The notes under the pieces: generated by a model
What the model was told of the DNA's origin: nothing
Database searches by the model: none
The model's input: only the letters and a program-made list of their open reading frames with translations
Program-made: the position numbers and the translations under genes
Shown here: in pieces, positions 1-64,000 of the stretch
Layout of the letters: each line of letters starts with the position of its first letter
Numbering within the stretch: the stretch's first letter is position 1
Assembly (NCBI GenBank): GCA_965198225.1
Contig: CBDAOY010000007.1
Span: 896,001 to 960,000 of the forward strand
Length of the DNA: 64,000 nt
Source: Terriglobia bacterium
GTDB lineage: Bacteria; Acidobacteriota; Terriglobia; 20CM-2-55-15
Reading direction: 5' to 3'

Positions 1-950
1 GATTCTTCTTCAACCGGGACACGGGCGGCAGCTCGTACTGGAATCGGACCGCAGGGGCCGACATGAACCTGCGCTTCTTCCAGCGCCGCTTCGCCATCTC
101 GGGTTTTGCGATACGAACCGACAATCCGGACAAGAACGAGGAGAACCTTGCCGGCAGTTTCGAGACGTCTTACCGGGACAATTTCTTTACAGCGCGCGGC
201 GGTTACCTGTCGGTCGGGGAAGGCTTCAATAACGATTTCGGATTCACGCGCCGGAAGGCAATCCGCAAGGGCGACTTCTTTTTCAGTGTCAGCCCACGTC
301 CGAATACCCGACTGATACGCGCCGTTGTCCCGCAGGTGCAGTCCACCTACGTCACGGACCGTAATAATCGAGTCATCACCAGGGAACACCGGGCTGGACT
401 CCGCGTCAACTTTCAGGATGGCGCGAACTTCGGGGTCGACCGCAACATGCGTTTCGAACGACTCGATCGGGCATTCCCCATCCGCTCGGTCATCGAGATC
501 CCGGCAGGCGATCACGGCTTCGATGACTGGAACGCGACCTTCCGAACGTCCGGTGGGCGACGCATTACCGTCGGTGGCAACCTGAGAACCGGCGATTTCT
601 GGGACGGAAAGAGACGCCAGACCGGCCTGAACCTGAGCTATCGGCAGAGCATCTATTTGAACAGTGCCATCAGCTGGTCGAGAAACAAGGTCGAGCTCGC
701 CCAAGGGAACTTTACGACGGACCTCATCGGCCTGCGGTTGAACTTTGCCTTCTCACCGCGGATGTTCTTCGAGAACTTCATCCAGTACAACTCTGACCGC
801 CGAACCGTCTCCTCCAACGTCCGGTTCCGTTTTATCCATCATCCTTTGAGCGACTTCTACGTTGTCTACACCGAAGTTCGCGGGACCGGCGGCAATCCCG
901 AGCTCCATCGCACGCTGACCATCAAGCTCAACAACCTCTTCGCCTTCTGA
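1..950 (+). CDS. C-terminal part of an outer-membrane beta-barrel protein (DUF5916-like); 5' end lies outside the window
   Basis: Frame is open from base 3. Alternating hydrophobic beta-strand pattern, C-terminal Phe (...NNLFAF), and FIQYNS...SNVRFRF motif typical of DUF5916. Confidence 0.7.
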   Translation, partial: FFFNRDTGGSSYWNRTAGADMNLRFFQRRFAISGFAIRTDNPDKNEENLAGSFETSYRDNFFTARGGYLSVGEGFNNDFGFTRRKAIRKGDFFFSVSPRPNTRLIRAVVPQVQSTYVTDRNNRVITREHRAGLRVNFQDGANFGVDRNMRFERLDRAFPIRSVIEIPAGDHGFDDWNATFRTSGGRRITVGGNLRTGDFWDGKRRQTGLNLSYRQSIYLNSAISWSRNKVELAQGNFTTDLIGLRLNFAFSPRMFFENFIQYNSDRRTVSSNVRFRFIHHPLSDFYVVYTEVRGTGGNPELHRTLTIKLNNLFAF

Positions 951-996
951 AGCGACAACCTCTTGGCTTTCTGAAGATGTGTATGATGGTCGGCGC

Positions 997-1791
997 ATGC
1001 GTCGTCCGATCAAAGTGTTCATCTTCCTGTTTGTACTGGCGCGGGCGCCCGCCATCGGCGCACAGAGCGGACCCTACGACGCCACACCTCAACGTCCGAC
1101 ATTCACCTCCGACACATCGACCACAGCGCCCGGAACGATGGAGATCGAATTCGGGGGCTCCGCCACGGGCTCGGGTGGCGGCTTTCTGGCGTTGCCGACG
1201 ATGCTGAAGTTCACACCCGACGTCGGGGCCGGTGTCTTCCGTCAAGCCGAGTTCAGCGTGAGTTTCGACGCCCTGCAGCGCGATTCTTCAGGGGCGGAAA
1301 CGGAATCGCGCTTCGGCGATTCGCTGCTGCTGGCCGTGCGTCGTCCGGTCTTGGAGGGGGATTCGTTCTCGGTGGCCGTCGCTCCACTCGCTCAGTTCTT
1401 CCTCCGCGATCAGGCCGGCGCACGGCTGGGCTTGCTGGGCATCGCGGCCTATTCGTCGGGCCTCGAGGCCGTCGTTGCCAACTTTACCTGGACGGCAGCG
1501 ACCTCTTCGTCGCCGGCGAACCCGGCGCACAAGTACGACTTCGCCCTGGACTACGCGCACACCATGGGCTCGACCGGGATTGCTTCTCGGCTCGGCGTGT
1601 TTGCGGGAATACTGATCGAAAAGCCCACCCAAGCGGACACATCCGTTTCGATGAGCCAGGGAATCACCTACCGGATGCGTCCCGACCTGGTCTGGGATGT
1701 GGCCATCGTCGAGAACGGTCTCGCGTCAGGCCAGGCGGGTTACCAGGTATTGGCCGGGCTGACCGTCAACCTCGGTCGACTGGTCCCTTGA
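997..1791 (+). CDS. Putative outer-membrane channel of the MetA-pathway-of-phenol-degradation transporter type
   Basis: Signal peptide MRRPIKVFIFLFVLARAPAIGA, then RPTFTSDTSTTAPGTMEIEFG motif and beta-strands ending in YQVLAGLTVNL. Confidence 0.55.
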   Translation: MRRPIKVFIFLFVLARAPAIGAQSGPYDATPQRPTFTSDTSTTAPGTMEIEFGGSATGSGGGFLALPTMLKFTPDVGAGVFRQAEFSVSFDALQRDSSGAETESRFGDSLLLAVRRPVLEGDSFSVAVAPLAQFFLRDQAGARLGLLGIAAYSSGLEAVVANFTWTAATSSSPANPAHKYDFALDYAHTMGSTGIASRLGVFAGILIEKPTQADTSVSMSQGITYRMRPDLVWDVAIVENGLASGQAGYQVLAGLTVNLGRLVP

Positions 1792-1811
1792 CAGCAATCT
1801 GCCGGCTTGAC

Positions 1812-2165
1812 GCTTCATGCATGGTGGGGGGTTGCAAAACGGGGACAAGCGCAGGGTTCGGCATATTGGCCGGCGTTTTGCTTCCGAAGGCTTCATAACC
1901 GTCTGTAACAACTACCGCCTCACACCACCCAACGCCCATCCGGCCCATATCGAAGACGCGGCGGCGGCGTTTGACTGGGTCTATCGAAACATCGGGGAAT
2001 ACGGAGGCGATCCCGGCATGATTTTTGTGTCCGGAGGTTCGGCCGGCGGTTACCTTGCAGCGCTGCTGGCCTACGACAACCGGTACCTCGCCGAACATGA
2101 CTTGTCCACGTCGCTGACTACGGCCGTGATACCGATCAGTGGGCTCGTCGACGTGACGCGGGCGA
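1812..2165 (+). pseudogene. Internal fragment of an alpha/beta hydrolase (lipase/esterase)
   Basis: HGGG oxyanion motif, NYRL and GGSAGG nucleophile elbow. No normal N-terminus and no catalytic Asp/His half. Confidence 0.75.
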
Positions 2166-2234
2166 ATCGTCGCCCGTGCAGAGGTCCAGAGCCGAAAAGC
2201 CTTCTGCGTCCGGCGCAGTTTGCGCGGTGCCTCT

Positions 2235-4094
2235 TTACCAACCCACGGCGTAGGCCACCCGCCTGGGGTCTGCTCCGGCCCACAAGGTCCCGGTTCTGAG
2301 GTCCCGAAAGATCCCCTGGTTGCTGCCGAGGCTGTACGGAGCCGCCAGCTCCACGTGGTGCCCGATGTCCATAAGCGACGCAGCAATCGCGGGGTCCACA
2401 CGGCTCTCGAGGTTTAGGACGACCTGTGCACCGGGTAGGTAGAAGTTCGGCTCTACGGTCAACGCGAACCGCGGCGCCGCCACTGCCTCCAGAATCGACA
2501 TTTCGAACTCCAACACGTTGAGTACGGTCTGGAACTGTGTCTGGCCAATGGTCTCGCCGCCGGGAGATCCGATCGCGAGGACGAACTCGCCGTCCTTCAT
2601 GACAATGACGGGGGAGTTGTTCAGCAACGGAATCTGCCCACCGCGGACGTAGTTGACGTCGTCCTGATACGGGGAGGTCGAGCCGATCCGGGTCCCGTTG
2701 TTAAACAGCAGTCCGGTAGTGCCGACGACCACCCCAGTACCGAACCCTCCACCGTGGGTCGGCGTGGCGGCTATCACATTCCCGAATTGATCCGCGACGG
2801 AGAAGCTGGTCGTACCGCCTACCTCTGCATCCTCATCGAACTGCGGTCCACGAGGGGCCCCGATCAGCGCCGGGGCGTCGGCTGTCGAGTGAGGAGGCTG
2901 GCCCGCTTCCGGATAGTCCATCGCCGCCGACCGGCTGATAAGGCCGCGGCGCTCGGCCGCGTACTCCTTCGACAGCATGCCGGCCACCGGGATATCAGTG
3001 AAGTCGGGGTCGCCGACGTAGTGGTAGATGTCGGACTTCGCGACCTTGATCGCTTCAGCAAGAATGTGAAGAGTCTCCGCGCTGTTGTGACCCAGTGCCC
3101 TGAGGTCGAAGCCTTCAACGAGGTTCAGCTGCATGGCGACTTCGAAGCCGCCTCGGGACGTCGATGGGCTCGAGTAGATGTCGTAGCCGCGGAAGGTCGT
3201 GTGAACCGGCTCGGCCCAGATCGGCTCGTACGCGGCGAAGTCGTCGAGCGTGAAGTCTCCACCGTTTTCCCTATAGAACCGGGCCATCTCTTGGGCGATG
3301 TCGCCCTTGTAAAAGCGATCGAAGGCGGCTTGCAGAGCTTGGGACCTGCTCTTGCCCTCTGCGAGCGCCTGTTGCTCGGCTTGCACCACCTTCCTGAAGG
3401 TGTTCGCCAAGTCGGTCATGCGGAACATTTCCCCCGGCTCAGGCACCTTCCCGTCAGGCATGAACACACCAACGCTCGTCGGGAACCGTTCGAAGAACGA
3501 TCGCGATCGGGCGATGGAGCCGGCGACAGACTCCTCGATTGGATGGCCGTTCTCCGCGTAGTCGATAGCGGGCTCGAGTACCTCGGCCAGGCTCATCGTT
3601 CCGAACCGGTCGAGGACCGCGATCCAGCCTCCGAACAGCCCGGGCACCACACCGGCTCGAATCCCCTTATTCAGGGACTCCCGCGTCATCGTCTCGGGGT
3701 CGATCGCCAGGGCCGCGGCACCCGTCGCGCCCAATGAATAGACCTGATCGGTCGCCTTGTCGTAGATCGTGAAGAAGCCGTTCCCCCCGATACCCGAGCT
3801 CTGTGGCCTCACGACGTGCAGGGTGGCTAGGGTGGCCACTGTGGCGTCGGCCGCGTTGCCTCCCTGAAGCAGGATCCTCAGTCCCGTCGTCGATGCGAGT
3901 GGATGACCGGCGGTGACCGCTCCGTTCGTGAATTGGACGGCCGGTCGGTACACGGAAAGAGACTGAGCCGCCGGACCCGCGGCATCCGGGTGTATCTGGT
4001 CCTGGCGGTTTTGCGCCAGCAGCCCGGCAGGTGCCAATAGGGTCAGGATCAGGAGGCCACCAATCACGACCCGGAATCTGCTCTCGATGCTCAT
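2235..4094 (-). CDS. ggt: Gamma-glutamyltransferase family protein with signal peptide
   Basis: GGNAADA, SGIGGNGF, VPG, nucleophile GTTSFSVAD, GSPGG and C-terminal GADPRR motifs. Likely start at MSIESRF. Confidence 0.9.
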   Translation of the reverse strand: MSIESRFRVVIGGLLILTLLAPAGLLAQNRQDQIHPDAAGPAAQSLSVYRPAVQFTNGAVTAGHPLASTTGLRILLQGGNAADATVATLATLHVVRPQSSGIGGNGFFTIYDKATDQVYSLGATGAAALAIDPETMTRESLNKGIRAGVVPGLFGGWIAVLDRFGTMSLAEVLEPAIDYAENGHPIEESVAGSIARSRSFFERFPTSVGVFMPDGKVPEPGEMFRMTDLANTFRKVVQAEQQALAEGKSRSQALQAAFDRFYKGDIAQEMARFYRENGGDFTLDDFAAYEPIWAEPVHTTFRGYDIYSSPSTSRGGFEVAMQLNLVEGFDLRALGHNSAETLHILAEAIKVAKSDIYHYVGDPDFTDIPVAGMLSKEYAAERRGLISRSAAMDYPEAGQPPHSTADAPALIGAPRGPQFDEDAEVGGTTSFSVADQFGNVIAATPTHGGGFGTGVVVGTTGLLFNNGTRIGSTSPYQDDVNYVRGGQIPLLNNSPVIVMKDGEFVLAIGSPGGETIGQTQFQTVLNVLEFEMSILEAVAAPRFALTVEPNFYLPGAQVVLNLESRVDPAIAASLMDIGHHVELAAPYSLGSNQGIFRDLRTGTLWAGADPRRVAYAVGW

Positions 4095-4199
4095 GGCTCT
4101 CGTCCTCGTTTTCACAGGGTGACGGCCGATCTGAAGGCCTGATGCCCGTAACCCACGATACCGCCCACACGCGGGCGACGCTCGCACGGTCAAGGCGCT

Positions 4200-4263
4200 A
4201 CCTAACGGACACTCGCTTAAGCTGCAGCGCGAAGCGCTGTCAGTCTTCAAGCGATTGCTAGGC
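4200..4263 (-). other. Integron attC site closing the second VOC cassette
   Basis: Minus strand reads GCCTAGC-aatcgcttgaagactgacagcgcttcgcgctgcagcttaagcgagtgtcc-GTTAGGT: an imperfect palindrome with R''/R' boxes just after the gene stop. R'' is GCCTAGC rather than GCCTAAC. Confidence 0.8.
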
Positions 4264-4276
4264 CGCTGCACCTTCT

Positions 4277-5095
4277 TTATCCGGGCACCACCGCCACATA
4301 CGCCCCCACTGGATCCTGAAGCACCGCATATGCGTACCCCCGATCGTTCGCCGGTGTCTCCTTGATGATCTTACCCCCTTCCTGCGGTACGCGACGGAGA
4401 CTTTCGGCGAGGTCGCCAACGGGGAGGTAGAGCATCCAGACAGGCGGCACATCCAGGTTCACGCCGCGGGCATGGCAGACGCCCGCCGCGGCGTTTCCAT
4501 CATCGCCGAGCATATTGTAGTCGGCGTAGCGCTTGCTCGCGTCGTCCATCTCGACGTCCTTCGCGCTCCAGCCAACGACCTGTCCGTAGAACTCACGGGT
4601 TGCCGTGGCGTCAGATACCGTCAAGTCGAGCCAGGCGACGCATCCCACAGGTGCCGACGGATCGCGCGATGCGGCGCCGTCTGATGCGGAAATTTCTTCC
4701 GTCGAAACGACTGGAATGATCCCGAACGTCGCCCCATTGGGATCGAGCAGCACCGCCCACTGGCTCTTTCCATCGTCGTCCTTGCCATGCATGAGCTCGC
4801 TCCCGCCCAGACCCAGGGCACGCTCAACACTCGTTGCGACATCAGCGACCTGAATGTGCGGCATCCATTGGAGAGGGAGCATCTCATGCTCCGTGCTACG
4901 CGCGCCCAATCCGATGATCGGCATGCCGAGGTTGTTCATTAGATCCTCGCGCCAAAGCGGGCTCTCACCCGTGCTGAGTACACGCGAGTAGAAGCGCACT
5001 TCACGTTCGTGTTCGGGAACGGCGATGTCGGCGCTGAGGACTCCGCCGACGCGTGGAGCAAAGGGGTCACTCATGGTTTGCGTCCTAATTGACAT
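4277..5095 (-). CDS. Two-domain VOC/glyoxalase family protein (integron cassette 2)
   Basis: WMPHIQVADV...DPNGATFGI and WLDLTVSDA...FYGQVVGW...DPVGA repeats. Confidence 0.85.
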   Translation of the reverse strand: MSIRTQTMSDPFAPRVGGVLSADIAVPEHEREVRFYSRVLSTGESPLWREDLMNNLGMPIIGLGARSTEHEMLPLQWMPHIQVADVATSVERALGLGGSELMHGKDDDGKSQWAVLLDPNGATFGIIPVVSTEEISASDGAASRDPSAPVGCVAWLDLTVSDATATREFYGQVVGWSAKDVEMDDASKRYADYNMLGDDGNAAAGVCHARGVNLDVPPVWMLYLPVGDLAESLRRVPQEGGKIIKETPANDRGYAYAVLQDPVGAYVAVVPG

Positions 5096-5236
5096 TGCGT
5101 GGGAGTGAAAGGCTCATTGGCCAGATATCGTACTTCAATGGTCATCGCGGCGACGATTGTCGAGGCAGGGGTGGAGACCTTCTCGAAGAATCGTGCCGCG
5201 TGAGGTCACACTTCGTGTCGGTTTGATCCGGGGTCG

Positions 5237-5368
5237 GCCTAACGACCAAGTTCACCGGGCACGCGGCCCAAGGCGAGTAAACGTTGAACAATCGGAAAAG
5301 CGTAAACGAAGGTGAAGACGTTGAAAAGCCGAAAGACGAGCGTGCTCCGGTGCAACGCCTTGTTATGT
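5237..5368 (-). other. Integron attC site closing the first VOC cassette
   Basis: Minus strand reads ACATAAC-aaggcgttgcaccggagcacgc...gcgtgcccggtgaacttggtc-GTTAGGC: canonical RYYYAAC-like/GTTRRRY cores with paired L boxes. Confidence 0.88.
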
Positions 5369-5385
5369 GGTCAGCGTCGCGGACA

Positions 5386-5913
5386 TCAATCTTGCCAGAA
5401 CCCACACTCGATGCCACCGTGGATAACAATCGCAAACATGCCATGTTCGGGAATCTCCATTGGTGGCATCGCGATTTCGGCTCCCGCTTTTGCGGCAGAC
5501 TCGACAGCTGCCTTGATGTCATCGACAAGCATATACGGTCGCACGACTGGTGTCTCCGTATCACGCAGTGGTCCGCGAATGCCGATCAAGCCGCCGCCAT
5601 CCAGTTTTGCAGTACGAGCACCACCAAAGTTGCCATCAGGTTCACTGAAGGTAATGCCATGGACTGTTGAGTATTGACCACACAAGGCATCCACTTCCGG
5701 TGTCACAATTTCAAGGTATTGGACTTTCATCGTTTCTCCTGCCGCAAGCGGATTTGATTCTCGGGTTTCATGGTTCAACTCATCATTGGATTCCGTCTGC
5801 TGAGCTTTATCGGTGCTGGATTGATTGCATCCGGTGATCAGCGTCACCAATCCCGGAGGAATCGCGAGTGCAAACCCGGTGCGGAGTACGTTACGACGAG
5901 TAAGTGAAGGCAT
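5386..5913 (-). CDS. VOC/glyoxalase family protein with possible Tat-lipoprotein leader (integron cassette 1)
   Basis: TRRNVL...ITGC leader. VOC domain runs MKVQYLEIVT...PYMLVDDI...GIECGFWQ. Confidence 0.8.
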   Translation of the reverse strand: MPSLTRRNVLRTGFALAIPPGLVTLITGCNQSSTDKAQQTESNDELNHETRESNPLAAGETMKVQYLEIVTPEVDALCGQYSTVHGITFSEPDGNFGGARTAKLDGGGLIGIRGPLRDTETPVVRPYMLVDDIKAAVESAAKAGAEIAMPPMEIPEHGMFAIVIHGGIECGFWQD

Positions 5914-5925
5914 GGAATTCTTTCC

Positions 5926-5990
5926 ACATAACTACTATTAGACGGAACTTCGTAGTAACACAAAACACGCAATCCCGCCCACCTAGCAAC
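5926..5990 (-). other. Probable attI site / start of the first cassette
   Basis: GTTATGT core (minus strand, 5932-5926) complements the ACATAAC at the end of cassette 1. It lies between the intI stop and the first cassette. Full extent uncertain. Confidence 0.55.
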
Positions 5991-6071
5991 ATCCCGCCAG
6001 TTGGGTGTAATCCATCCGAAACCAGCGGGATAAAGACAAAAATTGTATGAGCGCTATCCTGACCGATCCGG

Positions 6072-6340
6072 CTATCTATGTCCATCAGATTGGACCAATG
6101 AATCCGCCGGGCTCCGGACTCCGCCCGGGCCGCGGTTCAGCACGTGTGTGTAGACCATCGTTGTGCGAACGTCCTTGTGGCCGAGGAGGTCCTGGACGGT
6201 GCGGATGTCATATCCGTCCTCGAGCAGATGAGTCGCGAAGGAGTGTCTGAATGTGTGACAGGTGGCGGTTTCGCGATGCCGGACCGCGGGACGGCGCTGC
6301 GGACGGCCCTTTGGATTACCGACTCATGAAGGTGGTGGCG
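6072..6340 (-). pseudogene. intI: Integron integrase C-terminal fragment, frameshifted and 5'-truncated; absent from the ORF track
   Basis: Manual translation: [79 protein letters not shown]. Contains the IntI-specific RHH insertion and YTHV...SP end. Confidence 0.92.
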
Positions 6341-6341
6341 T

Positions 6342-6444
6342 GCGGATAAGCGGAATAAGCAGGGTCTGACGACTATGGTAGCACTGAGATTGTCGTCGCA
6401 TGGGTGTTATGTCAACCCGCGCGCGGCGGCAGGCCGTCGCGCGG
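6342..6444 (+). repeat. 103-bp dispersed junction element, copy 1
   Basis: GCGGATAAGCGGAATAAGCAGGGTCTGACGAC...GGCCGTCGCGCGG, near-identical to 8518-8620. Confidence 0.95.
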
Positions 6445-6599
6445 CGCCACGCATGTCGGGCTACGGCGGCAACATCGTTCAGCTGATGCCGAATGGCATG
6501 ATTGGATTTCGTTTTGGCAATGGCGGCTCTGTCCCGCTCGAGCGGATGACCGTTGTCGCGGACAAGATTCGTCCATTTGACGAATACCCCCGTCGCTGA
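6445..6599 (+). pseudogene. C-terminal gene fragment, possibly of a serine hydrolase/beta-lactamase-like protein
   Basis: PRMSGYGGNIVQLMPNGMIGFRF...* starts abruptly at the repeat boundary. Confidence 0.45.
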
Positions 6600-6660
6600 C
6601 AGCGCCCCTTTTGACTATGCTTTTATTAAACTATGCTAAATCGGTTGAGGATCAATCAAA

Positions 6661-7347
6661 ATGAGCGAAACGCGCTATCCGAACGAGAGCCCTGAATATC
6701 GCAAAGCCCGCGACGAACTGCTGGAAGCCGAGCAGGCACTGGTCGAACAAACCAGGGCCGTAGCCGAAAAACGCCGGCAACTTCCTCCTGGTGGAAAACT
6801 GAAGGAGGACTACGTATTCCAGTGGGCCAATGAAGGCAAGGTCGGGGAAGAAGTGCGCTTGTCCGAGCTGTTCGGCGACAAGAACACGCTTATTCTTTAT
6901 AACTTCATGTACGGCCCGGCCTGGGACAAGCCCTGCATGTCTTGCACAACGTTGATGGATGGTTTTGATCGTACCGCCTACCCGGTGTCACAGGATGCGG
7001 CATTCGTCGGAATTGCGAAGGCGCCCGCAGACATGATCCATGACTGGGCGTCGCATCGCGGCTGGACGAAAATCGGACTTGTGTCAGGCGCCAATACAAC
7101 ATACCAGGCCGACTACAACTGCCAGGGCGAGAACGACGACATGCAATGGCCGATCATGCACGTATTCCGGAAAGTCGACGGCGAGATCTACCACTTCTGG
7201 GGAACCGAATTACAGGGCAACCATGTCGATACCGTCTGGCCGTACTGGAACATGATGGACTTCACGCCCGAGGGCCGCCCGGACTACATGGCGCCCCCGC
7301 AGGATTTCACGTCAGAATTCCTGCAGAAGCACTACCTGGACGACTAG
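6661..7347 (+). CDS. DUF899 family thioredoxin-like protein
   Basis: RDELLEAE...RRQLP, LSELFG, YNFM and CMSC motifs. Confidence 0.9.
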   Translation: MSETRYPNESPEYRKARDELLEAEQALVEQTRAVAEKRRQLPPGGKLKEDYVFQWANEGKVGEEVRLSELFGDKNTLILYNFMYGPAWDKPCMSCTTLMDGFDRTAYPVSQDAAFVGIAKAPADMIHDWASHRGWTKIGLVSGANTTYQADYNCQGENDDMQWPIMHVFRKVDGEIYHFWGTELQGNHVDTVWPYWNMMDFTPEGRPDYMAPPQDFTSEFLQKHYLDD

Positions 7348-8399
7348 TCCGCGTCGAGTGGCGCGCAAGGTTCCAGGTCACTCATCGCAATGCCGCCGCG
7401 ATTACCAATTGTGACGGTGCCATAGCGCTCGGCAAAGATGTCCGGCAGTGGCCGGTCATTGGGCATGGATAACCATAGCCGCAACAGGTGGCGACGGTCT
7501 TCTATTTCCGGCCAGTCTTCAAAACCGGTTCGATCGTGCAGCAATCCGTGGTTGTAGACGAACTGCAGATCGCCCGGTTCCAGTTGCATGGACAAATTTA
7601 ACCGAGTGTCGTTGGCCAGATTGTCGAATAAGTCGAGTGCGTCAATGTGCTCGGGCGTCAGCTGCATGGCGTTCTCGAATCGTTGTGCCGAATCGATGTA
7701 CTGGCGCTGGTACATCACCGTCAGGAAGTCGTGATCCCAGGTTAAGACCGGAATCGAAAAGAACGGCTGCATGCCGTCGGGAATTTCGCCGCGCCGGTCC
7801 GTCGCTATCGGGTCGAACAACAGTTTGGCGAGGTCCGGGCGAGTTTCCAACATTTCGTTGTAGATGGTGATTGCGCTCACCAGGAGCGAATCACCGCCCT
7901 TTTTTGCCTTCTTCAAACATAGCAGGCCGACCACGTCGCTGGAATCGGTGTGAAAGGTCTGCCGTTCATTGGTCTGGTAAATCCGGACGTCCGGTGCGTC
8001 GCTATGCATGTCCAGGTCGCGTACGTGTCCAAGCACATGCCCCTTGGCGTTTTGCATGCGTGCGCTACCGAGATGTGCGCCAACGCCGTAAAACATGATG
8101 GCCGCCTGTTCGACTGTATATCTCTCGACCGGGAGTCGACGCAGCAATGCAAAGCCGATGCCTTCTACAAGCTGTTCAGCGAGTTCTTCCACCCTTGGTC
8201 CCAGTCCCGCGAGTGGAAAATTCTTCCTGTTAATTGAAACAATGGGAATAGCGAGCTTCGCGATGCTGCCTGCCGCCGCTTCAATCTCAGCGATCTCTGA
8301 ATCTCTCAGATCAATGATCCACTGGTCCGTATCTGCCCTGAGATCGGGCCCATACCAGGCCAGCGCACATTCCTGCCGTTCCGGTATTTGCATTGCCAT
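7344..8399 (-). CDS. TauD/TfdA family Fe(II)/2-oxoglutarate dioxygenase
   Basis: FHTD facial-triad motif, GGDS, NHGLLHDRT and RHLLRLWL. Start placed at the ATG after CAGGAAAG. Confidence 0.88.
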   Translation of the reverse strand: MAMQIPERQECALAWYGPDLRADTDQWIIDLRDSEIAEIEAAAGSIAKLAIPIVSINRKNFPLAGLGPRVEELAEQLVEGIGFALLRRLPVERYTVEQAAIMFYGVGAHLGSARMQNAKGHVLGHVRDLDMHSDAPDVRIYQTNERQTFHTDSSDVVGLLCLKKAKKGGDSLLVSAITIYNEMLETRPDLAKLLFDPIATDRRGEIPDGMQPFFSIPVLTWDHDFLTVMYQRQYIDSAQRFENAMQLTPEHIDALDLFDNLANDTRLNLSMQLEPGDLQFVYNHGLLHDRTGFEDWPEIEDRRHLLRLWLSMPNDRPLPDIFAERYGTVTIGNRGGIAMSDLEPCAPLDAD

Positions 8400-8517
8400 C
8401 TTTCCTGGTCGCGCTCCATGGTCGGAGAGGTGTTTCGCTCGTGACAATTATCCCGTCATTGACGCACAATGCCAGCGAAGCAGTCATTGCGAAGTTGATT
8501 GGGCACCTAATTACGTT

Positions 8518-8620
8518 GCGGATAAGCGGAATAAGCAGGGTCTGACGACTATGGTAGCACTGAGATTGTCGTCGTATGGGTGTTATGTCAACCCGCGCGC
8601 GGCCGCAGGCCGTCGCGCGG
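8518..8620 (+). repeat. 103-bp dispersed junction element, copy 2
   Basis: Direct repeat of 6342-6444 with about 2 mismatches. Confidence 0.95.
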
Positions 8621-9020
8621 TTGCCCGTACAGGATCGTCCCGTCTGTCTCCCAACTGATACCGAAGTTGTTGCCACCAGGCTCGGTGAGCAATTTGGGCG
8701 CACCTCCCGTGACGGCGACCTTCATCAATCGTGGGCGTGCAGCGTTTGATACGAAGTCCATATAAACAATCTGCTGCCCATCGGGTGAGAAAACAGGGTC
8801 TACCAAACTAGCATCACCAATTCCCGGTATCATCTGGGCTTCGAGTCCATCCATAGCCCGGAGGTAGAACCCGCCCGTGCCTCGGTACACGAACTGTCGG
8901 CCATCGGGTGAAATCGCAACAACTTGCCGCCCAAGATTTGAAAAAGTAATCCCCTCCGGCAGCTCGTAGTCAAAGCGGCTGACGGAGACAGGTTCTACAG
9001 GCCTCAGAGTCCACCCGCCA
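8621..9020 (-). pseudogene. Internal fragment of the TolB/PD40 beta-propeller of a Ser/Thr kinase
   Basis: AISPDGRQFVY, PVFSPDGQQIVY and KVAVTGGAP, similar to 36599-39217. Cut by the repeat on one side and IS6 on the other. Confidence 0.8.
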
Positions 9021-9815
9021 GGAATTGTCAACTTGGGCCCATAACTGCCAGACTGGTTCTATGAAATCGACTCGACCCCTCTATCACGGCCACCGTTACC
9101 CACGCGAAATCATCAGTCATGCAGTCTGGCTGTATCACAGATTCGGCATCAGCTTCCGAGATGTGGAAGATCGCCTCGCCGAACGAGGTGTAGTTGTGTC
9201 CTACGAGACAATCCGCCAATGGTGCGCGAAGTTCGGTCTCGAATATGTCAGGCGTCTCAAACGACAACAAGGTCGACTCGGAGATACATGGTTCCTGGAC
9301 GAAGTCTTCGTCACAATCAACGGTGAACGCCAATATCTTTGGCGCGCCGTGGATCAAGACGGTGACGTGATCGACATCCTCGTCCAGTCCCGACGCAATC
9401 GTCGTGCGGCGGAGCGCTTCTTTCGCAAACTCTTGAAGAATCAGGGAAAGGCGCCGTTCCGCCTCGTTACAGACAAGTTAAAGAGTTACGGCGCGGCGCT
9501 CCGGACGATCATGCCTTCGGTGAACCACGACACCGCACAATACGCGAACAATCGAGCAAAAGTCTCACACCAACCAACGCGACAGAGAGAACGACAAATG
9601 CGACGGTTCAAGTCTCCACGACAAGCCCAACTCTTCCTGTCGCTACATGGCATAGTTCTGAATCTTTTCCGATTGTCCAGGCACAGACTGAAGGCGGTTC
9701 ACCACCGTATGCTGCGAGCGCGTTCTTTTGCGACCTGGGAGGCGGTTACCGTGGGTTGATCGACCCGCGCCGATCCGGCACACGTTCGACCTTCGGACGG
9801 CAAGTTGACAGAACC
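9021..9815 (+). mobile_element. IS6 family insertion sequence
   Basis: Terminal IRs GGAATTGTCAACTTG / CAAGTTGACAGAACC flank a transposase. No TSD seen. Confidence 0.92.
9061..9759 (+). CDS. IS6 family DDE transposase
   Basis: YHGHRYPREII, WFLDEVFV, YLWRAVDQDG and VTDKLKSY motifs. NNRAKVSH has K where the catalytic E usually sits, so it may be inactive. Confidence 0.92.
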   Translation: MKSTRPLYHGHRYPREIISHAVWLYHRFGISFRDVEDRLAERGVVVSYETIRQWCAKFGLEYVRRLKRQQGRLGDTWFLDEVFVTINGERQYLWRAVDQDGDVIDILVQSRRNRRAAERFFRKLLKNQGKAPFRLVTDKLKSYGAALRTIMPSVNHDTAQYANNRAKVSHQPTRQRERQMRRFKSPRQAQLFLSLHGIVLNLFRLSRHRLKAVHHRMLRARSFATWEAVTVG

Positions 9816-9829
9816 CTTCGTGGCTATCG

Positions 9830-9900
9830 GTGTCGCGTATCGCCCGCGCAATCCGGAAACGACAGTCCTTCTACACGAAGTCGCCGACGGTTGGAAGACA
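9830..9900 (+). pseudogene. Possible N-terminal scrap of an IS91-like transposase
   Basis: YRPRNPETTVLLHEVAD resembles the Y-x-PR-x-PE-x-TVL start of IS91-like Zn-binding domains. Confidence 0.3.
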
Positions 9901-9941
9901 TCGCCCAGATCGGCGCGCTGGAATACGCTGACGGCAGGGCG

Positions 9942-12206
9942 TCAGTCGCGGTGCACGAAGACAAACTCGCCGCCCTCGTCGCCGGCCTGGTAGATCACGC
10001 CGTACTGTGGCGTGTTGGGGCTGTTGTTGATCACCGCCTGCCGGAAATCGGCGAACAGTGCGTCGGCGGTGATGTAGCGGCTCGAGTTGTCGGTTAGCCG
10101 GTCGGTCAGGTATTGCAGGAAAACGCTCTGGTCCGGAACCTGGGTGAGCGTGCCGCTGGTCATGGCCTTGCGGCTCGACAGCCGGGCCAGCTCGGTGATC
10201 GCCCGGTCCGCGCCCGCGAACGCCGTGCGCGTCTTGAAGATACCGCCGCTGAAGCAGGCGTCAGAGATCAGCAGCGTGTGCTTACTGTTGATGCCTTTGA
10301 TCAGGTCGCGGATGTCGCTGTTCGAGATCCATTGGGCGGGATTGTCCTGCGTGGCGTCGGCCGGCAGCCAGTAGCCCTGTCCGATCTGTTCGTTCCAGAT
10401 GCCGTGGCCGGCGAAGAAGACGATCACGCTGTCCTTGTCCGTGACCCTCAGGCCGAGCTGCTGAAGGCCACGGTAGATCTCGTCTTCGTCCGGATTCTCG
10501 AGCCGGGTGACGTTCTGGGCGTCGAAACGATAGCGCTGGACCAGTACGTTCTCGAGCCGCTGGGCGTCGGAGATGGGATGGTCCAGGTCGTTGACCGCGG
10601 GGTTCTCGTAGTCCTGCACAGCGATCAGGAGCGCGTGGTAGGTACCTTCGGGCAGCTCGGCCAGCGCGGACTCGTCGGCCGGCTTGAGCCCCCGGTCGCC
10701 ACCGGGAGTCGGGGCGTCGGGAGGCGGTGCGCCGCCGCTCTCGCGAACGACGATCAGACGCGCTTCTGCCCAGTTCTGGTGTCGCTGACGCGCACGCGGA
10801 TCTGGTTCTCGCCGAAGGCCAGGTTCACCTCCCGCCAGAATTCGCCGCGCGCCGAGACGTTGGCATCCTCGCCGTTGATCAGCACCTCGTAGATGCCGCT
10901 CTCGTCCCTGACCGCTCCGGCGACCACGACCCTCTTGGACGGCACGGTGATCCGATCGCCGCTTGAGCCTGGTCGGCTGAGCTCAATCTCCGGCGGCCTG
11001 ACGTCGTTGGTTCTCACGACCACCTCGTCTTCACTCGGCGACGGGATCTCGGGTCGTGTGGGACGCGGCTCGGCCTCCTCCGGGCTCACCGACGCGACCA
11101 GCGTCCGGAGATCGACCGCCTGGACCTTCGAGAAGATGACGTTGGCCCGGCTGGAGGCGGGATAGCGCGTGTAGCCGCGACCGGACTCGTGGAACCGGAA
11201 GACCATGTGGGCAGTGGATCCGCCGCGCGCCAGCTCGCGGTTGGGGATCGTGTACTCCCACACCGGATGCGGCTTCGCCGAAATGGCGGTGGCTTTGAAG
11301 CCGACCGCCAGTGAGGCGCCCGAGGAGAACCCTCCGCACCCGGTGGAAGAGCCCTCGGTAAGAAGGTACTGGGTACAGATGCTGGTGTAGGTGCCGTTCC
11401 TCCTACCGTAGCCGACATCGGTCCTCGCGGCGTCGATGATGCCGTTCTGGTTGACGTCGACCCGAATGCTGGCGAAGTCGAGCGCGGGGAACTGCCCGCG
11501 CAGGTTGTCGGAGGTATCGCCCACCGCCTCCAGCACGAAGGTGGTCTTGTCGCCCTCGTACTTGGCGATGACAACGTGGCGCTCGTTCTTCTCCAGTACC
11601 CGCTCGCTCGCCGTTGTCGGCGGCGTCAGCGAGGCGATGATGACCTTCGAGAAGATGACGTTGGCCCGGCTGGAGGCGGGATAGCGCGTGTAGCCGCGAC
11701 CGGACTCGTGGAACCGGAAGACCATGTGGGCAGTGGATCCGCCGCGCGCCAGCTCGCGGTTGGGGATCGTGTACTCCCACACCGGATGCGGCTTCGCCGA
11801 AATGGCGGTGGCTTTGAAGCCGACCGCCAGTGAGGCGCCCGAGGAGAACCCTCCGCACCCGGTGGAAGAGCCCTCGGTAAGAAGTACTGGGTACAGATGC
11901 TGGTGTAGGTGCCGTTCCTCCTACCGTAGCCGACATCGGTCGGCGTCGATGATGCCGTTCTGGTTGACGAACCCGAATGCTGGCGAAGTCGAGCGCGGGG
12001 AACTGCCCGCGCAGGTTGTCGGAGGTATCGCCCACCGCCTCCAGCACGAAGGTGGTCTTGTCGCCCTCGTACCTGGCGATGACAACGTGGCGCTCGTTCT
12101 TCTCCAGTACCCGCTCGCTCGCCGCCTGTACGCCGGGCGTTGCGAACAGAGCCAGGATCGCGGTCGCCAAGAGAAGCCGAGTCGCATTGGCGAGAGTCGA
12201 ACTCAT
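9942..12206 (-). pseudogene. Secreted caspase-family (peptidase C14) protein: signal peptide, two copies of an unknown ~160-aa domain, Ig-like domain, C14 domain; frameshifted in this sequence
   Basis: Track ORFs 11403-12209, 10754-11782 and 9942-10619 join across frameshifts. Catalytic motifs YHALLIAVQDY, FFAGHG and ISDACFSG are present. Confidence 0.8.
11123..12124. repeat. Near-identical tandem intragenic duplication (11123-11613 and 11643-12124)
   Basis: Two ~490-bp copies that differ mainly by small deletions in the 11643-12124 copy. Confidence 0.92.
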
Positions 12207-12263
12207 CAACAGGCGCGCCGCGCCTGCCTCGCAGGTTCGTATCGCCGGCCTTTCCCCTACATG

Positions 12264-12430
12264 CTAGTGCACCGCCGATGGCAAGGGCAAGGTAGCCGCC
12301 ATCGACGCCTTGCGCGAGGCGACCATGCCCTCCATCGGCACCAGGATCCGCCGGTGGGCGGCCGCCAACGCGTCCTCGGTCAGTCCGTCTTCTCCGGTCC
12401 GAGCAGCACCGCGGTCGGCTGAGTGGAGTT
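12264..12430 (-). pseudogene. Degraded C-terminal fragment of a SpoU/TrmH RNA methyltransferase
   Basis: EDGLTEDALAAAHRRILVPMEGMVASRKASMAA resembles SpoU E..GL...IPM.GMVESLNVSVAA. Confidence 0.5.
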
Positions 12431-12495
12431 CGACCGCCTCGTCGGACAGGTGCTGCCAGCAACGGCGGAACCGGATAATGGGCAGTCGAACCGTG

Positions 12496-13510
12496 CTACT
12501 CCCACACATCAAAATTCCCCGCCCAGATCGCATCGATGCGGCCTGTGCGCCAGCCCGCCACCTTGTCGCGTACCAGCGACGAGGGCAACTCCCGGTAGCG
12601 GCGGACGATCGCGGGCGCTTGGTTCTCGGATGCATTCAGCAGTTCGCGCGCGGTGCGAATCTGGTCTTTACGCCGTGGGCTCGGTGGTTCCGGCTGAGGA
12701 GCCACCACGACGCGCGCGCGCACACGGTCGAAACGCGATTCGTCGATCGGCGATTCCATGACGTGCAGGCCCGATTCACGGGAGAGGATGGCGTAGCTGC
12801 CGAAGCCGCCGAGCGAGAAGATTACGCCGTCGGGGCGCTCCCCTCCCCCGACTGGTAGCTCCGTCAACCGCATGCGGCGGCGCCTGGCCCACTGCCGGTA
12901 CATGTCCACGGTGTGTGCCAGGAACTCCCGGGCCTGGGGATGATCCATGTCCTCGCGCAGCAAGCGAACGCCGAGGAACGCCTGGGTGGGACGCTCGCTG
13001 TCCAGGTCCTCGATCCCCTCGTCCAACACGTAGAGCTTCTCCGCTATCCGCGCGGTGGGTGACGGGCTGTGACCGTTCTGCCGTCGGCGCTCCGCGAGGG
13101 AGTTGAGCGCTGCTGCTGCGGACTCGATACGATCCATGAGCTCGATCCGATGCAGCACCAGAAAACGGTCCTCCCGGTTCCAGAACCCGTCGCCGTTGAT
13201 CTCCTTAAGGCCCTCTTCCTTTGCTGCACGCCAGGGCTCGTCGTCCAAACGCATGACGATATCTTTCACCCGCGATGTGAGAAACGCCTGCTCGTTCGCC
13301 GCGCCGGTGGCGTGCAGCATTAGGTGCGTAACCGAGAGCGATGCCGCAGATGCCTCTGCACCCGCAATCTCCGGAGGCGGTTCCGCTTCGGCGTCGGGAT
13401 CGATGAACTCCACACGCAGGGTGTTCCCATCGCTGCGCACGAACAGGAACTGCTCACCCTCCGGCGCGCGGTTCTCGACGATCGTGATCGACAAAGGCGC
13501 AAGGAGGCAA
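12496..13510 (-). pseudogene. C-terminal part of a Clp-like AAA ATPase / PCRF (release-factor-like) fusion; ATPase half missing
   Basis: Begins at LLAPLSITIVE (end of a Clp D2-small-like domain). Then DMYRQWA, ILSRESGLHV, IVRRY and AGNFD, like RF2 PCRF, without GGQ. Confidence 0.65.
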
Positions 13511-14525
13511 CGAGAGCTGTGCTTGACGATCTGAAGCGTAGATCGAACACTTTTGAGCGGTGAGAATGCGCTAACAGTGGAAACAAGTGCGACTCCATTG
13601 CTTGTTGCCCGATGTACATTACTGGTGCTTTATCTTTCCGAAGACGAGAAGCAAGGGGTTATAGTATCCCACGCTTGGGCACATCCAGGTTGTTCCGGAC
13701 GTAGCGTTGGTCCAAAACGCTCAGGCCGTTCGTAGCCAGGGGCGATCTTCCATCCGTGACGTTGTTAAGGTGATCGGGACAAGCAACTTCAGTTTCCTTA
13801 GCCAAGACGGACACTGAGGGACTCAGTAGCGAGTTCAATCTCGCGTGCGGCAGTCGAGCCCTTCCAGAGCCGTTGCTCTCGCAGTACGCGCTTGGTCACT
13901 CGAGGGTTCACGGACCAAACTATAGCGGCTACCTGTGGGTCACGGCCGATAAGGTATTCGAGTTAGGAAGGGCGAGGTGACGTGAGCTCTCGGGCTTGCT
14001 GATTACTTGGCCAGTGGCATGAGGCGATCATTGACCATCAGACCTGAGAAGCCGTGCCGCCACGGCCAGCACGCCAAAGAATTGAGTTCGCGGGCCCGAC
14101 ATTTTTAACAGAGCAACTCCGAGTTGGTTGCGTATTCCGGCGAAATCCGCCAGTGATTCCGAAGTGAAAGCCGCCACGATTCCGGGCAAAGCATCCACCC
14201 GTCGGAGCGAAGCGACGCTGGGGAGGGTTATCATTTCCGAAGTGGATGGCTTCGGTCAAACAAGAACCGCGTTTGTGGTGTAATTTTCATCTAACAATTC
14301 CTCCTCGAATGTGAATGAATCGCCGGGCCTGTGTGTAAGTGTGAATGGGCTGCGGGTTGTGCGGCCCATTCAAGCCGGTGTGGGAATCCGCGCGTTGTGT
14401 AGCGGATTTCCATAGCTGCGGCACTTTCCACAGGCCGATGCCTCTGTGCTGTTCGCAAGGCAGAAAGTTCCGACCGCGGCGCGGCCTGGGGTCGGAATCT
14501 CTGCGGAGCGGTGGTCCACTGAAGG

Positions 14526-15296
14526 CTATCCCTCATTCGGATCAGGCTCCTTTCTAGCCCGGCTCGGGCCGTTTTTGGACTTTCGCATCGAAGCCCCATC
14601 CAGTTCGATGCGATGCGCATTGTGGACCAAGCGGTCGAGGATGCTATCGGCCAGTGTGGGATCCCCGATCTGATCGTGCCAGTCGGTGATGGGCAACTGA
14701 CTGGTGAGGATCGTGGATCGGGTGGCGTAACGGTCGTCGCAGATTTCCAGGAAGTCGCGGCGTTCGGTGTCGGCGAGCGGCGCGATGGCCCAATCATCGA
14801 CAAGGAGAACGTCGATTCGGGCAATGCGGTCCAGCAGTTTGACAAAGCTGCCGTCCGCACGGGCCACGGCTAGGTCGCGCAGCAATCGCGGCGCGCGGGT
14901 GTAGAGTGCGGTGAAGCCGTCGCGAACGGCTTTGTGGCCCAGCGCGCAGCCGAGAAAGCTTTTTCCGACGCCACAGGGTCCGGTGATGATCACGTTCTGA
15001 TGCTGGGTAACCCAGTCACAGGCGGCCAGGCTGCGGATCAACCCGCGGTCCAGGCGGCGCGGATGCCGGTAGTCGATGTCTTCGACGGCGGCGTTGATTT
15101 TAAACCGGGCGGTCTTCAAGCGACGGGCGAGCGCCCGGTTTGCCTTCCAATCCCATTGCCGATCCACCAGCAAGGCCAGACGTTGCTCGAAACTGAGCCG
15201 GAGGATTTCGGGGTCTTCCATCTGCTGGCCCACCGCCTCGGCCATGCCCGTGAGTCGCATCGCATGGAGTTTTTCCAGTGTGGGTTGCATTAGCAT
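14526..15296 (-). CDS. istB: IS21 helper ATPase
   Basis: MLMQPTLEKLHAMRL start, GPCGVGKS Walker A, LLVDDW Walker B, DRLVHNAHRI. Confidence 0.95.
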   Translation of the reverse strand: MLMQPTLEKLHAMRLTGMAEAVGQQMEDPEILRLSFEQRLALLVDRQWDWKANRALARRLKTARFKINAAVEDIDYRHPRRLDRGLIRSLAACDWVTQHQNVIITGPCGVGKSFLGCALGHKAVRDGFTALYTRAPRLLRDLAVARADGSFVKLLDRIARIDVLLVDDWAIAPLADTERRDFLEICDDRYATRSTILTSQLPITDWHDQIGDPTLADSILDRLVHNAHRIELDGASMRKSKNGPSRARKEPDPNEG

Positions 15297-16852
15297 GACG
15301 GTCCCTCCGGAGTCTTGAAGTAATCGGTTCCACGGATATTGGGGTGTTGAATGGGCGGCCGGACCGGACCGGGTTCCGGCTCGGCCTGCCGATCCAGACC
15401 GGTGCCGAGGATCGACCGGACGCTTTGATAGGAGCAGGCATCGAGTCGGCAGGCGCGGGCCGCGGCGGCTTCCAGCCGATCCGGCCCATAGCTTTGACCC
15501 AGACGAAGGATGCCCAAACAGCTGCGGAAGCCTTGTTCGGGATGGCGGCGCGATTGAAGCACGCGCGCCACCAGTTGGGAGGTGAACGGACCGGTGCTCG
15601 ATGCCCAGCGGATGAGCCGTTCCGGTGTCCATTCCAGGTAGCGTTGATGCGCGGCGGGCCGATGCGCATCGACGGTGGTGTGCGCCCCCGCCTTCGAGCT
15701 GCGCGGGTGACTGGCTACACGCTGGCCCCGATGAAAGATCTCCACGGTCAGGGCCGTGTAGCGCACGTCCAACTGCTGATGCACCAGGGCGTAGGGAGCG
15801 CTGTAATAGTGGCCCTCGACCTCGATGTGGTAATCGATGTGGACGCGCGCTTTCTTCCATTCGGCGAACGCGTAGCGGTCGGCTGGCAAGCGGCCCAGCG
15901 CCGGCCGGTCGAGCGTCTCGAACCGGGTGCGGCGGCTGCCCTCGAGCTTGCGAAATCTGCGGGCATTGAGCCGGTCCAACAGTTCCGCGATCGCGGCGTT
16001 CAGATCGGCCAGGTTGAAGAACGTGCGTTTGCGCAGGACGGCCAGGATCCACCGTTCCACCAAAAGCACACCCGCCTCGGCCTTCGCCTTGTCCCGGGGT
16101 TTGCGCACGCGCGCCGGAATGACAGCGACGCCGTAATGAGCCGCCATCTCCTGATAGGTCGGATTCAGGTCCGGTTCGTACCGGCAGGGACGGCTGACCG
16201 CGCTCTTCAAGTTGTCGGGGACAACGATCTCGGGCACGCCCCCAAAAAACTCCAATGCACGGATGTGAGAGCCAATCCAACAGGGCAGCTTCTGGCTCCA
16301 GGTCGCTTCGGCGAACGTGTAATTGCTGGCGCCCAGGACCGCAACGAAGATGGACGCGTCCTGAATGGCTCCCGTCTTCGAATCGACGATCGGGACGGTG
16401 TCTCCCGCATAGTCGACGAACAGTTTTTCTCCGGCGCGGTGTTCTTGCCGCAGAACCCGATCGAGCTTCCGGGCCCATTGCCGGTAGAGTTCACAGAACC
16501 GACTGTAGGAATAACCGTCCGGGTTCGACTGCCGGTACTCCTGCCAGAGCAACTGCAACGTGACATGCTTGTCGCCCCGGAACTCTTCGTGGATCGTCGC
16601 CCAATTCGGCGCCGGGCGGTCCGGAGTCAGCGTCACCCGCGGTGGGAACAGCTGCGTCTCCAATCCCGATTCATCCAGTCCTTCGGGCAACGGCCATCCG
16701 AGCCCCGCCACCTCGGCCCGGCGGACATAATCGGCGACTGTGCTGTGGTTGATCGAACAACTGCGGGCGATCTGGCGGTGACCTAACCCCAGCCCGAACT
16801 TGAGTCGTAGAACTTCTTTGATCTTTCGCATGGACAATCTCTCTGCAGGCAC
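15290..16852 (-). CDS. istA: IS21 transposase
   Basis: MRKIKEVLRL HTH, FVDYAG, VPDNLKS and PRDKAKAE. Confidence 0.95.
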   Translation of the reverse strand: MPAERLSMRKIKEVLRLKFGLGLGHRQIARSCSINHSTVADYVRRAEVAGLGWPLPEGLDESGLETQLFPPRVTLTPDRPAPNWATIHEEFRGDKHVTLQLLWQEYRQSNPDGYSYSRFCELYRQWARKLDRVLRQEHRAGEKLFVDYAGDTVPIVDSKTGAIQDASIFVAVLGASNYTFAEATWSQKLPCWIGSHIRALEFFGGVPEIVVPDNLKSAVSRPCRYEPDLNPTYQEMAAHYGVAVIPARVRKPRDKAKAEAGVLLVERWILAVLRKRTFFNLADLNAAIAELLDRLNARRFRKLEGSRRTRFETLDRPALGRLPADRYAFAEWKKARVHIDYHIEVEGHYYSAPYALVHQQLDVRYTALTVEIFHRGQRVASHPRSSKAGAHTTVDAHRPAAHQRYLEWTPERLIRWASSTGPFTSQLVARVLQSRRHPEQGFRSCLGILRLGQSYGPDRLEAAAARACRLDACSYQSVRSILGTGLDRQAEPEPGPVRPPIQHPNIRGTDYFKTPEGPSC

Positions 16853-17143
16853 GTGTTCTCCCTCCTTGACTAAAAGGGAAAACAGTACCCGCGGGTTGTC
16901 CAGCGTCGCTATCGGCCTCTTCGATTCCGGAGCATCTCATCCACCATTCCGACCGGCACCCCAAAACTGGATGGCTTCGGGTCGGAATCCCTGGATGCTT
17001 TCCCTCGGAATCGCTGGATGACTTCGATCGGAATCAGTGGGGGCTTTCGATCGGAATCCCTGGATGACTTGCTCTGGAATACGCAGTTGGCCGCGAACCT
17101 CCGCGTACTGTAGTTGAACCGCGAAGGACCTTGTCTGAATTCC

Positions 17144-17245
17144 CCGCGCGACAGCCTGCGGCCGCGCGCGGGTCGACATAACGCCCATACGACGACAATT
17201 CAGCCCTACCATAGTCGTCAGACCCTGCTTGTGCCGCTTATCCGC
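17144..17245 (-). repeat. Dispersed junction element, copy 3 (inverted, more diverged)
   Basis: Reverse complement reads GCGGATAAGCGGCACAAGCAGGGTCTGACGACTATGGTAGGGCTGAATTGTCGTCG...GGCTGTCGCGCGG. Confidence 0.93.
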
Positions 17246-17247
17246 AG

Positions 17248-17378
17248 GTGAGCGCCCTGGACATCGTGACGTGGGCCGGAGCATGTGCCACTCTTCTCGC
17301 CGCCTCTATCGCGGCGGGATACTTACCTGGGAACGCGCTGCTCGGACCGACCCGAAGGCGGCACTCAGAGCCGAGTAG
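17248..17378 (+). pseudogene. C-terminal scrap of an ABC/FtsX-like (ADOP-type) permease
   Basis: VSALDIVTWAGACATLLAASIAAGYLPG/RAARTDPKAALRAE* across one frameshift. Confidence 0.7.
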
Positions 17379-17621
17379 CCCCGGCCCTAGCGCCAACGTG
17401 CAGGTCCGTCAGGCGATAGGTCCTGCCTTGTCGCCTCGCGTTTAGGGATGGTCAAGCAGTGCACGGCTATTTGGCCAAGTGAGTTTAGTTGCTCCGTAAC
17501 ATTGACCCGGGTTCCCAAGCTGACGACGAAGCCTTCAGGCGTTCGCAAATCCTGTGGCTCTCACGGAGGACTTGCTGTTTGTGTTGCGGTAACGCACTCG
17601 GGACACTGGGCCGGGCGGGTT

Positions 17622-17783
17622 TCAGCCCGTCCTCTGCTCGAAGGCCCTCATGAATTCGACCAGCGTGTCGACGCCTTCTTCGGGTAGCGCGTTGTAGATC
17701 GAAGCACGCATTCCTCCGACCGAGCGGTGACCTTGAGGCCGTCGAGGTCGAGGCCCTCCGCGCTCCCTTGCTGCACGAACATG
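17622..17783 (-). pseudogene. serC: C-terminal scrap of phosphoserine aminotransferase
   Basis: [40 protein letters not shown] is the SerC C-terminal signature. Confidence 0.85.
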
Positions 17784-17784
17784 A

Positions 17785-17867
17785 GCGGATAAGCGGAATA
17801 AGCAGGGTCTGACGACTATGGTAGCACTGAGATTGTCGTCGTATGGGTGTTATGTCAACCCGCGCGG
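17785..17867 (+). repeat. Dispersed junction element, copy 4 (83 bp; 20-bp deletion in the terminal hairpin)
   Basis: Identical to copy 2 up to AACCCGCGCG. The deletion lies between two CGCGCG copies. Confidence 0.93.
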
Positions 17868-17963
17868 GGATTCAAGGCAGGATGTTCCGGGCAGGCGGCA
17901 GATTCAAGGCAGTTTTCCGTCTTGCGGAGACACACCCGTCCCGCGGCGTCGTGACGTCGACGT

Positions 17964-18274
17964 TCAGAAGGCGTCCATCTGGCAGTTGTAGTCGGAAGAG
18001 GCCGGCGCCAGAGGCGGGGCGCGGGAAGGCAGGCCCAGGCACTCCAGGATTCTTACTGTGACCGTGGGCGGACGAATTGCTGCAAGGATTTTCATCCTTC
18101 CGCCGCAATGTTCACACTGAAGAACGTCCACCAGGAAGACACGTTTCATCAACTCCGCCCAGGTGTAATTGCGATTGCGCGCAGATGATTCCGCGCAGGG
18201 CTCAGCCGCAACAGTCAGCTCGGCTGATTGTTGGGCAGTAGGCTGCGGTTTCACCTCGGTCTCCCTGCGATTGT
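17964..18274 (-). pseudogene. C-terminal fragment of an IS91-like transposase, cut by IS21 no. 2
   Basis: WAELMKRVFLVDVLQCEHCGGRMKILAAI...ILECLGLP motif. Confidence 0.75.
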
Positions 18275-18389
18275 TATCCTCGGCGGTCACCCAAAACCGG
18301 CCAATGGTGGTCACCTGAAAACCGGCCAACGAACATAGATAAGCCCGGGACATTGACACCGACGGGAAGCCGAAACAGGCTCCGTCGGC

Positions 18390-20030
18390 ATGAGCAATGT
18401 CTTGAGCACAGAAAAGAGAGAGCAAGTTGTTGCATTGGGGCGGCTTGGATGGCCGCTGCGTCGGATCGAACAGACCACCGGCGTGCGTCGTGAGACGGCC
18501 AGTGCGTATCTGAGAGCGGCCGGAATCCCCATTCGGCCGCCCGGGAGTTGGGGCCGGCGACCGGCAAAACCGGCCAACGAGGTGACCACCGACCCGGACG
18601 GCGTAAATGGTGTCGTTGAGGGGTTTGGCGGTTCCGATACTTCAAAACCGGCCAACGAAGTGACCACCGACCCGGAGGCCGAGAATCCGGTCTCGGCAGA
18701 GTCGTCGGCTCCCCCTCCAAGCCCACCGTCGGGCAGTTCCTGCGAGCCGTACCGGGAGACCATCCAACAGGCGCTGGAGCGTGGCCGCAACGCGATGGCG
18801 ATCTGGCAGGACCTGGTCACGGATCACGGTTTTGTCGGCAGCTACGAATCGGTCAAGCGTTTCGTTCGCAAACTCCGGGGAGTGCGATCCCCGGAAGCGG
18901 TCGGAATCATCCAGACCGGAGCTGGAGAGGAAGCGCAGGTCGACTACGGGACCGGACCGATGGTCCGGGATCCGAAGACGGGCAAGTACCGACGGACGCG
19001 GCTGTTCGTGATGACGTTGGGCTACAGCCGCAAATCGGTCCGGCTGCTGACGTTCAAGTCCAGTTCCCGCATCTGGGCCCAGTTGCACGAGACCGCGTTC
19101 CGCCGACTCGGCGGCACTCCCCGCCTCATCGTGCTGGATAACCTGCGCGAAGGCGTGATCGTCCCGGACCATTACGACCCCACCCTGAATCCGTTGTTTC
19201 GAGATGTCCTGACCCATTACGGCGTGGTGGCCATGCCATGCCGGGTGCGCGATCCAGACCGCAAAGGCAAAGTCGAATCCGGTGTCGGGCACGCCCAGAA
19301 GACCCCATTGAAGGGACAGCGCTTCGAGAGCCTCGACCAGGCCCAGGGGTATCTGGATCGCTGGGAAGTCCGATGGGCCGACACCCGCATCCACGGCACG
19401 ACCAAGCGGCAGGTGGCGGCCATGTTCGCCGAAGAGAAACCATCTCTTAAGCCGCTGCCGATCGAACCGTTTCGCTATTACCAATTCGGTGAACGTGTCG
19501 TCCATCTCGACGGTTGCGTCGAAGTCGAAGCCGCCTATTACAGTGTACCGCCGGGCTGGATCGGACGGGGTGTCAAGGTCCAGTGGGACACGCTTCACGT
19601 CCGGATCCTGGACCCAAACACCTATCCACTCCTCCGCGAGCATGTCCGCCAGAAGCGGGGTGGATACCGTGTCCGTGCTGAAGACAACCCGAAGAAAACC
19701 CCGTTAACGACGGTGCAACTGCTGGCCCGAGCCCGCCGCGCTGGCACCCACATCGGCACACTCTGTGACGCCATTCACCGCCGACAAGGGGAAGCTGCGG
19801 TCCGCCGCATCCTGGGTGTGCTCTCCCTGGCCAAGAAGTACGGTGTCTCCGCCGTGGAGGATGCTTCGGCTGCGGCACTGGAACTCCACGTCTACGAGTA
19901 TCGTTTCGTCCGCCGCTATCTGGAGCGGCGACCTCCACTCGCCCTGCGTCAGGTCGATCCTCTCATTCGCGAACTGACTCAGTATCGCGATCTCATCAAC
20001 CTCAAAATCCAGGAGCAGGAACACTCATGA
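18390..20030 (+). CDS. istA: IS21 transposase
   Basis: EAQVDYG, VLDNLRE and PDRKGKVE motifs. Confidence 0.93.
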   Translation: MSNVLSTEKREQVVALGRLGWPLRRIEQTTGVRRETASAYLRAAGIPIRPPGSWGRRPAKPANEVTTDPDGVNGVVEGFGGSDTSKPANEVTTDPEAENPVSAESSAPPPSPPSGSSCEPYRETIQQALERGRNAMAIWQDLVTDHGFVGSYESVKRFVRKLRGVRSPEAVGIIQTGAGEEAQVDYGTGPMVRDPKTGKYRRTRLFVMTLGYSRKSVRLLTFKSSSRIWAQLHETAFRRLGGTPRLIVLDNLREGVIVPDHYDPTLNPLFRDVLTHYGVVAMPCRVRDPDRKGKVESGVGHAQKTPLKGQRFESLDQAQGYLDRWEVRWADTRIHGTTKRQVAAMFAEEKPSLKPLPIEPFRYYQFGERVVHLDGCVEVEAAYYSVPPGWIGRGVKVQWDTLHVRILDPNTYPLLREHVRQKRGGYRVRAEDNPKKTPLTTVQLLARARRAGTHIGTLCDAIHRRQGEAAVRRILGVLSLAKKYGVSAVEDASAAALELHVYEYRFVRRYLERRPPLALRQVDPLIRELTQYRDLINLKIQEQEHS

Positions 20031-20782
20031 ATCTGATCGAACTCCAGCGGGCTCTCCGACAACTCCGGCTCGGCGGCATTGCCGAGGTGTTGGAAACACG
20101 CCTCCACCAGGCCCAGACCGAAGCCATGGCGCCGATCGACTTGGTCTCTCGTCTGGTCTCGGATGAACTGGACCGTCGCAGCATCCGGTTGTTGGAACGG
20201 CGTCGGAAACAGGCCCGGTTCCGCGATCCCCAGAAGACGCTCGACTCCTTCGACTTTACTTTCAACAAGAAGATGAATCGTAGTCTGGTCTTCGACCTGG
20301 CGACGGGCGCCTTCATCTCCAGGCACGACGATGCCTTGTTTCTCGGTCCTCCTGGCACCGGCAAGAGTCATCTGGCTCAGGCCATCGGCTTGGCTGCGAT
20401 TGAGCAGGGCTATCGGGTCGTCTACCGTGAAACTCATGCGCTTCTCGACGACATCGCCGAAGCCACCATTGACGGTACCCGAAAGGAGTGCATGGAAGCT
20501 TTGGCGACGGTCCCGCTGCTGATCATCGACGATCTGGGGATGCGGAAGCTTCCTCCCACTGCAGCAGAGGAACTCCTCGAGATCGTGATGCGACGCTATG
20601 AACGGACCAGTACGTTACTGACATCGAATCGACCCGTCCAAGACTGGGGAAAACTACTGGGTGATAGCGCCGCCGTCACAGCCATGCTGGACCGGCTGCT
20701 CCATCACGGCCACATCCTCAAATGCGGCCCTCGGAGTTGGAGGACTAAAACGGGCTTGCCGAGTCCAGTCCCAAAGAGGTAG
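20027..20782 (+). CDS. istB: IS21 helper ATPase
   Basis: GPPGTGKS, LIIDDLG and LDRLLHHG motifs. Confidence 0.95.
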   Translation: MNLIELQRALRQLRLGGIAEVLETRLHQAQTEAMAPIDLVSRLVSDELDRRSIRLLERRRKQARFRDPQKTLDSFDFTFNKKMNRSLVFDLATGAFISRHDDALFLGPPGTGKSHLAQAIGLAAIEQGYRVVYRETHALLDDIAEATIDGTRKECMEALATVPLLIIDDLGMRKLPPTAAEELLEIVMRRYERTSTLLTSNRPVQDWGKLLGDSAAVTAMLDRLLHHGHILKCGPRSWRTKTGLPSPVPKR

Positions 20783-20838
20783 AACAACACCGTCCCGGGC
20801 CATCCCCGTTGGCCGGTTTTGAAGTGACCACTGAGGTA

Positions 20839-21169
20839 CGTTGCCCAGTGGATGGAATTCCGGCCGGTTGTTGGCCGTGACCGTAAGTTTGGGCGGCATC
20901 TTGCCGTACCGGAGGGGAAGCCATGCGGGTGTCTGGCATTCGATCCGGTAGGTAACGGGAGAAGTCACACGCAGTCGGCAGTCCTGCATGCGCATGATCG
21001 ATTGGACGCGGGCATAGTGTAGTTCGGAGCGGATCTGATACGCAGCGGACTGCAAAAGCCAGTGCTGCCGGGCTTCAACGAGTGAGGGGACGGCGATCAT
21101 GGTGAGGGAACTGATGATCGCAACGACAACGCAGGCTTCCAGAAGGCTGGTGCCTCGGGATGAAGACAT
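20839..21169 (-). pseudogene. GspH/FimT-like pseudopilin, 3'-truncated by IS21
   Basis: Prepilin-like RG/TSLLEACVVVAII plus hydrophobic helix and ELHYARVQSI. Cut at FHPLGNV. Confidence 0.7.
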
Positions 21170-21347
21170 AAACCCTTCCTGTGTGTTCTAGAAAGGGCAC
21201 CTTCAATGTTAGTAGTTAGCGCAATTGTCCGATACAGAAATCTGTCTGCGAGAGAACCAACGTGAGGGGGACAGGGGTATAGCCCTGTCCCCCGGTGGTT
21301 GGTAAGCAATAAAATTCGGAGACGCTGGCTGTCGAGTTGGTGCGGAC

Positions 21348-21404
21348 GAAGAATGTGCGGTCATAGACCGCCCGAAGAATGTGCGGTCATAGACCGCACC
21401 TACA
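21348..21404 (-). repeat. Two tandem GTAG-type REP palindromes
   Basis: GTGCGGTC-ATA-GACCGCAC-CTAC; the first copy is partial. Confidence 0.85.
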
Positions 21405-21538
21405 CCTTGTTTCCTGCGATGGTAGAGGCCTTTTGATAGAATATAGGCGTTCTTTCCGCGTCTTCTGCGCCTGCGCGGGAAACACCCTTTCCTGTGTTTT
21501 CTGTGTCTAGCTGTCTGAAAGCGGACTGACGGGAGCCC

Positions 21539-23926
21539 TTGTTGTCCAGGGAGTCAAAGCAGTACCTCAAGGTGGCGGCGACCAGCGCGGCCGTGGCGTT
21601 GTTCGTCCTGCTTCTGTCCTGGCAGAGCTACTTCAACCAGATCAACGACGCCGCTTACGACTTCACGCTTCGTGTTTCGGGACAGATCGAGCCGTCCAGC
21701 CCCGCGCACATCGTTGCGATCGATGAGGAAAGCCTCGACCGGTTCGGAGCCTGGCCCTGGCCCCGAGACGTTCTGGCACGACTGATCGACCGGATCGCCG
21801 AGGTTGAACCGCGCGTGATCGGGATAGACCTGGTCCTGGAGGATCCAAGGGACGAACTTGGCGACTTTCTGCTGGCGCGTTCGGTCAAGGGCGCCGGCAG
21901 GGTCGTGTTGGCGACGCGGGTCGACGATTCCACCGGCGATCCACGCTGGCAGCAACCGTTCCCGGCCCTGGCCGGACCGGATGTCCGCCTCGGCCACGTC
22001 CACGCCGACCCGGACCTGGACGGCGTCATCCGGCGCATTGTCTCCGCCAAGGAAGCGGGAGGCGAAGTCTACTCGGCGCTGGCCGTGGAGGTGCTTCGTG
22101 CTTCGGGAGATCTGCCAGAGGGTTTCGAGCATCAGGTTGGCTCCAGCGTTCGGATCGTCCCCGAACCGATTCTCATTCGCTTCTCCGGAGACCGACAGAC
22201 GTTTCCTCACGTGCCTGCCTGGGAGGTTCTGGAGGGGCGCTCCTCGGCCTCGGCGCTGACCGGAGGCATCGTACTGGTCGGTTCCACCGCGGAGGGTCTG
22301 GGCGATGACTGGATGACGCCGTTCTCGGCTGCGGGCCGCCGCATGAGCGGGATTGAAGTCCACGCAAATCTATTAGAAACAATATTTTCAGAACGCCGAA
22401 TTCAGGTTGTGCCTGATGTGTTGGTGTTCTTCGCCCTGGCGCTGCTCGTCGCAGGTCTCTGGTGGATGGATGAGCGGTACGAGGGCAGACGCTTCTACGC
22501 GGCAGCCCTGGCGGTGGTTCCCCTGACCCTCGGTCTGTCGTGGCTGCTCATGAGCGCGTTCACACTCTGGCTGCCGTTTCCAACGTTCCTTGTCGCGCTC
22601 GTGCTGGTCGTTCCGGGGTTGGAAGTCGGCAAAATGGTCCGGGTCAACCGGGACCTGGACGAGAAGATCGGGCGCCTTTCCTCCTGGGCCGCCGAAGAGC
22701 CGATTCCCGCCGATGCTGCTCCTGATCTCCGGGCGCAGTTGCTGGAGCAAGTCGAGGCCGGCGAAGTGCGAGACCGCTGGCTGGCGCTGCTCGAAGCCGC
22801 CGAACAGGAAGGACGGGCCCGCCGAAGCCGGCGCCAGAGACTGCTGGACATCGTCCGGCGGGATTCGCGCTGGAAGCTGGACGCGGTGGATTTCTTCAAC
22901 GAACAACTCTACCGCTTCCTCTCTTTTAACAACGCCATCCTCGGCGCCATCGACGACGTCATCATTGTTTCAGACCCGCTCGGGCGGGTGGTCTACCAGA
23001 ACCCGGCGGCAGAGCGACTCCCGGGCTACTCACAGGCACCTCCGGCGGCCTGGGAGTATCTTCCTGGATTGCTGGACGGCCGTCGGTTGATCCACGATTT
23101 CGCGGCCGTGTTCGCGGGAGGCGAGCCCCGTCGTCTGGAGTTCATTAGATCGAACGACGGGAGCCGGTTCTACACGATGGTGCTTTCTCCCATCGTCGAC
23201 ATCGGAATCGTGGCCAGCCTCCACGACGTGACTGCGCAGCACGAACTGAATCAGGCGAAGAACGACATGGTGTCGCTGGTTTCGCATGAGCTCCGCACCC
23301 CCCTGACCTCGATCCAGGGCTACAGCGAGATGCTCGTGAAATACGGGCTGGTAGAAGAAAAGGGATCCGAGTTCCTGGGGTCGATCATCGGCGAGAGCCG
23401 CCGCTTGAACGAGCTCATCCAGTCCTTTCTCGACATTGCATACATCGAGTCGGGACGGCAGAAGCTCAACCTCGGCGAGTTTGCCATCCAACCCATGCTC
23501 GACGACCTGCTGCGAATCCACGATCCGGTCGCGCGAGCCAAGGGAATAGGGGTCGAGGCCACCGCAGCTGACGATAAAGGGCTCGTGCGGGCCGACCGGA
23601 TGCTACTGTATCAGGCGCTGGCGAATCTGGTGTCGAACGCCATCAAGTACAGCCCGGCAGGGACGTCGATCCGGATCACAGGTTCGAACGGAGACGGACG
23701 CGCCCGGTTCCTTGTCGAAGATGAGGGCTATGGAATTCCCTCCGAAGAGGCTGCCCGAATCTTCGAAAAGTTTTACCGACGAGGCAACAAGGAAACGCGG
23801 GACGAATCCGGGTTCGGGCTCGGTCTGGCTTTCGTCCGCGAAGTCGCCGTCCGGCATGGCGGCGATGTGACGGTGGAGAGCGAGCCCGGAAAGGGCTCCG
23901 TGTTCTCCCTGTGGATCCCGAATTAG
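21539..23926 (+). CDS. CHASE2-domain sensor histidine kinase with PAS-like domain
   Basis: IVAIDEESL...WPWPR, DLDGVIRR and GIEVHA (CHASE2), TM helices, SHELRTPL, NLVSNAIKYS and GFGLGL. Confidence 0.93.
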   Translation: MLSRESKQYLKVAATSAAVALFVLLLSWQSYFNQINDAAYDFTLRVSGQIEPSSPAHIVAIDEESLDRFGAWPWPRDVLARLIDRIAEVEPRVIGIDLVLEDPRDELGDFLLARSVKGAGRVVLATRVDDSTGDPRWQQPFPALAGPDVRLGHVHADPDLDGVIRRIVSAKEAGGEVYSALAVEVLRASGDLPEGFEHQVGSSVRIVPEPILIRFSGDRQTFPHVPAWEVLEGRSSASALTGGIVLVGSTAEGLGDDWMTPFSAAGRRMSGIEVHANLLETIFSERRIQVVPDVLVFFALALLVAGLWWMDERYEGRRFYAAALAVVPLTLGLSWLLMSAFTLWLPFPTFLVALVLVVPGLEVGKMVRVNRDLDEKIGRLSSWAAEEPIPADAAPDLRAQLLEQVEAGEVRDRWLALLEAAEQEGRARRSRRQRLLDIVRRDSRWKLDAVDFFNEQLYRFLSFNNAILGAIDDVIIVSDPLGRVVYQNPAAERLPGYSQAPPAAWEYLPGLLDGRRLIHDFAAVFAGGEPRRLEFIRSNDGSRFYTMVLSPIVDIGIVASLHDVTAQHELNQAKNDMVSLVSHELRTPLTSIQGYSEMLVKYGLVEEKGSEFLGSIIGESRRLNELIQSFLDIAYIESGRQKLNLGEFAIQPMLDDLLRIHDPVARAKGIGVEATAADDKGLVRADRMLLYQALANLVSNAIKYSPAGTSIRITGSNGDGRARFLVEDEGYGIPSEEAARIFEKFYRRGNKETRDESGFGLGLAFVREVAVRHGGDVTVESEPGKGSVFSLWIPN

Positions 23927-23931
23927 GAGGG

Positions 23932-23957
23932 ATGTGCGGTCATAGACCGCACCTACA
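23932..23957 (-). repeat. GTAG-type REP
   Basis: ATGTGCGGTCATAGACCGCACCTACA between the kinase and the regulator. Confidence 0.85.
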
Positions 23958-23963
23958 CCTGGT

Positions 23964-25343
23964 GTGAGTGTGAGCAAAGCGAAACAGCAGGAGTCGTTCG
24001 GTCCGAAGCCCAGCATCCTCATCGTCGATGACGATAAGTCGATCTGCAAGATGATCGCCTCGTTGCTCGACATGGAGGGGTACCCCCATCGGATCGTCAC
24101 CCGAGGCGAGGAAGCGCTCGAGGCCATCCGCGACGAAGCCTACCGCATCGTCGTCAGCGACATCTACATGGGGGATGTGTCCGGTCTCGACGTTCTCGAA
24201 ACGGTTCGACAGACATGTCCGGAATCGGAAGTCGTCATCATGACGGCCCACGGTTCGGTCGAGACTGCGGTTCAGGCGGTCCGAAACGGCGCCTTCGACT
24301 ACATCAGTAAGCCTTTCGCTGTCGAAGAGATTCTGGGCACCATCCACAGGATCGAGGAGAAGGAGCGTCTGCTCGAGACCTCCATCGTCGGCTCTGAACT
24401 GGCAGAGTCTCTACCGAATACTGACATCGTCGGGACGAGTCCGCAGATGGTGGACATTTACAAGAAGGTTGCGCGGGTTGCGTCGATCGACGCGCCGGTG
24501 CTCATTTTCGGGGAGAGCGGAGCAGGGAAGGAGCTGATCGCCCGTGCGCTCCATCTGCATAGCAAGCGTGCCGCGGCTCCTTTTGTCGTCATCAACTGTG
24601 GTGCACTGACCGAAACCCTGCTCGAGAGCGAACTGTTCGGGCACGAACGGGGATCCTTCACCGGGGCAGTTGGAACCCGGAAGGGTCTGTTCGAAAGCGC
24701 TGCCGGAGGCACCGTCCTGCTGGACGAAATCTCCGAGACGTCGCTGGGGTTTCAGGTCAAATTGCTGCGGGTCATCCAGGAACACGAGATCCGCCGCGTC
24801 GGCTCCAACGACACGATCGGCGTCGACATCCGCGCCGTGGCAGCCACGAACCGGGATCTGCGGGAAATGGTCCGTGGCGGTCAGTTCCGCGAGGACCTGT
24901 TTCACCGGCTGAACGTCTTCACGATCGCCGTCCCGCCAATGAGAGACCGGCCCGAGGACATACCGATGCTGACCAGTTACTACCTGAAGCAGTACAACGA
25001 TCAGTACGGCAGGTCGGTTCGGTTGATGCCCGAAGCGCTGGAAGCCCTCAGAGGCTACGACTGGCCGGGCAATGTTCGGGAACTGAAGAATGTAGTTGAA
25101 CGTGCTCTGACGTTCTGCGAAAACGGTGTGATACGGCAATCGGATCTCGAATTGGGAGAAGACCCCGCCGAGCCGGAAAGTCCGTCGGGCGGGTCGCTGG
25201 AAGAGATGGAGCGGGACCACATCGTCCGGACCCTGCGGGAAACCGGTGGAAACAAGAAAAAAGCGGCCGAGATCCTCGGGATCGAGCGCCGGACGCTCTA
25301 CAACAAGGCGAAACGCTTAGGCATTGATTTAAGAGGTGTTTAG
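23964..25343 (+). CDS. Sigma54-dependent response regulator (NtrC/AtoC family)
   Basis: Receiver domain, GESGAGKE, ESELFGHERGSFTGA, WPGNVREL and C-terminal Fis-type HTH. Confidence 0.95.
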   Translation: MSVSKAKQQESFGPKPSILIVDDDKSICKMIASLLDMEGYPHRIVTRGEEALEAIRDEAYRIVVSDIYMGDVSGLDVLETVRQTCPESEVVIMTAHGSVETAVQAVRNGAFDYISKPFAVEEILGTIHRIEEKERLLETSIVGSELAESLPNTDIVGTSPQMVDIYKKVARVASIDAPVLIFGESGAGKELIARALHLHSKRAAAPFVVINCGALTETLLESELFGHERGSFTGAVGTRKGLFESAAGGTVLLDEISETSLGFQVKLLRVIQEHEIRRVGSNDTIGVDIRAVAATNRDLREMVRGGQFREDLFHRLNVFTIAVPPMRDRPEDIPMLTSYYLKQYNDQYGRSVRLMPEALEALRGYDWPGNVRELKNVVERALTFCENGVIRQSDLELGEDPAEPESPSGGSLEEMERDHIVRTLRETGGNKKKAAEILGIERRTLYNKAKRLGIDLRGV

Positions 25344-25413
25344 GGTTAAGATCCGCGGGGTAGGGGCAGTGTGCCCCGAAGACGGTTTTCCACCTCCCTG
25401 GGGGTGGTGAACG

Positions 25414-26013
25414 ATGAAGAAGAGAAGCGCCATCTCGGTCGGGACTTTGACCCTTTTGCTGGGCCTGTCCGTGGCTGTATTTGCTGCGGATGACCTTCAG
25501 GAATTCGACCAGCGCATCCTGCGCGTGGTTGAACGACTGGACACGGACGTCGCGACGGATCGCGGCTTGGCTCCGGTTTTTGCCGAGTTGATGCGCAACG
25601 AGTACGGTACGTCGCAGGCGGAACTGCGGTGGGCCCTTGAGCAGGAGATTTCCTGGGGCCGAATCGCGATTCTTGCCTACGTTCAGGCGACCACGGGGCG
25701 CTCGTTCCAAACGCTGGCGTCGGATGGCGCCGATGTCGATGTAGCCGGGTTTGTGGCGACGGCGGAAATGAGTCCGGACAAGATGATCGGCTCTCTCGAG
25801 GGCTTCCTGAAGCTCGCCGAGCGGGAGCGCAACTCGATGATCTTCGACAGACTCCGAACTGCTCGCCGCATTCAGGTGCTGCCCGACCTGGGGAGCGGGT
25901 TCGGCCTATTCCAGGAGGCCCTGGATTTCCGGCGGCTCGAGCCTCCTCGGCCCACCAAGATTCACGGTGGGACGACCGGTCTGGCAAAGGGTGGGAACAG
26001 AGGAAACAAATGA
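25414..26013 (+). CDS. Exported hypothetical protein
   Basis: Signal peptide MKKRS...AVFA; overlaps the FecR gene start (ATGA). Confidence 0.7.
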   Translation: MKKRSAISVGTLTLLLGLSVAVFAADDLQEFDQRILRVVERLDTDVATDRGLAPVFAELMRNEYGTSQAELRWALEQEISWGRIAILAYVQATTGRSFQTLASDGADVDVAGFVATAEMSPDKMIGSLEGFLKLAERERNSMIFDRLRTARRIQVLPDLGSGFGLFQEALDFRRLEPPRPTKIHGGTTGLAKGGNRGNK

Positions 26014-26780
26014 GGAAATACTTATTCATAGTGGCTTTGGCTCTTGTGCCATCCGTGGCGCTGGCACAAGGCCCTGTTCAGGTCACATCGAGCCATGGAC
26101 CCGTCGAGTATGAGTTCGCCTCCGGCGCCAGGCTCCTTCCGGTCGATTCAAAGCTGCCGTCGCTGGACATCGGTGACAAGATCCGCACCGGCGCAGGTGC
26201 GCAACTGACGCTGGGCCTTCCAGACGGCTCCTACATAGTGGTCTCGGAGAACACGACGCTGGAAATCGAGAAGTTTTGGGGCTCGGAAGTCCGGAACCTG
26301 ATGAAGGTGATGCTGGGGCGAGTGCGTTTCTTCATCCAGCGTCTCGGTGGGCGGCCGAACCCATATCGGGTCAATACGCCCACGGCCCTGATCGCCGTTC
26401 GCGGGACGACATTCGAAGTGATAGCGGGCCCGCTTTCGACCGAAGTGCGCTGCTTTGATGGCCGTGTGACCGTCGAGACCGCCGGTATGGCGGACCGCGA
26501 GGTGATCCTGGATGCCGGTCGAAAGACGATGGTGGTTACGGGCGAGTATCCGATGAGACCGGTCCAGATGGATGACATTTTTGGCGGTTCCCGGGTGCTG
26601 CGAGTCGTCAGGACAGACGGCGAAGCGGTGCCGGTTCTCGGGACCCTTCCTTCGCTGGAGCGGGTTGCCCGGGACAACGACCGCCTCAATCGACAAATCG
26701 ACCCGCTGGCTAATCCAGCCGGAGGAGCAGCCCTCGGCCAGCAGATCCGGCGCGGCAAGCTGACTTTCCCTAAGAGATAG
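26010..26780 (+). CDS. FecR-domain exported protein
   Basis: GDKIRTG, LPDGS, VNTPTALIAVRGTTFEV and GRVTV motifs. Confidence 0.9.
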   Translation: MRKYLFIVALALVPSVALAQGPVQVTSSHGPVEYEFASGARLLPVDSKLPSLDIGDKIRTGAGAQLTLGLPDGSYIVVSENTTLEIEKFWGSEVRNLMKVMLGRVRFFIQRLGGRPNPYRVNTPTALIAVRGTTFEVIAGPLSTEVRCFDGRVTVETAGMADREVILDAGRKTMVVTGEYPMRPVQMDDIFGGSRVLRVVRTDGEAVPVLGTLPSLERVARDNDRLNRQIDPLANPAGGAALGQQIRRGKLTFPKR

Positions 26781-26804
26781 AACGCACAGTAGAAGACCTG
26801 TTAA

Positions 26805-26831
26805 AGAGGGTGCTCATCGAGCACCCTTTTC
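26805..26831 (+). terminator. Intrinsic terminator after the FecR operon
   Basis: AGGGTGCTC-ATC-GAGCACCCT followed by TTT. Confidence 0.65.
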
Positions 26832-26871
26832 TATTGGATAGACCTGCGACCATGACGGACATCCAGATCTC

Positions 26872-27726
26872 ATGAGTCTCAAACGGTATCTCGACGGTTT
26901 TCTCGATTCGTTCCCGAAGGAACGCCACGTCGAAATGGATCCGGTGCAGTTCGTCCACCGTTACTCGGATCCTGCGGACCGGGAAGTCGTCGGCTTCGTC
27001 GCTGCGGCGTTTTCCTACGGAAACGTGAAGAGCGTACTCCGGAGCGTCGAGCATGTGGTCGCGCGGTTGGGCGAACATCCGGCTCGGTTCATCGCCTCGT
27101 TCGATCCGCGGCGGGATGCCCGGGTGTTCCGGGGATTCTACCACCGGTGGAATACGGACAAGGATGTCGCGGTCCTGCTTTGGATCCTGGGTCGGATGAT
27201 CGGGCAGTATGGGTCGTTGGAGGCTGCCATCGCCGGCGGGTTCGACCCGCGAAACGGATCGGTCGAAGCGGCGCTCGAACGATTCTCTTTGCAGGCGCTC
27301 AGTTTCGGGCACGAGCAGTTTTATTCCGGTGCCGAGCGACGCCGCCGTCGGGGCGTGCTTTATTTCTTCCCGAAGGTTTCGGGCGGGAGTGCCTGCAAGC
27401 GCCTCAACCTGTTCATGCGATGGATGGTGCGACCTGAAGACGGGGTCGATTGTGGAGTCTGGGATCGCATTCGGCCCAGTTCTCTGGTGATCCCGCTCGA
27501 CACGCACATCAGCAGAATCTCTCAATACATCGGCCTGACCGAGATGCGGACGCCGGGGTGGAGGATGGCCGTCGACGTCACCGAGTCCCTGCGAAAGCTG
27601 GATCCGGCCGACCCGCTACGCTACGATTTTGCTCTCTGTCATCTGGGAATTGCCGGCGATTGCCCCCGCCGGAGGGACTTTGAAAAGTGTGTCCGATGCC
27701 CCATTCAGCAGGTTTGCCGACTCTAA
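26872..27726 (+). CDS. TIGR02757/DUF2400 family protein (HhH-GPD-like)
   Basis: DPVQFVHRY, SACKRLNLFMRWMVR, IPLDTH, DPLRYDFAL and a C-terminal Cys cluster. Confidence 0.9.
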   Translation: MSLKRYLDGFLDSFPKERHVEMDPVQFVHRYSDPADREVVGFVAAAFSYGNVKSVLRSVEHVVARLGEHPARFIASFDPRRDARVFRGFYHRWNTDKDVAVLLWILGRMIGQYGSLEAAIAGGFDPRNGSVEAALERFSLQALSFGHEQFYSGAERRRRRGVLYFFPKVSGGSACKRLNLFMRWMVRPEDGVDCGVWDRIRPSSLVIPLDTHISRISQYIGLTEMRTPGWRMAVDVTESLRKLDPADPLRYDFALCHLGIAGDCPRRRDFEKCVRCPIQQVCRL

Positions 27727-27850
27727 TCGGCTATCGCCTGAGAGTCCCTCAAAGAAAACCCCATTTTTATGTATTTTTTTCCTTGCAATAAGTTTGACCA
27801 AGAACAAGAATGCCCCAAGTCGCGGTTAACCCAAGGAAGGGAGACGAGAC

Positions 27851-29257
27851 ATGACCAAGGATGGTGCGACACTAGCAGTAGACCCCTCTAGCCTGATCGG
27901 CAACCTTTTCGCTTTACTTCCGATCCCTGTAGCTGTGGTGGACGTGCGTGGCGAGATCGTGATGTCGAACTCGACATTCAACGATTTTTTTCCGGAGACG
28001 AAGAACATCAACCGCCTGCCGCGGTATGAGGTTCAAGTGGAAGGACGCGCCACGTTCGATTTCGACACGGTGCCACTGACGGACCAGGGACTGTCGATCT
28101 TTATCGGGCGGGAAACGACGAGCGAGAGACAGCTCCGGCATCAGCTGGTGCACATGGAAAAAATGGGCGCCATCGGCCGACTCGTGACCGGTGTCGCCCA
28201 CGAACTGAACAACCCGCTGGCCGGCATCGTCTGCTACGCACAACTCCTGTCGCGGGGGGATCTGGACCCATCCGCCATTCGCATGGTGGAGGTTCTCCGC
28301 GCTCAGGCCGAACGTGCCGGCAAGATCGTCCAGAATTTTCTGAGCCTGGCCACCAAGACCGAACCGGAAAGGCGTCCTTTCGCCCTGAACGGGCTGATCA
28401 AGAATGTCCTGTCACTGCGCGAGTACGATCACAGCGTTCGCGACATCGTCGTTTCATCGGAGCTTTCGCCCGATCTACCGAACGCGGCCGGAGACAGCGG
28501 CCAGATCGAGCAAGTCCTCCTGAACCTGATCGTCAACGCCGAGGAGGCCGTACAGGAATTGCATGATCGCGTGCCGGAGATTCAGGTTCGAACCGAGGCG
28601 TTGGGCAACAAGATCCGGCTGGAAGTTACAGATAACGGGAGCGGTATCCATTCCCGGGACATGAACCGGATTTTCGACCCGTTCTTTACGACCAAGAATT
28701 CTGCTGACGGCGGCGGCGGAACCGGTTTGGGTTTGAACATCTGCGCCGAAATCGTGAAGGATCACGGTGGCGAGCTCTACGCCTGGAGCAACCACGGTGC
28801 CGGTTCGACCTTTACGATGGAACTCCCCGTGGAACCGGCAGAGATACACGTCGAGGCTCCACCTGAGCGAAGCAACGCCGGGGCACTGGTTCGCGGCAAG
28901 TCGATCATGGTGATCGATGACGAGGTCACGATCACGGAACTGATCGACGATCTTCTCAGTCGCTATGGCGCGAAGGTCGATTTCTTCAACTGCGGTGCTC
29001 AGGCCTTCGACCATCTTTGCGTCAAATCTTACGATGCGATCGTCTGCGACCAGCGGATGCCCGGCGTGAACGGGCAGAGCCTGTATCGCATGGTCGAATC
29101 GCTAGATCCGGAGATGGCACGTCGTTTCCTTTTCGTAACGGGCGACGTCCTCAACGATCGAACGAAACAGTTCTTCGCTCAGACAGGCGCGCGCTACCTG
29201 CGGAAGCCGTTCCGGCTCGATGATCTTCTGCGTGCCATCGAAGGAGTGCTGAAATAG
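27851..29257 (+). CDS. Hybrid sensor histidine kinase with C-terminal receiver
   Basis: AHELNNPL, NLIVNA, FDPFFTTK, GTGLGL and receiver VIDDE...CDQRMP...KP. Confidence 0.93.
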   Translation: MTKDGATLAVDPSSLIGNLFALLPIPVAVVDVRGEIVMSNSTFNDFFPETKNINRLPRYEVQVEGRATFDFDTVPLTDQGLSIFIGRETTSERQLRHQLVHMEKMGAIGRLVTGVAHELNNPLAGIVCYAQLLSRGDLDPSAIRMVEVLRAQAERAGKIVQNFLSLATKTEPERRPFALNGLIKNVLSLREYDHSVRDIVVSSELSPDLPNAAGDSGQIEQVLLNLIVNAEEAVQELHDRVPEIQVRTEALGNKIRLEVTDNGSGIHSRDMNRIFDPFFTTKNSADGGGGTGLGLNICAEIVKDHGGELYAWSNHGAGSTFTMELPVEPAEIHVEAPPERSNAGALVRGKSIMVIDDEVTITELIDDLLSRYGAKVDFFNCGAQAFDHLCVKSYDAIVCDQRMPGVNGQSLYRMVESLDPEMARRFLFVTGDVLNDRTKQFFAQTGARYLRKPFRLDDLLRAIEGVLK

Positions 29258-29685
29258 AACAAAGAGTGTGAGAGCAACAACCTGTGCAACGAGAACTGAG
29301 CGGGCCGGAGGCGACGAGAGCGTCACGGCCCGATTTCTTTTTTGGCTCTTCCGGAAACTTATTGGGTCTAATCGCAAAATCGCGATATTTGAACAATCCA
29401 CATTGCAGGTTGCTCATTGGACATTGCTTCATTTGAAATCGGAGGAGGTCGCCGTCCTGAGTAGGAATTGCGCAGAGGTGCCTACACCGGCTCTCTCGGA
29501 AAACCGCGAACTCTGCTGGATCATCGCGGCGTCCGTCAAAACCTCTCGAAGCTCCGACCAATGACAAATCGAGCAATCTCCAATCTCCAATTTCGAATGC
29601 GGATTTGTCCATTAACCAATTTGCGATAGATTCCTTCTTTTCAACCCACACCCAGTCGAAAATCGGAATTCCTTTTTTGAGGGCG

Positions 29686-30588
29686 TCACTCCCTGGAGAC
29701 CCTGTTGCGCAGCGTTCCGACCCCTTCCAGGTCGATTTCGACGACGTCTCCCGGCTTCATGAACACCGGGGGTTTTCTGGTGAAGCCGACGCCCGCCGGG
29801 GTGCCTGTCGCGATCACGTCGCCCGGCTCCAGCGTGAGGACACGTGAAGCATAAGAGACGAGTTCGGGCACTTTGAAGATGAGGTTCCGCGTGTTGGATT
29901 CCTGCATCGTTACGCCATTCAGGCGGAGGGCAATGGCCAGTCCGTCCCCGTCCGCCAGATCGCTGGTGGTCACCACGCAGGGCCCGATAGGGGCGAATGT
30001 GTCGAAGGTCTTCCCACGAATCCACTGGTTGTCGGAAAACTGAAGATCCCGGGCGGAGACGTCGTTCACGATCGTATAGCCCGCGATGTAGTCGAGAGCT
30101 TCACCGACTGGAATGTGTCGGCCCCGTCGGCCGATCACGACTCCCATCTCCGCCTCGAAGTCGATCTGATCACTCATTTCCGGGATGAGGATGTCCTCCT
30201 CGGGTCCGATGATGGCGTTGGCGAACATTGCGAACAGGAGCGGTTCTTCAGGTTTGGACAGACCCACCTCGTCGGCATGGTCATGGTAGTTCAGACCGAT
30301 GCCGATGATTTTCTGGGGGTTCCGAACAGGAGCACGCAGACGAAGCTCCGACCAGTCCCGTGTCGGCCATGCCTCGGGACGATCGGGTTCGCCGGCAAGG
30401 GCGGCGACACTGTTATCCAGACGAGCCAGCCCTCCTTCCGCCCGCAGCGCGTCTTCGAGCGAGGACGCGTCAGGGAACGGAATAAGGCCGATCGAAATCG
30501 CCCGGGTGACGTCGAGGCACTGGCCCTCAAAGTCACAACCCAGTTGCACTTCCGGCGACCGGGCGTCAGAGAAGTTCATGAATTTCAC
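29686..30588 (-). CDS. Fumarylacetoacetate hydrolase family protein
   Basis: IGLNYHDH, DFEAE, NDVSARD, GKTFDTF and TGTPAGVG motifs. Confidence 0.93.
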   Translation of the reverse strand: MKFMNFSDARSPEVQLGCDFEGQCLDVTRAISIGLIPFPDASSLEDALRAEGGLARLDNSVAALAGEPDRPEAWPTRDWSELRLRAPVRNPQKIIGIGLNYHDHADEVGLSKPEEPLLFAMFANAIIGPEEDILIPEMSDQIDFEAEMGVVIGRRGRHIPVGEALDYIAGYTIVNDVSARDLQFSDNQWIRGKTFDTFAPIGPCVVTTSDLADGDGLAIALRLNGVTMQESNTRNLIFKVPELVSYASRVLTLEPGDVIATGTPAGVGFTRKPPVFMKPGDVVEIDLEGVGTLRNRVSRE

Positions 30589-30665
30589 TCGAGCCTCCTG
30601 TTCATTCTCCTATCCTAGCCGATTCTATTCAGCCACATCGAGAGCCAGAAGTTTAGAGCCATTTT

Positions 30666-30725
30666 CTTAACCGCGGAGGCATGAAGGCACGGAGGTCTTC
30701 TGATTGTGGTGTCTCCGTGGTTAAG
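30666..30725. repeat. Intergenic palindrome, TTAACC(G/A)CGGAG...CTCCGTGGTTAAG family
   Basis: Same architecture as 52348-52426. Confidence 0.7.
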
Positions 30726-30827
30726 TATCTTCCTCGCAGATTCCTGAGCCTGACGGGAGCCAAGTAGGATATTTTTAGGAATTCTGTGCCGCCTGGCGCC
30801 GAAGTTCTGCAGAGGATCCGAACCACG

Positions 30828-31586
30828 ATGAGCGATTACATCGAATTCAGGGGAGTCCACAAAGCCTTCGAGGACAACGTCGTTCTGGACGGCGTGTCGT
30901 TCGCTGTGGAGAGGGGATCAACGTTCGCCATTCTAGGACCGAGTGGAGTAGGGAAGACCGTCCTCCTGACTCACGTCGTTGGTTTCCAGACTCCTGACGT
31001 GGGCCAGGTGCTGGTCGACGGACAGGATGTGACAGCATTGTCGGAACGAAAGCTCGCTCCAATCCGGAAGAAGGTCCAGCTCGTTTTCCAATCGGGGGCG
31101 TTGTTCGATTCGCTCTCCGTCTGGGAAAACGTGGCGTTTCCGCTTCAGGACACCGGCCTTGCCGACGAGGAGATCGAAAGGCGTGTCGCGGAAAAACTGC
31201 AGCTTGTCGAAATTGAGGACATCGCGGAGTTGATGCCGCCAGAACTCAGCACCGGGACTAAGAGGGCCGTCGCCATCGCCCGAGCTCTGGCGGCCGAACC
31301 GGAAGCGATTCTCTACGACGAACCGACGACGATGGTCGATCCTTTACTGTCGCAGACGATCAACGACCTGATCAATAAGATGTCGGATCGTCTTGGGTTG
31401 ACTCAGATGGTCGTGACGCACGACATTGCCAACTGTGCCGAAAAAGTAGCCGATCGCGTCGCGCTCCTGCATCAAGGCAAGTTCGTCTTCATGGGTACGA
31501 TTCACGAGTTGTATGCGTCTGATCACCCCGTCGTGCACGAGTTCGTTGAGGAGGACCACTACAGGGTCGAGGGCCGGCAGGGATGA
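30828..31586 (+). CDS. ABC transporter ATP-binding protein, MlaF/Mkl-like
   Basis: GPSGVGKT, FQSGALFDSL, LYDEPT and VVTHD. Signature motif is the variant LSTGT. Confidence 0.85.
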   Translation: MSDYIEFRGVHKAFEDNVVLDGVSFAVERGSTFAILGPSGVGKTVLLTHVVGFQTPDVGQVLVDGQDVTALSERKLAPIRKKVQLVFQSGALFDSLSVWENVAFPLQDTGLADEEIERRVAEKLQLVEIEDIAELMPPELSTGTKRAVAIARALAAEPEAILYDEPTTMVDPLLSQTINDLINKMSDRLGLTQMVVTHDIANCAEKVADRVALLHQGKFVFMGTIHELYASDHPVVHEFVEEDHYRVEGRQG

Positions 31587-31640
31587 GGGGGCTAGTGGCC
31601 TGTAGGAAGACTACCGACCGCAAGGCGACCGAAGCAGGGC

Positions 31641-32018
31641 ATGTTTGATTTTTTTGACAGAATCGTGGAAGAGAGAATCCTGAAAGCCCAGGAAGAAGGC
31701 AAGTTCGATGAACTTCCGGGCCGCGGCCGGCCCATTCGGTTCGAGCATGACAGCATGGTCCCGGAAGAGGTACGGCTCGCTTACAAAATTCTCAAGGATG
31801 CTGATTTCCTCCCGCCGGAACTGGAACTCCGGAAAGAAATCCTGAGAATCCAGGGCCTCATTCGTGGAGTCGCAGACAACGACGAAAGGTTGCGGCTGAT
31901 CCGCGACGTGAATCGCCGAATCCTCGAGTTGAACATGAGGCGTCGAACTCCCCTGGCGGCCGAAACTGCACAGATTTATGCCGAAGATGTGAGGAAAGGG
32001 TTGGGCGACGCCGGATGA
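31641..32018 (+). CDS. DUF1992 family protein
   Basis: EERILKAQEEGKFDELPGRGRP...AYKILKDADFLPPELE. Confidence 0.9.
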   Translation: MFDFFDRIVEERILKAQEEGKFDELPGRGRPIRFEHDSMVPEEVRLAYKILKDADFLPPELELRKEILRIQGLIRGVADNDERLRLIRDVNRRILELNMRRRTPLAAETAQIYAEDVRKGLGDAG

Positions 32019-32659
32019 GACCGCTGATTATCTTCGATCTCGACGGCACCCTCGTCGACTCAAAACCGGACCTGTGCGCTTCGGTCAACTACGTTCGGCT
32101 GCAGTACGGCCTTTCTCCCCTGCGCGAAGAGGAGATCGCCGGCTTGATCGGCGACGGCGCCTCCGCGCTCATCCGGCGTGCGCTCGAAGATCAGGCCTCG
32201 GAACGCAACATCGAGGATGGTCTGCACATGTTCCTGTGGTACTACCGGGATCACATGCTCGATCAGACCGGACTGTATGATGGGGTGGAGGAGACTCTTC
32301 ACGCGCTCGAAGACTGTGAACTGGCGGTTCTCACCAACAAGCCCTACCGATTCAGCCGCGCAATGCTCGAGGGGCTGGGCGTCGAGCACCATTTTTCGGC
32401 GATCTATGGCGGTAACAGCTTCGAGCAGAAGAAGCCCGATCCTGTAGGCGTGTTTCGCATCCTGTCCGACACGAAGGGTCGTCCGGAATCGACCTGGATG
32501 GTCGGCGATTCCTCGATCGACGTGATGACCGGACGCAACGCGGGCGTGACGACCTGCGGAGTCACTTACGGCTACGCCGCGGAGACGTTTGAAGCCACAC
32601 CTCCCGACTTCCTGATTGACAAAATTGACCAGTTGGAGGATCTAATAAGGCGCCGTTAG
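32015..32659 (+). CDS. HAD-family phosphatase, phosphoglycolate phosphatase-like
   Basis: FDLDGTLVDS, LTNK, KPDP and MVGDS motifs. Confidence 0.9.
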   Translation: MRPLIIFDLDGTLVDSKPDLCASVNYVRLQYGLSPLREEEIAGLIGDGASALIRRALEDQASERNIEDGLHMFLWYYRDHMLDQTGLYDGVEETLHALEDCELAVLTNKPYRFSRAMLEGLGVEHHFSAIYGGNSFEQKKPDPVGVFRILSDTKGRPESTWMVGDSSIDVMTGRNAGVTTCGVTYGYAAETFEATPPDFLIDKIDQLEDLIRRR

Positions 32660-32718
32660 CCTTGGATTTCTCATAAGAAGCACAGGCTGCCGCGTCTCAA
32701 GCGCGAGAAACCCGCTCG

Positions 32719-32789
32719 TGTAGGTGCGCTCTATGAGCGCACAAATGTCCGCGGAACGACAAGTTGTGAGGTCATAGACCGCACCTACA
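32719..32789. repeat. Inverted pair of GTAG-type REPs (BIME/REPIN-like)
   Basis: TGTAGGTGCGCTCTATGAGCGCACA ... TGTGAGGTCATAGACCGCACCTACA. Confidence 0.85.
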
Positions 32790-32833
32790 CCCGGAAGAAG
32801 GGTTAGTGAGAATCGGCGGGTTTAGGGGGTCCC

Positions 32834-34303
32834 TTGCTCGAGGTCCGAAACTACATCCACGGGGAATGGATCGTTCCCGATTCCGGTCGAGCAATCGAGG
32901 TGCGAAACCCTGCCGACAGGGACGATGTCGTGGGAAAAGGCTTTCTCGCGGGGCCAGCGGCAGCGGAGGCTGCTGTTGCGGCAGCGGAGGGAGCTCGTGC
33001 CGGTTGGGCGGCCACACCCGTTCCCAAGCGCGGTGAGATCATCGAACGCGCCGCAGACCTCCTCAAGTCCGCCCAGGATGACCTCGCTCGTCTGCTGACG
33101 CGCGAGGAGGGAAAGACGCTAGCCGATGCGCGCGGCGAGTTGTACCGCGCATACAATGTACTGAACTACGTTGCGGCTGAGTGCCGGCGTCCCGCGGGGA
33201 ATCTGATCCCGTCGGAACTGGAAAGGAACCTCACCTACACAGTAAGGCAACCTCTCGGGGTTGTTGCTCTGATCACCCCCTGGAATTTTCCGGTCGCGAT
33301 TCCGGCGTGGAAGATCGGACCCGCGCTGGCGGCGGGCAACACGGTCGTTTTCAAACCCTCATCGACGACCCCGCTGACCGCAGCAATGCTCGTGGAGATC
33401 TTCGAGCAGGCGGGAACGCCGCCGGGCGTGCTGAACCTGCTCGTCGGATCCAGCTCGGAGATCGGGGATCGCCTCATCGACGACCGGCGTATACGTGGAA
33501 TCTCGTTCACGGGATCGTCTGAGAACGGAACCCGCATCTACACGGCTTGCGCGAATCGGGCAGCCAAGGCGCAGTGTGAGATGGGTGGGAAGAACCCGGT
33601 GCTCGTGCTCGAGGACGCGGATCTCGACCTCGCGGCTGACGGTATCGTCAGCGGCGCGTTCGGTTCGACCGGCCAGCGCTGTACTGCGACCAGTCGCGCT
33701 GTCTTCGAAGAAGCAATCGCCGACGAGATGATCGAGAAGGTCGTCGATCGTGTTTCGGAGTGGAAGATCGGGAACGGGCTCGATCCCGAGGTCCACATGG
33801 GGCCTCTCGTCAGCGAGGCGCAGCTTCGAACTGTCGAGGGGTACATCGACATCGGGCGGAACGAGGGCGCGACGCTGGTCTACGGCGGTGGGCGGGTCGA
33901 AGACGTGCCTGGGTTTTTCATCCAGCCGACCGTATTCGACCGTGTCGAGCGCACCTACCGTATCGCCCAGGAAGAGATCTTCGGCCCGGTTCTCTCGGTG
34001 ACGCGAGTCGGTGACTACGACGAGGGGCTGGCTGCTGTCAACGATTCCCAGTACGGGTTGGCCGGCTCGATCTACTCGGCCGACAACGCCCGGGTCTTCG
34101 ATTTCTGTGAGCGGGCCGAGGTGGGTATGGTCCACGTCAATTCCCCGACTGTCGGCGGCGAAGCTCAGATACCGTTTGGAGGCATCAAAAACTCCGGTAT
34201 CGGAGACCGCGAGCAGGGACCGACGGCGCTGGATTTCTACTCCGATTTGAAGATCGTCTACGTGGACTACACCGGGCGTGCCCGGAAGAGCAAATTCTAC
34301 TGA
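32834..34303 (+). CDS. Aldehyde dehydrogenase (2,5-dioxovalerate dehydrogenase-like)
   Basis: ITPWNFP, FTGS, EMGGKNP, GQRCTA and EEIFGP motifs. Confidence 0.93.
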
Positions 34304-34319
34304 AAGAGGAGAGTTTGAA

Positions 34320-36377
34320 ATGAATGTACGCAGCCATTCCACCTCCGGACGCGGACTGGTAATCGCAATGCTGTTCGTCGCGACCTCCGCGGCCGCTTTG
34401 ATCCAGCCCGTGGTCGCAACCGAGGCCGGTCAGGCCGGTCCGAGCGGGACGGGGCTACCGATAGATGCTCTTGCCGAAACGGTCTGGGTGGAGGAGTTCG
34501 ACGTTTCTCCCGACGGGCGCTTGCTTGCCTACAAGTCCGCGAAGGCCGGCACCTATGACATCTGGGTGGCGCCGATCGCAGGTGGAGAGCCCACTCAGCT
34601 GACGAACTTGAGTGGGCGCGAGATGGCGCCGAAGTTCAGTCCCGACAGCCGCTGGATTGCTTTCGAGGTGGACTTCGGTGGCGTCAATGTGCGTGATCTC
34701 TATATCGTACCCTCCGCCGGCGGCGAGGCCATCCGCTTGACCAAGCATCCGCTCAACGACAGCTCTCCGATGTGGTCTTCCGACAGCAGGAAGATCTACT
34801 TCTCGACCGGTATGTTCTTCGACAGTTCCGTCGCGGTCGTTGACGTCGAGACTCACGAGATCGAACGGGTGCGCTCGGGTGGAGGCGGTCAGAGCCTCTC
34901 GCCGGACGGCACGATGTTCGCTTTTACAGGGAACCGCAGGCCCAACGACGACGCCAATAGCAACCGGGACATCTATGTCGCTCCCGTTGGCGAAGGTGAA
35001 GCCCGTCTGCTGACCCCGGACACCTTCGACGCGCGGGATTCGGCTCCCGTGTGGTCCCCCGACGGGCGGAGCATCGCTTTCATTTCCGACCGCGACGGCT
35101 TCAACAACCTTGGGGTGATCGATGTCCGATCCGGGCAGACGCGAATGCTGCTCACCGAAGAGATCGAACACAGCGAGCCGCGCTGGTCTCCCGACGGGGA
35201 GTGGATCTCGTTCACGAAGAACCTGGACTACCAGTACCACATCTTCAAGATACCCGCCGCGGGTGGAGAAGCGATTCAGTTGACCCAGCGGGGCGGTGTC
35301 AACGGCGGCTCGTCTGCCATGGGCCAGACGCGTGGAGATCACGTGTGGCACCCCGACGGGCAGAGGCTGGTCTTTTACCATTCGGATCCCACGATGACCG
35401 GCGACGTCTGGATCATGTCCGACTCCGGTGACAATGCGCGCCAGATCACCAACCACCAGCCGGCGACGCTGACGGATCCAGATCTCTTCGTCTGGCCGGA
35501 GTTCATGGAATACAAGAGCTTCGACGGACGCGAGGTTGCCGGTCTTGTGTACAAGCCGAAGGGAAGCCAGGCCGGAGACCGCCTGCCCGCGCTGTTTTTC
35601 TTCCGAGCGAACGCCAGCGGCCAGCACCCCGTGCAGTGGCATCCCTACGTCCAGTACTTCGTCAGTCGGGGGTATCTGGTCTTCGCTCCCAACTTCAGAG
35701 GGAGTACGGGCCGTGGGAAGAATTACCGGCAGGCCGTGCACAGGCACGGCGGCGACCACGACCTGCGCGATGCTTTCATCGGGATGGACAAGCTGGCGGC
35801 GGATGGATGGGTCGACCCGGACCGGGTCGGCGCCTTCGGCGGCTCAACTGGTGGTTTCTTCACGACCACGGCGGTGACGAAGGACCCTCAACGGTTTAAG
35901 GCGGGCGTCGTCTGGTACGGATCGACCGATCTGGTAACGCTGTCGACCTATGGTGGGATGGAAGGTTGGAACAAGTTCCTGATCGGGGACACTCCCCTGG
36001 AGAATCCGGAGAACTATTACAGCCGATCCATCATCTATCATGCGGATCGCGTGAAAGTCCCTCTGCTGTTTCTCTACTCCCAGGGTGACTCCGCGGCACG
36101 CTTCCAGCAGATCGAACAGTACGGAATCCAGGCCCTGGTGCACGGAAACTGGTTCGACTGGGTGGTCTATGCGAACGAGCCGCATGGCTGGTACCACTGG
36201 CGACCCGACAGCGTCCGGAACTCACTCGCGATCATGAGCCGGTTGTTCGACAAGTTCATCCTGGGCGTCGAAGGTGACGTGAAGGGTCTGGCTGCCGAGC
36301 AACGTGAGGGCATACGAATCCGCCGAAACCCGACGATCGAACTCTGGAACTCGCTGCGGAACGGCCGCCCCCAGTAG
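34320..36377 (+). CDS. Exported S9 family peptidase with TolB/PD40 propeller
   Basis: Signal peptide, repeated WSPDG, NFRGSTGRG, GGSTGG nucleophile, GD (Asp) and EPHG (His). Confidence 0.88.
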   Translation: MNVRSHSTSGRGLVIAMLFVATSAAALIQPVVATEAGQAGPSGTGLPIDALAETVWVEEFDVSPDGRLLAYKSAKAGTYDIWVAPIAGGEPTQLTNLSGREMAPKFSPDSRWIAFEVDFGGVNVRDLYIVPSAGGEAIRLTKHPLNDSSPMWSSDSRKIYFSTGMFFDSSVAVVDVETHEIERVRSGGGGQSLSPDGTMFAFTGNRRPNDDANSNRDIYVAPVGEGEARLLTPDTFDARDSAPVWSPDGRSIAFISDRDGFNNLGVIDVRSGQTRMLLTEEIEHSEPRWSPDGEWISFTKNLDYQYHIFKIPAAGGEAIQLTQRGGVNGGSSAMGQTRGDHVWHPDGQRLVFYHSDPTMTGDVWIMSDSGDNARQITNHQPATLTDPDLFVWPEFMEYKSFDGREVAGLVYKPKGSQAGDRLPALFFFRANASGQHPVQWHPYVQYFVSRGYLVFAPNFRGSTGRGKNYRQAVHRHGGDHDLRDAFIGMDKLAADGWVDPDRVGAFGGSTGGFFTTTAVTKDPQRFKAGVVWYGSTDLVTLSTYGGMEGWNKFLIGDTPLENPENYYSRSIIYHADRVKVPLLFLYSQGDSAARFQQIEQYGIQALVHGNWFDWVVYANEPHGWYHWRPDSVRNSLAIMSRLFDKFILGVEGDVKGLAAEQREGIRIRRNPTIELWNSLRNGRPQ

Positions 36378-36598
36378 CTCTCGATCGGGTGGCAACGTCC
36401 AGATCTGTTGTCAACGCAAGAGTCGCGGAGACACAGGCAGGGAAAGATTCGGGATGTTTGGGGTACCGGTCAGCTCCGGTCCTTCGCCGGTCGGCGATCT
36501 GCCTCGGCAGGTTCTGAAGCCCACATGTCCGATAATGCGTTACTCAAGCATGTGACTTGCTGATTGACCCCAACTCCTTCCTGTAGTCTTATTTACGG

Positions 36599-39217
36599 GT
36601 GATTCAGCCCGGTTCCAAGCTTGCACACTACGAAATCGTTTCTGCCCTAGGAAAGGGCGGTATGGGCGAGGTGTGGCGTGCGCAGGACTCCAAGCTCGGG
36701 CGCGAAGTGGCCATCAAGACCCTGCCCGAAAGGTTCGCACAAGACGGGGAACGCCTGGCCCGATTTGAGCGTGAGGCCAAACTGCTCGCCTCGTTGAACC
36801 ATCCCAACATCGCTGCGATCTACGGTCTGGAAGAAGACAACGGCACGCGGTTCCTCGTCCTCGAACTCGTCGAGGGCGACACGCTTGCCGACCGGCTCAA
36901 GCAGGGGGCCACCCCGGTCGAGGAATCCCTCAAGCTCGCACTCCAGATTGCCGAAGCACTCGAAGCCGCGCACGAGAAGGGCGTCATCCACCGCGACTTG
37001 AAGCCCTTAAATATAAAGGTCACGCCCGAGGGCAAGATCAAGGTCCTGGACTTCGGACTAGCGAAGGCGTTTGCCGGGGACGGTTCAGACCCGAACCTGT
37101 CGCAGTCACCGACGTTGAGCATGGCGGCGACGCAGCAAGGGGTCATCCTCGGCACCGCCGCCTACATGTCGCCCGAACAGGCACGGGGCCAGGAAGCCGA
37201 CAAGCGGGCCGATGTGTGGGCGTTCGGATGCGTCCTGTTCGAGATGCTGGCCGGTCGACGCGCGTTCCCAGGCGAATTGGCCTCCGACATTCTGGCCGCC
37301 GTGATCCGGGCCGAACCGGAGTGGAGCGGATTGCCCGCGAACCTCCATCCCCACGTCGTCGAGTTGCTCGAACGCTGTCTGGAGAAAGACCCGAAGAACC
37401 GCTGGCACCATGTCGCCGACGTTCGTGTGGGCATCGAAAGAGTTCAGGCGGACCCCGCAGGGCTTCTGGATCGGACCGGTTCGGCCTCACCTGAGGTGGG
37501 GCGTCGCCTCTTGCCCTGGGCAACCGGTGTTGCTGGCGCAGTTCTTGCCTTGATGTTCACAACCGTATTTGTGGAGTCGCCTACCACCCCCGGTGACGTG
37601 ACCCGCCTGACACTGACGCTCCCGTCCGACCAGCGGCTCGCCGGTAGAAAATCGATGACGCTCTCACCCGACGGCAGTCGGGTCGTGTACACGGCCAGCA
37701 CCGGCGGTCGGCCCATGCTGTACGTGCGGCCGCTCGACCAGTACGAGGCCACTGCAATTACTGGAACCGAGGGGGCGGCGGATCCGTTCTTCTCTCCGGA
37801 CAGCCAGTCGGTGGGCTTCTTCGCGGAAGGGCGACTGAAGACCGTTCGGTTGTCAGGTGGGCTGCCGAATCCTCTCGCCCCCGCCCCGTTTGCTTTCGGC
37901 GCGGATTGGGGTGAAGACGAGCACATTATTTACAGCCCCACGCTGAACAGTGGGCTGTGGCGGGTCCCGGAAGGGGGCGGGCAGCCCGGGCAGCTGACTG
38001 CGCCGGATCCTGACGGCGGAGAGTACGGCCATGTCCATCCTCAATACCTTCCTGATGGCCACAGTGTCCTGTTCAGTGTGTGGGGGCCGCGCACCCCAGC
38101 GATCCTTTCGCTGGACACGGGGCAGTGGGAAGCAATAAATCTCTCAGCAAGATCCGGTCAGGCATTCTATCTTTCGACGGGCCATCTCCTCTTCGCCTCG
38201 GGGCCACAAGTAGAGGCGATCCCATTCGATCCGGCGAGTCTTTCGGCGGCGGGTAGCAGCGCCGGCGTCCTGACTGACGCTGCCAGGAGCGTGGGTTTCG
38301 TCTTTTCGACGGCGAACAACGGGACACTCGCCTACCTTCCGAAGCAGCCGTCCCAATTGGTGTGGGTCGACAGACGAGGGAATAAAGAGCCACTGGAGGT
38401 ACCCACGGGCGAGTACGGCAGGCCCCGGCTATCCCCAGGTGGCAACCGCGTTGCCGCATTGCAGTCGGGAGGCGTGGCCGCGTTGCTGGTGATCGATATC
38501 GCAAGCGGCACTCCGACGACGATACCGACACCGGGAAGGGGTACTTTAGGCCTTGTGTGGATGGACGACGGGACCCTGATCTTTGGATCGAACAGAGCCG
38601 ACAATTTCGACATCTATTACGTCGATGTGGACAGCGGTGGAGCGATGGAAGCGATCCTGGTCAAGGCGTTCGATCAGATGCCCTCATCCTGGCTTCCGGA
38701 AGAACGCCTGCTCGCTTACAGAGAGATCAATCCGGTCACCGGCGCCGACATCTGGTTGCTGGACCTGGACGACGGTGAGCCGAGACCGCTCGTTGTCACC
38801 TCGGGCTACGACCGTTTCGCCCAATTTTCACCCGACGGCAACTGGGTGGCCTACGCGTCCGATGAGTCGGGTCGCGACCAGGTCTTCATCTGCTCGTTAA
38901 CCGATTGCACCGGAGTTCGGAGGACCGTGGGGTTCGGGAGCGAACCGCACTGGTCACCCGATAGCCGGGACTTGTTCTTTCGCCACGGGAACCAGGTGAT
39001 GGCGAGAGAGATCACGGACGCGTCAACAATGACCCTTGGTAATGAGACGCGGATGCTCTTCGAGGATCAATTTCGGTATCCGACGTTCGACCTTGCTTCA
39101 TACGACCTCCATCCAGACGGCGACCGCTTCCTCATGATTAGCGACCCGACGAACGACGAGATCCGGGTAATCTTGAACTGGGTTGAAGAGTTGAAGGAAT
39201 TGGTGCCGGTCCCATAA
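36599..39217 (+). CDS. Ser/Thr protein kinase with TM helix and TolB/PD40 beta-propeller
   Basis: GKGGMGEV, VAIK, HRDLKP, DFGLAK and YMSPEQ, then SPDG repeats. Confidence 0.95.
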   Translation: MIQPGSKLAHYEIVSALGKGGMGEVWRAQDSKLGREVAIKTLPERFAQDGERLARFEREAKLLASLNHPNIAAIYGLEEDNGTRFLVLELVEGDTLADRLKQGATPVEESLKLALQIAEALEAAHEKGVIHRDLKPLNIKVTPEGKIKVLDFGLAKAFAGDGSDPNLSQSPTLSMAATQQGVILGTAAYMSPEQARGQEADKRADVWAFGCVLFEMLAGRRAFPGELASDILAAVIRAEPEWSGLPANLHPHVVELLERCLEKDPKNRWHHVADVRVGIERVQADPAGLLDRTGSASPEVGRRLLPWATGVAGAVLALMFTTVFVESPTTPGDVTRLTLTLPSDQRLAGRKSMTLSPDGSRVVYTASTGGRPMLYVRPLDQYEATAITGTEGAADPFFSPDSQSVGFFAEGRLKTVRLSGGLPNPLAPAPFAFGADWGEDEHIIYSPTLNSGLWRVPEGGGQPGQLTAPDPDGGEYGHVHPQYLPDGHSVLFSVWGPRTPAILSLDTGQWEAINLSARSGQAFYLSTGHLLFASGPQVEAIPFDPASLSAAGSSAGVLTDAARSVGFVFSTANNGTLAYLPKQPSQLVWVDRRGNKEPLEVPTGEYGRPRLSPGGNRVAALQSGGVAALLVIDIASGTPTTIPTPGRGTLGLVWMDDGTLIFGSNRADNFDIYYVDVDSGGAMEAILVKAFDQMPSSWLPEERLLAYREINPVTGADIWLLDLDDGEPRPLVVTSGYDRFAQFSPDGNWVAYASDESGRDQVFICSLTDCTGVRRTVGFGSEPHWSPDSRDLFFRHGNQVMAREITDASTMTLGNETRMLFEDQFRYPTFDLASYDLHPDGDRFLMISDPTNDEIRVILNWVEELKELVPVP

Positions 39218-39268
39218 GGCCCTTCCGTCTCGCTGACCAACCCCTCCAATCACCGATAACCTTCTCCC

Positions 39269-40276
39269 ATGCCTCCTCGCAATCGCCACTGCCCGAAGTG
39301 TCAGGCCCAGGCCCGCCAACGTTGGCTTGAAGCGCGCCAGAGCGAACTGCTACCCACACCCTATTTCCATGTCGTGTTCACTCTCCCGCATCAGCTCCAT
39401 CCGCTGATCCGACACAACATGGTCGTGCTCTACAACCTGCTGTTTCGGACCGTCGCCGCAACGCTTCGGGAAGTCGCGGCCAATCCGGAACGTCTGGGCG
39501 CCCAGGTCGGTTTCTTTGCCGTCCTCCACACCTGGAGCCAGAATCTGCAGTTTCATCCGCATATCCACTGCGTGGTTCCCGCCGGCGGACTCGATGCCGA
39601 CCACACCCGTTGGGTCCCCGGTTCCCAGAGATTCTTCTTACCCATCCCGGTACTCCGCGACGTGTTCCGCGGTAAGTTCGTCGATGCCCTCGAGGCCGCC
39701 TTTACCAAGAACCAACTCCGTTTCTCTGGATCCATTCAGTTCCTAGAACTCTCCAAGTGCTTTCGCGCTCTGATCCGTAGCCTCCATCACCGCCAATGGG
39801 TCGTCTATGCCAAACCGCCCTTCGGAGGACCCGAACAGGTGCTCCGCTATCTCGGCCGCTACACCCACCGGGTCGCGATCTCCAACCATCGATTGGTTTC
39901 GTTTGACCGAGACCAGGTCCGATTCCGTTGGCGGGATTACCGCAACGGCAACAAGAAACGCAAATTGACGCTGAGGACCGAAGAGTTCATCCGACGATTC
40001 CTGCTCCACGTTCTGCCCAAACGTTTCGTCCGCATTCGCTACTTCGGCTTCATGACCAACCGTTCCCGCAAACCTTCAATCGCGCTGTGCCGGCAACTGA
40101 TATCGAAACAAACTGCGTCTGGAGAAGAATCCATCGCACCGCCGTCCACGACCACGACTCGTTCCACATGGACGTGTCCGGAATGTGGTGGACCTATGAA
40201 AGTTCGACAGCGGCTCACCGCTCTCGACATACGACGAGGAGGACTGACCCGTTGTATGGGCTTCAATACGTCCTAA
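39269..40276 (+). pseudogene. IS91 family (Y2/HUH) transposase, N-terminally truncated
   Basis: Starts at RNRHCPKCQ; has HPHIH and YLGRY. Lacks the first ~60 aa and the integrase partner seen at 48044. Confidence 0.88.
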
Positions 40277-40739
40277 TCCGCGATGAACAACTCGACCATC
40301 TGGATCTGCTCCCGCAGGCCCACGCACTGCTACGTCTACTCCCGCAAATCCAGCTCCCAATCTCCTCCCATCGCCCTCGATCTGGATCCACAATCACGAC
40401 CGGTTCCCATCATCGCCCTCACAATCACTCGATTCTTCCAACTTGCACGCGCACTTCGAGCTCAAAAACACCTGCCAGCCCATACCTTCTCCATAGGCCC
40501 ACCGTCTTCGCCTGATTCCCGCCCGCTTCCTTCAAACTTCGTTATCCATATTGCCCGGTCCGTCCGATTCCGCCGATCCTGCTACCGGGTCGACGCCGGG
40601 CAATTCCGATCAACGCTAGCGGTATTACGTCCGGGTGACTGTTTGTTGTGTTCAACTCCTTCCTGCCGTAGTATTTACCAAATTTTCCGACAGCGACAAT
40701 TTAACGCCAGCAAGGTAAAGCGACGGAGGCACCGTAGCT

Positions 40740-41015
40740 ATGCCCCTCGAATCCGGCAGCCATCTCGGTAGCTACGAGATCTTGTCCGCTCTGGGCGAGG
40801 GAGGCATGGGCGAAGTGTGGCGTGCCCGGGACGCGAAGCTCGAGCGTGAAGTCGCCATCAAGACCCTTTCCGAGGAGTTCGCCAAGGATGAAGAACGGCT
40901 GTCCCGGTTTGAACGTGAAGCCAAGCTACTCGCGTCGCTGAACCATCCCAACATCGCGTCCAACTACGGACTGGAAGAACAGACCGGCTCCCGTTCTCTC
41001 ATTCTGGAGGAGAAG
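40740..41015 (+). pseudogene. N-terminal fragment of a Ser/Thr kinase
   Basis: [13 protein letters not shown]...VAIK...LNHPNIA, then truncated. Confidence 0.88.
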
Positions 41016-41020
41016 AGGCT

Positions 41021-42212
41021 ATGGTAACCCCTGATTTGCTTCAAATTGTACAAGACCTTGAACCGACGATCCTCCGTCACGCTGCCACGGCAGAGGACAA
41101 CCGGGAGATGGCACCGAGGTAATGTCGGCCCTTGTCGACTCCGGTTTACTCAAGATGTGGGTTCCGGAGGCATTCGGCGGACTGGAGATTGCGCCAAACG
41201 ATGCTCTCCATGTAATGGAAGAACTTTCGCGCATCGATCCTGCAACAGGGTGGGTGGTCAGCAATTGCGTGTTCATCTCTATCCTCGGTCAGTTCCTTCC
41301 ACTTCCCGTCGTGCAAGAGCTTCTAGGAGGCCCTGGGACTGTGACCTGCGGCACCTTCGTGCCACCGGGAACCGCGAAAGAGATCGGGGATAGCTACATC
41401 ATCAACGGTAATTGGTCCTTCGGCAGTGCATCGCACTACGCGTCGAGTCTGGTGACGTTGAGCGTATTGTCCGACGACGATGGTCCTGTGATGGGGGAAG
41501 GCGATGCGCCAGTGACTATTCTCGCCTTCTTCGAACCCAAGGACGTGACCTTCCTCGATACTTGGTACACCCTTGGGCTTCGAGCGACCGGAAGCAAGAA
41601 CTTCACGGCCGAAAACCTACACGTGCCTCGTGATCATGCCTACGTACTTGGCCCCTGGGAAACGACAGAGGGTCCGTTCGCCTCACCTCTTTATCGCATG
41701 GGCCTGATCATAGACGCCGTCCGTATAGCGCAGGTCGGCGTTGGCATCGCGCAGGGCGCGCCGATTTTTCAGCAGTGGGCGCGCTGGAGGAGTTCGTTGA
41801 GCTTGCGTCAGCTAAGACCCCAGCCTACACGGTGAAACTCACCGCCGATCGGGCGACGGTGCAAGAGCGCGTGGCCAAAGCCCAAGCGCTCATCCAGGCT
41901 GCCCGTCACACCCTGAGATACACCGTGGGCGATGCCTGGGACTCGGTTCAGGACGATCCCCGTATCACGGGACAAACATGCGTGCCTATGGGGCTAGCGG
42001 CATCGTACGCGCTAGATGCTTCGGTTCAGGGTGTCGATCTGTTGTATGAATCAGGCGGGTCCACGTCATTCCGCAACGAGTCACCTCTGCAGAAGCGATT
42101 TCGAGATTTGCAGACGCTCCGCCAGAACGCCATCGCTTCGTGGAGCCGCTACGAATCATTGGGTAAGCTCATCCTGGGGCGAGAAAGCGACTGGCCGTTC
42201 CACCAGCTATGA
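41021..42212 (+). pseudogene. Acyl-CoA dehydrogenase-fold flavin monooxygenase (HsaA-like) with two frameshifts
   Basis: MVTPDLLQ start after GGAGG, VPEAFGG, GNWSFGS, GLRATGS and LQKRFRD. Breaks at ~41117 and 41761. Confidence 0.85.
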
Positions 42213-42275
42213 TGCAGACCCCAAATGCGTCAATGCCAGAAGCCGTGAGGACAGGCTCCCGTCCTTCAAAGGGGT

Positions 42276-42821
42276 TTGACGATGCGACTTGAATCGTTCA
42301 TCGCATGCTGTTGGAAGAGTCATAGACTGACGACCGAAGCCTGCCGTTTGCTGCCGCCAGACAAGTGGGGATGGAGGCCAACAGATAAGGTCTTCACAGC
42401 GGGCGAACTGATTTGCCACATGGCCTACTTGCGGTGTTGGTTCGCCGAGTCGGCCGTGAGGGCGAACTCCGAGTGGAGGCCCGACGAGGCGGCCGGTCCG
42501 ATCCGCTCGATCGAGAGAGGGCTCCTCCTTCTCTCTGAGTGCCACGACTACGCTACGGAGCTCTATGGTACGTTGAGCGATGCTCAGTTTGAGGAAACGA
42601 TCGAGACCCTGTACGGGTTTGACTGCCCACGCTGGCAGCTAGCTGAGGGCATGATCGACCACGAAACGCATCATCGCGGTCAGCTTCACACCTACCTGCG
42701 ACTGCTCGGTGTGCCTGGCGACAGATTGGCGCCGATATTTCATCATGTGTGCACGCTAAGAGCGGGCTCGGACCCGGTATCGCAGCCTCTGGCCCTCGGT
42801 AGCACTCGGTGCCTGTCATAG
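42276..42821 (+). CDS. DinB family protein
   Basis: WRP...TAGELICH and MIDHETHHRGQLHTYLRLLG. Confidence 0.88.
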   Translation: MTMRLESFIACCWKSHRLTTEACRLLPPDKWGWRPTDKVFTAGELICHMAYLRCWFAESAVRANSEWRPDEAAGPIRSIERGLLLLSECHDYATELYGTLSDAQFEETIETLYGFDCPRWQLAEGMIDHETHHRGQLHTYLRLLGVPGDRLAPIFHHVCTLRAGSDPVSQPLALGSTRCLS

Positions 42822-42839
42822 CAACCGATTGGAGGTCAG

Positions 42840-43751
42840 ATGTACTACTTCACCCGAATCCAACTCGCAAAGGTGTTGGCCGTCGCCGCGCTATTCCTTT
42901 TGAGTCCGCCGCTGACTCGGGGACAGGCTCCAACCGGCGATCCCGTTGGTGTCGATCAAATTACTTGGGTAAACCCGCCAGAGGCACTGCCGCCGAACAC
43001 AAAGCACGACACGTTCTGGAGCCCGTCCATGGACCTGGAGGTTGGGTACTCCATCTACCTTCCGCCTGGTTACGAGGAGGGTGTTGCGCGATATCCCGTG
43101 GTCTACTGGCTCCATGGTCGCGGCGGCAACGAGGCGGGAGTCTCGCCGATCCCGGTGCTTCACGCCGCAATTCAGGACGGCCGCGCCAAACCGATCGTGT
43201 TCGTCATCGTGAACGGCGGTGTCGCTAGCGGCTACATTGACAACCCGACCACCGGAGTGATGGGAGAGTCAGTCGTCGTCCGTGAACTCATCCCCCACAT
43301 TGAAGGCACGTATCGCGTTGGTTCTAACGCAGCGAGTCGTGGCATCGGCGGCATGTCGATGGGAGGTGCGGGTGCAGTTCGAATGGCGCTCCGTTATCCG
43401 GAAATGTTCGGTGTGGTGGTGTCAGTGGCAGGTGCACTCTTCGATTACGCCTCAATCATGGAACGCCACTGGGTGCCTGATGCCGCCTTGGCGCGAAGCT
43501 ATGACCCCTATGTGCAAGCGAGTCGACAGGCCGTACGCCTGCACCAGTCACTTTCGCTGCGGATGTTTATCGGGACAAACGACGGGCAGTTGAATAACAA
43601 TCGCCGATTCAACACTCATCTTGATGACCTCGGCGTACCCTGTGAGTACACTCAACTCGAAGGAATCGAGCATAACTTGTCTCAGTACCTAAACGCCGTC
43701 GGATTAGAAATCTTCGGCTTCTACTCGGCCCATCTTGTGAAGCCTGATTAG
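42840..43751 (+). CDS. Exported esterase (alpha/beta hydrolase, Fes-like)
   Basis: Signal peptide, YLPPGY, YWLHG, ELIPHIE and GMSMGG. Confidence 0.9.
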   Translation: MYYFTRIQLAKVLAVAALFLLSPPLTRGQAPTGDPVGVDQITWVNPPEALPPNTKHDTFWSPSMDLEVGYSIYLPPGYEEGVARYPVVYWLHGRGGNEAGVSPIPVLHAAIQDGRAKPIVFVIVNGGVASGYIDNPTTGVMGESVVVRELIPHIEGTYRVGSNAASRGIGGMSMGGAGAVRMALRYPEMFGVVVSVAGALFDYASIMERHWVPDAALARSYDPYVQASRQAVRLHQSLSLRMFIGTNDGQLNNNRRFNTHLDDLGVPCEYTQLEGIEHNLSQYLNAVGLEIFGFYSAHLVKPD

Positions 43752-43825
43752 ACGGTTGTCCGGACAGCCGTTGATGTATAGTCGCCGATACGGAAACGTG
43801 GATTGTTCGGAGAATCGGAGCGGAC

Positions 43826-44632
43826 CTAATACACGAATACCACGGGCCTCACGATCATCCCGTCACCATCCTCGATGTTGAGAGGCACGCCGACAAAGAA
43901 CATGTTCTGCTTATCGAGCAGCACTTCGACGTTGAACAACTGCTCATAAACCGGGATGCCTCTGGATAGAAACGAGTAGTGCCCCCCCGTCGTGCTCGTC
44001 TCACCGACATACCCGACGCTGAATCCGTCTGTCCCGTATGAACGAACGGGTAGCGTAGCGAGAAACTCGGCGGCTTCGTCAGTCAGTGTTGGAAACTGCG
44101 GGATTACCTGCTCGGGCGAGGGAGGGCTGTATCCAGTTACGATCAGCACAATGTCGTCTGGATCCACCTCGCCCCGGAACATTCCGATCGGGACGGACGG
44201 TCCGTTGGGATAACCGCGCGCATCAAAGACTCTCACTGGCCCCGCGAACGCCTCGACTGGAAAGCTATCGACACCTCCGCTGAATCCGTAGTGATTCGGC
44301 GCATCTACATGGGGACCGCCGTGGTTGAACAAGTTGTAGTAGGCGTTTGACCCTGCATCGTTTGTATGAGGGATCACCTCGAACGAATTCGAGTCGTAGC
44401 CTCTTAGCTCGAGTAAAGCACTGCCCCACACGCGCTCGGGAAGGTCCTCCGTCACCAAGGCACCGAGATCGATGACCTCCGAGGGCGCGAACACAACCTG
44501 GCTTTCAGGGACGGCTTCTGGGACTGTGCATGCGCTGACGCTCGCGAAAATGGCCAACCAGACCGCGTGCCACAAACTGCACGATAGGAGTGATGTGATC
44601 CAAGCAGCATCCTGACAGAGTGAGCGAGCCAT
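43826..44632 (-). CDS. Cyclase (kynurenine formamidase-like) family protein with probable lipoprotein signal
   Basis: HGGPHVDAPNH, GTDGFS and PLNIEDGDG...RP motifs; VSAC lipobox-like. Confidence 0.82.
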   Translation of the reverse strand: MARSLCQDAAWITSLLSCSLWHAVWLAIFASVSACTVPEAVPESQVVFAPSEVIDLGALVTEDLPERVWGSALLELRGYDSNSFEVIPHTNDAGSNAYYNLFNHGGPHVDAPNHYGFSGGVDSFPVEAFAGPVRVFDARGYPNGPSVPIGMFRGEVDPDDIVLIVTGYSPPSPEQVIPQFPTLTDEAAEFLATLPVRSYGTDGFSVGYVGETSTTGGHYSFLSRGIPVYEQLFNVEVLLDKQNMFFVGVPLNIEDGDGMIVRPVVFVY

Positions 44633-45090
44633 AGGCCTCCTTCTCGGGTGGAACTGCGCAGAGGCTACCAGAGGAGGCGATCCGGCTCAAGCCTCAGCGG
44701 GATGACCCTGGGAAGCAAATTAACGCACGGCTTCGGAGCTTGAGCCGCTTCGTCAACGTGTGCCAGCTCCCTGATTTTTCGAGGCCAAGTCCCCATAAGT
44801 CGCCTACACGTCCTTGTGGATTGCGTTTGGAAATCTCCAGGCACCTCATCGCTACCGCCTGATGCTTCCCCTGGGGGCGCACCTACCGCAGCACCATGTT
44901 CAGCTTGGAGTGTCCGAGGAGGGCTGCGAGTGTAGCCGTCCGGGCCGAAAAGCGGCTCAATCACGCTCCGATGACTGCGCCGTGAAGAGTAACGCAGCGG
45001 GTGTTAGGGTTGTCCTGAAGGCAGCGGCAGGTGTGGAGAGACGAAGCTCTGATCGCTCCGGGCAACAGTCCGGTTACTGAACGCTGGCGC

Positions 45091-45921
45091 TTATTGCCCG
45101 TTGCACTGCGGACTAAGCATGTCCAGGTTGGTCAGGCTGATGCGATCACCGCTCGGACGGCTGATCAACGCGCCTCTCGCCAGCATCCGGTGACCCTCGT
45201 GAGCGGCGGGGTCGAAATCGCCAAGCATGAAGAAGTTGATCAGATCGAACGTCAGGTCGCCGATCGCGATTCTTCGGGCTGCGTTCAACTCTTCCGGCGT
45301 CGATTCCATCTCCGGGTCCGGGTTTCGGTTCCGGCTTGGATTGCTGGTCAGGGTCAGCGTCCATTGGTTCCCTTCTGTCCGCGTCAGGCAACCGACAGCT
45401 TGAACCAGCGAATTGGGTGGCAGCGGCTTTGGCCCGTCTTTGCCTTCGATTCGAATGTTGCCGGCGGAACTGGGATTCAACTCGACGTCTCCGGCCGGAA
45501 AGCCGAGCTTCTCCAGGAGGTGCGCTACGACAACAAGGTACTCCGAATCGCTCAATGGGGGTCTGCGACGGGGCATGGTCGATCGGACCTTCGCGTAAAG
45601 ACTACCGACGGTGTCCTCTCGCCAGTTCTCGAAGAAGACGGGCTCGTTGAGTCTCGTCCCCCCCCGCCCTCCGCCTCTGGTCGTCTCTCCGTGGCAACCG
45701 TCGCAGTTGGCCTCGAATACCACCTGGCCCGCCCGCGCCTGAGCCTCCGTGTAGACGCCTTCCCAGGCGGTCTTGCTTTCCGCCCCGGTTTGAAGGATCG
45801 TCCGCGCGGCCTCGCCTTTTGAAACCGGGTTCCACATCCCCACAATGATCAGGCCGGCAATCAAGAGAACCCCTCCCCTTCGTTGACTCCTGGCCTTCGT
45901 CTTCTCTTGGTAGTGCTGCAT
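45091..45921 (-). CDS. Exported c-type cytochrome with C-terminal extra domain
   Basis: GVYTEAQARAG...CDGCH heme motif, distal Met in STMP, and N-terminal TM/signal. Confidence 0.85.
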   Translation of the reverse strand: MQHYQEKTKARSQRRGGVLLIAGLIIVGMWNPVSKGEAARTILQTGAESKTAWEGVYTEAQARAGQVVFEANCDGCHGETTRGGGRGGTRLNEPVFFENWREDTVGSLYAKVRSTMPRRRPPLSDSEYLVVVAHLLEKLGFPAGDVELNPSSAGNIRIEGKDGPKPLPPNSLVQAVGCLTRTEGNQWTLTLTSNPSRNRNPDPEMESTPEELNAARRIAIGDLTFDLINFFMLGDFDPAAHEGHRMLARGALISRPSGDRISLTNLDMLSPQCNGQ

Positions 45922-46178
45922 GATGGTGTTCTCCCCTGGGTGCCGCTGAACCGAGCTCGTCCGCAGACACCCGACATCAATTCCTTTCCACAGACCGGTC
46001 TCAAGCCCATCGAGGTCCTTGCAGCGACCCTCCGGTCCGACCCGCACCTTGTAAGAAAATTTGGTAAATACTACGAAAGGTCGCAGATCAGTGCAAGCAA
46101 ACGCCACAACAAGGGACAGGATTCTCGAGTTTCGAAGAACAGCTCCTCCCTCGTGCGCACACTGCAACGCACCTATTC

Positions 46179-46290
46179 ACAGCGGACACGAAACTCGGCC
46201 TCTACGAGATCACCGCACCCATTGGCGCTGGTGGTATGGGTGTGGTCAACCGGGCCGCAGACACGTCCCTCCAGCGTCAGGTCGCGTTGA
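46179..46290 (+). pseudogene. Short N-terminal scrap of a Ser/Thr kinase
   Basis: Manual translation TKLGLYEITAPIGAGGMGVVNRAADTSLQRQVAL. Confidence 0.75.
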
Positions 46291-46482
46291 TTCTGGCGCC
46301 GAATCAGGAGTAACCCGACTTGCCTGCCACTTGCGGAATCCGACTGTCTGGCCAACAGCGAGCCGCGACAATCCACGCTATAAGAGAGGCCGCCCCTTTG
46401 TCGGCTGTTGTCAGGAGGAGAATCTCCCGACAACAACCGGTTCAACGTGGCTGCGTTGAACACAAGACAAAGGAACAAACAA

Positions 46483-47543
46483 ATGAAGCGAGACAAGTAT
46501 ATCGGCATGGATGTGCACCAGGCAACGACAGTGGTGACGGTGTTAGACGCGAAGGGGGCGGTGGTCTGGGAGACGATCGTCGACACGCAGGCCGGAGCAA
46601 TCATCCGAATGTTGGAAAGCCTGAGTGGAGGGCTGCATGTGACGTTTGAAGAGACCACGCAGGCGGCATGGCTGTATGAAGTGGTGCGACGCTACGTCCA
46701 GGAAGTGGTGGTCTGTGATCCTAGACGCAACAAGCTTCTCGGGGAGGGATCCAAGGCCGACAAAGCCGATGCGCGGAAGCTGGCCGAGTTACTCCGTGCC
46801 GGAATGCTGCGAGCGGTTTACCACGGTCACGACGCAACCCGCGGGTTGAAGGAACTGGTCCGCGGATACGAAACCTTGTCGGCCGATACGATGCGGACGA
46901 TGACTCGGATCAAGTCGATCTATCGTGCGCGGGGCATCCGGACACCCGGCCACGGAGTCTACCAACCCGCGCAACGCACCCAGTGGCTGGAACGATTGAC
47001 CGAGCCCGGAGTCGGGCAACGTGTCGGGTGGTTGTACGAAGAACTGGATCATTTACGGAGGTTGAGGAAAGAGGCGAAGCAGGCCATGTTGGCCGAGAGC
47101 CGGAAGCACAGGGCGATCACACTGTTGAGAAGCATTCCCAAACTGGGGCCGATTCGGAGTGCGTTGATTGTCGCGACCGTGGACACGCCCCATCGATTTC
47201 GCACGAAGCGTCAACTCTGGAGCTACTGTGGACTGGCTGTGAGAACTCATATGAGTTCGGAGTACGAACTCCAGGATGGTCGAGTCGTGCGCCGGCGTAA
47301 ACCGATTGCCACCCGGGGACTGAATCGCAATTGCAACCATCGTTTGAAGAACGTATTTATCGGTGCGGCGACCGGCGGGAGTCGGGCCGGGATCTCGGTC
47401 CCTACCTGGAACGTCTCAAACAGGATGGGATGCGCGCGGAAATGGCGCGACTGGCACTGGCACGCAAGATCGCCGCAATCGCACTCCGGATGTGGAAAAC
47501 AGGAGAGACGTTTGATCCGAAGAAGCTGAACTGGACAACATAG
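46483..47543 (+). pseudogene. IS110 recombinase/transposase with a frameshift near 47390
   Basis: YIGMDVH, FEE, KADKADA and SIPKLGP motifs. The C-terminal ALARKIAAIALRMWK is in another frame. Confidence 0.88.
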
Positions 47544-47910
47544 CCGTTTCGAACTGCTCGACCAAGGACATGAGGACATGGTCGCTCGTCGTTGGTGGTT
47601 GTTCGAAACGGTAGGGTCGAGGGTGAGGATCCGCAGGCATGTTGGCACACGATTACGATCGAAGGCCCATAATTCACTCTATCCCCCCTCGTACGGCCTG
47701 GAAAAGCAATAGCCCCTCGAGGCTCAGATAGAACTATGGCCGGCAACTAGGACCGATGCGCTTTTCAGTTTCTTGAACGACTCGACGTTGTGATGAGTGA
47801 ACCCGTTATTCGAAAACCTTGGATCTCGAGGGTTGCTTAGCGGAGACAGGGGCTGGTTGCCAAGACCTGTTTCATCGTCAGGGTGCCCCGCCGGTGGGAA
47901 GATGTTTCTC
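47544..47910 (+). ncRNA. Candidate bridge/seek RNA-encoding region of the IS110 element
   Basis: About 370 bp without a credible ORF between the transposase stop and the right end. Paired segments include CCGTTTCGAAC/GTTCGAAACGG and AGCCCCTCGAG/CTCGAGGGTT. Position matches IS1111-type guide RNAs. Confidence 0.5.
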
Positions 47911-48043
47911 TTGACAACCCCTCTCATAGAACATGCATGTAAAGTCGACTTGAACGAAGCCGCTGGCGCGGCGGACGCTACGCGTGTGCTGAGCGAAGAG
48001 TGATGAGCCCCCGATAGAGTGTGAGCCTCACAAGGAGGCTCAC

Positions 48044-48934
48044 ATGACGAAGCTGCGACAACGGATGCTGGAGGAACTCCAGCGCCGGAACTACTCACCC
48101 GCTACGATTCGGCTGTATCTTCACGCGGTCGAAGACTTCGCCCGCTACTTCGGGAAGTCCCCCGACAAGCTCGAACAGGAACAGATGCGGCAGTACCAGC
48201 TGCATCTGCTTCAGGAGCGCAAGCTCGCTGTCGACACCATCATCGGACGGATCGCCGCACTCCGGTTCTTCTACGTGAAGGTGCTTCGCCGTCCCTATCA
48301 CCAGGTCGATCTGGTCTATCCGAAACAGCCGTCCCGGTTGCCCACGATTCTGAGCGAAGAGGAAGTGGCGCAACTGCTGGCCTCCGCCAACAGTGCCTAT
48401 CACTTCGTCATCCTGATGACCTTGTATTCGACGGGACTGCGGCGGGCCGAGCTGTGTCGTCTGAAGGTCGAGGACGTCGATAGCGAACGCATGGTGATCC
48501 ATGTGAGGCAGGGTAAAGGCAATCGCGACCGCGACGTGCCGCTGTCACCGAAACTGCTGGAAGTCCTGCGCGACTACTGGCGTTGGCGGAAACCCGGCGA
48601 GTACCTCTTCCCCAGTTTGCTCCGGACCCGGCCCGGACAGCCCATCGATGTGAAGACGGTTTGGTACGCCGTCCAACAAGCCGCCCAACGTGCCGGCATC
48701 AAAAAGAAAGTATCCCCACATACGCTGCGCCACAGCTGGGCCACCCACCTGCTGGAGAGGGGAACCGACCTGCGAACCATCCAGCTCCTGTTGGGTCATG
48801 TCGATCTGGAAGCGACGACCCTCTATCTCCATTTGTCTCAGGCGCACATGCAGCGCGTGGTGAACCCGATCGATTCTCTTCCGGTTCCCGATCTGGGACC
48901 GTCTCCCCGTCTGAGAAAGAAGAAAGGCGAATGA
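48044..48934 (+). CDS. Tyrosine recombinase/integrase with N-terminal SAM-like domain
   Basis: MTKLRQRM...RNYS, TGLRRAE, GKG, HTLRH, LLGH and catalytic Y in TTLY; strong AGGAGG RBS. Confidence 0.93.
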   Translation: MTKLRQRMLEELQRRNYSPATIRLYLHAVEDFARYFGKSPDKLEQEQMRQYQLHLLQERKLAVDTIIGRIAALRFFYVKVLRRPYHQVDLVYPKQPSRLPTILSEEEVAQLLASANSAYHFVILMTLYSTGLRRAELCRLKVEDVDSERMVIHVRQGKGNRDRDVPLSPKLLEVLRDYWRWRKPGEYLFPSLLRTRPGQPIDVKTVWYAVQQAAQRAGIKKKVSPHTLRHSWATHLLERGTDLRTIQLLLGHVDLEATTLYLHLSQAHMQRVVNPIDSLPVPDLGPSPRLRKKKGE

Positions 48935-50100
48935 GCCGGCCCGCCGTCGAGGTGGCCGACATCGTCCGCGCCCGGGTTCGAGGTTTCCTCCAGCGTCACC
49001 GCCTCGGCATCCAGAAGCTCAAGGTCCTGCGCGCCATCCTGAACTGTCGTACTGCGGCTCTGGGTGGCCACATCGACCGGTGTGCCGATTGTGGCCGGGA
49101 GTCCGGAATCTCGTTCAACTCCTGCCGCAACCGCCACTGCCCGAAGTGTCAGACCCAGGCCCGACGACGGTGGCTCGAAGCACGAGAAGCCGAACTGCTG
49201 CCCACCCCCTACTTCCACGTCGTGTTCACCGTCCCGCACCAGTTCCATCCGTTCTTCTTCCACAACCCTGCCCTACTCTACAGCCTGCTGTTTCGCAGCG
49301 TGGCCGACACGATGATCGAGGTGGCGGCCAATCCGAAACGACTCGGCGCCCGGATCGGCTTCTTCGGCATCCTGCATACCTGGAGTCAGAACCTGGAGTT
49401 CCATCCCCACATCCACTGCGTGGTACCGGCCGGCGGACTGGCTCCGGATCAGTCCCGTTGGATTCCGGGTTCTGGGCGCTTCTTCCTCCCCAAGCAGGTG
49501 CTCGCCCGAGTCTTCCGTGGCAAGTTCATCGACGGGCTCGGGCGAGCGATCGCCGACGGTTCGCTCGAACTGTCCGGCTCGATTCGACCCTTCGGCGAAC
49601 CGCAACACTTTCGGCGGTTCCGCCGCCAGATCCATTCCCGCAACTGGGTCGTCTATATCAAACGACCCTTTGGTGGCCCCGAACAGGTGCTCCGCTACCT
49701 GGGCCGCTACACCCATCGGGTCGCCATCTCCAACCATCGATTGATCTCGTTTGACGGTAACCGGGTCCGGTTCCGTTGGCGGGATTACCGCAATGGCAAC
49801 AAGAGTCGCATCATGACACTCGCGGCCGACGAGTTCATCCGACGGTTCTTATTGCACGTTCTGCCGAAGGGCTTCGTCCGCATCCGACACTTCGGATTCA
49901 TGGCCAACTACCGCCGGTCGGCCGCCTTCGCTCTCTGTCGCCAACTCCTCGATGCCATGCCGAGGGTCGAATCTGACGAAACCACCACCTCGAACTCTTC
50001 CTGGTCGTGTCCGCACTGTCAGGGACCGATGACTCTCATCCAACGCTTCACCGCTCTGCAACTCGTAGCGAGGCTCGCCTTCCAATGCGATACGTCCTAA
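48931..50100 (+). CDS. IS91 family transposase (Zn-binding + Y2/HUH)
   Basis: CRTAALGG...CADC, SCRNRHCPKCQ, HPHIH and YLGRY. ATGA overlap with the integrase stop. Confidence 0.93.
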   Translation: MSRPAVEVADIVRARVRGFLQRHRLGIQKLKVLRAILNCRTAALGGHIDRCADCGRESGISFNSCRNRHCPKCQTQARRRWLEAREAELLPTPYFHVVFTVPHQFHPFFFHNPALLYSLLFRSVADTMIEVAANPKRLGARIGFFGILHTWSQNLEFHPHIHCVVPAGGLAPDQSRWIPGSGRFFLPKQVLARVFRGKFIDGLGRAIADGSLELSGSIRPFGEPQHFRRFRRQIHSRNWVVYIKRPFGGPEQVLRYLGRYTHRVAISNHRLISFDGNRVRFRWRDYRNGNKSRIMTLAADEFIRRFLLHVLPKGFVRIRHFGFMANYRRSAAFALCRQLLDAMPRVESDETTTSNSSWSCPHCQGPMTLIQRFTALQLVARLAFQCDTS

Positions 50101-50596
50101 TCCTCCTTCACAAACCGACGACCGACGTGCGGTTCAGCCACGTCCTCGCCGGAGTGTGCCTCCGCTGCAAAATCCCCTCAGATCCCGTCCTTTCAACCCA
50201 CCGATTCCCCGACCCAACTGCTTTCCGATTCACACCATCGACGCGGTCATCGACCGCCGGTCCCCCTCCTCGCCCCAACGCCACTCCAGATCCGGCCCGC
50301 TTCCGGCTACTTTCTCCATAGCCCACCGCGTCCGCCGCATTCGGCCAGCGCCCTCCTTCAAGTCTTGTTATCGAAACTGCCGCGGTGGGAACTTCTCGCT
50401 CATCCTGTGGCCGCGCTCGCCGCGGCACTTCCGATGAACGCTAACGACTTATCGGAGAAGTGGTTTCCGTCGCAGCTCCAGTTTCTTGCCCCCTCGTCGA
50501 CTCAACTTGACTCAACCACGGACGGCTTCTTTTGTCTGTTGCGCCTTTGCGCTTTTGGGTTGATCAACAGCCGTTCAATAGGCGGGATGCCACAGT

Positions 50597-51073
50597 TCAC
50601 TTGGAGTGGAACCAGTAGTCGACGCGCTGCCGGACGTGGTCGCGGTGCGTTCCCGGCCAATAAACGCGACTGCAGTCCGGGCAGGACTTGAACGATTTCT
50701 GAGTCTGGAAGACGTACGGAGGCACCCGGTCCTCGATGGCCTCCCGGGTTTCGGGATCCAGCGGCCGATTGCATTCCAGGCAGCGTGAGAACAACTCGAG
50801 CCGTTCGAGGTGCAGGGTTCCGATAACCTGCTCCATCTGGGCGTCGAGGTCCCCGCTTTCGATGAAGACATGTTTCCGGGCTTTGCGTCGCTCCAGCATA
50901 CGGACGTCGCGCGTGAGGATGACACGATCGTCCTCCAGCGCCCGGGCGACGATTTCCTGATCGGCGAAGACGTTGGAGTACAGAACGTCGTAGCCCAGGA
51001 TTCGGAGCCACCGTGCCAGCTTCCCGAGCATGACATCGGCTATGAACCGCGGCGGAATGGGCGGATCGGGCAT
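50597..51073 (-). CDS. Mut7-C RNase (PIN + Zn ribbon) domain protein
   Basis: FIADVMLGKLARWLRILGYD, LTRD, RCLECN and CPDCSRVYWPGTH. Confidence 0.92.
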   Translation of the reverse strand: MPDPPIPPRFIADVMLGKLARWLRILGYDVLYSNVFADQEIVARALEDDRVILTRDVRMLERRKARKHVFIESGDLDAQMEQVIGTLHLERLELFSRCLECNRPLDPETREAIEDRVPPYVFQTQKSFKSCPDCSRVYWPGTHRDHVRQRVDYWFHSK

Positions 51074-51179
51074 TGGTCGTTGACAACGTTCGGCGGACTC
51101 CGATACAACCGAAAGTTACTTCATTCGAGAGGGAGTTACCAGGACCAGCGGCCGAAGGAGACTGGGGCGAAAAGCAATC

Positions 51180-52337
51180 ATGAAAGAAACGGCAGAAGTT
51201 GCGATCATCGGCGGGGGCATCGTCGGGTTGAGTATTGCCTACCACCTGGCCGAGAGGGGGATGACAGACGTTGTTGTTCTCGAGAAGGAGGACATGGTTG
51301 GAACCGGTTCGACCGGGAGGTGTGCCGGGGGGTTCCGTTATCAGTTTTCGACCGAGGCCAACATCCGGCTGTCCATGCTCAGCGTGGGCAAGTTGCTGGC
51401 GTTCCAGGAGGAGATGGACCAGGAGCTGGACTTCCACCAGGACGGCTACCTGTTTCTGCTCGACAACGAGAAGGATGTCGAGGTTTTCAAGAAGAACATC
51501 CAGCTTCAGCGGCAGTTCGACATTCCTGTGGAATTGCTCCAGCCGGACGAGATTTCACGCGTGTTGCCGGACACCGAAGTGAACCTGGACGATATTCTCG
51601 CAGCCAGCTACTGCCCCTGGGACGGCGTGTCGGACCCCGCCGGCGTCACTGAAGGCTACCGCAAGAATGCCCTTCGACTGGGGACCCGTATAGAGACAGA
51701 CCAGGAGGTCGTCGGGATCGATATCGAAAACGGGCGCGTGCAGGGTGTCCGCACGAAGAACGGTCCGGTCTCCGCACGCTTCGTCATAAATGCGGCCGGA
51801 CCCTATGCCGGGGCGATCGGCCAGATGGCGGGTGTCGAGGTTCCAGTCGTGCCGCTGCGACGGTTCATCTGGACGACCAAGCCTTTCGAACACGTCCCAC
51901 CCCGCTGGACGCTCGTGATCGATTTTGCCACGGGCTTTTATTTCCACCGAGAGAGCGGAGGGGTTCTCTTCGGGATGGGGAATCGAGACGAAGGACCAAC
52001 CTTCGACCTGAGTGTCGACTGGGACTTCTTCGAGAAAGTGATGGAGATCGCGATTGACCGTTTTCCGCCGATCGGCGATACGGCGATCCACAAGTCCTGG
52101 GCGGGCAGCTACGAAACCTCGCCCGACGCCAATCCCATCCTCGGACGTGTCCCGGAGCTGGAAGGTTTCATCCTGGCCAACGGTTTCAGCGGCCACGGCT
52201 TCCAACACGCTGCCGGTGTCGGCCAGCTGATCGCCGAAGAAATCCTCGACGGCAAGGCATCGGCAGTGGATATCTCACCCTTCTCGATCGAACGTTTCGC
52301 TGCGGCCGGGACAGAAGTCGAACACGGAGTAGTTTAA
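51180..52337 (+). CDS. FAD-dependent oxidoreductase (DAO / sarcosine oxidase beta-like)
   Basis: IIGGGIVG, NAAGP, SPDANPILG and GFSGHG motifs. Confidence 0.92.
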   Translation: MKETAEVAIIGGGIVGLSIAYHLAERGMTDVVVLEKEDMVGTGSTGRCAGGFRYQFSTEANIRLSMLSVGKLLAFQEEMDQELDFHQDGYLFLLDNEKDVEVFKKNIQLQRQFDIPVELLQPDEISRVLPDTEVNLDDILAASYCPWDGVSDPAGVTEGYRKNALRLGTRIETDQEVVGIDIENGRVQGVRTKNGPVSARFVINAAGPYAGAIGQMAGVEVPVVPLRRFIWTTKPFEHVPPRWTLVIDFATGFYFHRESGGVLFGMGNRDEGPTFDLSVDWDFFEKVMEIAIDRFPPIGDTAIHKSWAGSYETSPDANPILGRVPELEGFILANGFSGHGFQHAAGVGQLIAEEILDGKASAVDISPFSIERFAAAGTEVEHGVV

Positions 52338-52347
52338 GAGGGAAGGG

Positions 52348-52426
52348 TTAACCACGGAGGCACGGAGGAGGAAGTTGTTTTCTGACAGAGTCTTTTTCTC
52401 CGCGTCTTCGTGCCTCCGTGGTTAAG
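52348..52426. repeat. Intergenic palindrome between convergent genes (possible terminator)
   Basis: TTAACCACGGAGGCACG...CGTGCCTCCGTGGTTAAG. Confidence 0.75.
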
Positions 52427-52444
52427 ATCCCGTCCGACCCGCCG

Positions 52445-53407
52445 CTAGGCCAGGATCTTGCGGAGTTGCTCGGCCGTCAGGTTGCCGCCGCTCATATCCA
52501 GGGCGACTTTCTTCCCCGCCAGCTGTTCCTTCATCTTGATGCAGCCGGCCATGGCTGCCGCACCGGCGCCTTCCGCGACGTTGTGGGTGTGGTCGAACAG
52601 TATCCGGATCGCGGAATAGAGTTCCTCGTCGGTCACGAGGACGAAGTCGTCCAGGCGATCGATGAGGATGCCGAGAGTCAATTCGAAGGCCTGACGCGTA
52701 GCCATTCCCTCGGCGAACGTCTCGCAGAGATCCGAAGAAAGGAGTTTGCGGGCCTTCCAGGATTCATACACGACAGGAGCGTGGGCGGACTGGACCCCGA
52801 TGACCCGGACATCGGGTTTGATGCTCTTGGCAGCGATCGCGACGCCGCTGGCACCGCTGCCGCCACCGACCGGCACCATGATGACGTCAACGTCCGGGGC
52901 GGCTTCGAGGATCTCCAGTCCCATCGTCCCGACGCCGGAGATCAGCAACGGTTCGTTGGCCGAGTGGATGTAGCGGTACCCGTGAGCTGCAGCCTCGGTT
53001 TCCACCCACTGCCGGGCCTCGTCGAAATCCTTTCCGTGAAACTCCACGCTGGCGCCGAGCGCCTCCATCGAGGCCACCTTGTCCGCATTGGCTCCTTCGG
53101 GCACCCCGATCACGGCGCGGACACCGAAGAGGCGCGCCGCGTACGCCACGGACTGTCCATGGTTGCCGGTCGACGCGGCAATGACCCCGGCCGCTCGCTC
53201 TTCGGGGCTCAGCTGCGAAATGAGATTGATTCCGCCGCGAACTTTGAACGCGCCGATAGGCTGATGGTTCTCGTGCTTCACGTGTATCTCGACACCCAGG
53301 AGCTCTGACAGGCGCGGATACTGGTGCAGGGGCGTGGGGTTCAGGTAGCGGGCGATAACCTTTCTGGCCTGAAGGATGTCGGGTAGAGTGGGTGCTGCTG
53401 TCATCAC
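52445..53407 (-). CDS. PLP-dependent threonine/serine dehydratase family protein
   Basis: KHENHQPIGAFKVRG, STGNHG, PVGGGSG and SGGN motifs. Confidence 0.92.
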   Translation of the reverse strand: MMTAAPTLPDILQARKVIARYLNPTPLHQYPRLSELLGVEIHVKHENHQPIGAFKVRGGINLISQLSPEERAAGVIAASTGNHGQSVAYAARLFGVRAVIGVPEGANADKVASMEALGASVEFHGKDFDEARQWVETEAAAHGYRYIHSANEPLLISGVGTMGLEILEAAPDVDVIMVPVGGGSGASGVAIAAKSIKPDVRVIGVQSAHAPVVYESWKARKLLSSDLCETFAEGMATRQAFELTLGILIDRLDDFVLVTDEELYSAIRILFDHTHNVAEGAGAAAMAGCIKMKEQLAGKKVALDMSGGNLTAEQLRKILA

Positions 53408-55362
53408 ATTCGTTTCGGTACTTCGATCCCCATCAGGTCCAGCGCCCTTGTCAGGCTTCGCCGGGAAAAATCCACGACCAGCAGGTAGAACAGGCGACGA
53501 TCCGCGTCAACCTCGGAGAGAATCCGATGCTTGTGGTAGAAAAGGCTGAACCCCTGCGCCACGGCGAAGGCGAACTTTGCCAGGGTTGCCGGCTCCATGG
53601 TCATGACCACTTGATCGGCGATCTCATCCAGACGACTGGCCGAATAGATGAGTTCCCAGATGTCGTCGTCCTCCAGGAACTCCGCCAGCCGGTCGCTCTC
53701 GAGAATCCCGTAGACGTGCTCTATGGAGAAGCCCTCGTCTGCCGCCTGGACGCGGTTGAAGATGTTGTTGGCGCGGACTGTTGCATACTGGATGTACGGC
53801 CCGGTTTCGCCGTCGAAGTTCAGAGCGTCGTCGAAATCGAACGCGATCACGGCCGTTCGAGTAAACCGGAGGAGGAAGTACCGTAGCGCTCCGACCGCGA
53901 TCTGCCGGGCGATTTCGGCCTGCTCCCCGGCGCTGAAGTCCGGGTTCCGTTTCCGGACCTCACCCAGAGCATCGCCCTCGAGCATGTCGAGCAAGTCGTC
54001 GGCTTTGACGCCCCGGCCTTTTCGGCCGGAGACTTCGACGTAGGGCTTCCTGCGGTCCTCGTCGGAAAGTTGGACCCCGAGTTGTGCCGCGCAGGCGGGA
54101 GTCAGCGCGACCATCTCGTATGAGAAGTGGATCGAATGGTCGGCTTCGGCGGCGAAGCCCAACGCCCGGACGCCCTGCTGCACGACTGTCTGAGGATAAG
54201 ACTGTCGAACATCGATGACGTTGTAGACAGCCTGGCCGCCGCCGAACTGAGGATGTTCCGCCTCACCCGACGCCGAGGTCGTCACCCAGACCGGCGCCCC
54301 GTCCGGGTGGGCTTCAAAGACCTCGTAGTTGAAATCCCGTTCCAGGAGACCGAGTTTCCAGAGTTGGTATGCGATGTCCTTCCCAACGTAGGTCACGGTG
54401 CCGTTCGAGCGCACGATGATCTTGTCCTCGTCCCCGGAATCCCCCTCGAGCCGCATGACCCAGCAGCCCTCGTTCTTACCGGTTTCCTCGAAGAAGATCG
54501 CCTTGCGGTCTTTCAGGAGCTCGAATGCACGATCCCAGAACTTCAGGTGCAGGATATCGCTCTCGCGGGGCAGGACATCGTAGCCCACGTTTATGCGACC
54601 CATCGTTGCGAGATGGCGCCGGACGATCTTCATCGCGACGGCTTCAGCCATCTCTGCCGTCTCGTTGTCCCCTTCTTCGATTTCCCTCAGCGTTTGTGCC
54701 CGAGTCTTGTGTTCTGGATCCTCATTCTCGTAGAAGTCCGCTGCCTTGGCGTAGAGGTCCCAGCAGTAGAAATCGAACTTTCGTCCCGGATGTTTGATAA
54801 GCGCTCGGACTTCGGCGAGGGATCGCTTCTCGATGTGGGTGAACCCCACGATCACGTCGGCCACCTGGACGCCGGTGTTGTCGATGTAGTTCTGGATTTC
54901 AACCTTGCGGCCTGCGAGTTGCAGGATACGGACGAAAGTGTCCCCGATCACCGCGTTTCGAAGATGTCCGACGTGCGCGGCCTTGTTGGGGTTGATGTTC
55001 GTGTGCTCGACGATCACTTTCCCGCCTGAATGGTCCAGTCCCTCGAATCGGCCCGTCCGGAACTCGTCCAGCGAGCCTCGGAGCGTCCTGGGCCGGTCGA
55101 GGAAAAAGTTGATGTAGCCCGGCCCCGCGATCTCGACTCTCTGAACCCCCTCGATTTGAAGCTTGGGCGACAGCTCTTCGGCGATCGCCCGCGGAGCTTT
55201 CTTCAGCTGCTTGGCAAGGCCGAGGCACAGCGGTGTCGCCAGTTCCCCGAACTCGGCCTTGGGGGTCTGGTTGAGGACGATTTCGGGAGTGTCGATATCC
55301 CACAGATTGCGGACCGCAGCGTCGACACCGGCCTTGATCCGCTCTTGGAGTCCCAACTGCAT
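53404..55362 (-). CDS. argS: Arginine--tRNA ligase
   Basis: AGPGYINF, EHTNINPNKAAHVGHLRN and GETGPYIQY; ends in PKRM. Confidence 0.96.
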   Translation of the reverse strand: MQLGLQERIKAGVDAAVRNLWDIDTPEIVLNQTPKAEFGELATPLCLGLAKQLKKAPRAIAEELSPKLQIEGVQRVEIAGPGYINFFLDRPRTLRGSLDEFRTGRFEGLDHSGGKVIVEHTNINPNKAAHVGHLRNAVIGDTFVRILQLAGRKVEIQNYIDNTGVQVADVIVGFTHIEKRSLAEVRALIKHPGRKFDFYCWDLYAKAADFYENEDPEHKTRAQTLREIEEGDNETAEMAEAVAMKIVRRHLATMGRINVGYDVLPRESDILHLKFWDRAFELLKDRKAIFFEETGKNEGCWVMRLEGDSGDEDKIIVRSNGTVTYVGKDIAYQLWKLGLLERDFNYEVFEAHPDGAPVWVTTSASGEAEHPQFGGGQAVYNVIDVRQSYPQTVVQQGVRALGFAAEADHSIHFSYEMVALTPACAAQLGVQLSDEDRRKPYVEVSGRKGRGVKADDLLDMLEGDALGEVRKRNPDFSAGEQAEIARQIAVGALRYFLLRFTRTAVIAFDFDDALNFDGETGPYIQYATVRANNIFNRVQAADEGFSIEHVYGILESDRLAEFLEDDDIWELIYSASRLDEIADQVVMTMEPATLAKFAFAVAQGFSLFYHKHRILSEVDADRRLFYLLVVDFSRRSLTRALDLMGIEVPKRM

Positions 55363-55413
55363 GAGCCGAACATCATAGCATTCAACCCGGAGGGACTCAG
55401 GCGAGGACAGGAT

Positions 55414-55920
55414 GTGGAAGACGCCTCGCGATTCCTAGTTGATCGCTTCCGAGGTCGCTTGATCGCCCACTTCCTCACCCACCGTTTTCAACATTCGGAT
55501 GCGGAAGATCTCGTGCAGGAGGTTTTTGATCGTGCGTTCAGAGGCATCGCCGGCCTGAGGGAAGAAAAGCTGTTCGAGGCCTGGCTTGCCCGGATCACGC
55601 GAAACGTTCGTAGCAGCGCGCAGACCTCCAGGCGAAGCAGGGTCGAAGGCTCCGAACCGGTCGAGGAAGTCGAGGTTGCGGCGAGCAACCCGGGGTCGGA
55701 CCCTCTGAGAACAGCCATCACGACGGACGAACTCGACCGCGTATGGCGCGCGGTGGACCGACTGCCCCCTCAGCAGCGGCAGTGCCTGCTCCTGAGGGCT
55801 GTCCGTGAGATGAGTTACGAAGAGATCGCAAAGGTTCTTCAACTCAGCGTCCGGACGGTTCGGAACCACTTGCACGAAGCTCGATCCAACCTGAAAAGTC
55901 AACTTCGAGACCAGCAATGA
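55414..55920 (+). CDS. ECF sigma-70 factor
   Basis: DAEDLVQEVF, FEAWLARI, LPPQQRQ and SYEEIA...TVRNHLHEAR. GTG start is estimated. Confidence 0.88.
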   Translation: MEDASRFLVDRFRGRLIAHFLTHRFQHSDAEDLVQEVFDRAFRGIAGLREEKLFEAWLARITRNVRSSAQTSRRSRVEGSEPVEEVEVAASNPGSDPLRTAITTDELDRVWRAVDRLPPQQRQCLLLRAVREMSYEEIAKVLQLSVRTVRNHLHEARSNLKSQLRDQQ

Positions 55921-56009
55921 GGTCGGCCCGCTTCTGATTCCCCGGGACCCGGATTGCGTCCCGACTCGGGTGTGGGATAGCATGATTGTTTGTCTTTTGC
56001 GGGTGAGAC

Positions 56010-57266
56010 GTGGTGAAGACCCTTTACTTTGATTGCTTTTCGGGAATCAGCGGCGACATGACCCTCGGTGCTCTGATCGACGTGGGTCTCGACTTCGACT
56101 ACCTTCGCGTCGAGCTCGGCAAGTTGCCCGTCGAGGGCTTCGATCTGCAGCTGTCCCGCGTCGAGCGGGCAAGCATCAGTGCGGCCAAATTCGATGTCCT
56201 GACTGAATCGGACGGAGGGCACCACCATCACGACGGGGACGACGGCGGGCACAGTCCGGGTCACTATCACCGCAAAGCGTCCGAGATCATCGACATGATC
56301 CGTGGCAGCGGGCTCGGTCCCGGCATTCGGAAACGGGCCGTGGAGATCTTCGAAAAACTTGCGATCTCGGAAGGGCAGGTTCACGATCTTCCCCCTGAGG
56401 ACGTCGAGTTCCACGAAGTGGGCGCGGTGGACTCGATCGTGGACGTCGTCGGGACGGCCATCGGCCTGGACGCGCTCGGAATCGAACAATTCCTGTGTTC
56501 GCCGATCAATGTGGGTGGAGGTTTCATCCACTGCCAGCACGGCTATTACCCCGTACCGGCCCCTGCGACGGCGAACCTGCTGAAGCATGCGCCGGTCTAT
56601 TCCAGGCACGTGGAGGCCGAGCTGGTCACGCCGACAGGCGCCGCGATCCTCGCCGCGACCATCGACCGATTCGGGCCCATGGACGGCTTCGAGATCGACC
56701 GGGTCGGCTACGGTGCCGGCACGAAGGAGTTCGATCAGTTTCCGAACTGTCTGCGTCTGTTCCTGGGCAAAGGGGAGACTGCCGTCGGGGACACCTTCGA
56801 GGATCGGATTGTCGTGATCGAAGCCAACATCGACGACATGAGTGCGGAGAACCTCGCATACGCCGCCGAACGGCTGCTGGCGGCCGGCGCGCTGGATGTC
56901 ATCACGATCCCGGTGCAGATGAAGAAAGGGCGGCCCGGCCATCTTCTCCAGGTTCTCGCGCCATCAGGCAGTGAGGAAGACCTTTCGCGGACCATGTTCG
57001 AGGAGACCACGACGATTGGAGTGCGGATGCGTCCGATGTCCAGAAGGGTTCTGGACAGGGAAACCGTCCGGGTGGAGACCGCTCAGGGCAGGGTGGACGT
57101 CAAGGTGTCCCGCTTCAACGGCAAGATCGTCAATGTCAGCCCGGAATACGAAGACTGTGCCAGGCTGGCGCGAGCGAGCGGACGACCGTTCAAAGACGTG
57201 CAGGCCGAAGTCCTGAAGAACTACGTCGAGAGACAACAAACAGGTGAGTCGAAAGAAAATGTCTGA
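56010..57266 (+). CDS. larC: Nickel-pincer cofactor biosynthesis protein LarC
   Basis: DCFSGISGDM, His-rich loop, FHEVGAVDSIVD, TPTGAA, MKKGRPG and PEYEDC. Confidence 0.93.
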   Translation: MVKTLYFDCFSGISGDMTLGALIDVGLDFDYLRVELGKLPVEGFDLQLSRVERASISAAKFDVLTESDGGHHHHDGDDGGHSPGHYHRKASEIIDMIRGSGLGPGIRKRAVEIFEKLAISEGQVHDLPPEDVEFHEVGAVDSIVDVVGTAIGLDALGIEQFLCSPINVGGGFIHCQHGYYPVPAPATANLLKHAPVYSRHVEAELVTPTGAAILAATIDRFGPMDGFEIDRVGYGAGTKEFDQFPNCLRLFLGKGETAVGDTFEDRIVVIEANIDDMSAENLAYAAERLLAAGALDVITIPVQMKKGRPGHLLQVLAPSGSEEDLSRTMFEETTTIGVRMRPMSRRVLDRETVRVETAQGRVDVKVSRFNGKIVNVSPEYEDCARLARASGRPFKDVQAEVLKNYVERQQTGESKENV

Positions 57267-59217
57267 GACATTCTACATCACGACCCCGCTGTACTACGTC
57301 AACGCGGCGCCGCACCTGGGCGGCACCTACACGACGATCGTGGCCGACACGATCGCACAGTACAAGCGCATGATGGGGTTCGATGTGAAGTTTTTCACCG
57401 GGACGGACGAGCACGGTCAGAAGATCCAGCGTTCCGCCAGGGAGCAGGGCATCGAGCCGGCGGAACTGGTGGATCGCGTCTACAAGCAGTACGACGAACT
57501 CTGGAAGAGTATCGACATCTCTTTCGATGAGTCGATCCGGACGACCGACCCGCGACATCGCGCAGCCGTGCACGAAATCTACCGGCGTGTGAAGGCGAAT
57601 GGGTTCATCTACAAGGGGGACTATGCCGGTTGGTACTGCGTCAACTGCGAAGCCTACGCTCCGGAAACCGATCCGGAAACTCCTGCGGCGTGCCCCGATT
57701 GCGGCCGGCAGACCGAGTGGTTCTCCGAAGACAGCTACTTCTTCAAGCTGTCCGAGTTCGGGGACCGCCTGTTGGAATACTACGAGAAGAACCCGCTTTT
57801 CATCCGGCCCGAAACGCGTCGAAACGAGATCACATCCTTCGTCAAGGGAGGGCTGCGGGACCTTTCGATCAGTCGCGCGACCCTGAAGTGGGGAGTCCCG
57901 TTGCCGGATGACCCCGAGCACGTCTTCTACGTGTGGTTCGACGCTTTGACCGGCTACATGAGCGGGATCGGCTACCAGTCCAAAGAAGACAAGTACCAGA
58001 AATACTGGCCCGCGAACATCCACCTCGTCGGCAAGGACATTCTCAGGTTCCACGCCGTTTACTGGCCCGCGTTCCTGCTGGCTGCGGACCTGCCGGTGCC
58101 CGGCACGATATTCGGTCACGGGTGGTGGCTCTTCAAGGACGAAAAGATGTCTAAATCACGAGGCAACGTGTTGGATCCTTCGCTGCTTCGGGACGTGTTC
58201 GGCATCGAACTGCTGCGCTATTTCCTGTTGAGGGAGATGGTCTTCGGACAGGATTGCAACTTCAGCTTTGACGCGATCATCCAGCGCGCGAACAGCGACC
58301 TCGCCAACGATCTCGGCAACCTGTTGAGCCGGACCGTGGCGATGGTCTCGAAGTATCGGGATGGTGTCGTTCCCGCTCCAGGGGAGGCAAAGGGCGATGC
58401 CGGGGTGCAGGAGCTTGCGGCCCGTGTCGTGTCGGACTTCAGGAAGAACTTCGACGATTACAGCCTGTCGCGCGGGTTGGAGAACATCTGGGAACTAGTC
58501 GGCCGAGTGAACAAATACATCGTGGAGAACGAGCCGTGGGCGATCGCCAAGGATCCTTCGAAGGCCGGCACCCTCGACAGTGTGCTGTTCCATTCGGCGG
58601 AATCGCTGCGCATCGTCGCGGTCCTGCTCGCCCCGACGATGCCAAAGGCTTCGCAGACGATCTGGGGTCAGCTGGGGCTCGAAGGAGAGGTCGCCGCGGT
58701 TCGTCTGGACCAACTCGCATGGAGCGATACGCTCGCCGGCCGGAAGCTCGTGGGAGGACCCGCCCTTTTCCCGCGCGTCGACAAGAAGGCGATCTACGCG
58801 AAGCTGGAGTCGGGTGCCAGTGGTCAGGACGGCCACGATGCTCCGGACGGAGCGGAACCGGCCGCCGACGGACCACCCCCGCTGGCTCCGACGATCGCGA
58901 TCGAGGATTTCGTCAAGCTGGACCTGCGCGTCGGGACCGTCGTGGAGGCGGAACGAGTCAAAAAAGCCGACAAGCTACTGCGTCTGGTGGTCGACCTGGG
59001 ATTTGAGAAACGCCAGGTCGTGGCGGGCATCGCCAAGGTCTACGAACCGGAGAAGCTGATCGGCCGCCAGGTCGTCGTCGTCGCCAACCTGAAAGCCCGA
59101 AAGCTGCGCGGCCTGGAGTCGAACGGCATGATCGTCGCCGCCTCCGTCGGTCCGGACGACCGACCGGTGCTGGTCGGTTTCCACGAAGAGGTGTCCGACG
59201 GAGCGAGGCTCAAGTAG
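57259..59217 (+). CDS. metG: Methionine--tRNA ligase with C-terminal tRNA-binding domain
   Basis: ITTPLYYVN, GTDEHG, YVWFDAL, KMSKS and C-terminal OB domain. Confidence 0.96.
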   Translation: MSETFYITTPLYYVNAAPHLGGTYTTIVADTIAQYKRMMGFDVKFFTGTDEHGQKIQRSAREQGIEPAELVDRVYKQYDELWKSIDISFDESIRTTDPRHRAAVHEIYRRVKANGFIYKGDYAGWYCVNCEAYAPETDPETPAACPDCGRQTEWFSEDSYFFKLSEFGDRLLEYYEKNPLFIRPETRRNEITSFVKGGLRDLSISRATLKWGVPLPDDPEHVFYVWFDALTGYMSGIGYQSKEDKYQKYWPANIHLVGKDILRFHAVYWPAFLLAADLPVPGTIFGHGWWLFKDEKMSKSRGNVLDPSLLRDVFGIELLRYFLLREMVFGQDCNFSFDAIIQRANSDLANDLGNLLSRTVAMVSKYRDGVVPAPGEAKGDAGVQELAARVVSDFRKNFDDYSLSRGLENIWELVGRVNKYIVENEPWAIAKDPSKAGTLDSVLFHSAESLRIVAVLLAPTMPKASQTIWGQLGLEGEVAAVRLDQLAWSDTLAGRKLVGGPALFPRVDKKAIYAKLESGASGQDGHDAPDGAEPAADGPPPLAPTIAIEDFVKLDLRVGTVVEAERVKKADKLLRLVVDLGFEKRQVVAGIAKVYEPEKLIGRQVVVVANLKARKLRGLESNGMIVAASVGPDDRPVLVGFHEEVSDGARLK

Positions 59218-59235
59218 GCCGTCCGAATCGGATGT

Positions 59236-60003
59236 ATGTTGATCGATTCCCACGCCCACCTGGACGACCCCCGCTTCGACGAGGACCGGGATGCAGTCAT
59301 CGAGCGGGCGTGGACCGCCGGCGTGCGTAAGATCCTGACGATCGGCAACGGCAAGGGGCCCGACGACATGGGCTGCGGCATCCCGCTCGCCGAATCCCAC
59401 GAATGGATCCACGCCACCGTCGGGATACATCCCCATGACGCGGCCAGGGCCGAGCCGGGCCATCTGCCGTTGATGGAGAAACTGGCCGGGGGAGCCCGTG
59501 TCGTCGCCATCGGCGAGACGGGTCTCGACTACTACTACGACAACTCTCCCCGGGAGGTTCAACGGCAAGTGTTTCGGTCCCAGCTCCAACTCGCGAAGCG
59601 GATCAACCTGCCGGTCATCATCCACACTCGCGACGCCGACGAGGACACCATCCAGATTCTTACCGAAGAGGCTCCCGATCGCGGTGTGGTCCATTGTTTT
59701 ACCGGTGGGGTCGAGCTGGCGGATTGTAGCCTCGAGCTTGGCTTGTCGATCTCCTTCTCGGGTATCGTGACCTTCAGGGGTGCGGACTCACTCCGAACGA
59801 TCGCCGGGCGCGTTCCCCGCGAACGAATCCTGATCGAAACGGACTGTCCCTATCTTGCTCCCATACCGCATCGCGGCAGACGCAACGAGCCCGCTTTCGT
59901 GGCGGACACGGCTGCCGTCCTGGCCGATATCCGCGGTGTGACCCTCGACGAACTGGCTGCGGACACGAGCCGGAACTTCCTTGACTTGTTCGAGATAGCC
60001 TGA
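59236..60003 (+). CDS. tatD: TatD family DNase
   Basis: DSHAH, GIHPH, GETGLDY, IHTR, HCF and ETDCPYL motifs. Confidence 0.95.
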   Translation: MLIDSHAHLDDPRFDEDRDAVIERAWTAGVRKILTIGNGKGPDDMGCGIPLAESHEWIHATVGIHPHDAARAEPGHLPLMEKLAGGARVVAIGETGLDYYYDNSPREVQRQVFRSQLQLAKRINLPVIIHTRDADEDTIQILTEEAPDRGVVHCFTGGVELADCSLELGLSISFSGIVTFRGADSLRTIAGRVPRERILIETDCPYLAPIPHRGRRNEPAFVADTAAVLADIRGVTLDELAADTSRNFLDLFEIA

Positions 60004-60050
60004 ATCCGGTTGAGCGAACGCCTTTCTTATGAAACCGAACCTGTCGTACA

Positions 60051-61046
60051 ATGCCTGAAGTGAAGACGCTCCCCACACAGCAGGAGATCCACGGCCTGGT
60101 GGCCGCGGATCTCGAGAAGGTCGAGGAGGAGTTGCGTTCCTACGCCGAGTCCCCGGTCGAGCCGATCGCGGAAATCGGACGGTACCTGATCGAAGCCGGC
60201 GGCAAGCGTCTCCGACCAACGCTGTTGCTGCTGACGGCCCGCTCCCTGGGCGAAGTGTCGGATGCCACGATTCGCCTGGCCGCCGTGATGGAACTCATCC
60301 ACAACGCGACACTCATCCACGACGATGTGATCGATGATGCCGATACCCGCCGGGGCCGTCCCTCGGCCAACTCCAACTGGGGCAACCCGATGACCGTTCT
60401 TGCAGGAGACTGGCTCTACATGCAGTCGTTCGCGATGGCCCTGCGGGAGCGGAGTTTCGACGTCCTGAACACGCTCATCGAGATCACGCAGAAGATGGTC
60501 GAAGGAGAGTTGCTTCAGCTGACGCTGCTGGGCCGGACCGATGTCGAGGAGCAACAGCTGCTGGAGATTGCCCGCTGCAAGACTGCTTACCTGTTCGCCG
60601 GCTGTACGAGTATTCCCGGTGTTCTCGCCGGCCTCGATGACCGAGAGGTTCAAAAGCTTTCCGACCTCGGCATGAACCTCGGTATGGCGTTCCAACTCGT
60701 CGACGACCTGCTGGACCTGACGTCCACCCGGGAGTTGACCGGCAAACCCGTTGCCAACGACCTCAAGGAAGGTAAGGTAACGCTTCCTGTCTACTACGTC
60801 CTGAAACGGCGGTTGCCGGAGTACGACGATCAGATCGAGACGGTGTTGAAAGAGCAGGGGTTTGAGTCTGTGTCCTCGGACGAGATTCTAAGCCTCGTCC
60901 AAGAAGTTGACGGAGTTCGACGCACACGCACTGTGGCGGGTGACTTTGCCCGCAAGGCCGTCGCCGAACTGGAAACTTTCCCCCCATCCGTGTTCAAAGA
61001 CGCGATCGTCAGCATTCCGGAGTTCATACTCAACCGTCAGGCGTAA
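60051..61046 (+). CDS. Polyprenyl diphosphate synthase (IspB/HepT-like)
   Basis: GGKRLRP, HDDVID...RRG and FQLVDDLLD motifs. Confidence 0.93.
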   Translation: MPEVKTLPTQQEIHGLVAADLEKVEEELRSYAESPVEPIAEIGRYLIEAGGKRLRPTLLLLTARSLGEVSDATIRLAAVMELIHNATLIHDDVIDDADTRRGRPSANSNWGNPMTVLAGDWLYMQSFAMALRERSFDVLNTLIEITQKMVEGELLQLTLLGRTDVEEQQLLEIARCKTAYLFAGCTSIPGVLAGLDDREVQKLSDLGMNLGMAFQLVDDLLDLTSTRELTGKPVANDLKEGKVTLPVYYVLKRRLPEYDDQIETVLKEQGFESVSSDEILSLVQEVDGVRRTRTVAGDFARKAVAELETFPPSVFKDAIVSIPEFILNRQA

Positions 61047-61157
61047 GACAAGAAGGGGAGTGATCAGTTTGCTCGCCTTTGAGGGTTTGCTGTCCTAAAA
61101 CAGTTGGAAGAGACCCTTCCATGACGGGTCCCGGGACAACGAGACTTCAGGATCGGG

Positions 61158-61225
61158 TGTAGGTGCGCTCTATGAGCGCACATCGTTTCGGCTCGAAGAA
61201 TGTGCGGTCATAGACCGCACCTACA
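61158..61225. repeat. Inverted pair of GTAG-type REPs
   Basis: TGTAGGTGCGCTCTATGAGCGCACA ... TGTGCGGTCATAGACCGCACCTACA between convergent genes. Confidence 0.87.
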
Positions 61226-61252
61226 CCTCCGTTAGGACAGGGCCGACACGCA

Positions 61253-62056
61253 TCAGGTCTTCTGCAGGAATTCTCCAACGACGTGGTTGAAAGCTGCCGG
61301 GTTTTCGAGGTTGCTCAGGTGTCCCGCATCGGGGATTTCTGCGTAGCGGGCCCCGGTGATCGCGTCAGCCATCTTCCTGGATTCTTCGACCGTCGTGACG
61401 ACGTCCTCCCGCCCGACGATAACGAGTACGGGACAGGTGATTTCTGCTAGCAATGAGGTGGAGTCGGGGCGGTCTCGCATTGCGCGCAGTGCCTGGCCCA
61501 CCGCGTCGGGTCTGGCGCCGGCGATCTTCGGCTCGATGAGTGCCCGGACTCCAGGATCTGCCTTTTCCCGTAGCAGGCGCGGCATCATCGCTTCCACGAG
61601 ACTTTCGGTCCCGCGGCGGTCGACGGCCTCGGCGAGTCGAGTGCGCGCGTTCTGTTCGTCCGGGTTGTCGGCCCGTGCGCGGGTATCGGCGAGGATCAGC
61701 CGTTGGACCATCCTGGGCCTCTTCCTCAAAAGTTCGAAGGCGAGATAACCGCCCATCGACAGACCGGCGAGCGCGATAGTGGAGACATCCAGCGTGTCCA
61801 GCAGGCCGAGGACGTCGTCGGCCGCGTTGCCGAGGGTCCATTCGTGGTCGAAGGAGGGGGATTTGCCGAAGCCGCGTACGTCCGGCGCGAGGACGCGGCA
61901 GTTCTCGGAGAGCGCATCGATTTGAGGCGCCCACATCGTGTGATCCAGGGGGAACGCGTGCAGCAGAAGAACTACCGGCCCGGTCCCGACATCGCTGTAG
62001 TGGAGTGGGGAACTTGGGGCGGGAGACCGAGGCCCGGAATGGATACGATCAGACAT
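61253..62056 (-). CDS. Alpha/beta hydrolase (enol-lactonase-like)
   Basis: LLHAFPLD, GLSMGG and AGHLSNLENP. The likely start is MSDRIHS; the track ORF's upstream extension overlaps the selenoprotein. Confidence 0.9.
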   Translation of the reverse strand: MSDRIHSGPRSPAPSSPLHYSDVGTGPVVLLLHAFPLDHTMWAPQIDALSENCRVLAPDVRGFGKSPSFDHEWTLGNAADDVLGLLDTLDVSTIALAGLSMGGYLAFELLRKRPRMVQRLILADTRARADNPDEQNARTRLAEAVDRRGTESLVEAMMPRLLREKADPGVRALIEPKIAGARPDAVGQALRAMRDRPDSTSLLAEITCPVLVIVGREDVVTTVEESRKMADAITGARYAEIPDAGHLSNLENPAAFNHVVGEFLQKT

Positions 62057-62126
62057 CTTTTTCCCGGCCTGAACTCGCTCTTCCTCGGCGACTCGGAACG
62101 GGCCGCTAGTGACCTGTTGCAGGCCG

Positions 62127-62558
62127 CTAGAACGTGGAGGTGCCGGAATAGACCGATGAGATGTAGCTCTTGATCTGCTCCAGGGTACTGCCTTGGTCGT
62201 GCAACCTTCTCGCGTCCAGCGAGATATCCTGGCAGAGCACTCAGCCGGCGGCGTGGCTGTCGATGTAGCAGAAGAGGTTGTTGTCGTGACCCTCCGTCTG
62301 GTCACAACCGCAGTAGCAGGGCAGCTCGGCCAGCACTTCTGGAATGTCCCGAGCGGCCACGTAAGCCTGCCGTGTCTTTCCCTGGAAGAGGTCCGGTGAG
62401 AGCGTAGCGATATCCATCGATGCTCCGGCGCCGCCCGTGCCGGCACCGCTGTCGGAACGGATGGAATACCAGCTCATGACTCCGAGCAAAATGGCCACAC
62501 CGAGCAGTAGCAATGTCTGGTAGCCGGGACTGCCTTTATTCGTCTTCTTCTTGTTCAA
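62127..62558 (-). CDS. PCYCGC-motif protein with in-frame UGA (predicted selenocysteine, UxxC)
   Basis: LPCYCGC...HAAG-TGA(62243-62241)-VLCQDISLDARRLHDQGSTLEQIKSYISSVYSGTSTF*, with a hairpin downstream of the UGA. Confidence 0.8.
62208..62224 (-). promoter_or_regulatory. Candidate bacterial SECIS hairpin
   Basis: TCTCGC-TGGAC-GCGAGA begins 16 nt after the UGA, with G at the second loop position. Confidence 0.6.
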
Positions 62559-63055
62559 CTTTCGGAACTCCAGGTTAGGGATGAGATCACCGTCTTGAGT
62601 GCAAACAGTATTGTACCCTTTTCTTCTTCGCTGAGTTCCAGGCCTGCCTCGTTCATTTCGGCGATGACGAAGCCCAGCAGGTGCAGTTGGCCGTCACGGC
62701 CCGAGACCGACGATCGGTCGATGTCGGCCCCGTCGAGGCCGTTCATCTCCTGGATCCACTCGCGGCTTTCGCCGCAGGCCGACGTTATCGTCTGCGCATC
62801 GACCCGCTCGGGGGCCCGGCTGCGGCCTTCCTCGACGGCCTTGTACACCATGTAGGCCATGAACAGTGCCAGCTCCCGGGCCTGCTGGCCGCTCTCTGAC
62901 GTCAGATCCGTGACGAAATCGCAGATTTCAGGCTGTTTCGAAAAGAACGCCTCGAACTCTCCGTCCAGGACATCGTCGGGGAACTCGGCAACCCTCTGCC
63001 GGACGCGGTCGATGGTCTCCGGCCCGATCACCTCGACTGGTTCTGTCTGGCCCAC
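62555..63055 (-). CDS. Acidic hypothetical protein
   Basis: Helical acidic ORF overlapping both neighbours in a same-strand operon. Confidence 0.65.
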   Translation of the reverse strand: MGQTEPVEVIGPETIDRVRQRVAEFPDDVLDGEFEAFFSKQPEICDFVTDLTSESGQQARELALFMAYMVYKAVEEGRSRAPERVDAQTITSACGESREWIQEMNGLDGADIDRSSVSGRDGQLHLLGFVIAEMNEAGLELSEEEKGTILFALKTVISSLTWSSES

Positions 63056-63882
63056 AGAATAGCTCCTCTCTCCGGTGAGTCTAGCGGGGATTCGAACGGG
63101 ATCGCGATCAACTCCTGCATCAGCGGGTGCGATGCGACGTCGCCGGTCGCCGAGGTGAGCGGCGTATCGGCGTCGATGAGGGCCACGGAACGCTGCGTCA
63201 GGACCCGAAGATGCTCCGCCGCATCATGAAGGATTCTCCGGGCTGGTTCCATCGGATAGTCGTCAGCGAGGACGGAGAAGAGCGAGGCAACACGGGCTAC
63301 GGTGAGGGCCCCCGAAGCCCATTCCGTGACCGCGGCTTCGACCGACGCGAGCCCGAGAGAGTCCTTGACGCGGTCTCGGAATCTGCGGTTTGTCTTGAAG
63401 TCCCGGCTTCGAAGCGCGGTACGGATGGCCTCCCTGCCGATCCAGAATCCACCGCCGTCGTCCCCGAACTGGGGTCCCCAGCCCCCGCAACGGAATATCC
63501 GACCGTCGGCCCGACGCCCGATGACGATCGATCCGGTGTCGGCGATCAGCAGTAGCCCCGGTCGGATTCCGATCGCCCCGACGTAGGCGACGAAGGCATC
63601 GCTTTCGGTGATGATGCGAGAGTCCGGTAGGGCGCGCCGGAGCGTGTCCTCGTAATGCCGGAGGCCCTCCCGGCGCCCCGCCCCGGCAAACCCTCCGCAA
63701 ACTACGTCGGGCTGTTGAGGCAGACTCTGGATTCCCTCCTGAATTGCCCGGGTGGAGGCTTCGTGGCCGACGGACACATAGTTTGACGGTCCCGTCTGTT
63801 CGCGGGCCACCTCGCGGTCGTTCTCGTCGACCAGCAGGAATGTGGTCGTGCTACCGCCGCCGTCGATTCCGAGAATAGTCAT
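63028..63882 (-). CDS. BadF/BadG/BcrA/BcrD ATPase family protein (N-acetylglucosamine/muramic acid kinase-like)
   Basis: LGIDGGGSTT, GPSN, GFAG, GGWG...GDDGGGFWIG motifs. Confidence 0.88.
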   Translation of the reverse strand: MTILGIDGGGSTTTFLLVDENDREVAREQTGPSNYVSVGHEASTRAIQEGIQSLPQQPDVVCGGFAGAGRREGLRHYEDTLRRALPDSRIITESDAFVAYVGAIGIRPGLLLIADTGSIVIGRRADGRIFRCGGWGPQFGDDGGGFWIGREAIRTALRSRDFKTNRRFRDRVKDSLGLASVEAAVTEWASGALTVARVASLFSVLADDYPMEPARRILHDAAEHLRVLTQRSVALIDADTPLTSATGDVASHPLMQELIAIPFESPLDSPERGAILWARQNQSR

Positions 63883-63892
63883 GGAGAGGACT

Positions 63893-63981
63893 CAGTAGTC
63901 AGTAGCCAGTAGTCGGTAGTCAGTTACCGGAAGCGTCTTGGTCTTTTAGCTGACTGCTACTGACTACTGATTACTGACTAC
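63893..63981. repeat. Heptamer tandem repeats (CAGTAGT / ACTACTG) arranged as an inverted pair
   Basis: cagtagtcagtagccagtagtcggtagtcag ... ctgactgctactgactactgattactgactact. Confidence 0.8.
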
Positions 63982-64000
63982 TTCCTACGGTCTCCCCCAC

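Follow-up and report, generated by a model that had tools for sequence, protein, structure and literature searches.

What is the 103-bp repeat that occurs four times in this 64-kb stretch of Terriglobia DNA (the whole stretch analysed, hereafter the window), and how does it come to lie next to such different genes? The initial annotation described it as a hairpin element marking rearrangement junctions, matching no recognised family and representing a candidate gene-shuffling system. Using a 37-nt stretch of the repeat as the query (≤3 mismatches), we found exactly four matching sites in the window, at the places given by that annotation, and none in any of 100 shuffled sequences (chance expectation 0). 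All of the features described are present, including GCGG at both repeat ends, a tandem GCGGA(A)TAAG, a GACGAC/GTCGTC stem and a GC hairpin with a single bulged T. No terminal inverted repeats were found in the copies examined, and no direct repeats or target duplications at the flanks of 13 copies from the same genome and 30 from an array in a related genome. As both are absent, identity as a MITE was rejected. The 103-mer is predicted to fold into two separate hairpins. The DNA fold is mildly better than that of shuffled sequences for the window copy (z = -1.6 and -2.6), and has z values of +0.4 and -0.3 for one copy of genome G032. No compensatory base changes were detected in either hairpin (paired cells 84.8% vs 84.6% in shuffles).

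Features of the repeat copies and adjoining DNA in the window
Feature	Position	Strand	Description
Integron-integrase C-terminal remnant	6072..6341	-	Frameshifted; cut at outer edge of copy 1
Copy 1	6342..6444	+	Solo oriIS module; ends at hairpin 2 foot
DNA between copies 1 and 2	6445..8517	.	ORF tail + DUF899 + TauD
DUF899	6661-7347	+	Between copies 1 and 2
TauD	7344-8447	-	Start 70 nt left of copy 2
Copy 2	8518..8620	+	Solo oriIS module; ends at hairpin 2 foot; 98% identity to copy 1
PD40 beta-propeller gene fragment	8621..9016	-	Right of copy 2
IS6-family element	9017..9817	+	DDE_Tnp_IS240 transposase 9025-9759
Second IS21-family element	14129..17085	-	IstA 15290-16852, IstB below; cuts copy 3 interior
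Copy 3	17086..17245	-	oriIS module 17144-17245, then ~58 nt of putative diverged IS interior (17086-17143), IS21-cut
serC 3' remnant	17614..17784	-	Cut exactly at outer edge of copy 4
Copy 4	17785..18275	+	oriIS module 17785-17869, then IS interior + transposase 3' remnant
IS21-family element	18276..20830	+	IstA 18390-20030, IstB 20027-20782; cuts copy 4 transposase gene

The flanking genes named in the initial annotation were only partly recovered. The intI remnant, TauD, the PD40 propeller and the serC tail stand, but the “hydrolase tail” and “ADOP tail” have no Pfam match and were assigned by reading alone. Genomes of the same genus contain no nucleotide-level match to the DNA that separates copies 1 and 2. 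The reading frame of the PD40 fragment enters copy 2 and stops within the hairpin, and its far end is cut by the IS6-family element. Only residues 271-307 of the second serC in the genome survive, and the remainder of this gene copy is absent. Among the neighbouring elements, the minus-strand IS21-family element has 17-nt terminal inverted repeats, and the plus-strand one has >15 near-identical copies in the genome.

Copies 3 and 4 extend past position 103 into IS interior, a point beyond the initial annotation. For copy 3 the assignment of the additional ~58 nt is a reading of the sequence. Copy 4 has lost 20 nt of the GC hairpin (hairpin 2) and retains the last ~103 transposase codons (17967-18275, minus strand); positions 17782-18274 share 80-82% identity with whole IS copies of genomes G016 and G017. 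This remnant has no Pfam match when taken alone, and matching remnants elsewhere in the genome do reach Pfam Y2_Tnp. Both copy 3 and copy 4 are ordinary IS copies in decay, each interrupted by an element of the IS21 family.

Complete elements of ~2.09 kb were identified in sister genomes, with the 103-mer forming their outer ~100 bases. Five whole copies (G016 and G017) share homology from the first bases of the 103-mer over ~2086 bp. They encode an HUH transposase in a 500-aa ORF on the strand opposite to the 103-mer, with 96 nt separating the ORF end from position 103. The transposase of these copies has Zn_Tnp_IS91 (63 bits) and Y2_Tnp (97.5 bits) Pfam domains. Its best NCBIfam model is ISCR_clade_Ia (E = 7e-124, residues 5-475), although the score of 414 bits is below the model cut-off of 925 bits; with the model for IS91 proper (NF033538) the score is 86 bits, where the cut-off is 125. 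The protein shares 40.9% identity with the ISCR1 transposase and 42.5% with that of ISVsa3, in alignments spanning 94% of its length. The HxH motif aligns with the HxH of another IS91-type transposase, and the first of the two tyrosines of this partner is replaced. ISCR enzymes typically have one tyrosine. At the putative terIS edge, sequence is shared as far as ..GTGTAACGCC(G), beyond which the copies differ, and a short palindrome occurs there in three copies only. No whole element was found in the genome that contains the window, where the best copy covers residues 2-381 only and includes a stop codon; thus, IS activity in this genome is putative only.

We ran a profile of the 103-mer on 80 loci found with the transposase (E <= 1e-20). 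It matched in nine, and each of these has a match immediately past the 3' end of the transposase gene, in opposite orientation to it; locus L108 has two further matches elsewhere. All nine are close relatives (at least 79% identity), and every close relative with a C-terminus has the 103-mer. In relatives at 52-64% identity, a diverged form of the repeat occupies the corresponding site, with the GATA(A/G)G..AATAAG tip and TGTCG..TTATGT core preserved, indicating that the repeat evolves with the transposase gene. We also read the oriIS tips of ISVsa3 and ISCR1 from plasmid records and compared them by eye with the 103-mer and intermediate relatives. Both tips are TATAGGAAG(T/A)ATAAAC, in the same place and orientation as the 103-mer tip, and the first ~20 bases of the repeat resemble them. 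At the outer edge, GCG is nearly fixed and the preceding base is C in 1 of 76 copies. Bases 1-3 (GCG) of copy 1 are probably target-derived, and one dated gain has the joint ..GACG/GATAAG; no clean empty site was found.

In combination, the results identify the element as a new ISCR-like IS, distantly related to ISCR, in soil Acidobacteriota. The 103-mer is very likely the oriIS end of this ISCR/IS91-type rolling-circle IS, with many solo derivatives that have no transposase. Thus the repeat is neither without a recognised family nor a system in its own right. The initial annotation was correct in viewing it as an HUH-type (IS91-like) substrate with neither inverted repeats nor target duplication, and as non-autonomous; most copies have no transposase.

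Searching the assembly and its relatives, as had been proposed, revealed about 13 repeat loci in the genome that contains the window and the repeat in 17 of 34 family genomes. For every whole IS there are ten or more solo copies. For 90 copies we determined the position at which homology to the IS is lost. This occurs at positions 98-104 in 41 copies (33 at 102-103), before position 98 in 11 and at 108-147 in 15, several of which are chance extensions past 103; in the other 23, homology continues for at least 120 nt. About seven copies break at +33 to +35. The bases just before the 102/103 break are CGCG, with C the base avoided at the outer target. As the initial annotation stated, copies are commonly found at joints between unrelated DNA and not as simple insertions. 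Its description of the flanks as mostly cut mid-CDS does not hold across the family, where an open coding frame reaches the edge in 9 of 50 left and 13 of 50 right flanks, compared with 63-67% of random genome positions (n = 1000).

The copies are clustered in some genomes. G032 has 30 matches (28 full or near-full and two short 3' fragments), all on the plus strand, over ~110 kb of a 120-kb stretch, and G030 has 12 copies, all on the minus strand, within 40 kb. Among the copies listed, 23 pairs of neighbours <=10 kb apart have the same orientation and one does not (counted by hand). In seven clusters, solo copies are on the outer side of a transposase-carrying copy; in the G032 array, transposase remnants also occur inside and not just at one end. 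These data show what the element is, how it is built, how many copies exist, where they break and how they are arranged.

We infer every catalytic step, the origin of the solo ends and the stacking rule. On the displaced strand, the order is the target (..DGCG), the GATAAG.. tandem half-sites, hairpin 1, the conserved TGTCG..GTTATGT core and GC hairpin 2, followed beyond the end of the 103-mer by ~96 nt, the oppositely directed transposase gene and terIS. By analogy with IS91 and ISCR, the folded hairpins would serve as binding sites for the HUH transposase, which would then cut at the outer edge and displace this strand in the direction of terIS. Most copies have no transposase but retain a complete oriIS. 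Such solo ends could form if strand transfer terminates prematurely at the hairpin 2 foot, as in the trapped IS801 right-end miniatures described below. Early termination predicts simple insertions, however, and an ORF across the joint is possible in just 1-3 of 50 solo copies, which counts against this route. By a second route, a leftover ori without a proper terminator could carry downstream DNA along (one-ended transposition). New units would tend to land beside a resident oriIS, generating one-orientation stacks. We suggest, tentatively, that the complete, transposase-less oriIS modules might be portable “start” signals that take downstream DNA and for which the outer edge of a resident oriIS is the preferred landing site. 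One-directional arrays of captured multi-gene blocks (up to 30 units in 110 kb) would then be integron-like accretion islands built by an HUH rolling-circle transposase and not by a tyrosine recombinase.

It is possible, though doubtful, that the element is as identified but that the solo ends, instead of being transposase products, are what remained after ordinary deletions or after illegitimate recombination provoked by the hairpins, with clusters generated by homologous recombination and local duplication. At L047, the only joint compared with uninterrupted homologues (G021 and G025), the partner DNA has no DGCG at the break, so position-103 joints look non-specific on the partner side, which favours this explanation. 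The scatter of the remaining breakpoints, both before position 98 and at +33 to +35, is also in its favour. Moreover, between G030 and G032 there are replacements that do not always begin and end at repeat edges, as well as a duplicated flank-plus-repeat, and most genomic IS801 fragments were judged by their authors to be reorganisation products (PMC3189936). However, about half of the 90 independent joints fall within 2 nt, which is hard to obtain from random deletion, and the outer joint is equally sharp, with a base bias at -1. The 23 to 1 orientation bias among the copies listed is not expected from homologous recombination alone.

It is improbable that the 103-mer is an independent genomic repeat to which the IS homes as a target, inserting at 103/104 with the IS starting at GGGATTCAAGG. 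The excess of solo copies and the sharp 102-103 break fit a target, as do two comparisons of divergence. In G000 the shared interior is 98% identical but the adjoining 103-mers only about 91%, and two G016 IS copies that are otherwise 99.5% identical have ~10 differences in the first ~55 nt of the 103-mer, so that conversion or exchange inside the repeat is needed if the repeat is the oriIS. Nevertheless, it is the 103-mer tip, and not the sequence after position 103, that resembles the ISCR1 and ISVsa3 oriIS tips and sits where their oriIS sits. The presence of the repeat in every close relative with a C-terminus, and of a diverged version at the same place in distant ones, also argues against an independent target.

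Still less probable is that the 103-mers are attC-like sites of a chromosomal integron, or of an integrase-less attC cluster, with gene cassettes between them. The same-orientation arrays with 0.5-11 kb between copies, the bulged hairpin and the intI remnant adjoining copy 1 invite this comparison, and in 10 of 36 cases the repeat starts no more than about 30 nt from the end of a gene on its own strand. An attC site folds by pairing of the inverse core sites at its two ends, which gives a single long, imperfect hairpin containing extrahelical bases. The 103-mer shows no complementarity between its ends, and it has neither inverse core sites there nor a single long hairpin. No integron integrase was detected in the copy-rich genomes G032, G030 and G016 (0 matches to TIGR02249 at E <= 1e-40), and the one full intI of the genome that contains the window is on a different contig, far from any 103-mer. 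Integron units mostly consist of one promoterless ORF each, all pointing the same way; here, simple gene calling based on GC3 over 120 kb gave 50 genes on the plus and 41 on the minus strand, with up to six per unit. The repeat itself is contained in an IS91-type element. Lacking inverse core sites and an integrase partner, and with multi-gene units on two strands, the repeat was rejected as an integron attC, and the analogy drawn in the initial annotation fails on the defining features.

That the repeat is an assembly chimera, adapter or linker is hardly conceivable and was rejected, since no support was found (short-read contigs break inside the repeat, as at any repeat), whereas the repeat is part of a coding IS and occurs in half of the family genomes, single-contig genomes included, the region is covered by runs from several studies, and contigs of two public runs cross the 6444/6445 joint.

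The closest known systems are ISCR1 and ISCR2 (ISVsa3), of the ISCR group of the IS91 family, which have the same transposase architecture as the new element. In both, oriIS is downstream of the transposase gene, inverted repeats and target duplication are absent, and the tip has two direct half-sites (TATAGG..TATAAA in ISCR, GATAAG..AATAAG here). Both also have diverse unrelated DNA beside their ends: ISCR1 adjoins class 1 integrons (PMC13393415), and here an integron-integrase remnant is beside copy 1. In contrast to ISCR, the new transposase scores far under the model cut-off, its hosts are MAGs titled Terriglobia and not Proteobacteria, and the oriIS is a long, conserved, two-hairpin module of 103 nt. 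A single genome can contain dozens of oriIS copies without a transposase, arrays reach 30 copies, and no resistance genes were seen with the new element.

For IS91 and IS801, one account (PMC13181058) reports an oriIS with two imperfect subterminal palindromes, of which 82 bp suffice, a target tetranucleotide abutting oriIS, no target duplication, and one-ended transposition that carries neighbouring DNA. Right-end fragments of IS801 of 229, 360 and 679 nt, ending at a tetranucleotide, were trapped experimentally, having formed and inserted in vivo (PMC3189936). The new element shares the two subterminal hairpins (predicted in the 103-mer), the absence of target duplication and the right-end-only derivatives. 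It differs in that its transposase bears only a weak resemblance to that of IS91 proper, targets are biased to DGCG and not CTTG/GTTC, the short form is 100-103 nt and ends at the hairpin foot, unlike the IS801 miniatures, and the joints are mostly not simple insertions. With attC arrays, including integrase-less clusters, it shares conserved, structured repeats of ~100 nt in the same orientation that separate blocks of accessory genes; it differs in having no inverse core sites and no IntI partner, in units with several genes on both strands, and in that the repeat is part of an HUH transposon. Helitrons may provide a working analogy for hairpin 2 and the captured DNA, as in the rolling-circle Helraiser a hairpin near the 3' end is a bypassable terminator, allowing flanking DNA to be transduced (PMC4778049). 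However, Helitrons are eukaryotic, with a Rep-helicase protein, and are likened here by description only.

The repeat is absent from Rfam, and the oriIS identity accounts for it in annotation. IS91/ISCR elements are gene-capturing rolling-circle transposons. To our knowledge, nearly all work on ISCR elements concerns their role in carrying resistance genes in clinical Proteobacteria, and direct demonstrations that they move are rare. The soil Acidobacteriota provide a natural record in which a well-delimited oriIS, few whole copies and dozens of solo origins occur together with precise breakpoints at the hairpin foot and with foreign DNA stacked over long distances in one orientation. Should the stacking rule hold, it would show rolling-circle transposons assembling gene islands outside the clinic, and would provide a defined substrate of about 100 nt for ISCR cleavage and termination.

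All four copies of the 103-bp repeat (103-mer) claimed in the initial annotation were confirmed at their positions in the window (contig C7, 896001-960000). A repeat search grouped the three direct copies and paired them with the inverted one, and a 37-nt stretch of the 103-mer matched exactly four sites in the window with ≤3 mismatches, as against 0 matches in 100 shuffles. Copy 4 lacks 20 nt of the GC-rich hairpin (hairpin 2). Searched against the whole assembly, the 103-mer occurs at ~13 loci of the Terriglobia bacterium genome (G000; 12 rows in one search and 15 BLAST rows at E < 1), and Rfam gave no match to it in window 1-22000 at E ≤ 1. A 1.3-kb IS, which has inverted repeats of its own and a 9-bp duplication, interrupts one copy on contig C6. 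In the family, the 103-mer was found in 17 of 34 genomes and 6 of 11 genera, several genomes having 24-28 scored matches.

Three G000 copies (window copy 4, C4:34573 and C6:545712) are alike for a further 400-600 bp past position 103, counting from the outer edge, and the opposite strand of this shared DNA encodes the C-terminus of an IS91-type transposase (Y2_Tnp matches). We identified the whole element in two sister genomes of the same family (G016 and G017), where five copies align over ~2086 bp from the first bases of the 103-mer. Each has a 500-aa ORF, with Zn_Tnp_IS91 and Y2_Tnp domains, that ends 96 nt from position 103. The top NCBIfam model for the protein is "ISCR element clade Ia" (414 bits, E 7e-124, residues 5-475), below the model cut-off of 925 bits; the IS91 equivalog model, whose cut-off is 125, gave 86 bits. 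In a tblastn search of plasmids, the transposase proved 40.9% identical to that of ISCR1 and 42.5% to that of ISVsa3, over 94% of its length. When aligned with another IS91-type transposase of G000, the 500-aa protein keeps the HxH motif and has arginine in place of the first tyrosine in the partner's Y..Y pair. Each genome has 0-5 transposase matches at E ≤ 1e-100. The element is very probably a new ISCR-like member of the IS91 family, whose 103-nt oriIS module survives mostly as solo copies without a transposase gene. The HUH hallmarks noted in the initial annotation and its reading of the joints as real hold, but the family it could not recognise is a known one, ISCR/IS91.

IS91-family elements have unlike ends, with oriIS downstream of the gene; the oriIS of IS91 and IS801 contains two imperfect subterminal palindromes, 82 bp of it being enough. 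Next to oriIS is a target tetranucleotide, insertion leaves no duplication, and it is the bottom strand that moves (PMC13181058, excerpt). The 103-mer fits this published picture on every point of position and anatomy. The tips of ISVsa3 and ISCR1, taken from DNA downstream of the transposase genes in two plasmid records, have two direct half-sites of the same type and orientation as the GATAAG..AATAAG of the 103-mer. Relatives with 52-64% identical transposases have tips intermediate between the ISCR1/ISVsa3 and 103-mer forms, and a TGTCG..TTATGT core is also kept. We scored the 103-mer in relatives with an nhmmer profile, a strict regular expression having found only 7 in 58 relatives' loci. 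At E ≤ 1e-20, the profile matched 9 of 80 transposase loci (one genome per species), all nine being the closest relatives of the transposase; the match lies just past the gene end on the opposite strand in each, with two extra matches elsewhere in one extracted locus (L108). A few other transposase loci have weaker matches in the same place. By record title, the transposase loci are from Terriglobia MAGs, with one Blastocatellia MAG for a weak match. Hairpin covariation in the 103-mer gave no signal. Separately, whole-IS alignment revealed that the first ~55 nt of the 103-mer are swapped between otherwise near-identical G016 copies, each version matching a G017 copy; such a pattern may reflect exchange or conversion, the breakpoint being close to hairpin 1.

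The edges were analysed in 91 distinct copies (G000 and fetched loci), 76 of which align from position 1. The outer edge is as sharp as the inner one, and the candidate target motif there is DGCG (D, not C): GCG is preceded by C in just 1 of the 76. In 11 of 90 copies, homology to the whole IS stops short of position 98. It stops at 98-104 in 41 copies, the break being at 102-103 in 33 of these, and at 108-147 in 15, and it continues beyond +120 in 23. Judged by eye, several of the 15 really break at 103 and extend further by chance, and about 7 copies break 33-35 nt beyond 103, after GGCGG.

The 103-mer copies and other features of the window.
Feature	Coordinates	Strand	Remarks
Copy 1	6342-6444	+	
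Copy 2	8518-8620	+	
Copy 3	17144-17245	-	
Copy 4 module	17785-17869	+	followed by IS interior and last ~103 transposase codons
Transposase remnant of copy 4	17967-18275	-	last ~103 codons, cut by IS21-family element
IS21-family element	18276-20830		cuts copy 4 transposase remnant; >15 copies in G000
Second IS21-family element	14129-17085		17-nt inverted ends; cuts copy 3 interior
Glyoxalase-domain gene	4202-5246		98% identical to a G016 stretch
Tandem duplication	11123-12124		~519 bp, 97-100% identical
Different IS91-family element	47945-50450	+	~2.5 kb
Relative of the preceding element	~39.1-40.1 kb		~77%

Copies 1 and 2 end at position 103, and copy 3 keeps ~58 nt of diverged IS interior before its IS21-family cut. 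Left of copy 1 are the last ~90 codons of an integron integrase, frameshifted, with 71-77% identity to other G000 IntI copies versus 48% to the recombinases of other IS91-type elements. DUF899 and TauD genes lie between copies 1 and 2, and copy 2 is bordered on its right by a PD40 propeller fragment that an IS6-family element cuts at its far end. For the short fragments in the flanks (serC tail, FtsX/ADOP-like tail and "hydrolase" tail), Pfam gave nothing usable. We instead identified the serC tail left of copy 4 through its intact paralogue on C9, to which it is homologous as far as the joint; residues 271-307 alone survive of this second serC, genome-wide. Given these flanks, the claim that the repeat joins unrelated DNA holds in the window, a graveyard in which at least five types of IS are represented. 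By synteny, three same-genus genomes contain nothing orthologous to window 5-18 kb, so the window copies have no empty sites there.

Other repeated, mobile or possibly exchanged sequences occur in the same genome. The different IS91-family element in the table has a tyrosine-recombinase gene upstream of its Y2 transposase and at least eight near-identical genome copies; its right tip, ending ..CTTATCGG, is reminiscent of the 103-mer tip. On C6 (641985-642937 and 643575-645669), two opposite-orientation 103-mer fragments (positions 72-100 and 1-43) flank ~880 bp. As a two-gene IS91-type element (recombinase and 398-aa transposase) has the 1-43 fragment ~640 nt downstream of it, a different IS91 subfamily may share the tip. 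The only full-length integron integrase match of G000 (C6:488798-489706, 446 bits, one in-frame TGA) has no 103-mer near it. The glyoxalase-domain gene is 98% identical to its counterpart in the same-genus genome G016, while adjoining DNA is ~83% identical or unmatched, which suggests that a 1-kb module was exchanged recently; the G016 counterpart sits among IS91-type elements. The tandem duplication lies within a repeat-domain gene (Glucodextran_B match), and contigs of two public runs omit 511 bp there, so strains seem to differ by one repeat unit.

Read support for the joints was taken only from Logan contigs, and the best-matching runs, which come from several studies and contain the window region, may include the source sample. 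Of the junctions described in the initial annotation, 6444|6445 is crossed by contigs of two runs with >31 nt on each side, and those around copies 3 and 4 are unbridged among the Logan pieces listed. Contigs ending 29-30 nt inside a repeat were not counted as bridging (X3 record 1 and X7 record 23 over 5500-6370, X3 record 2 and X5 record 10 over 6690-8546, and X5 record 11 over 8591-9255); such ends are expected, as short-read assemblies stop at any repeat. The same 103-mer is present in single-contig sister genomes.

Family-wide, the flanks differ from the mostly mid-CDS cuts first described. When the repeat was removed in silico, an open coding-like frame crossed the joint in 1-3 of 50 solo copies at any offset. 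Open coding frames reach the edge in 9 of 50 left and 13 of 50 right flanks, compared with 628 (left) and 673 (right) of 1000 random genome positions, indicating that most solo copies lie between genes or where a gene ends. Of 36 cases, 10 have a gene on the same strand that terminates no more than ~30 nt from position 1.

The sister genomes G030 and G032 have arrays of the repeat in common, at 95-98% identity. At one place, immediately ahead of a resident repeat, G030 carries a further repeat and 3.48 kb, with the left joint ..GACG|GATAAG, where in G032 the same gene continues to its stop codon with 148 nt absent from G030. This difference shows that a repeat-led block was added on the outer side of a copy already present and that target DNA was lost, and it indicates that bases 1-3 of the 103-mer come from the target. 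The position-103 side was compared for a G023 copy (locus L047). Homologues of the DNA that follows its position 103 are present in G021 and G025 and run at least 190 nt uninterrupted past the joint, without the repeat. The DGCG predicted before this DNA is absent from both homologues in this one case, and position-103 joints thus look non-specific on the partner side.

In the sister genomes, neighbouring copies mostly share one orientation. A 120-kb stretch of G032 contains 30 matches (28 full or near-full copies and two short 3′ fragments) in a single orientation, spaced 0.5-11 kb apart, and a 40-kb stretch of G030 contains 12 copies in a single orientation. Gene strands in the 120-kb array are divided 50 versus 41 (simple GC3-based gene call), only two array units have a recognisable transposase remnant, and no integron integrase was found in G032, G030 or G016 at E ≤ 1e-40. 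The G030 array (locus L066, ~23927-24110) and several sites of the G032 array also carry a MITE-like multi-copy repeat of ~184 bp, inserted with an apparent 7-bp duplication, which has no relation to the 103-mer. In six sister genomes, neighbour pairs <10 kb apart number 23 in the same and 1 in opposite orientation (hand count over the 150 of 243 matches listed). G000 has three of each, two of the opposite pairs involving window copy 3 and the other being the two C6 fragments. A replichore-wide orientation bias is ruled out, as orientations are interleaved along single-contig G017 (by eye, among matches listed). Among the matches listed, seven clusters with a transposase-bearing copy (two in G017, one each in G016, G022, G023, G000 C4 and the window) have their solo copies on its oriIS-outer side, although exceptions may exist.

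Identity, anatomy, numbers, edges and arrangement are directly observed; by analogy with IS91, IS801 and ISCR work, the transposase would nick DGCG|GATAAG and displace the strand that starts with the 103-mer. Hairpin 2, at whose foot the break is so sharp, may serve as an early terminator. Of the IS801 events recovered by trapping, about a quarter were right-end fragments (229, 360 and 679 nt) that end at a tetranucleotide (PMC3189936, excerpt), and the 3′ hairpin of Helraiser is a terminator that can be bypassed (PMC4778049, excerpt). A solo oriIS without terIS, the other end of the IS, would then be expected to drag downstream DNA along by one-ended transposition, which would yield repeat-led blocks like the G030 gain. 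Several observations speak against joints made purely by the transposase: the DGCG prediction failed on the position-103 partner side, the 102|103 context is CGCG, the hairpins lack covariation, and the authors of PMC3189936 caution that most genomic IS801 fragments come from rearrangements. We therefore consider the identity of the element highly probable, short of certainty, an origin of solo ends by early termination about as likely as not, and a rule of stacking at a resident oriIS less likely than not.

In the literature on IS91 oriIS/terIS, non-autonomous IS91 elements and Acidobacteria rolling-circle elements, we found no description of the element or of solo-oriIS arrays, which does not prove that none exists. 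The scale and one-directional stacking of solo origins in Terriglobia may be new.
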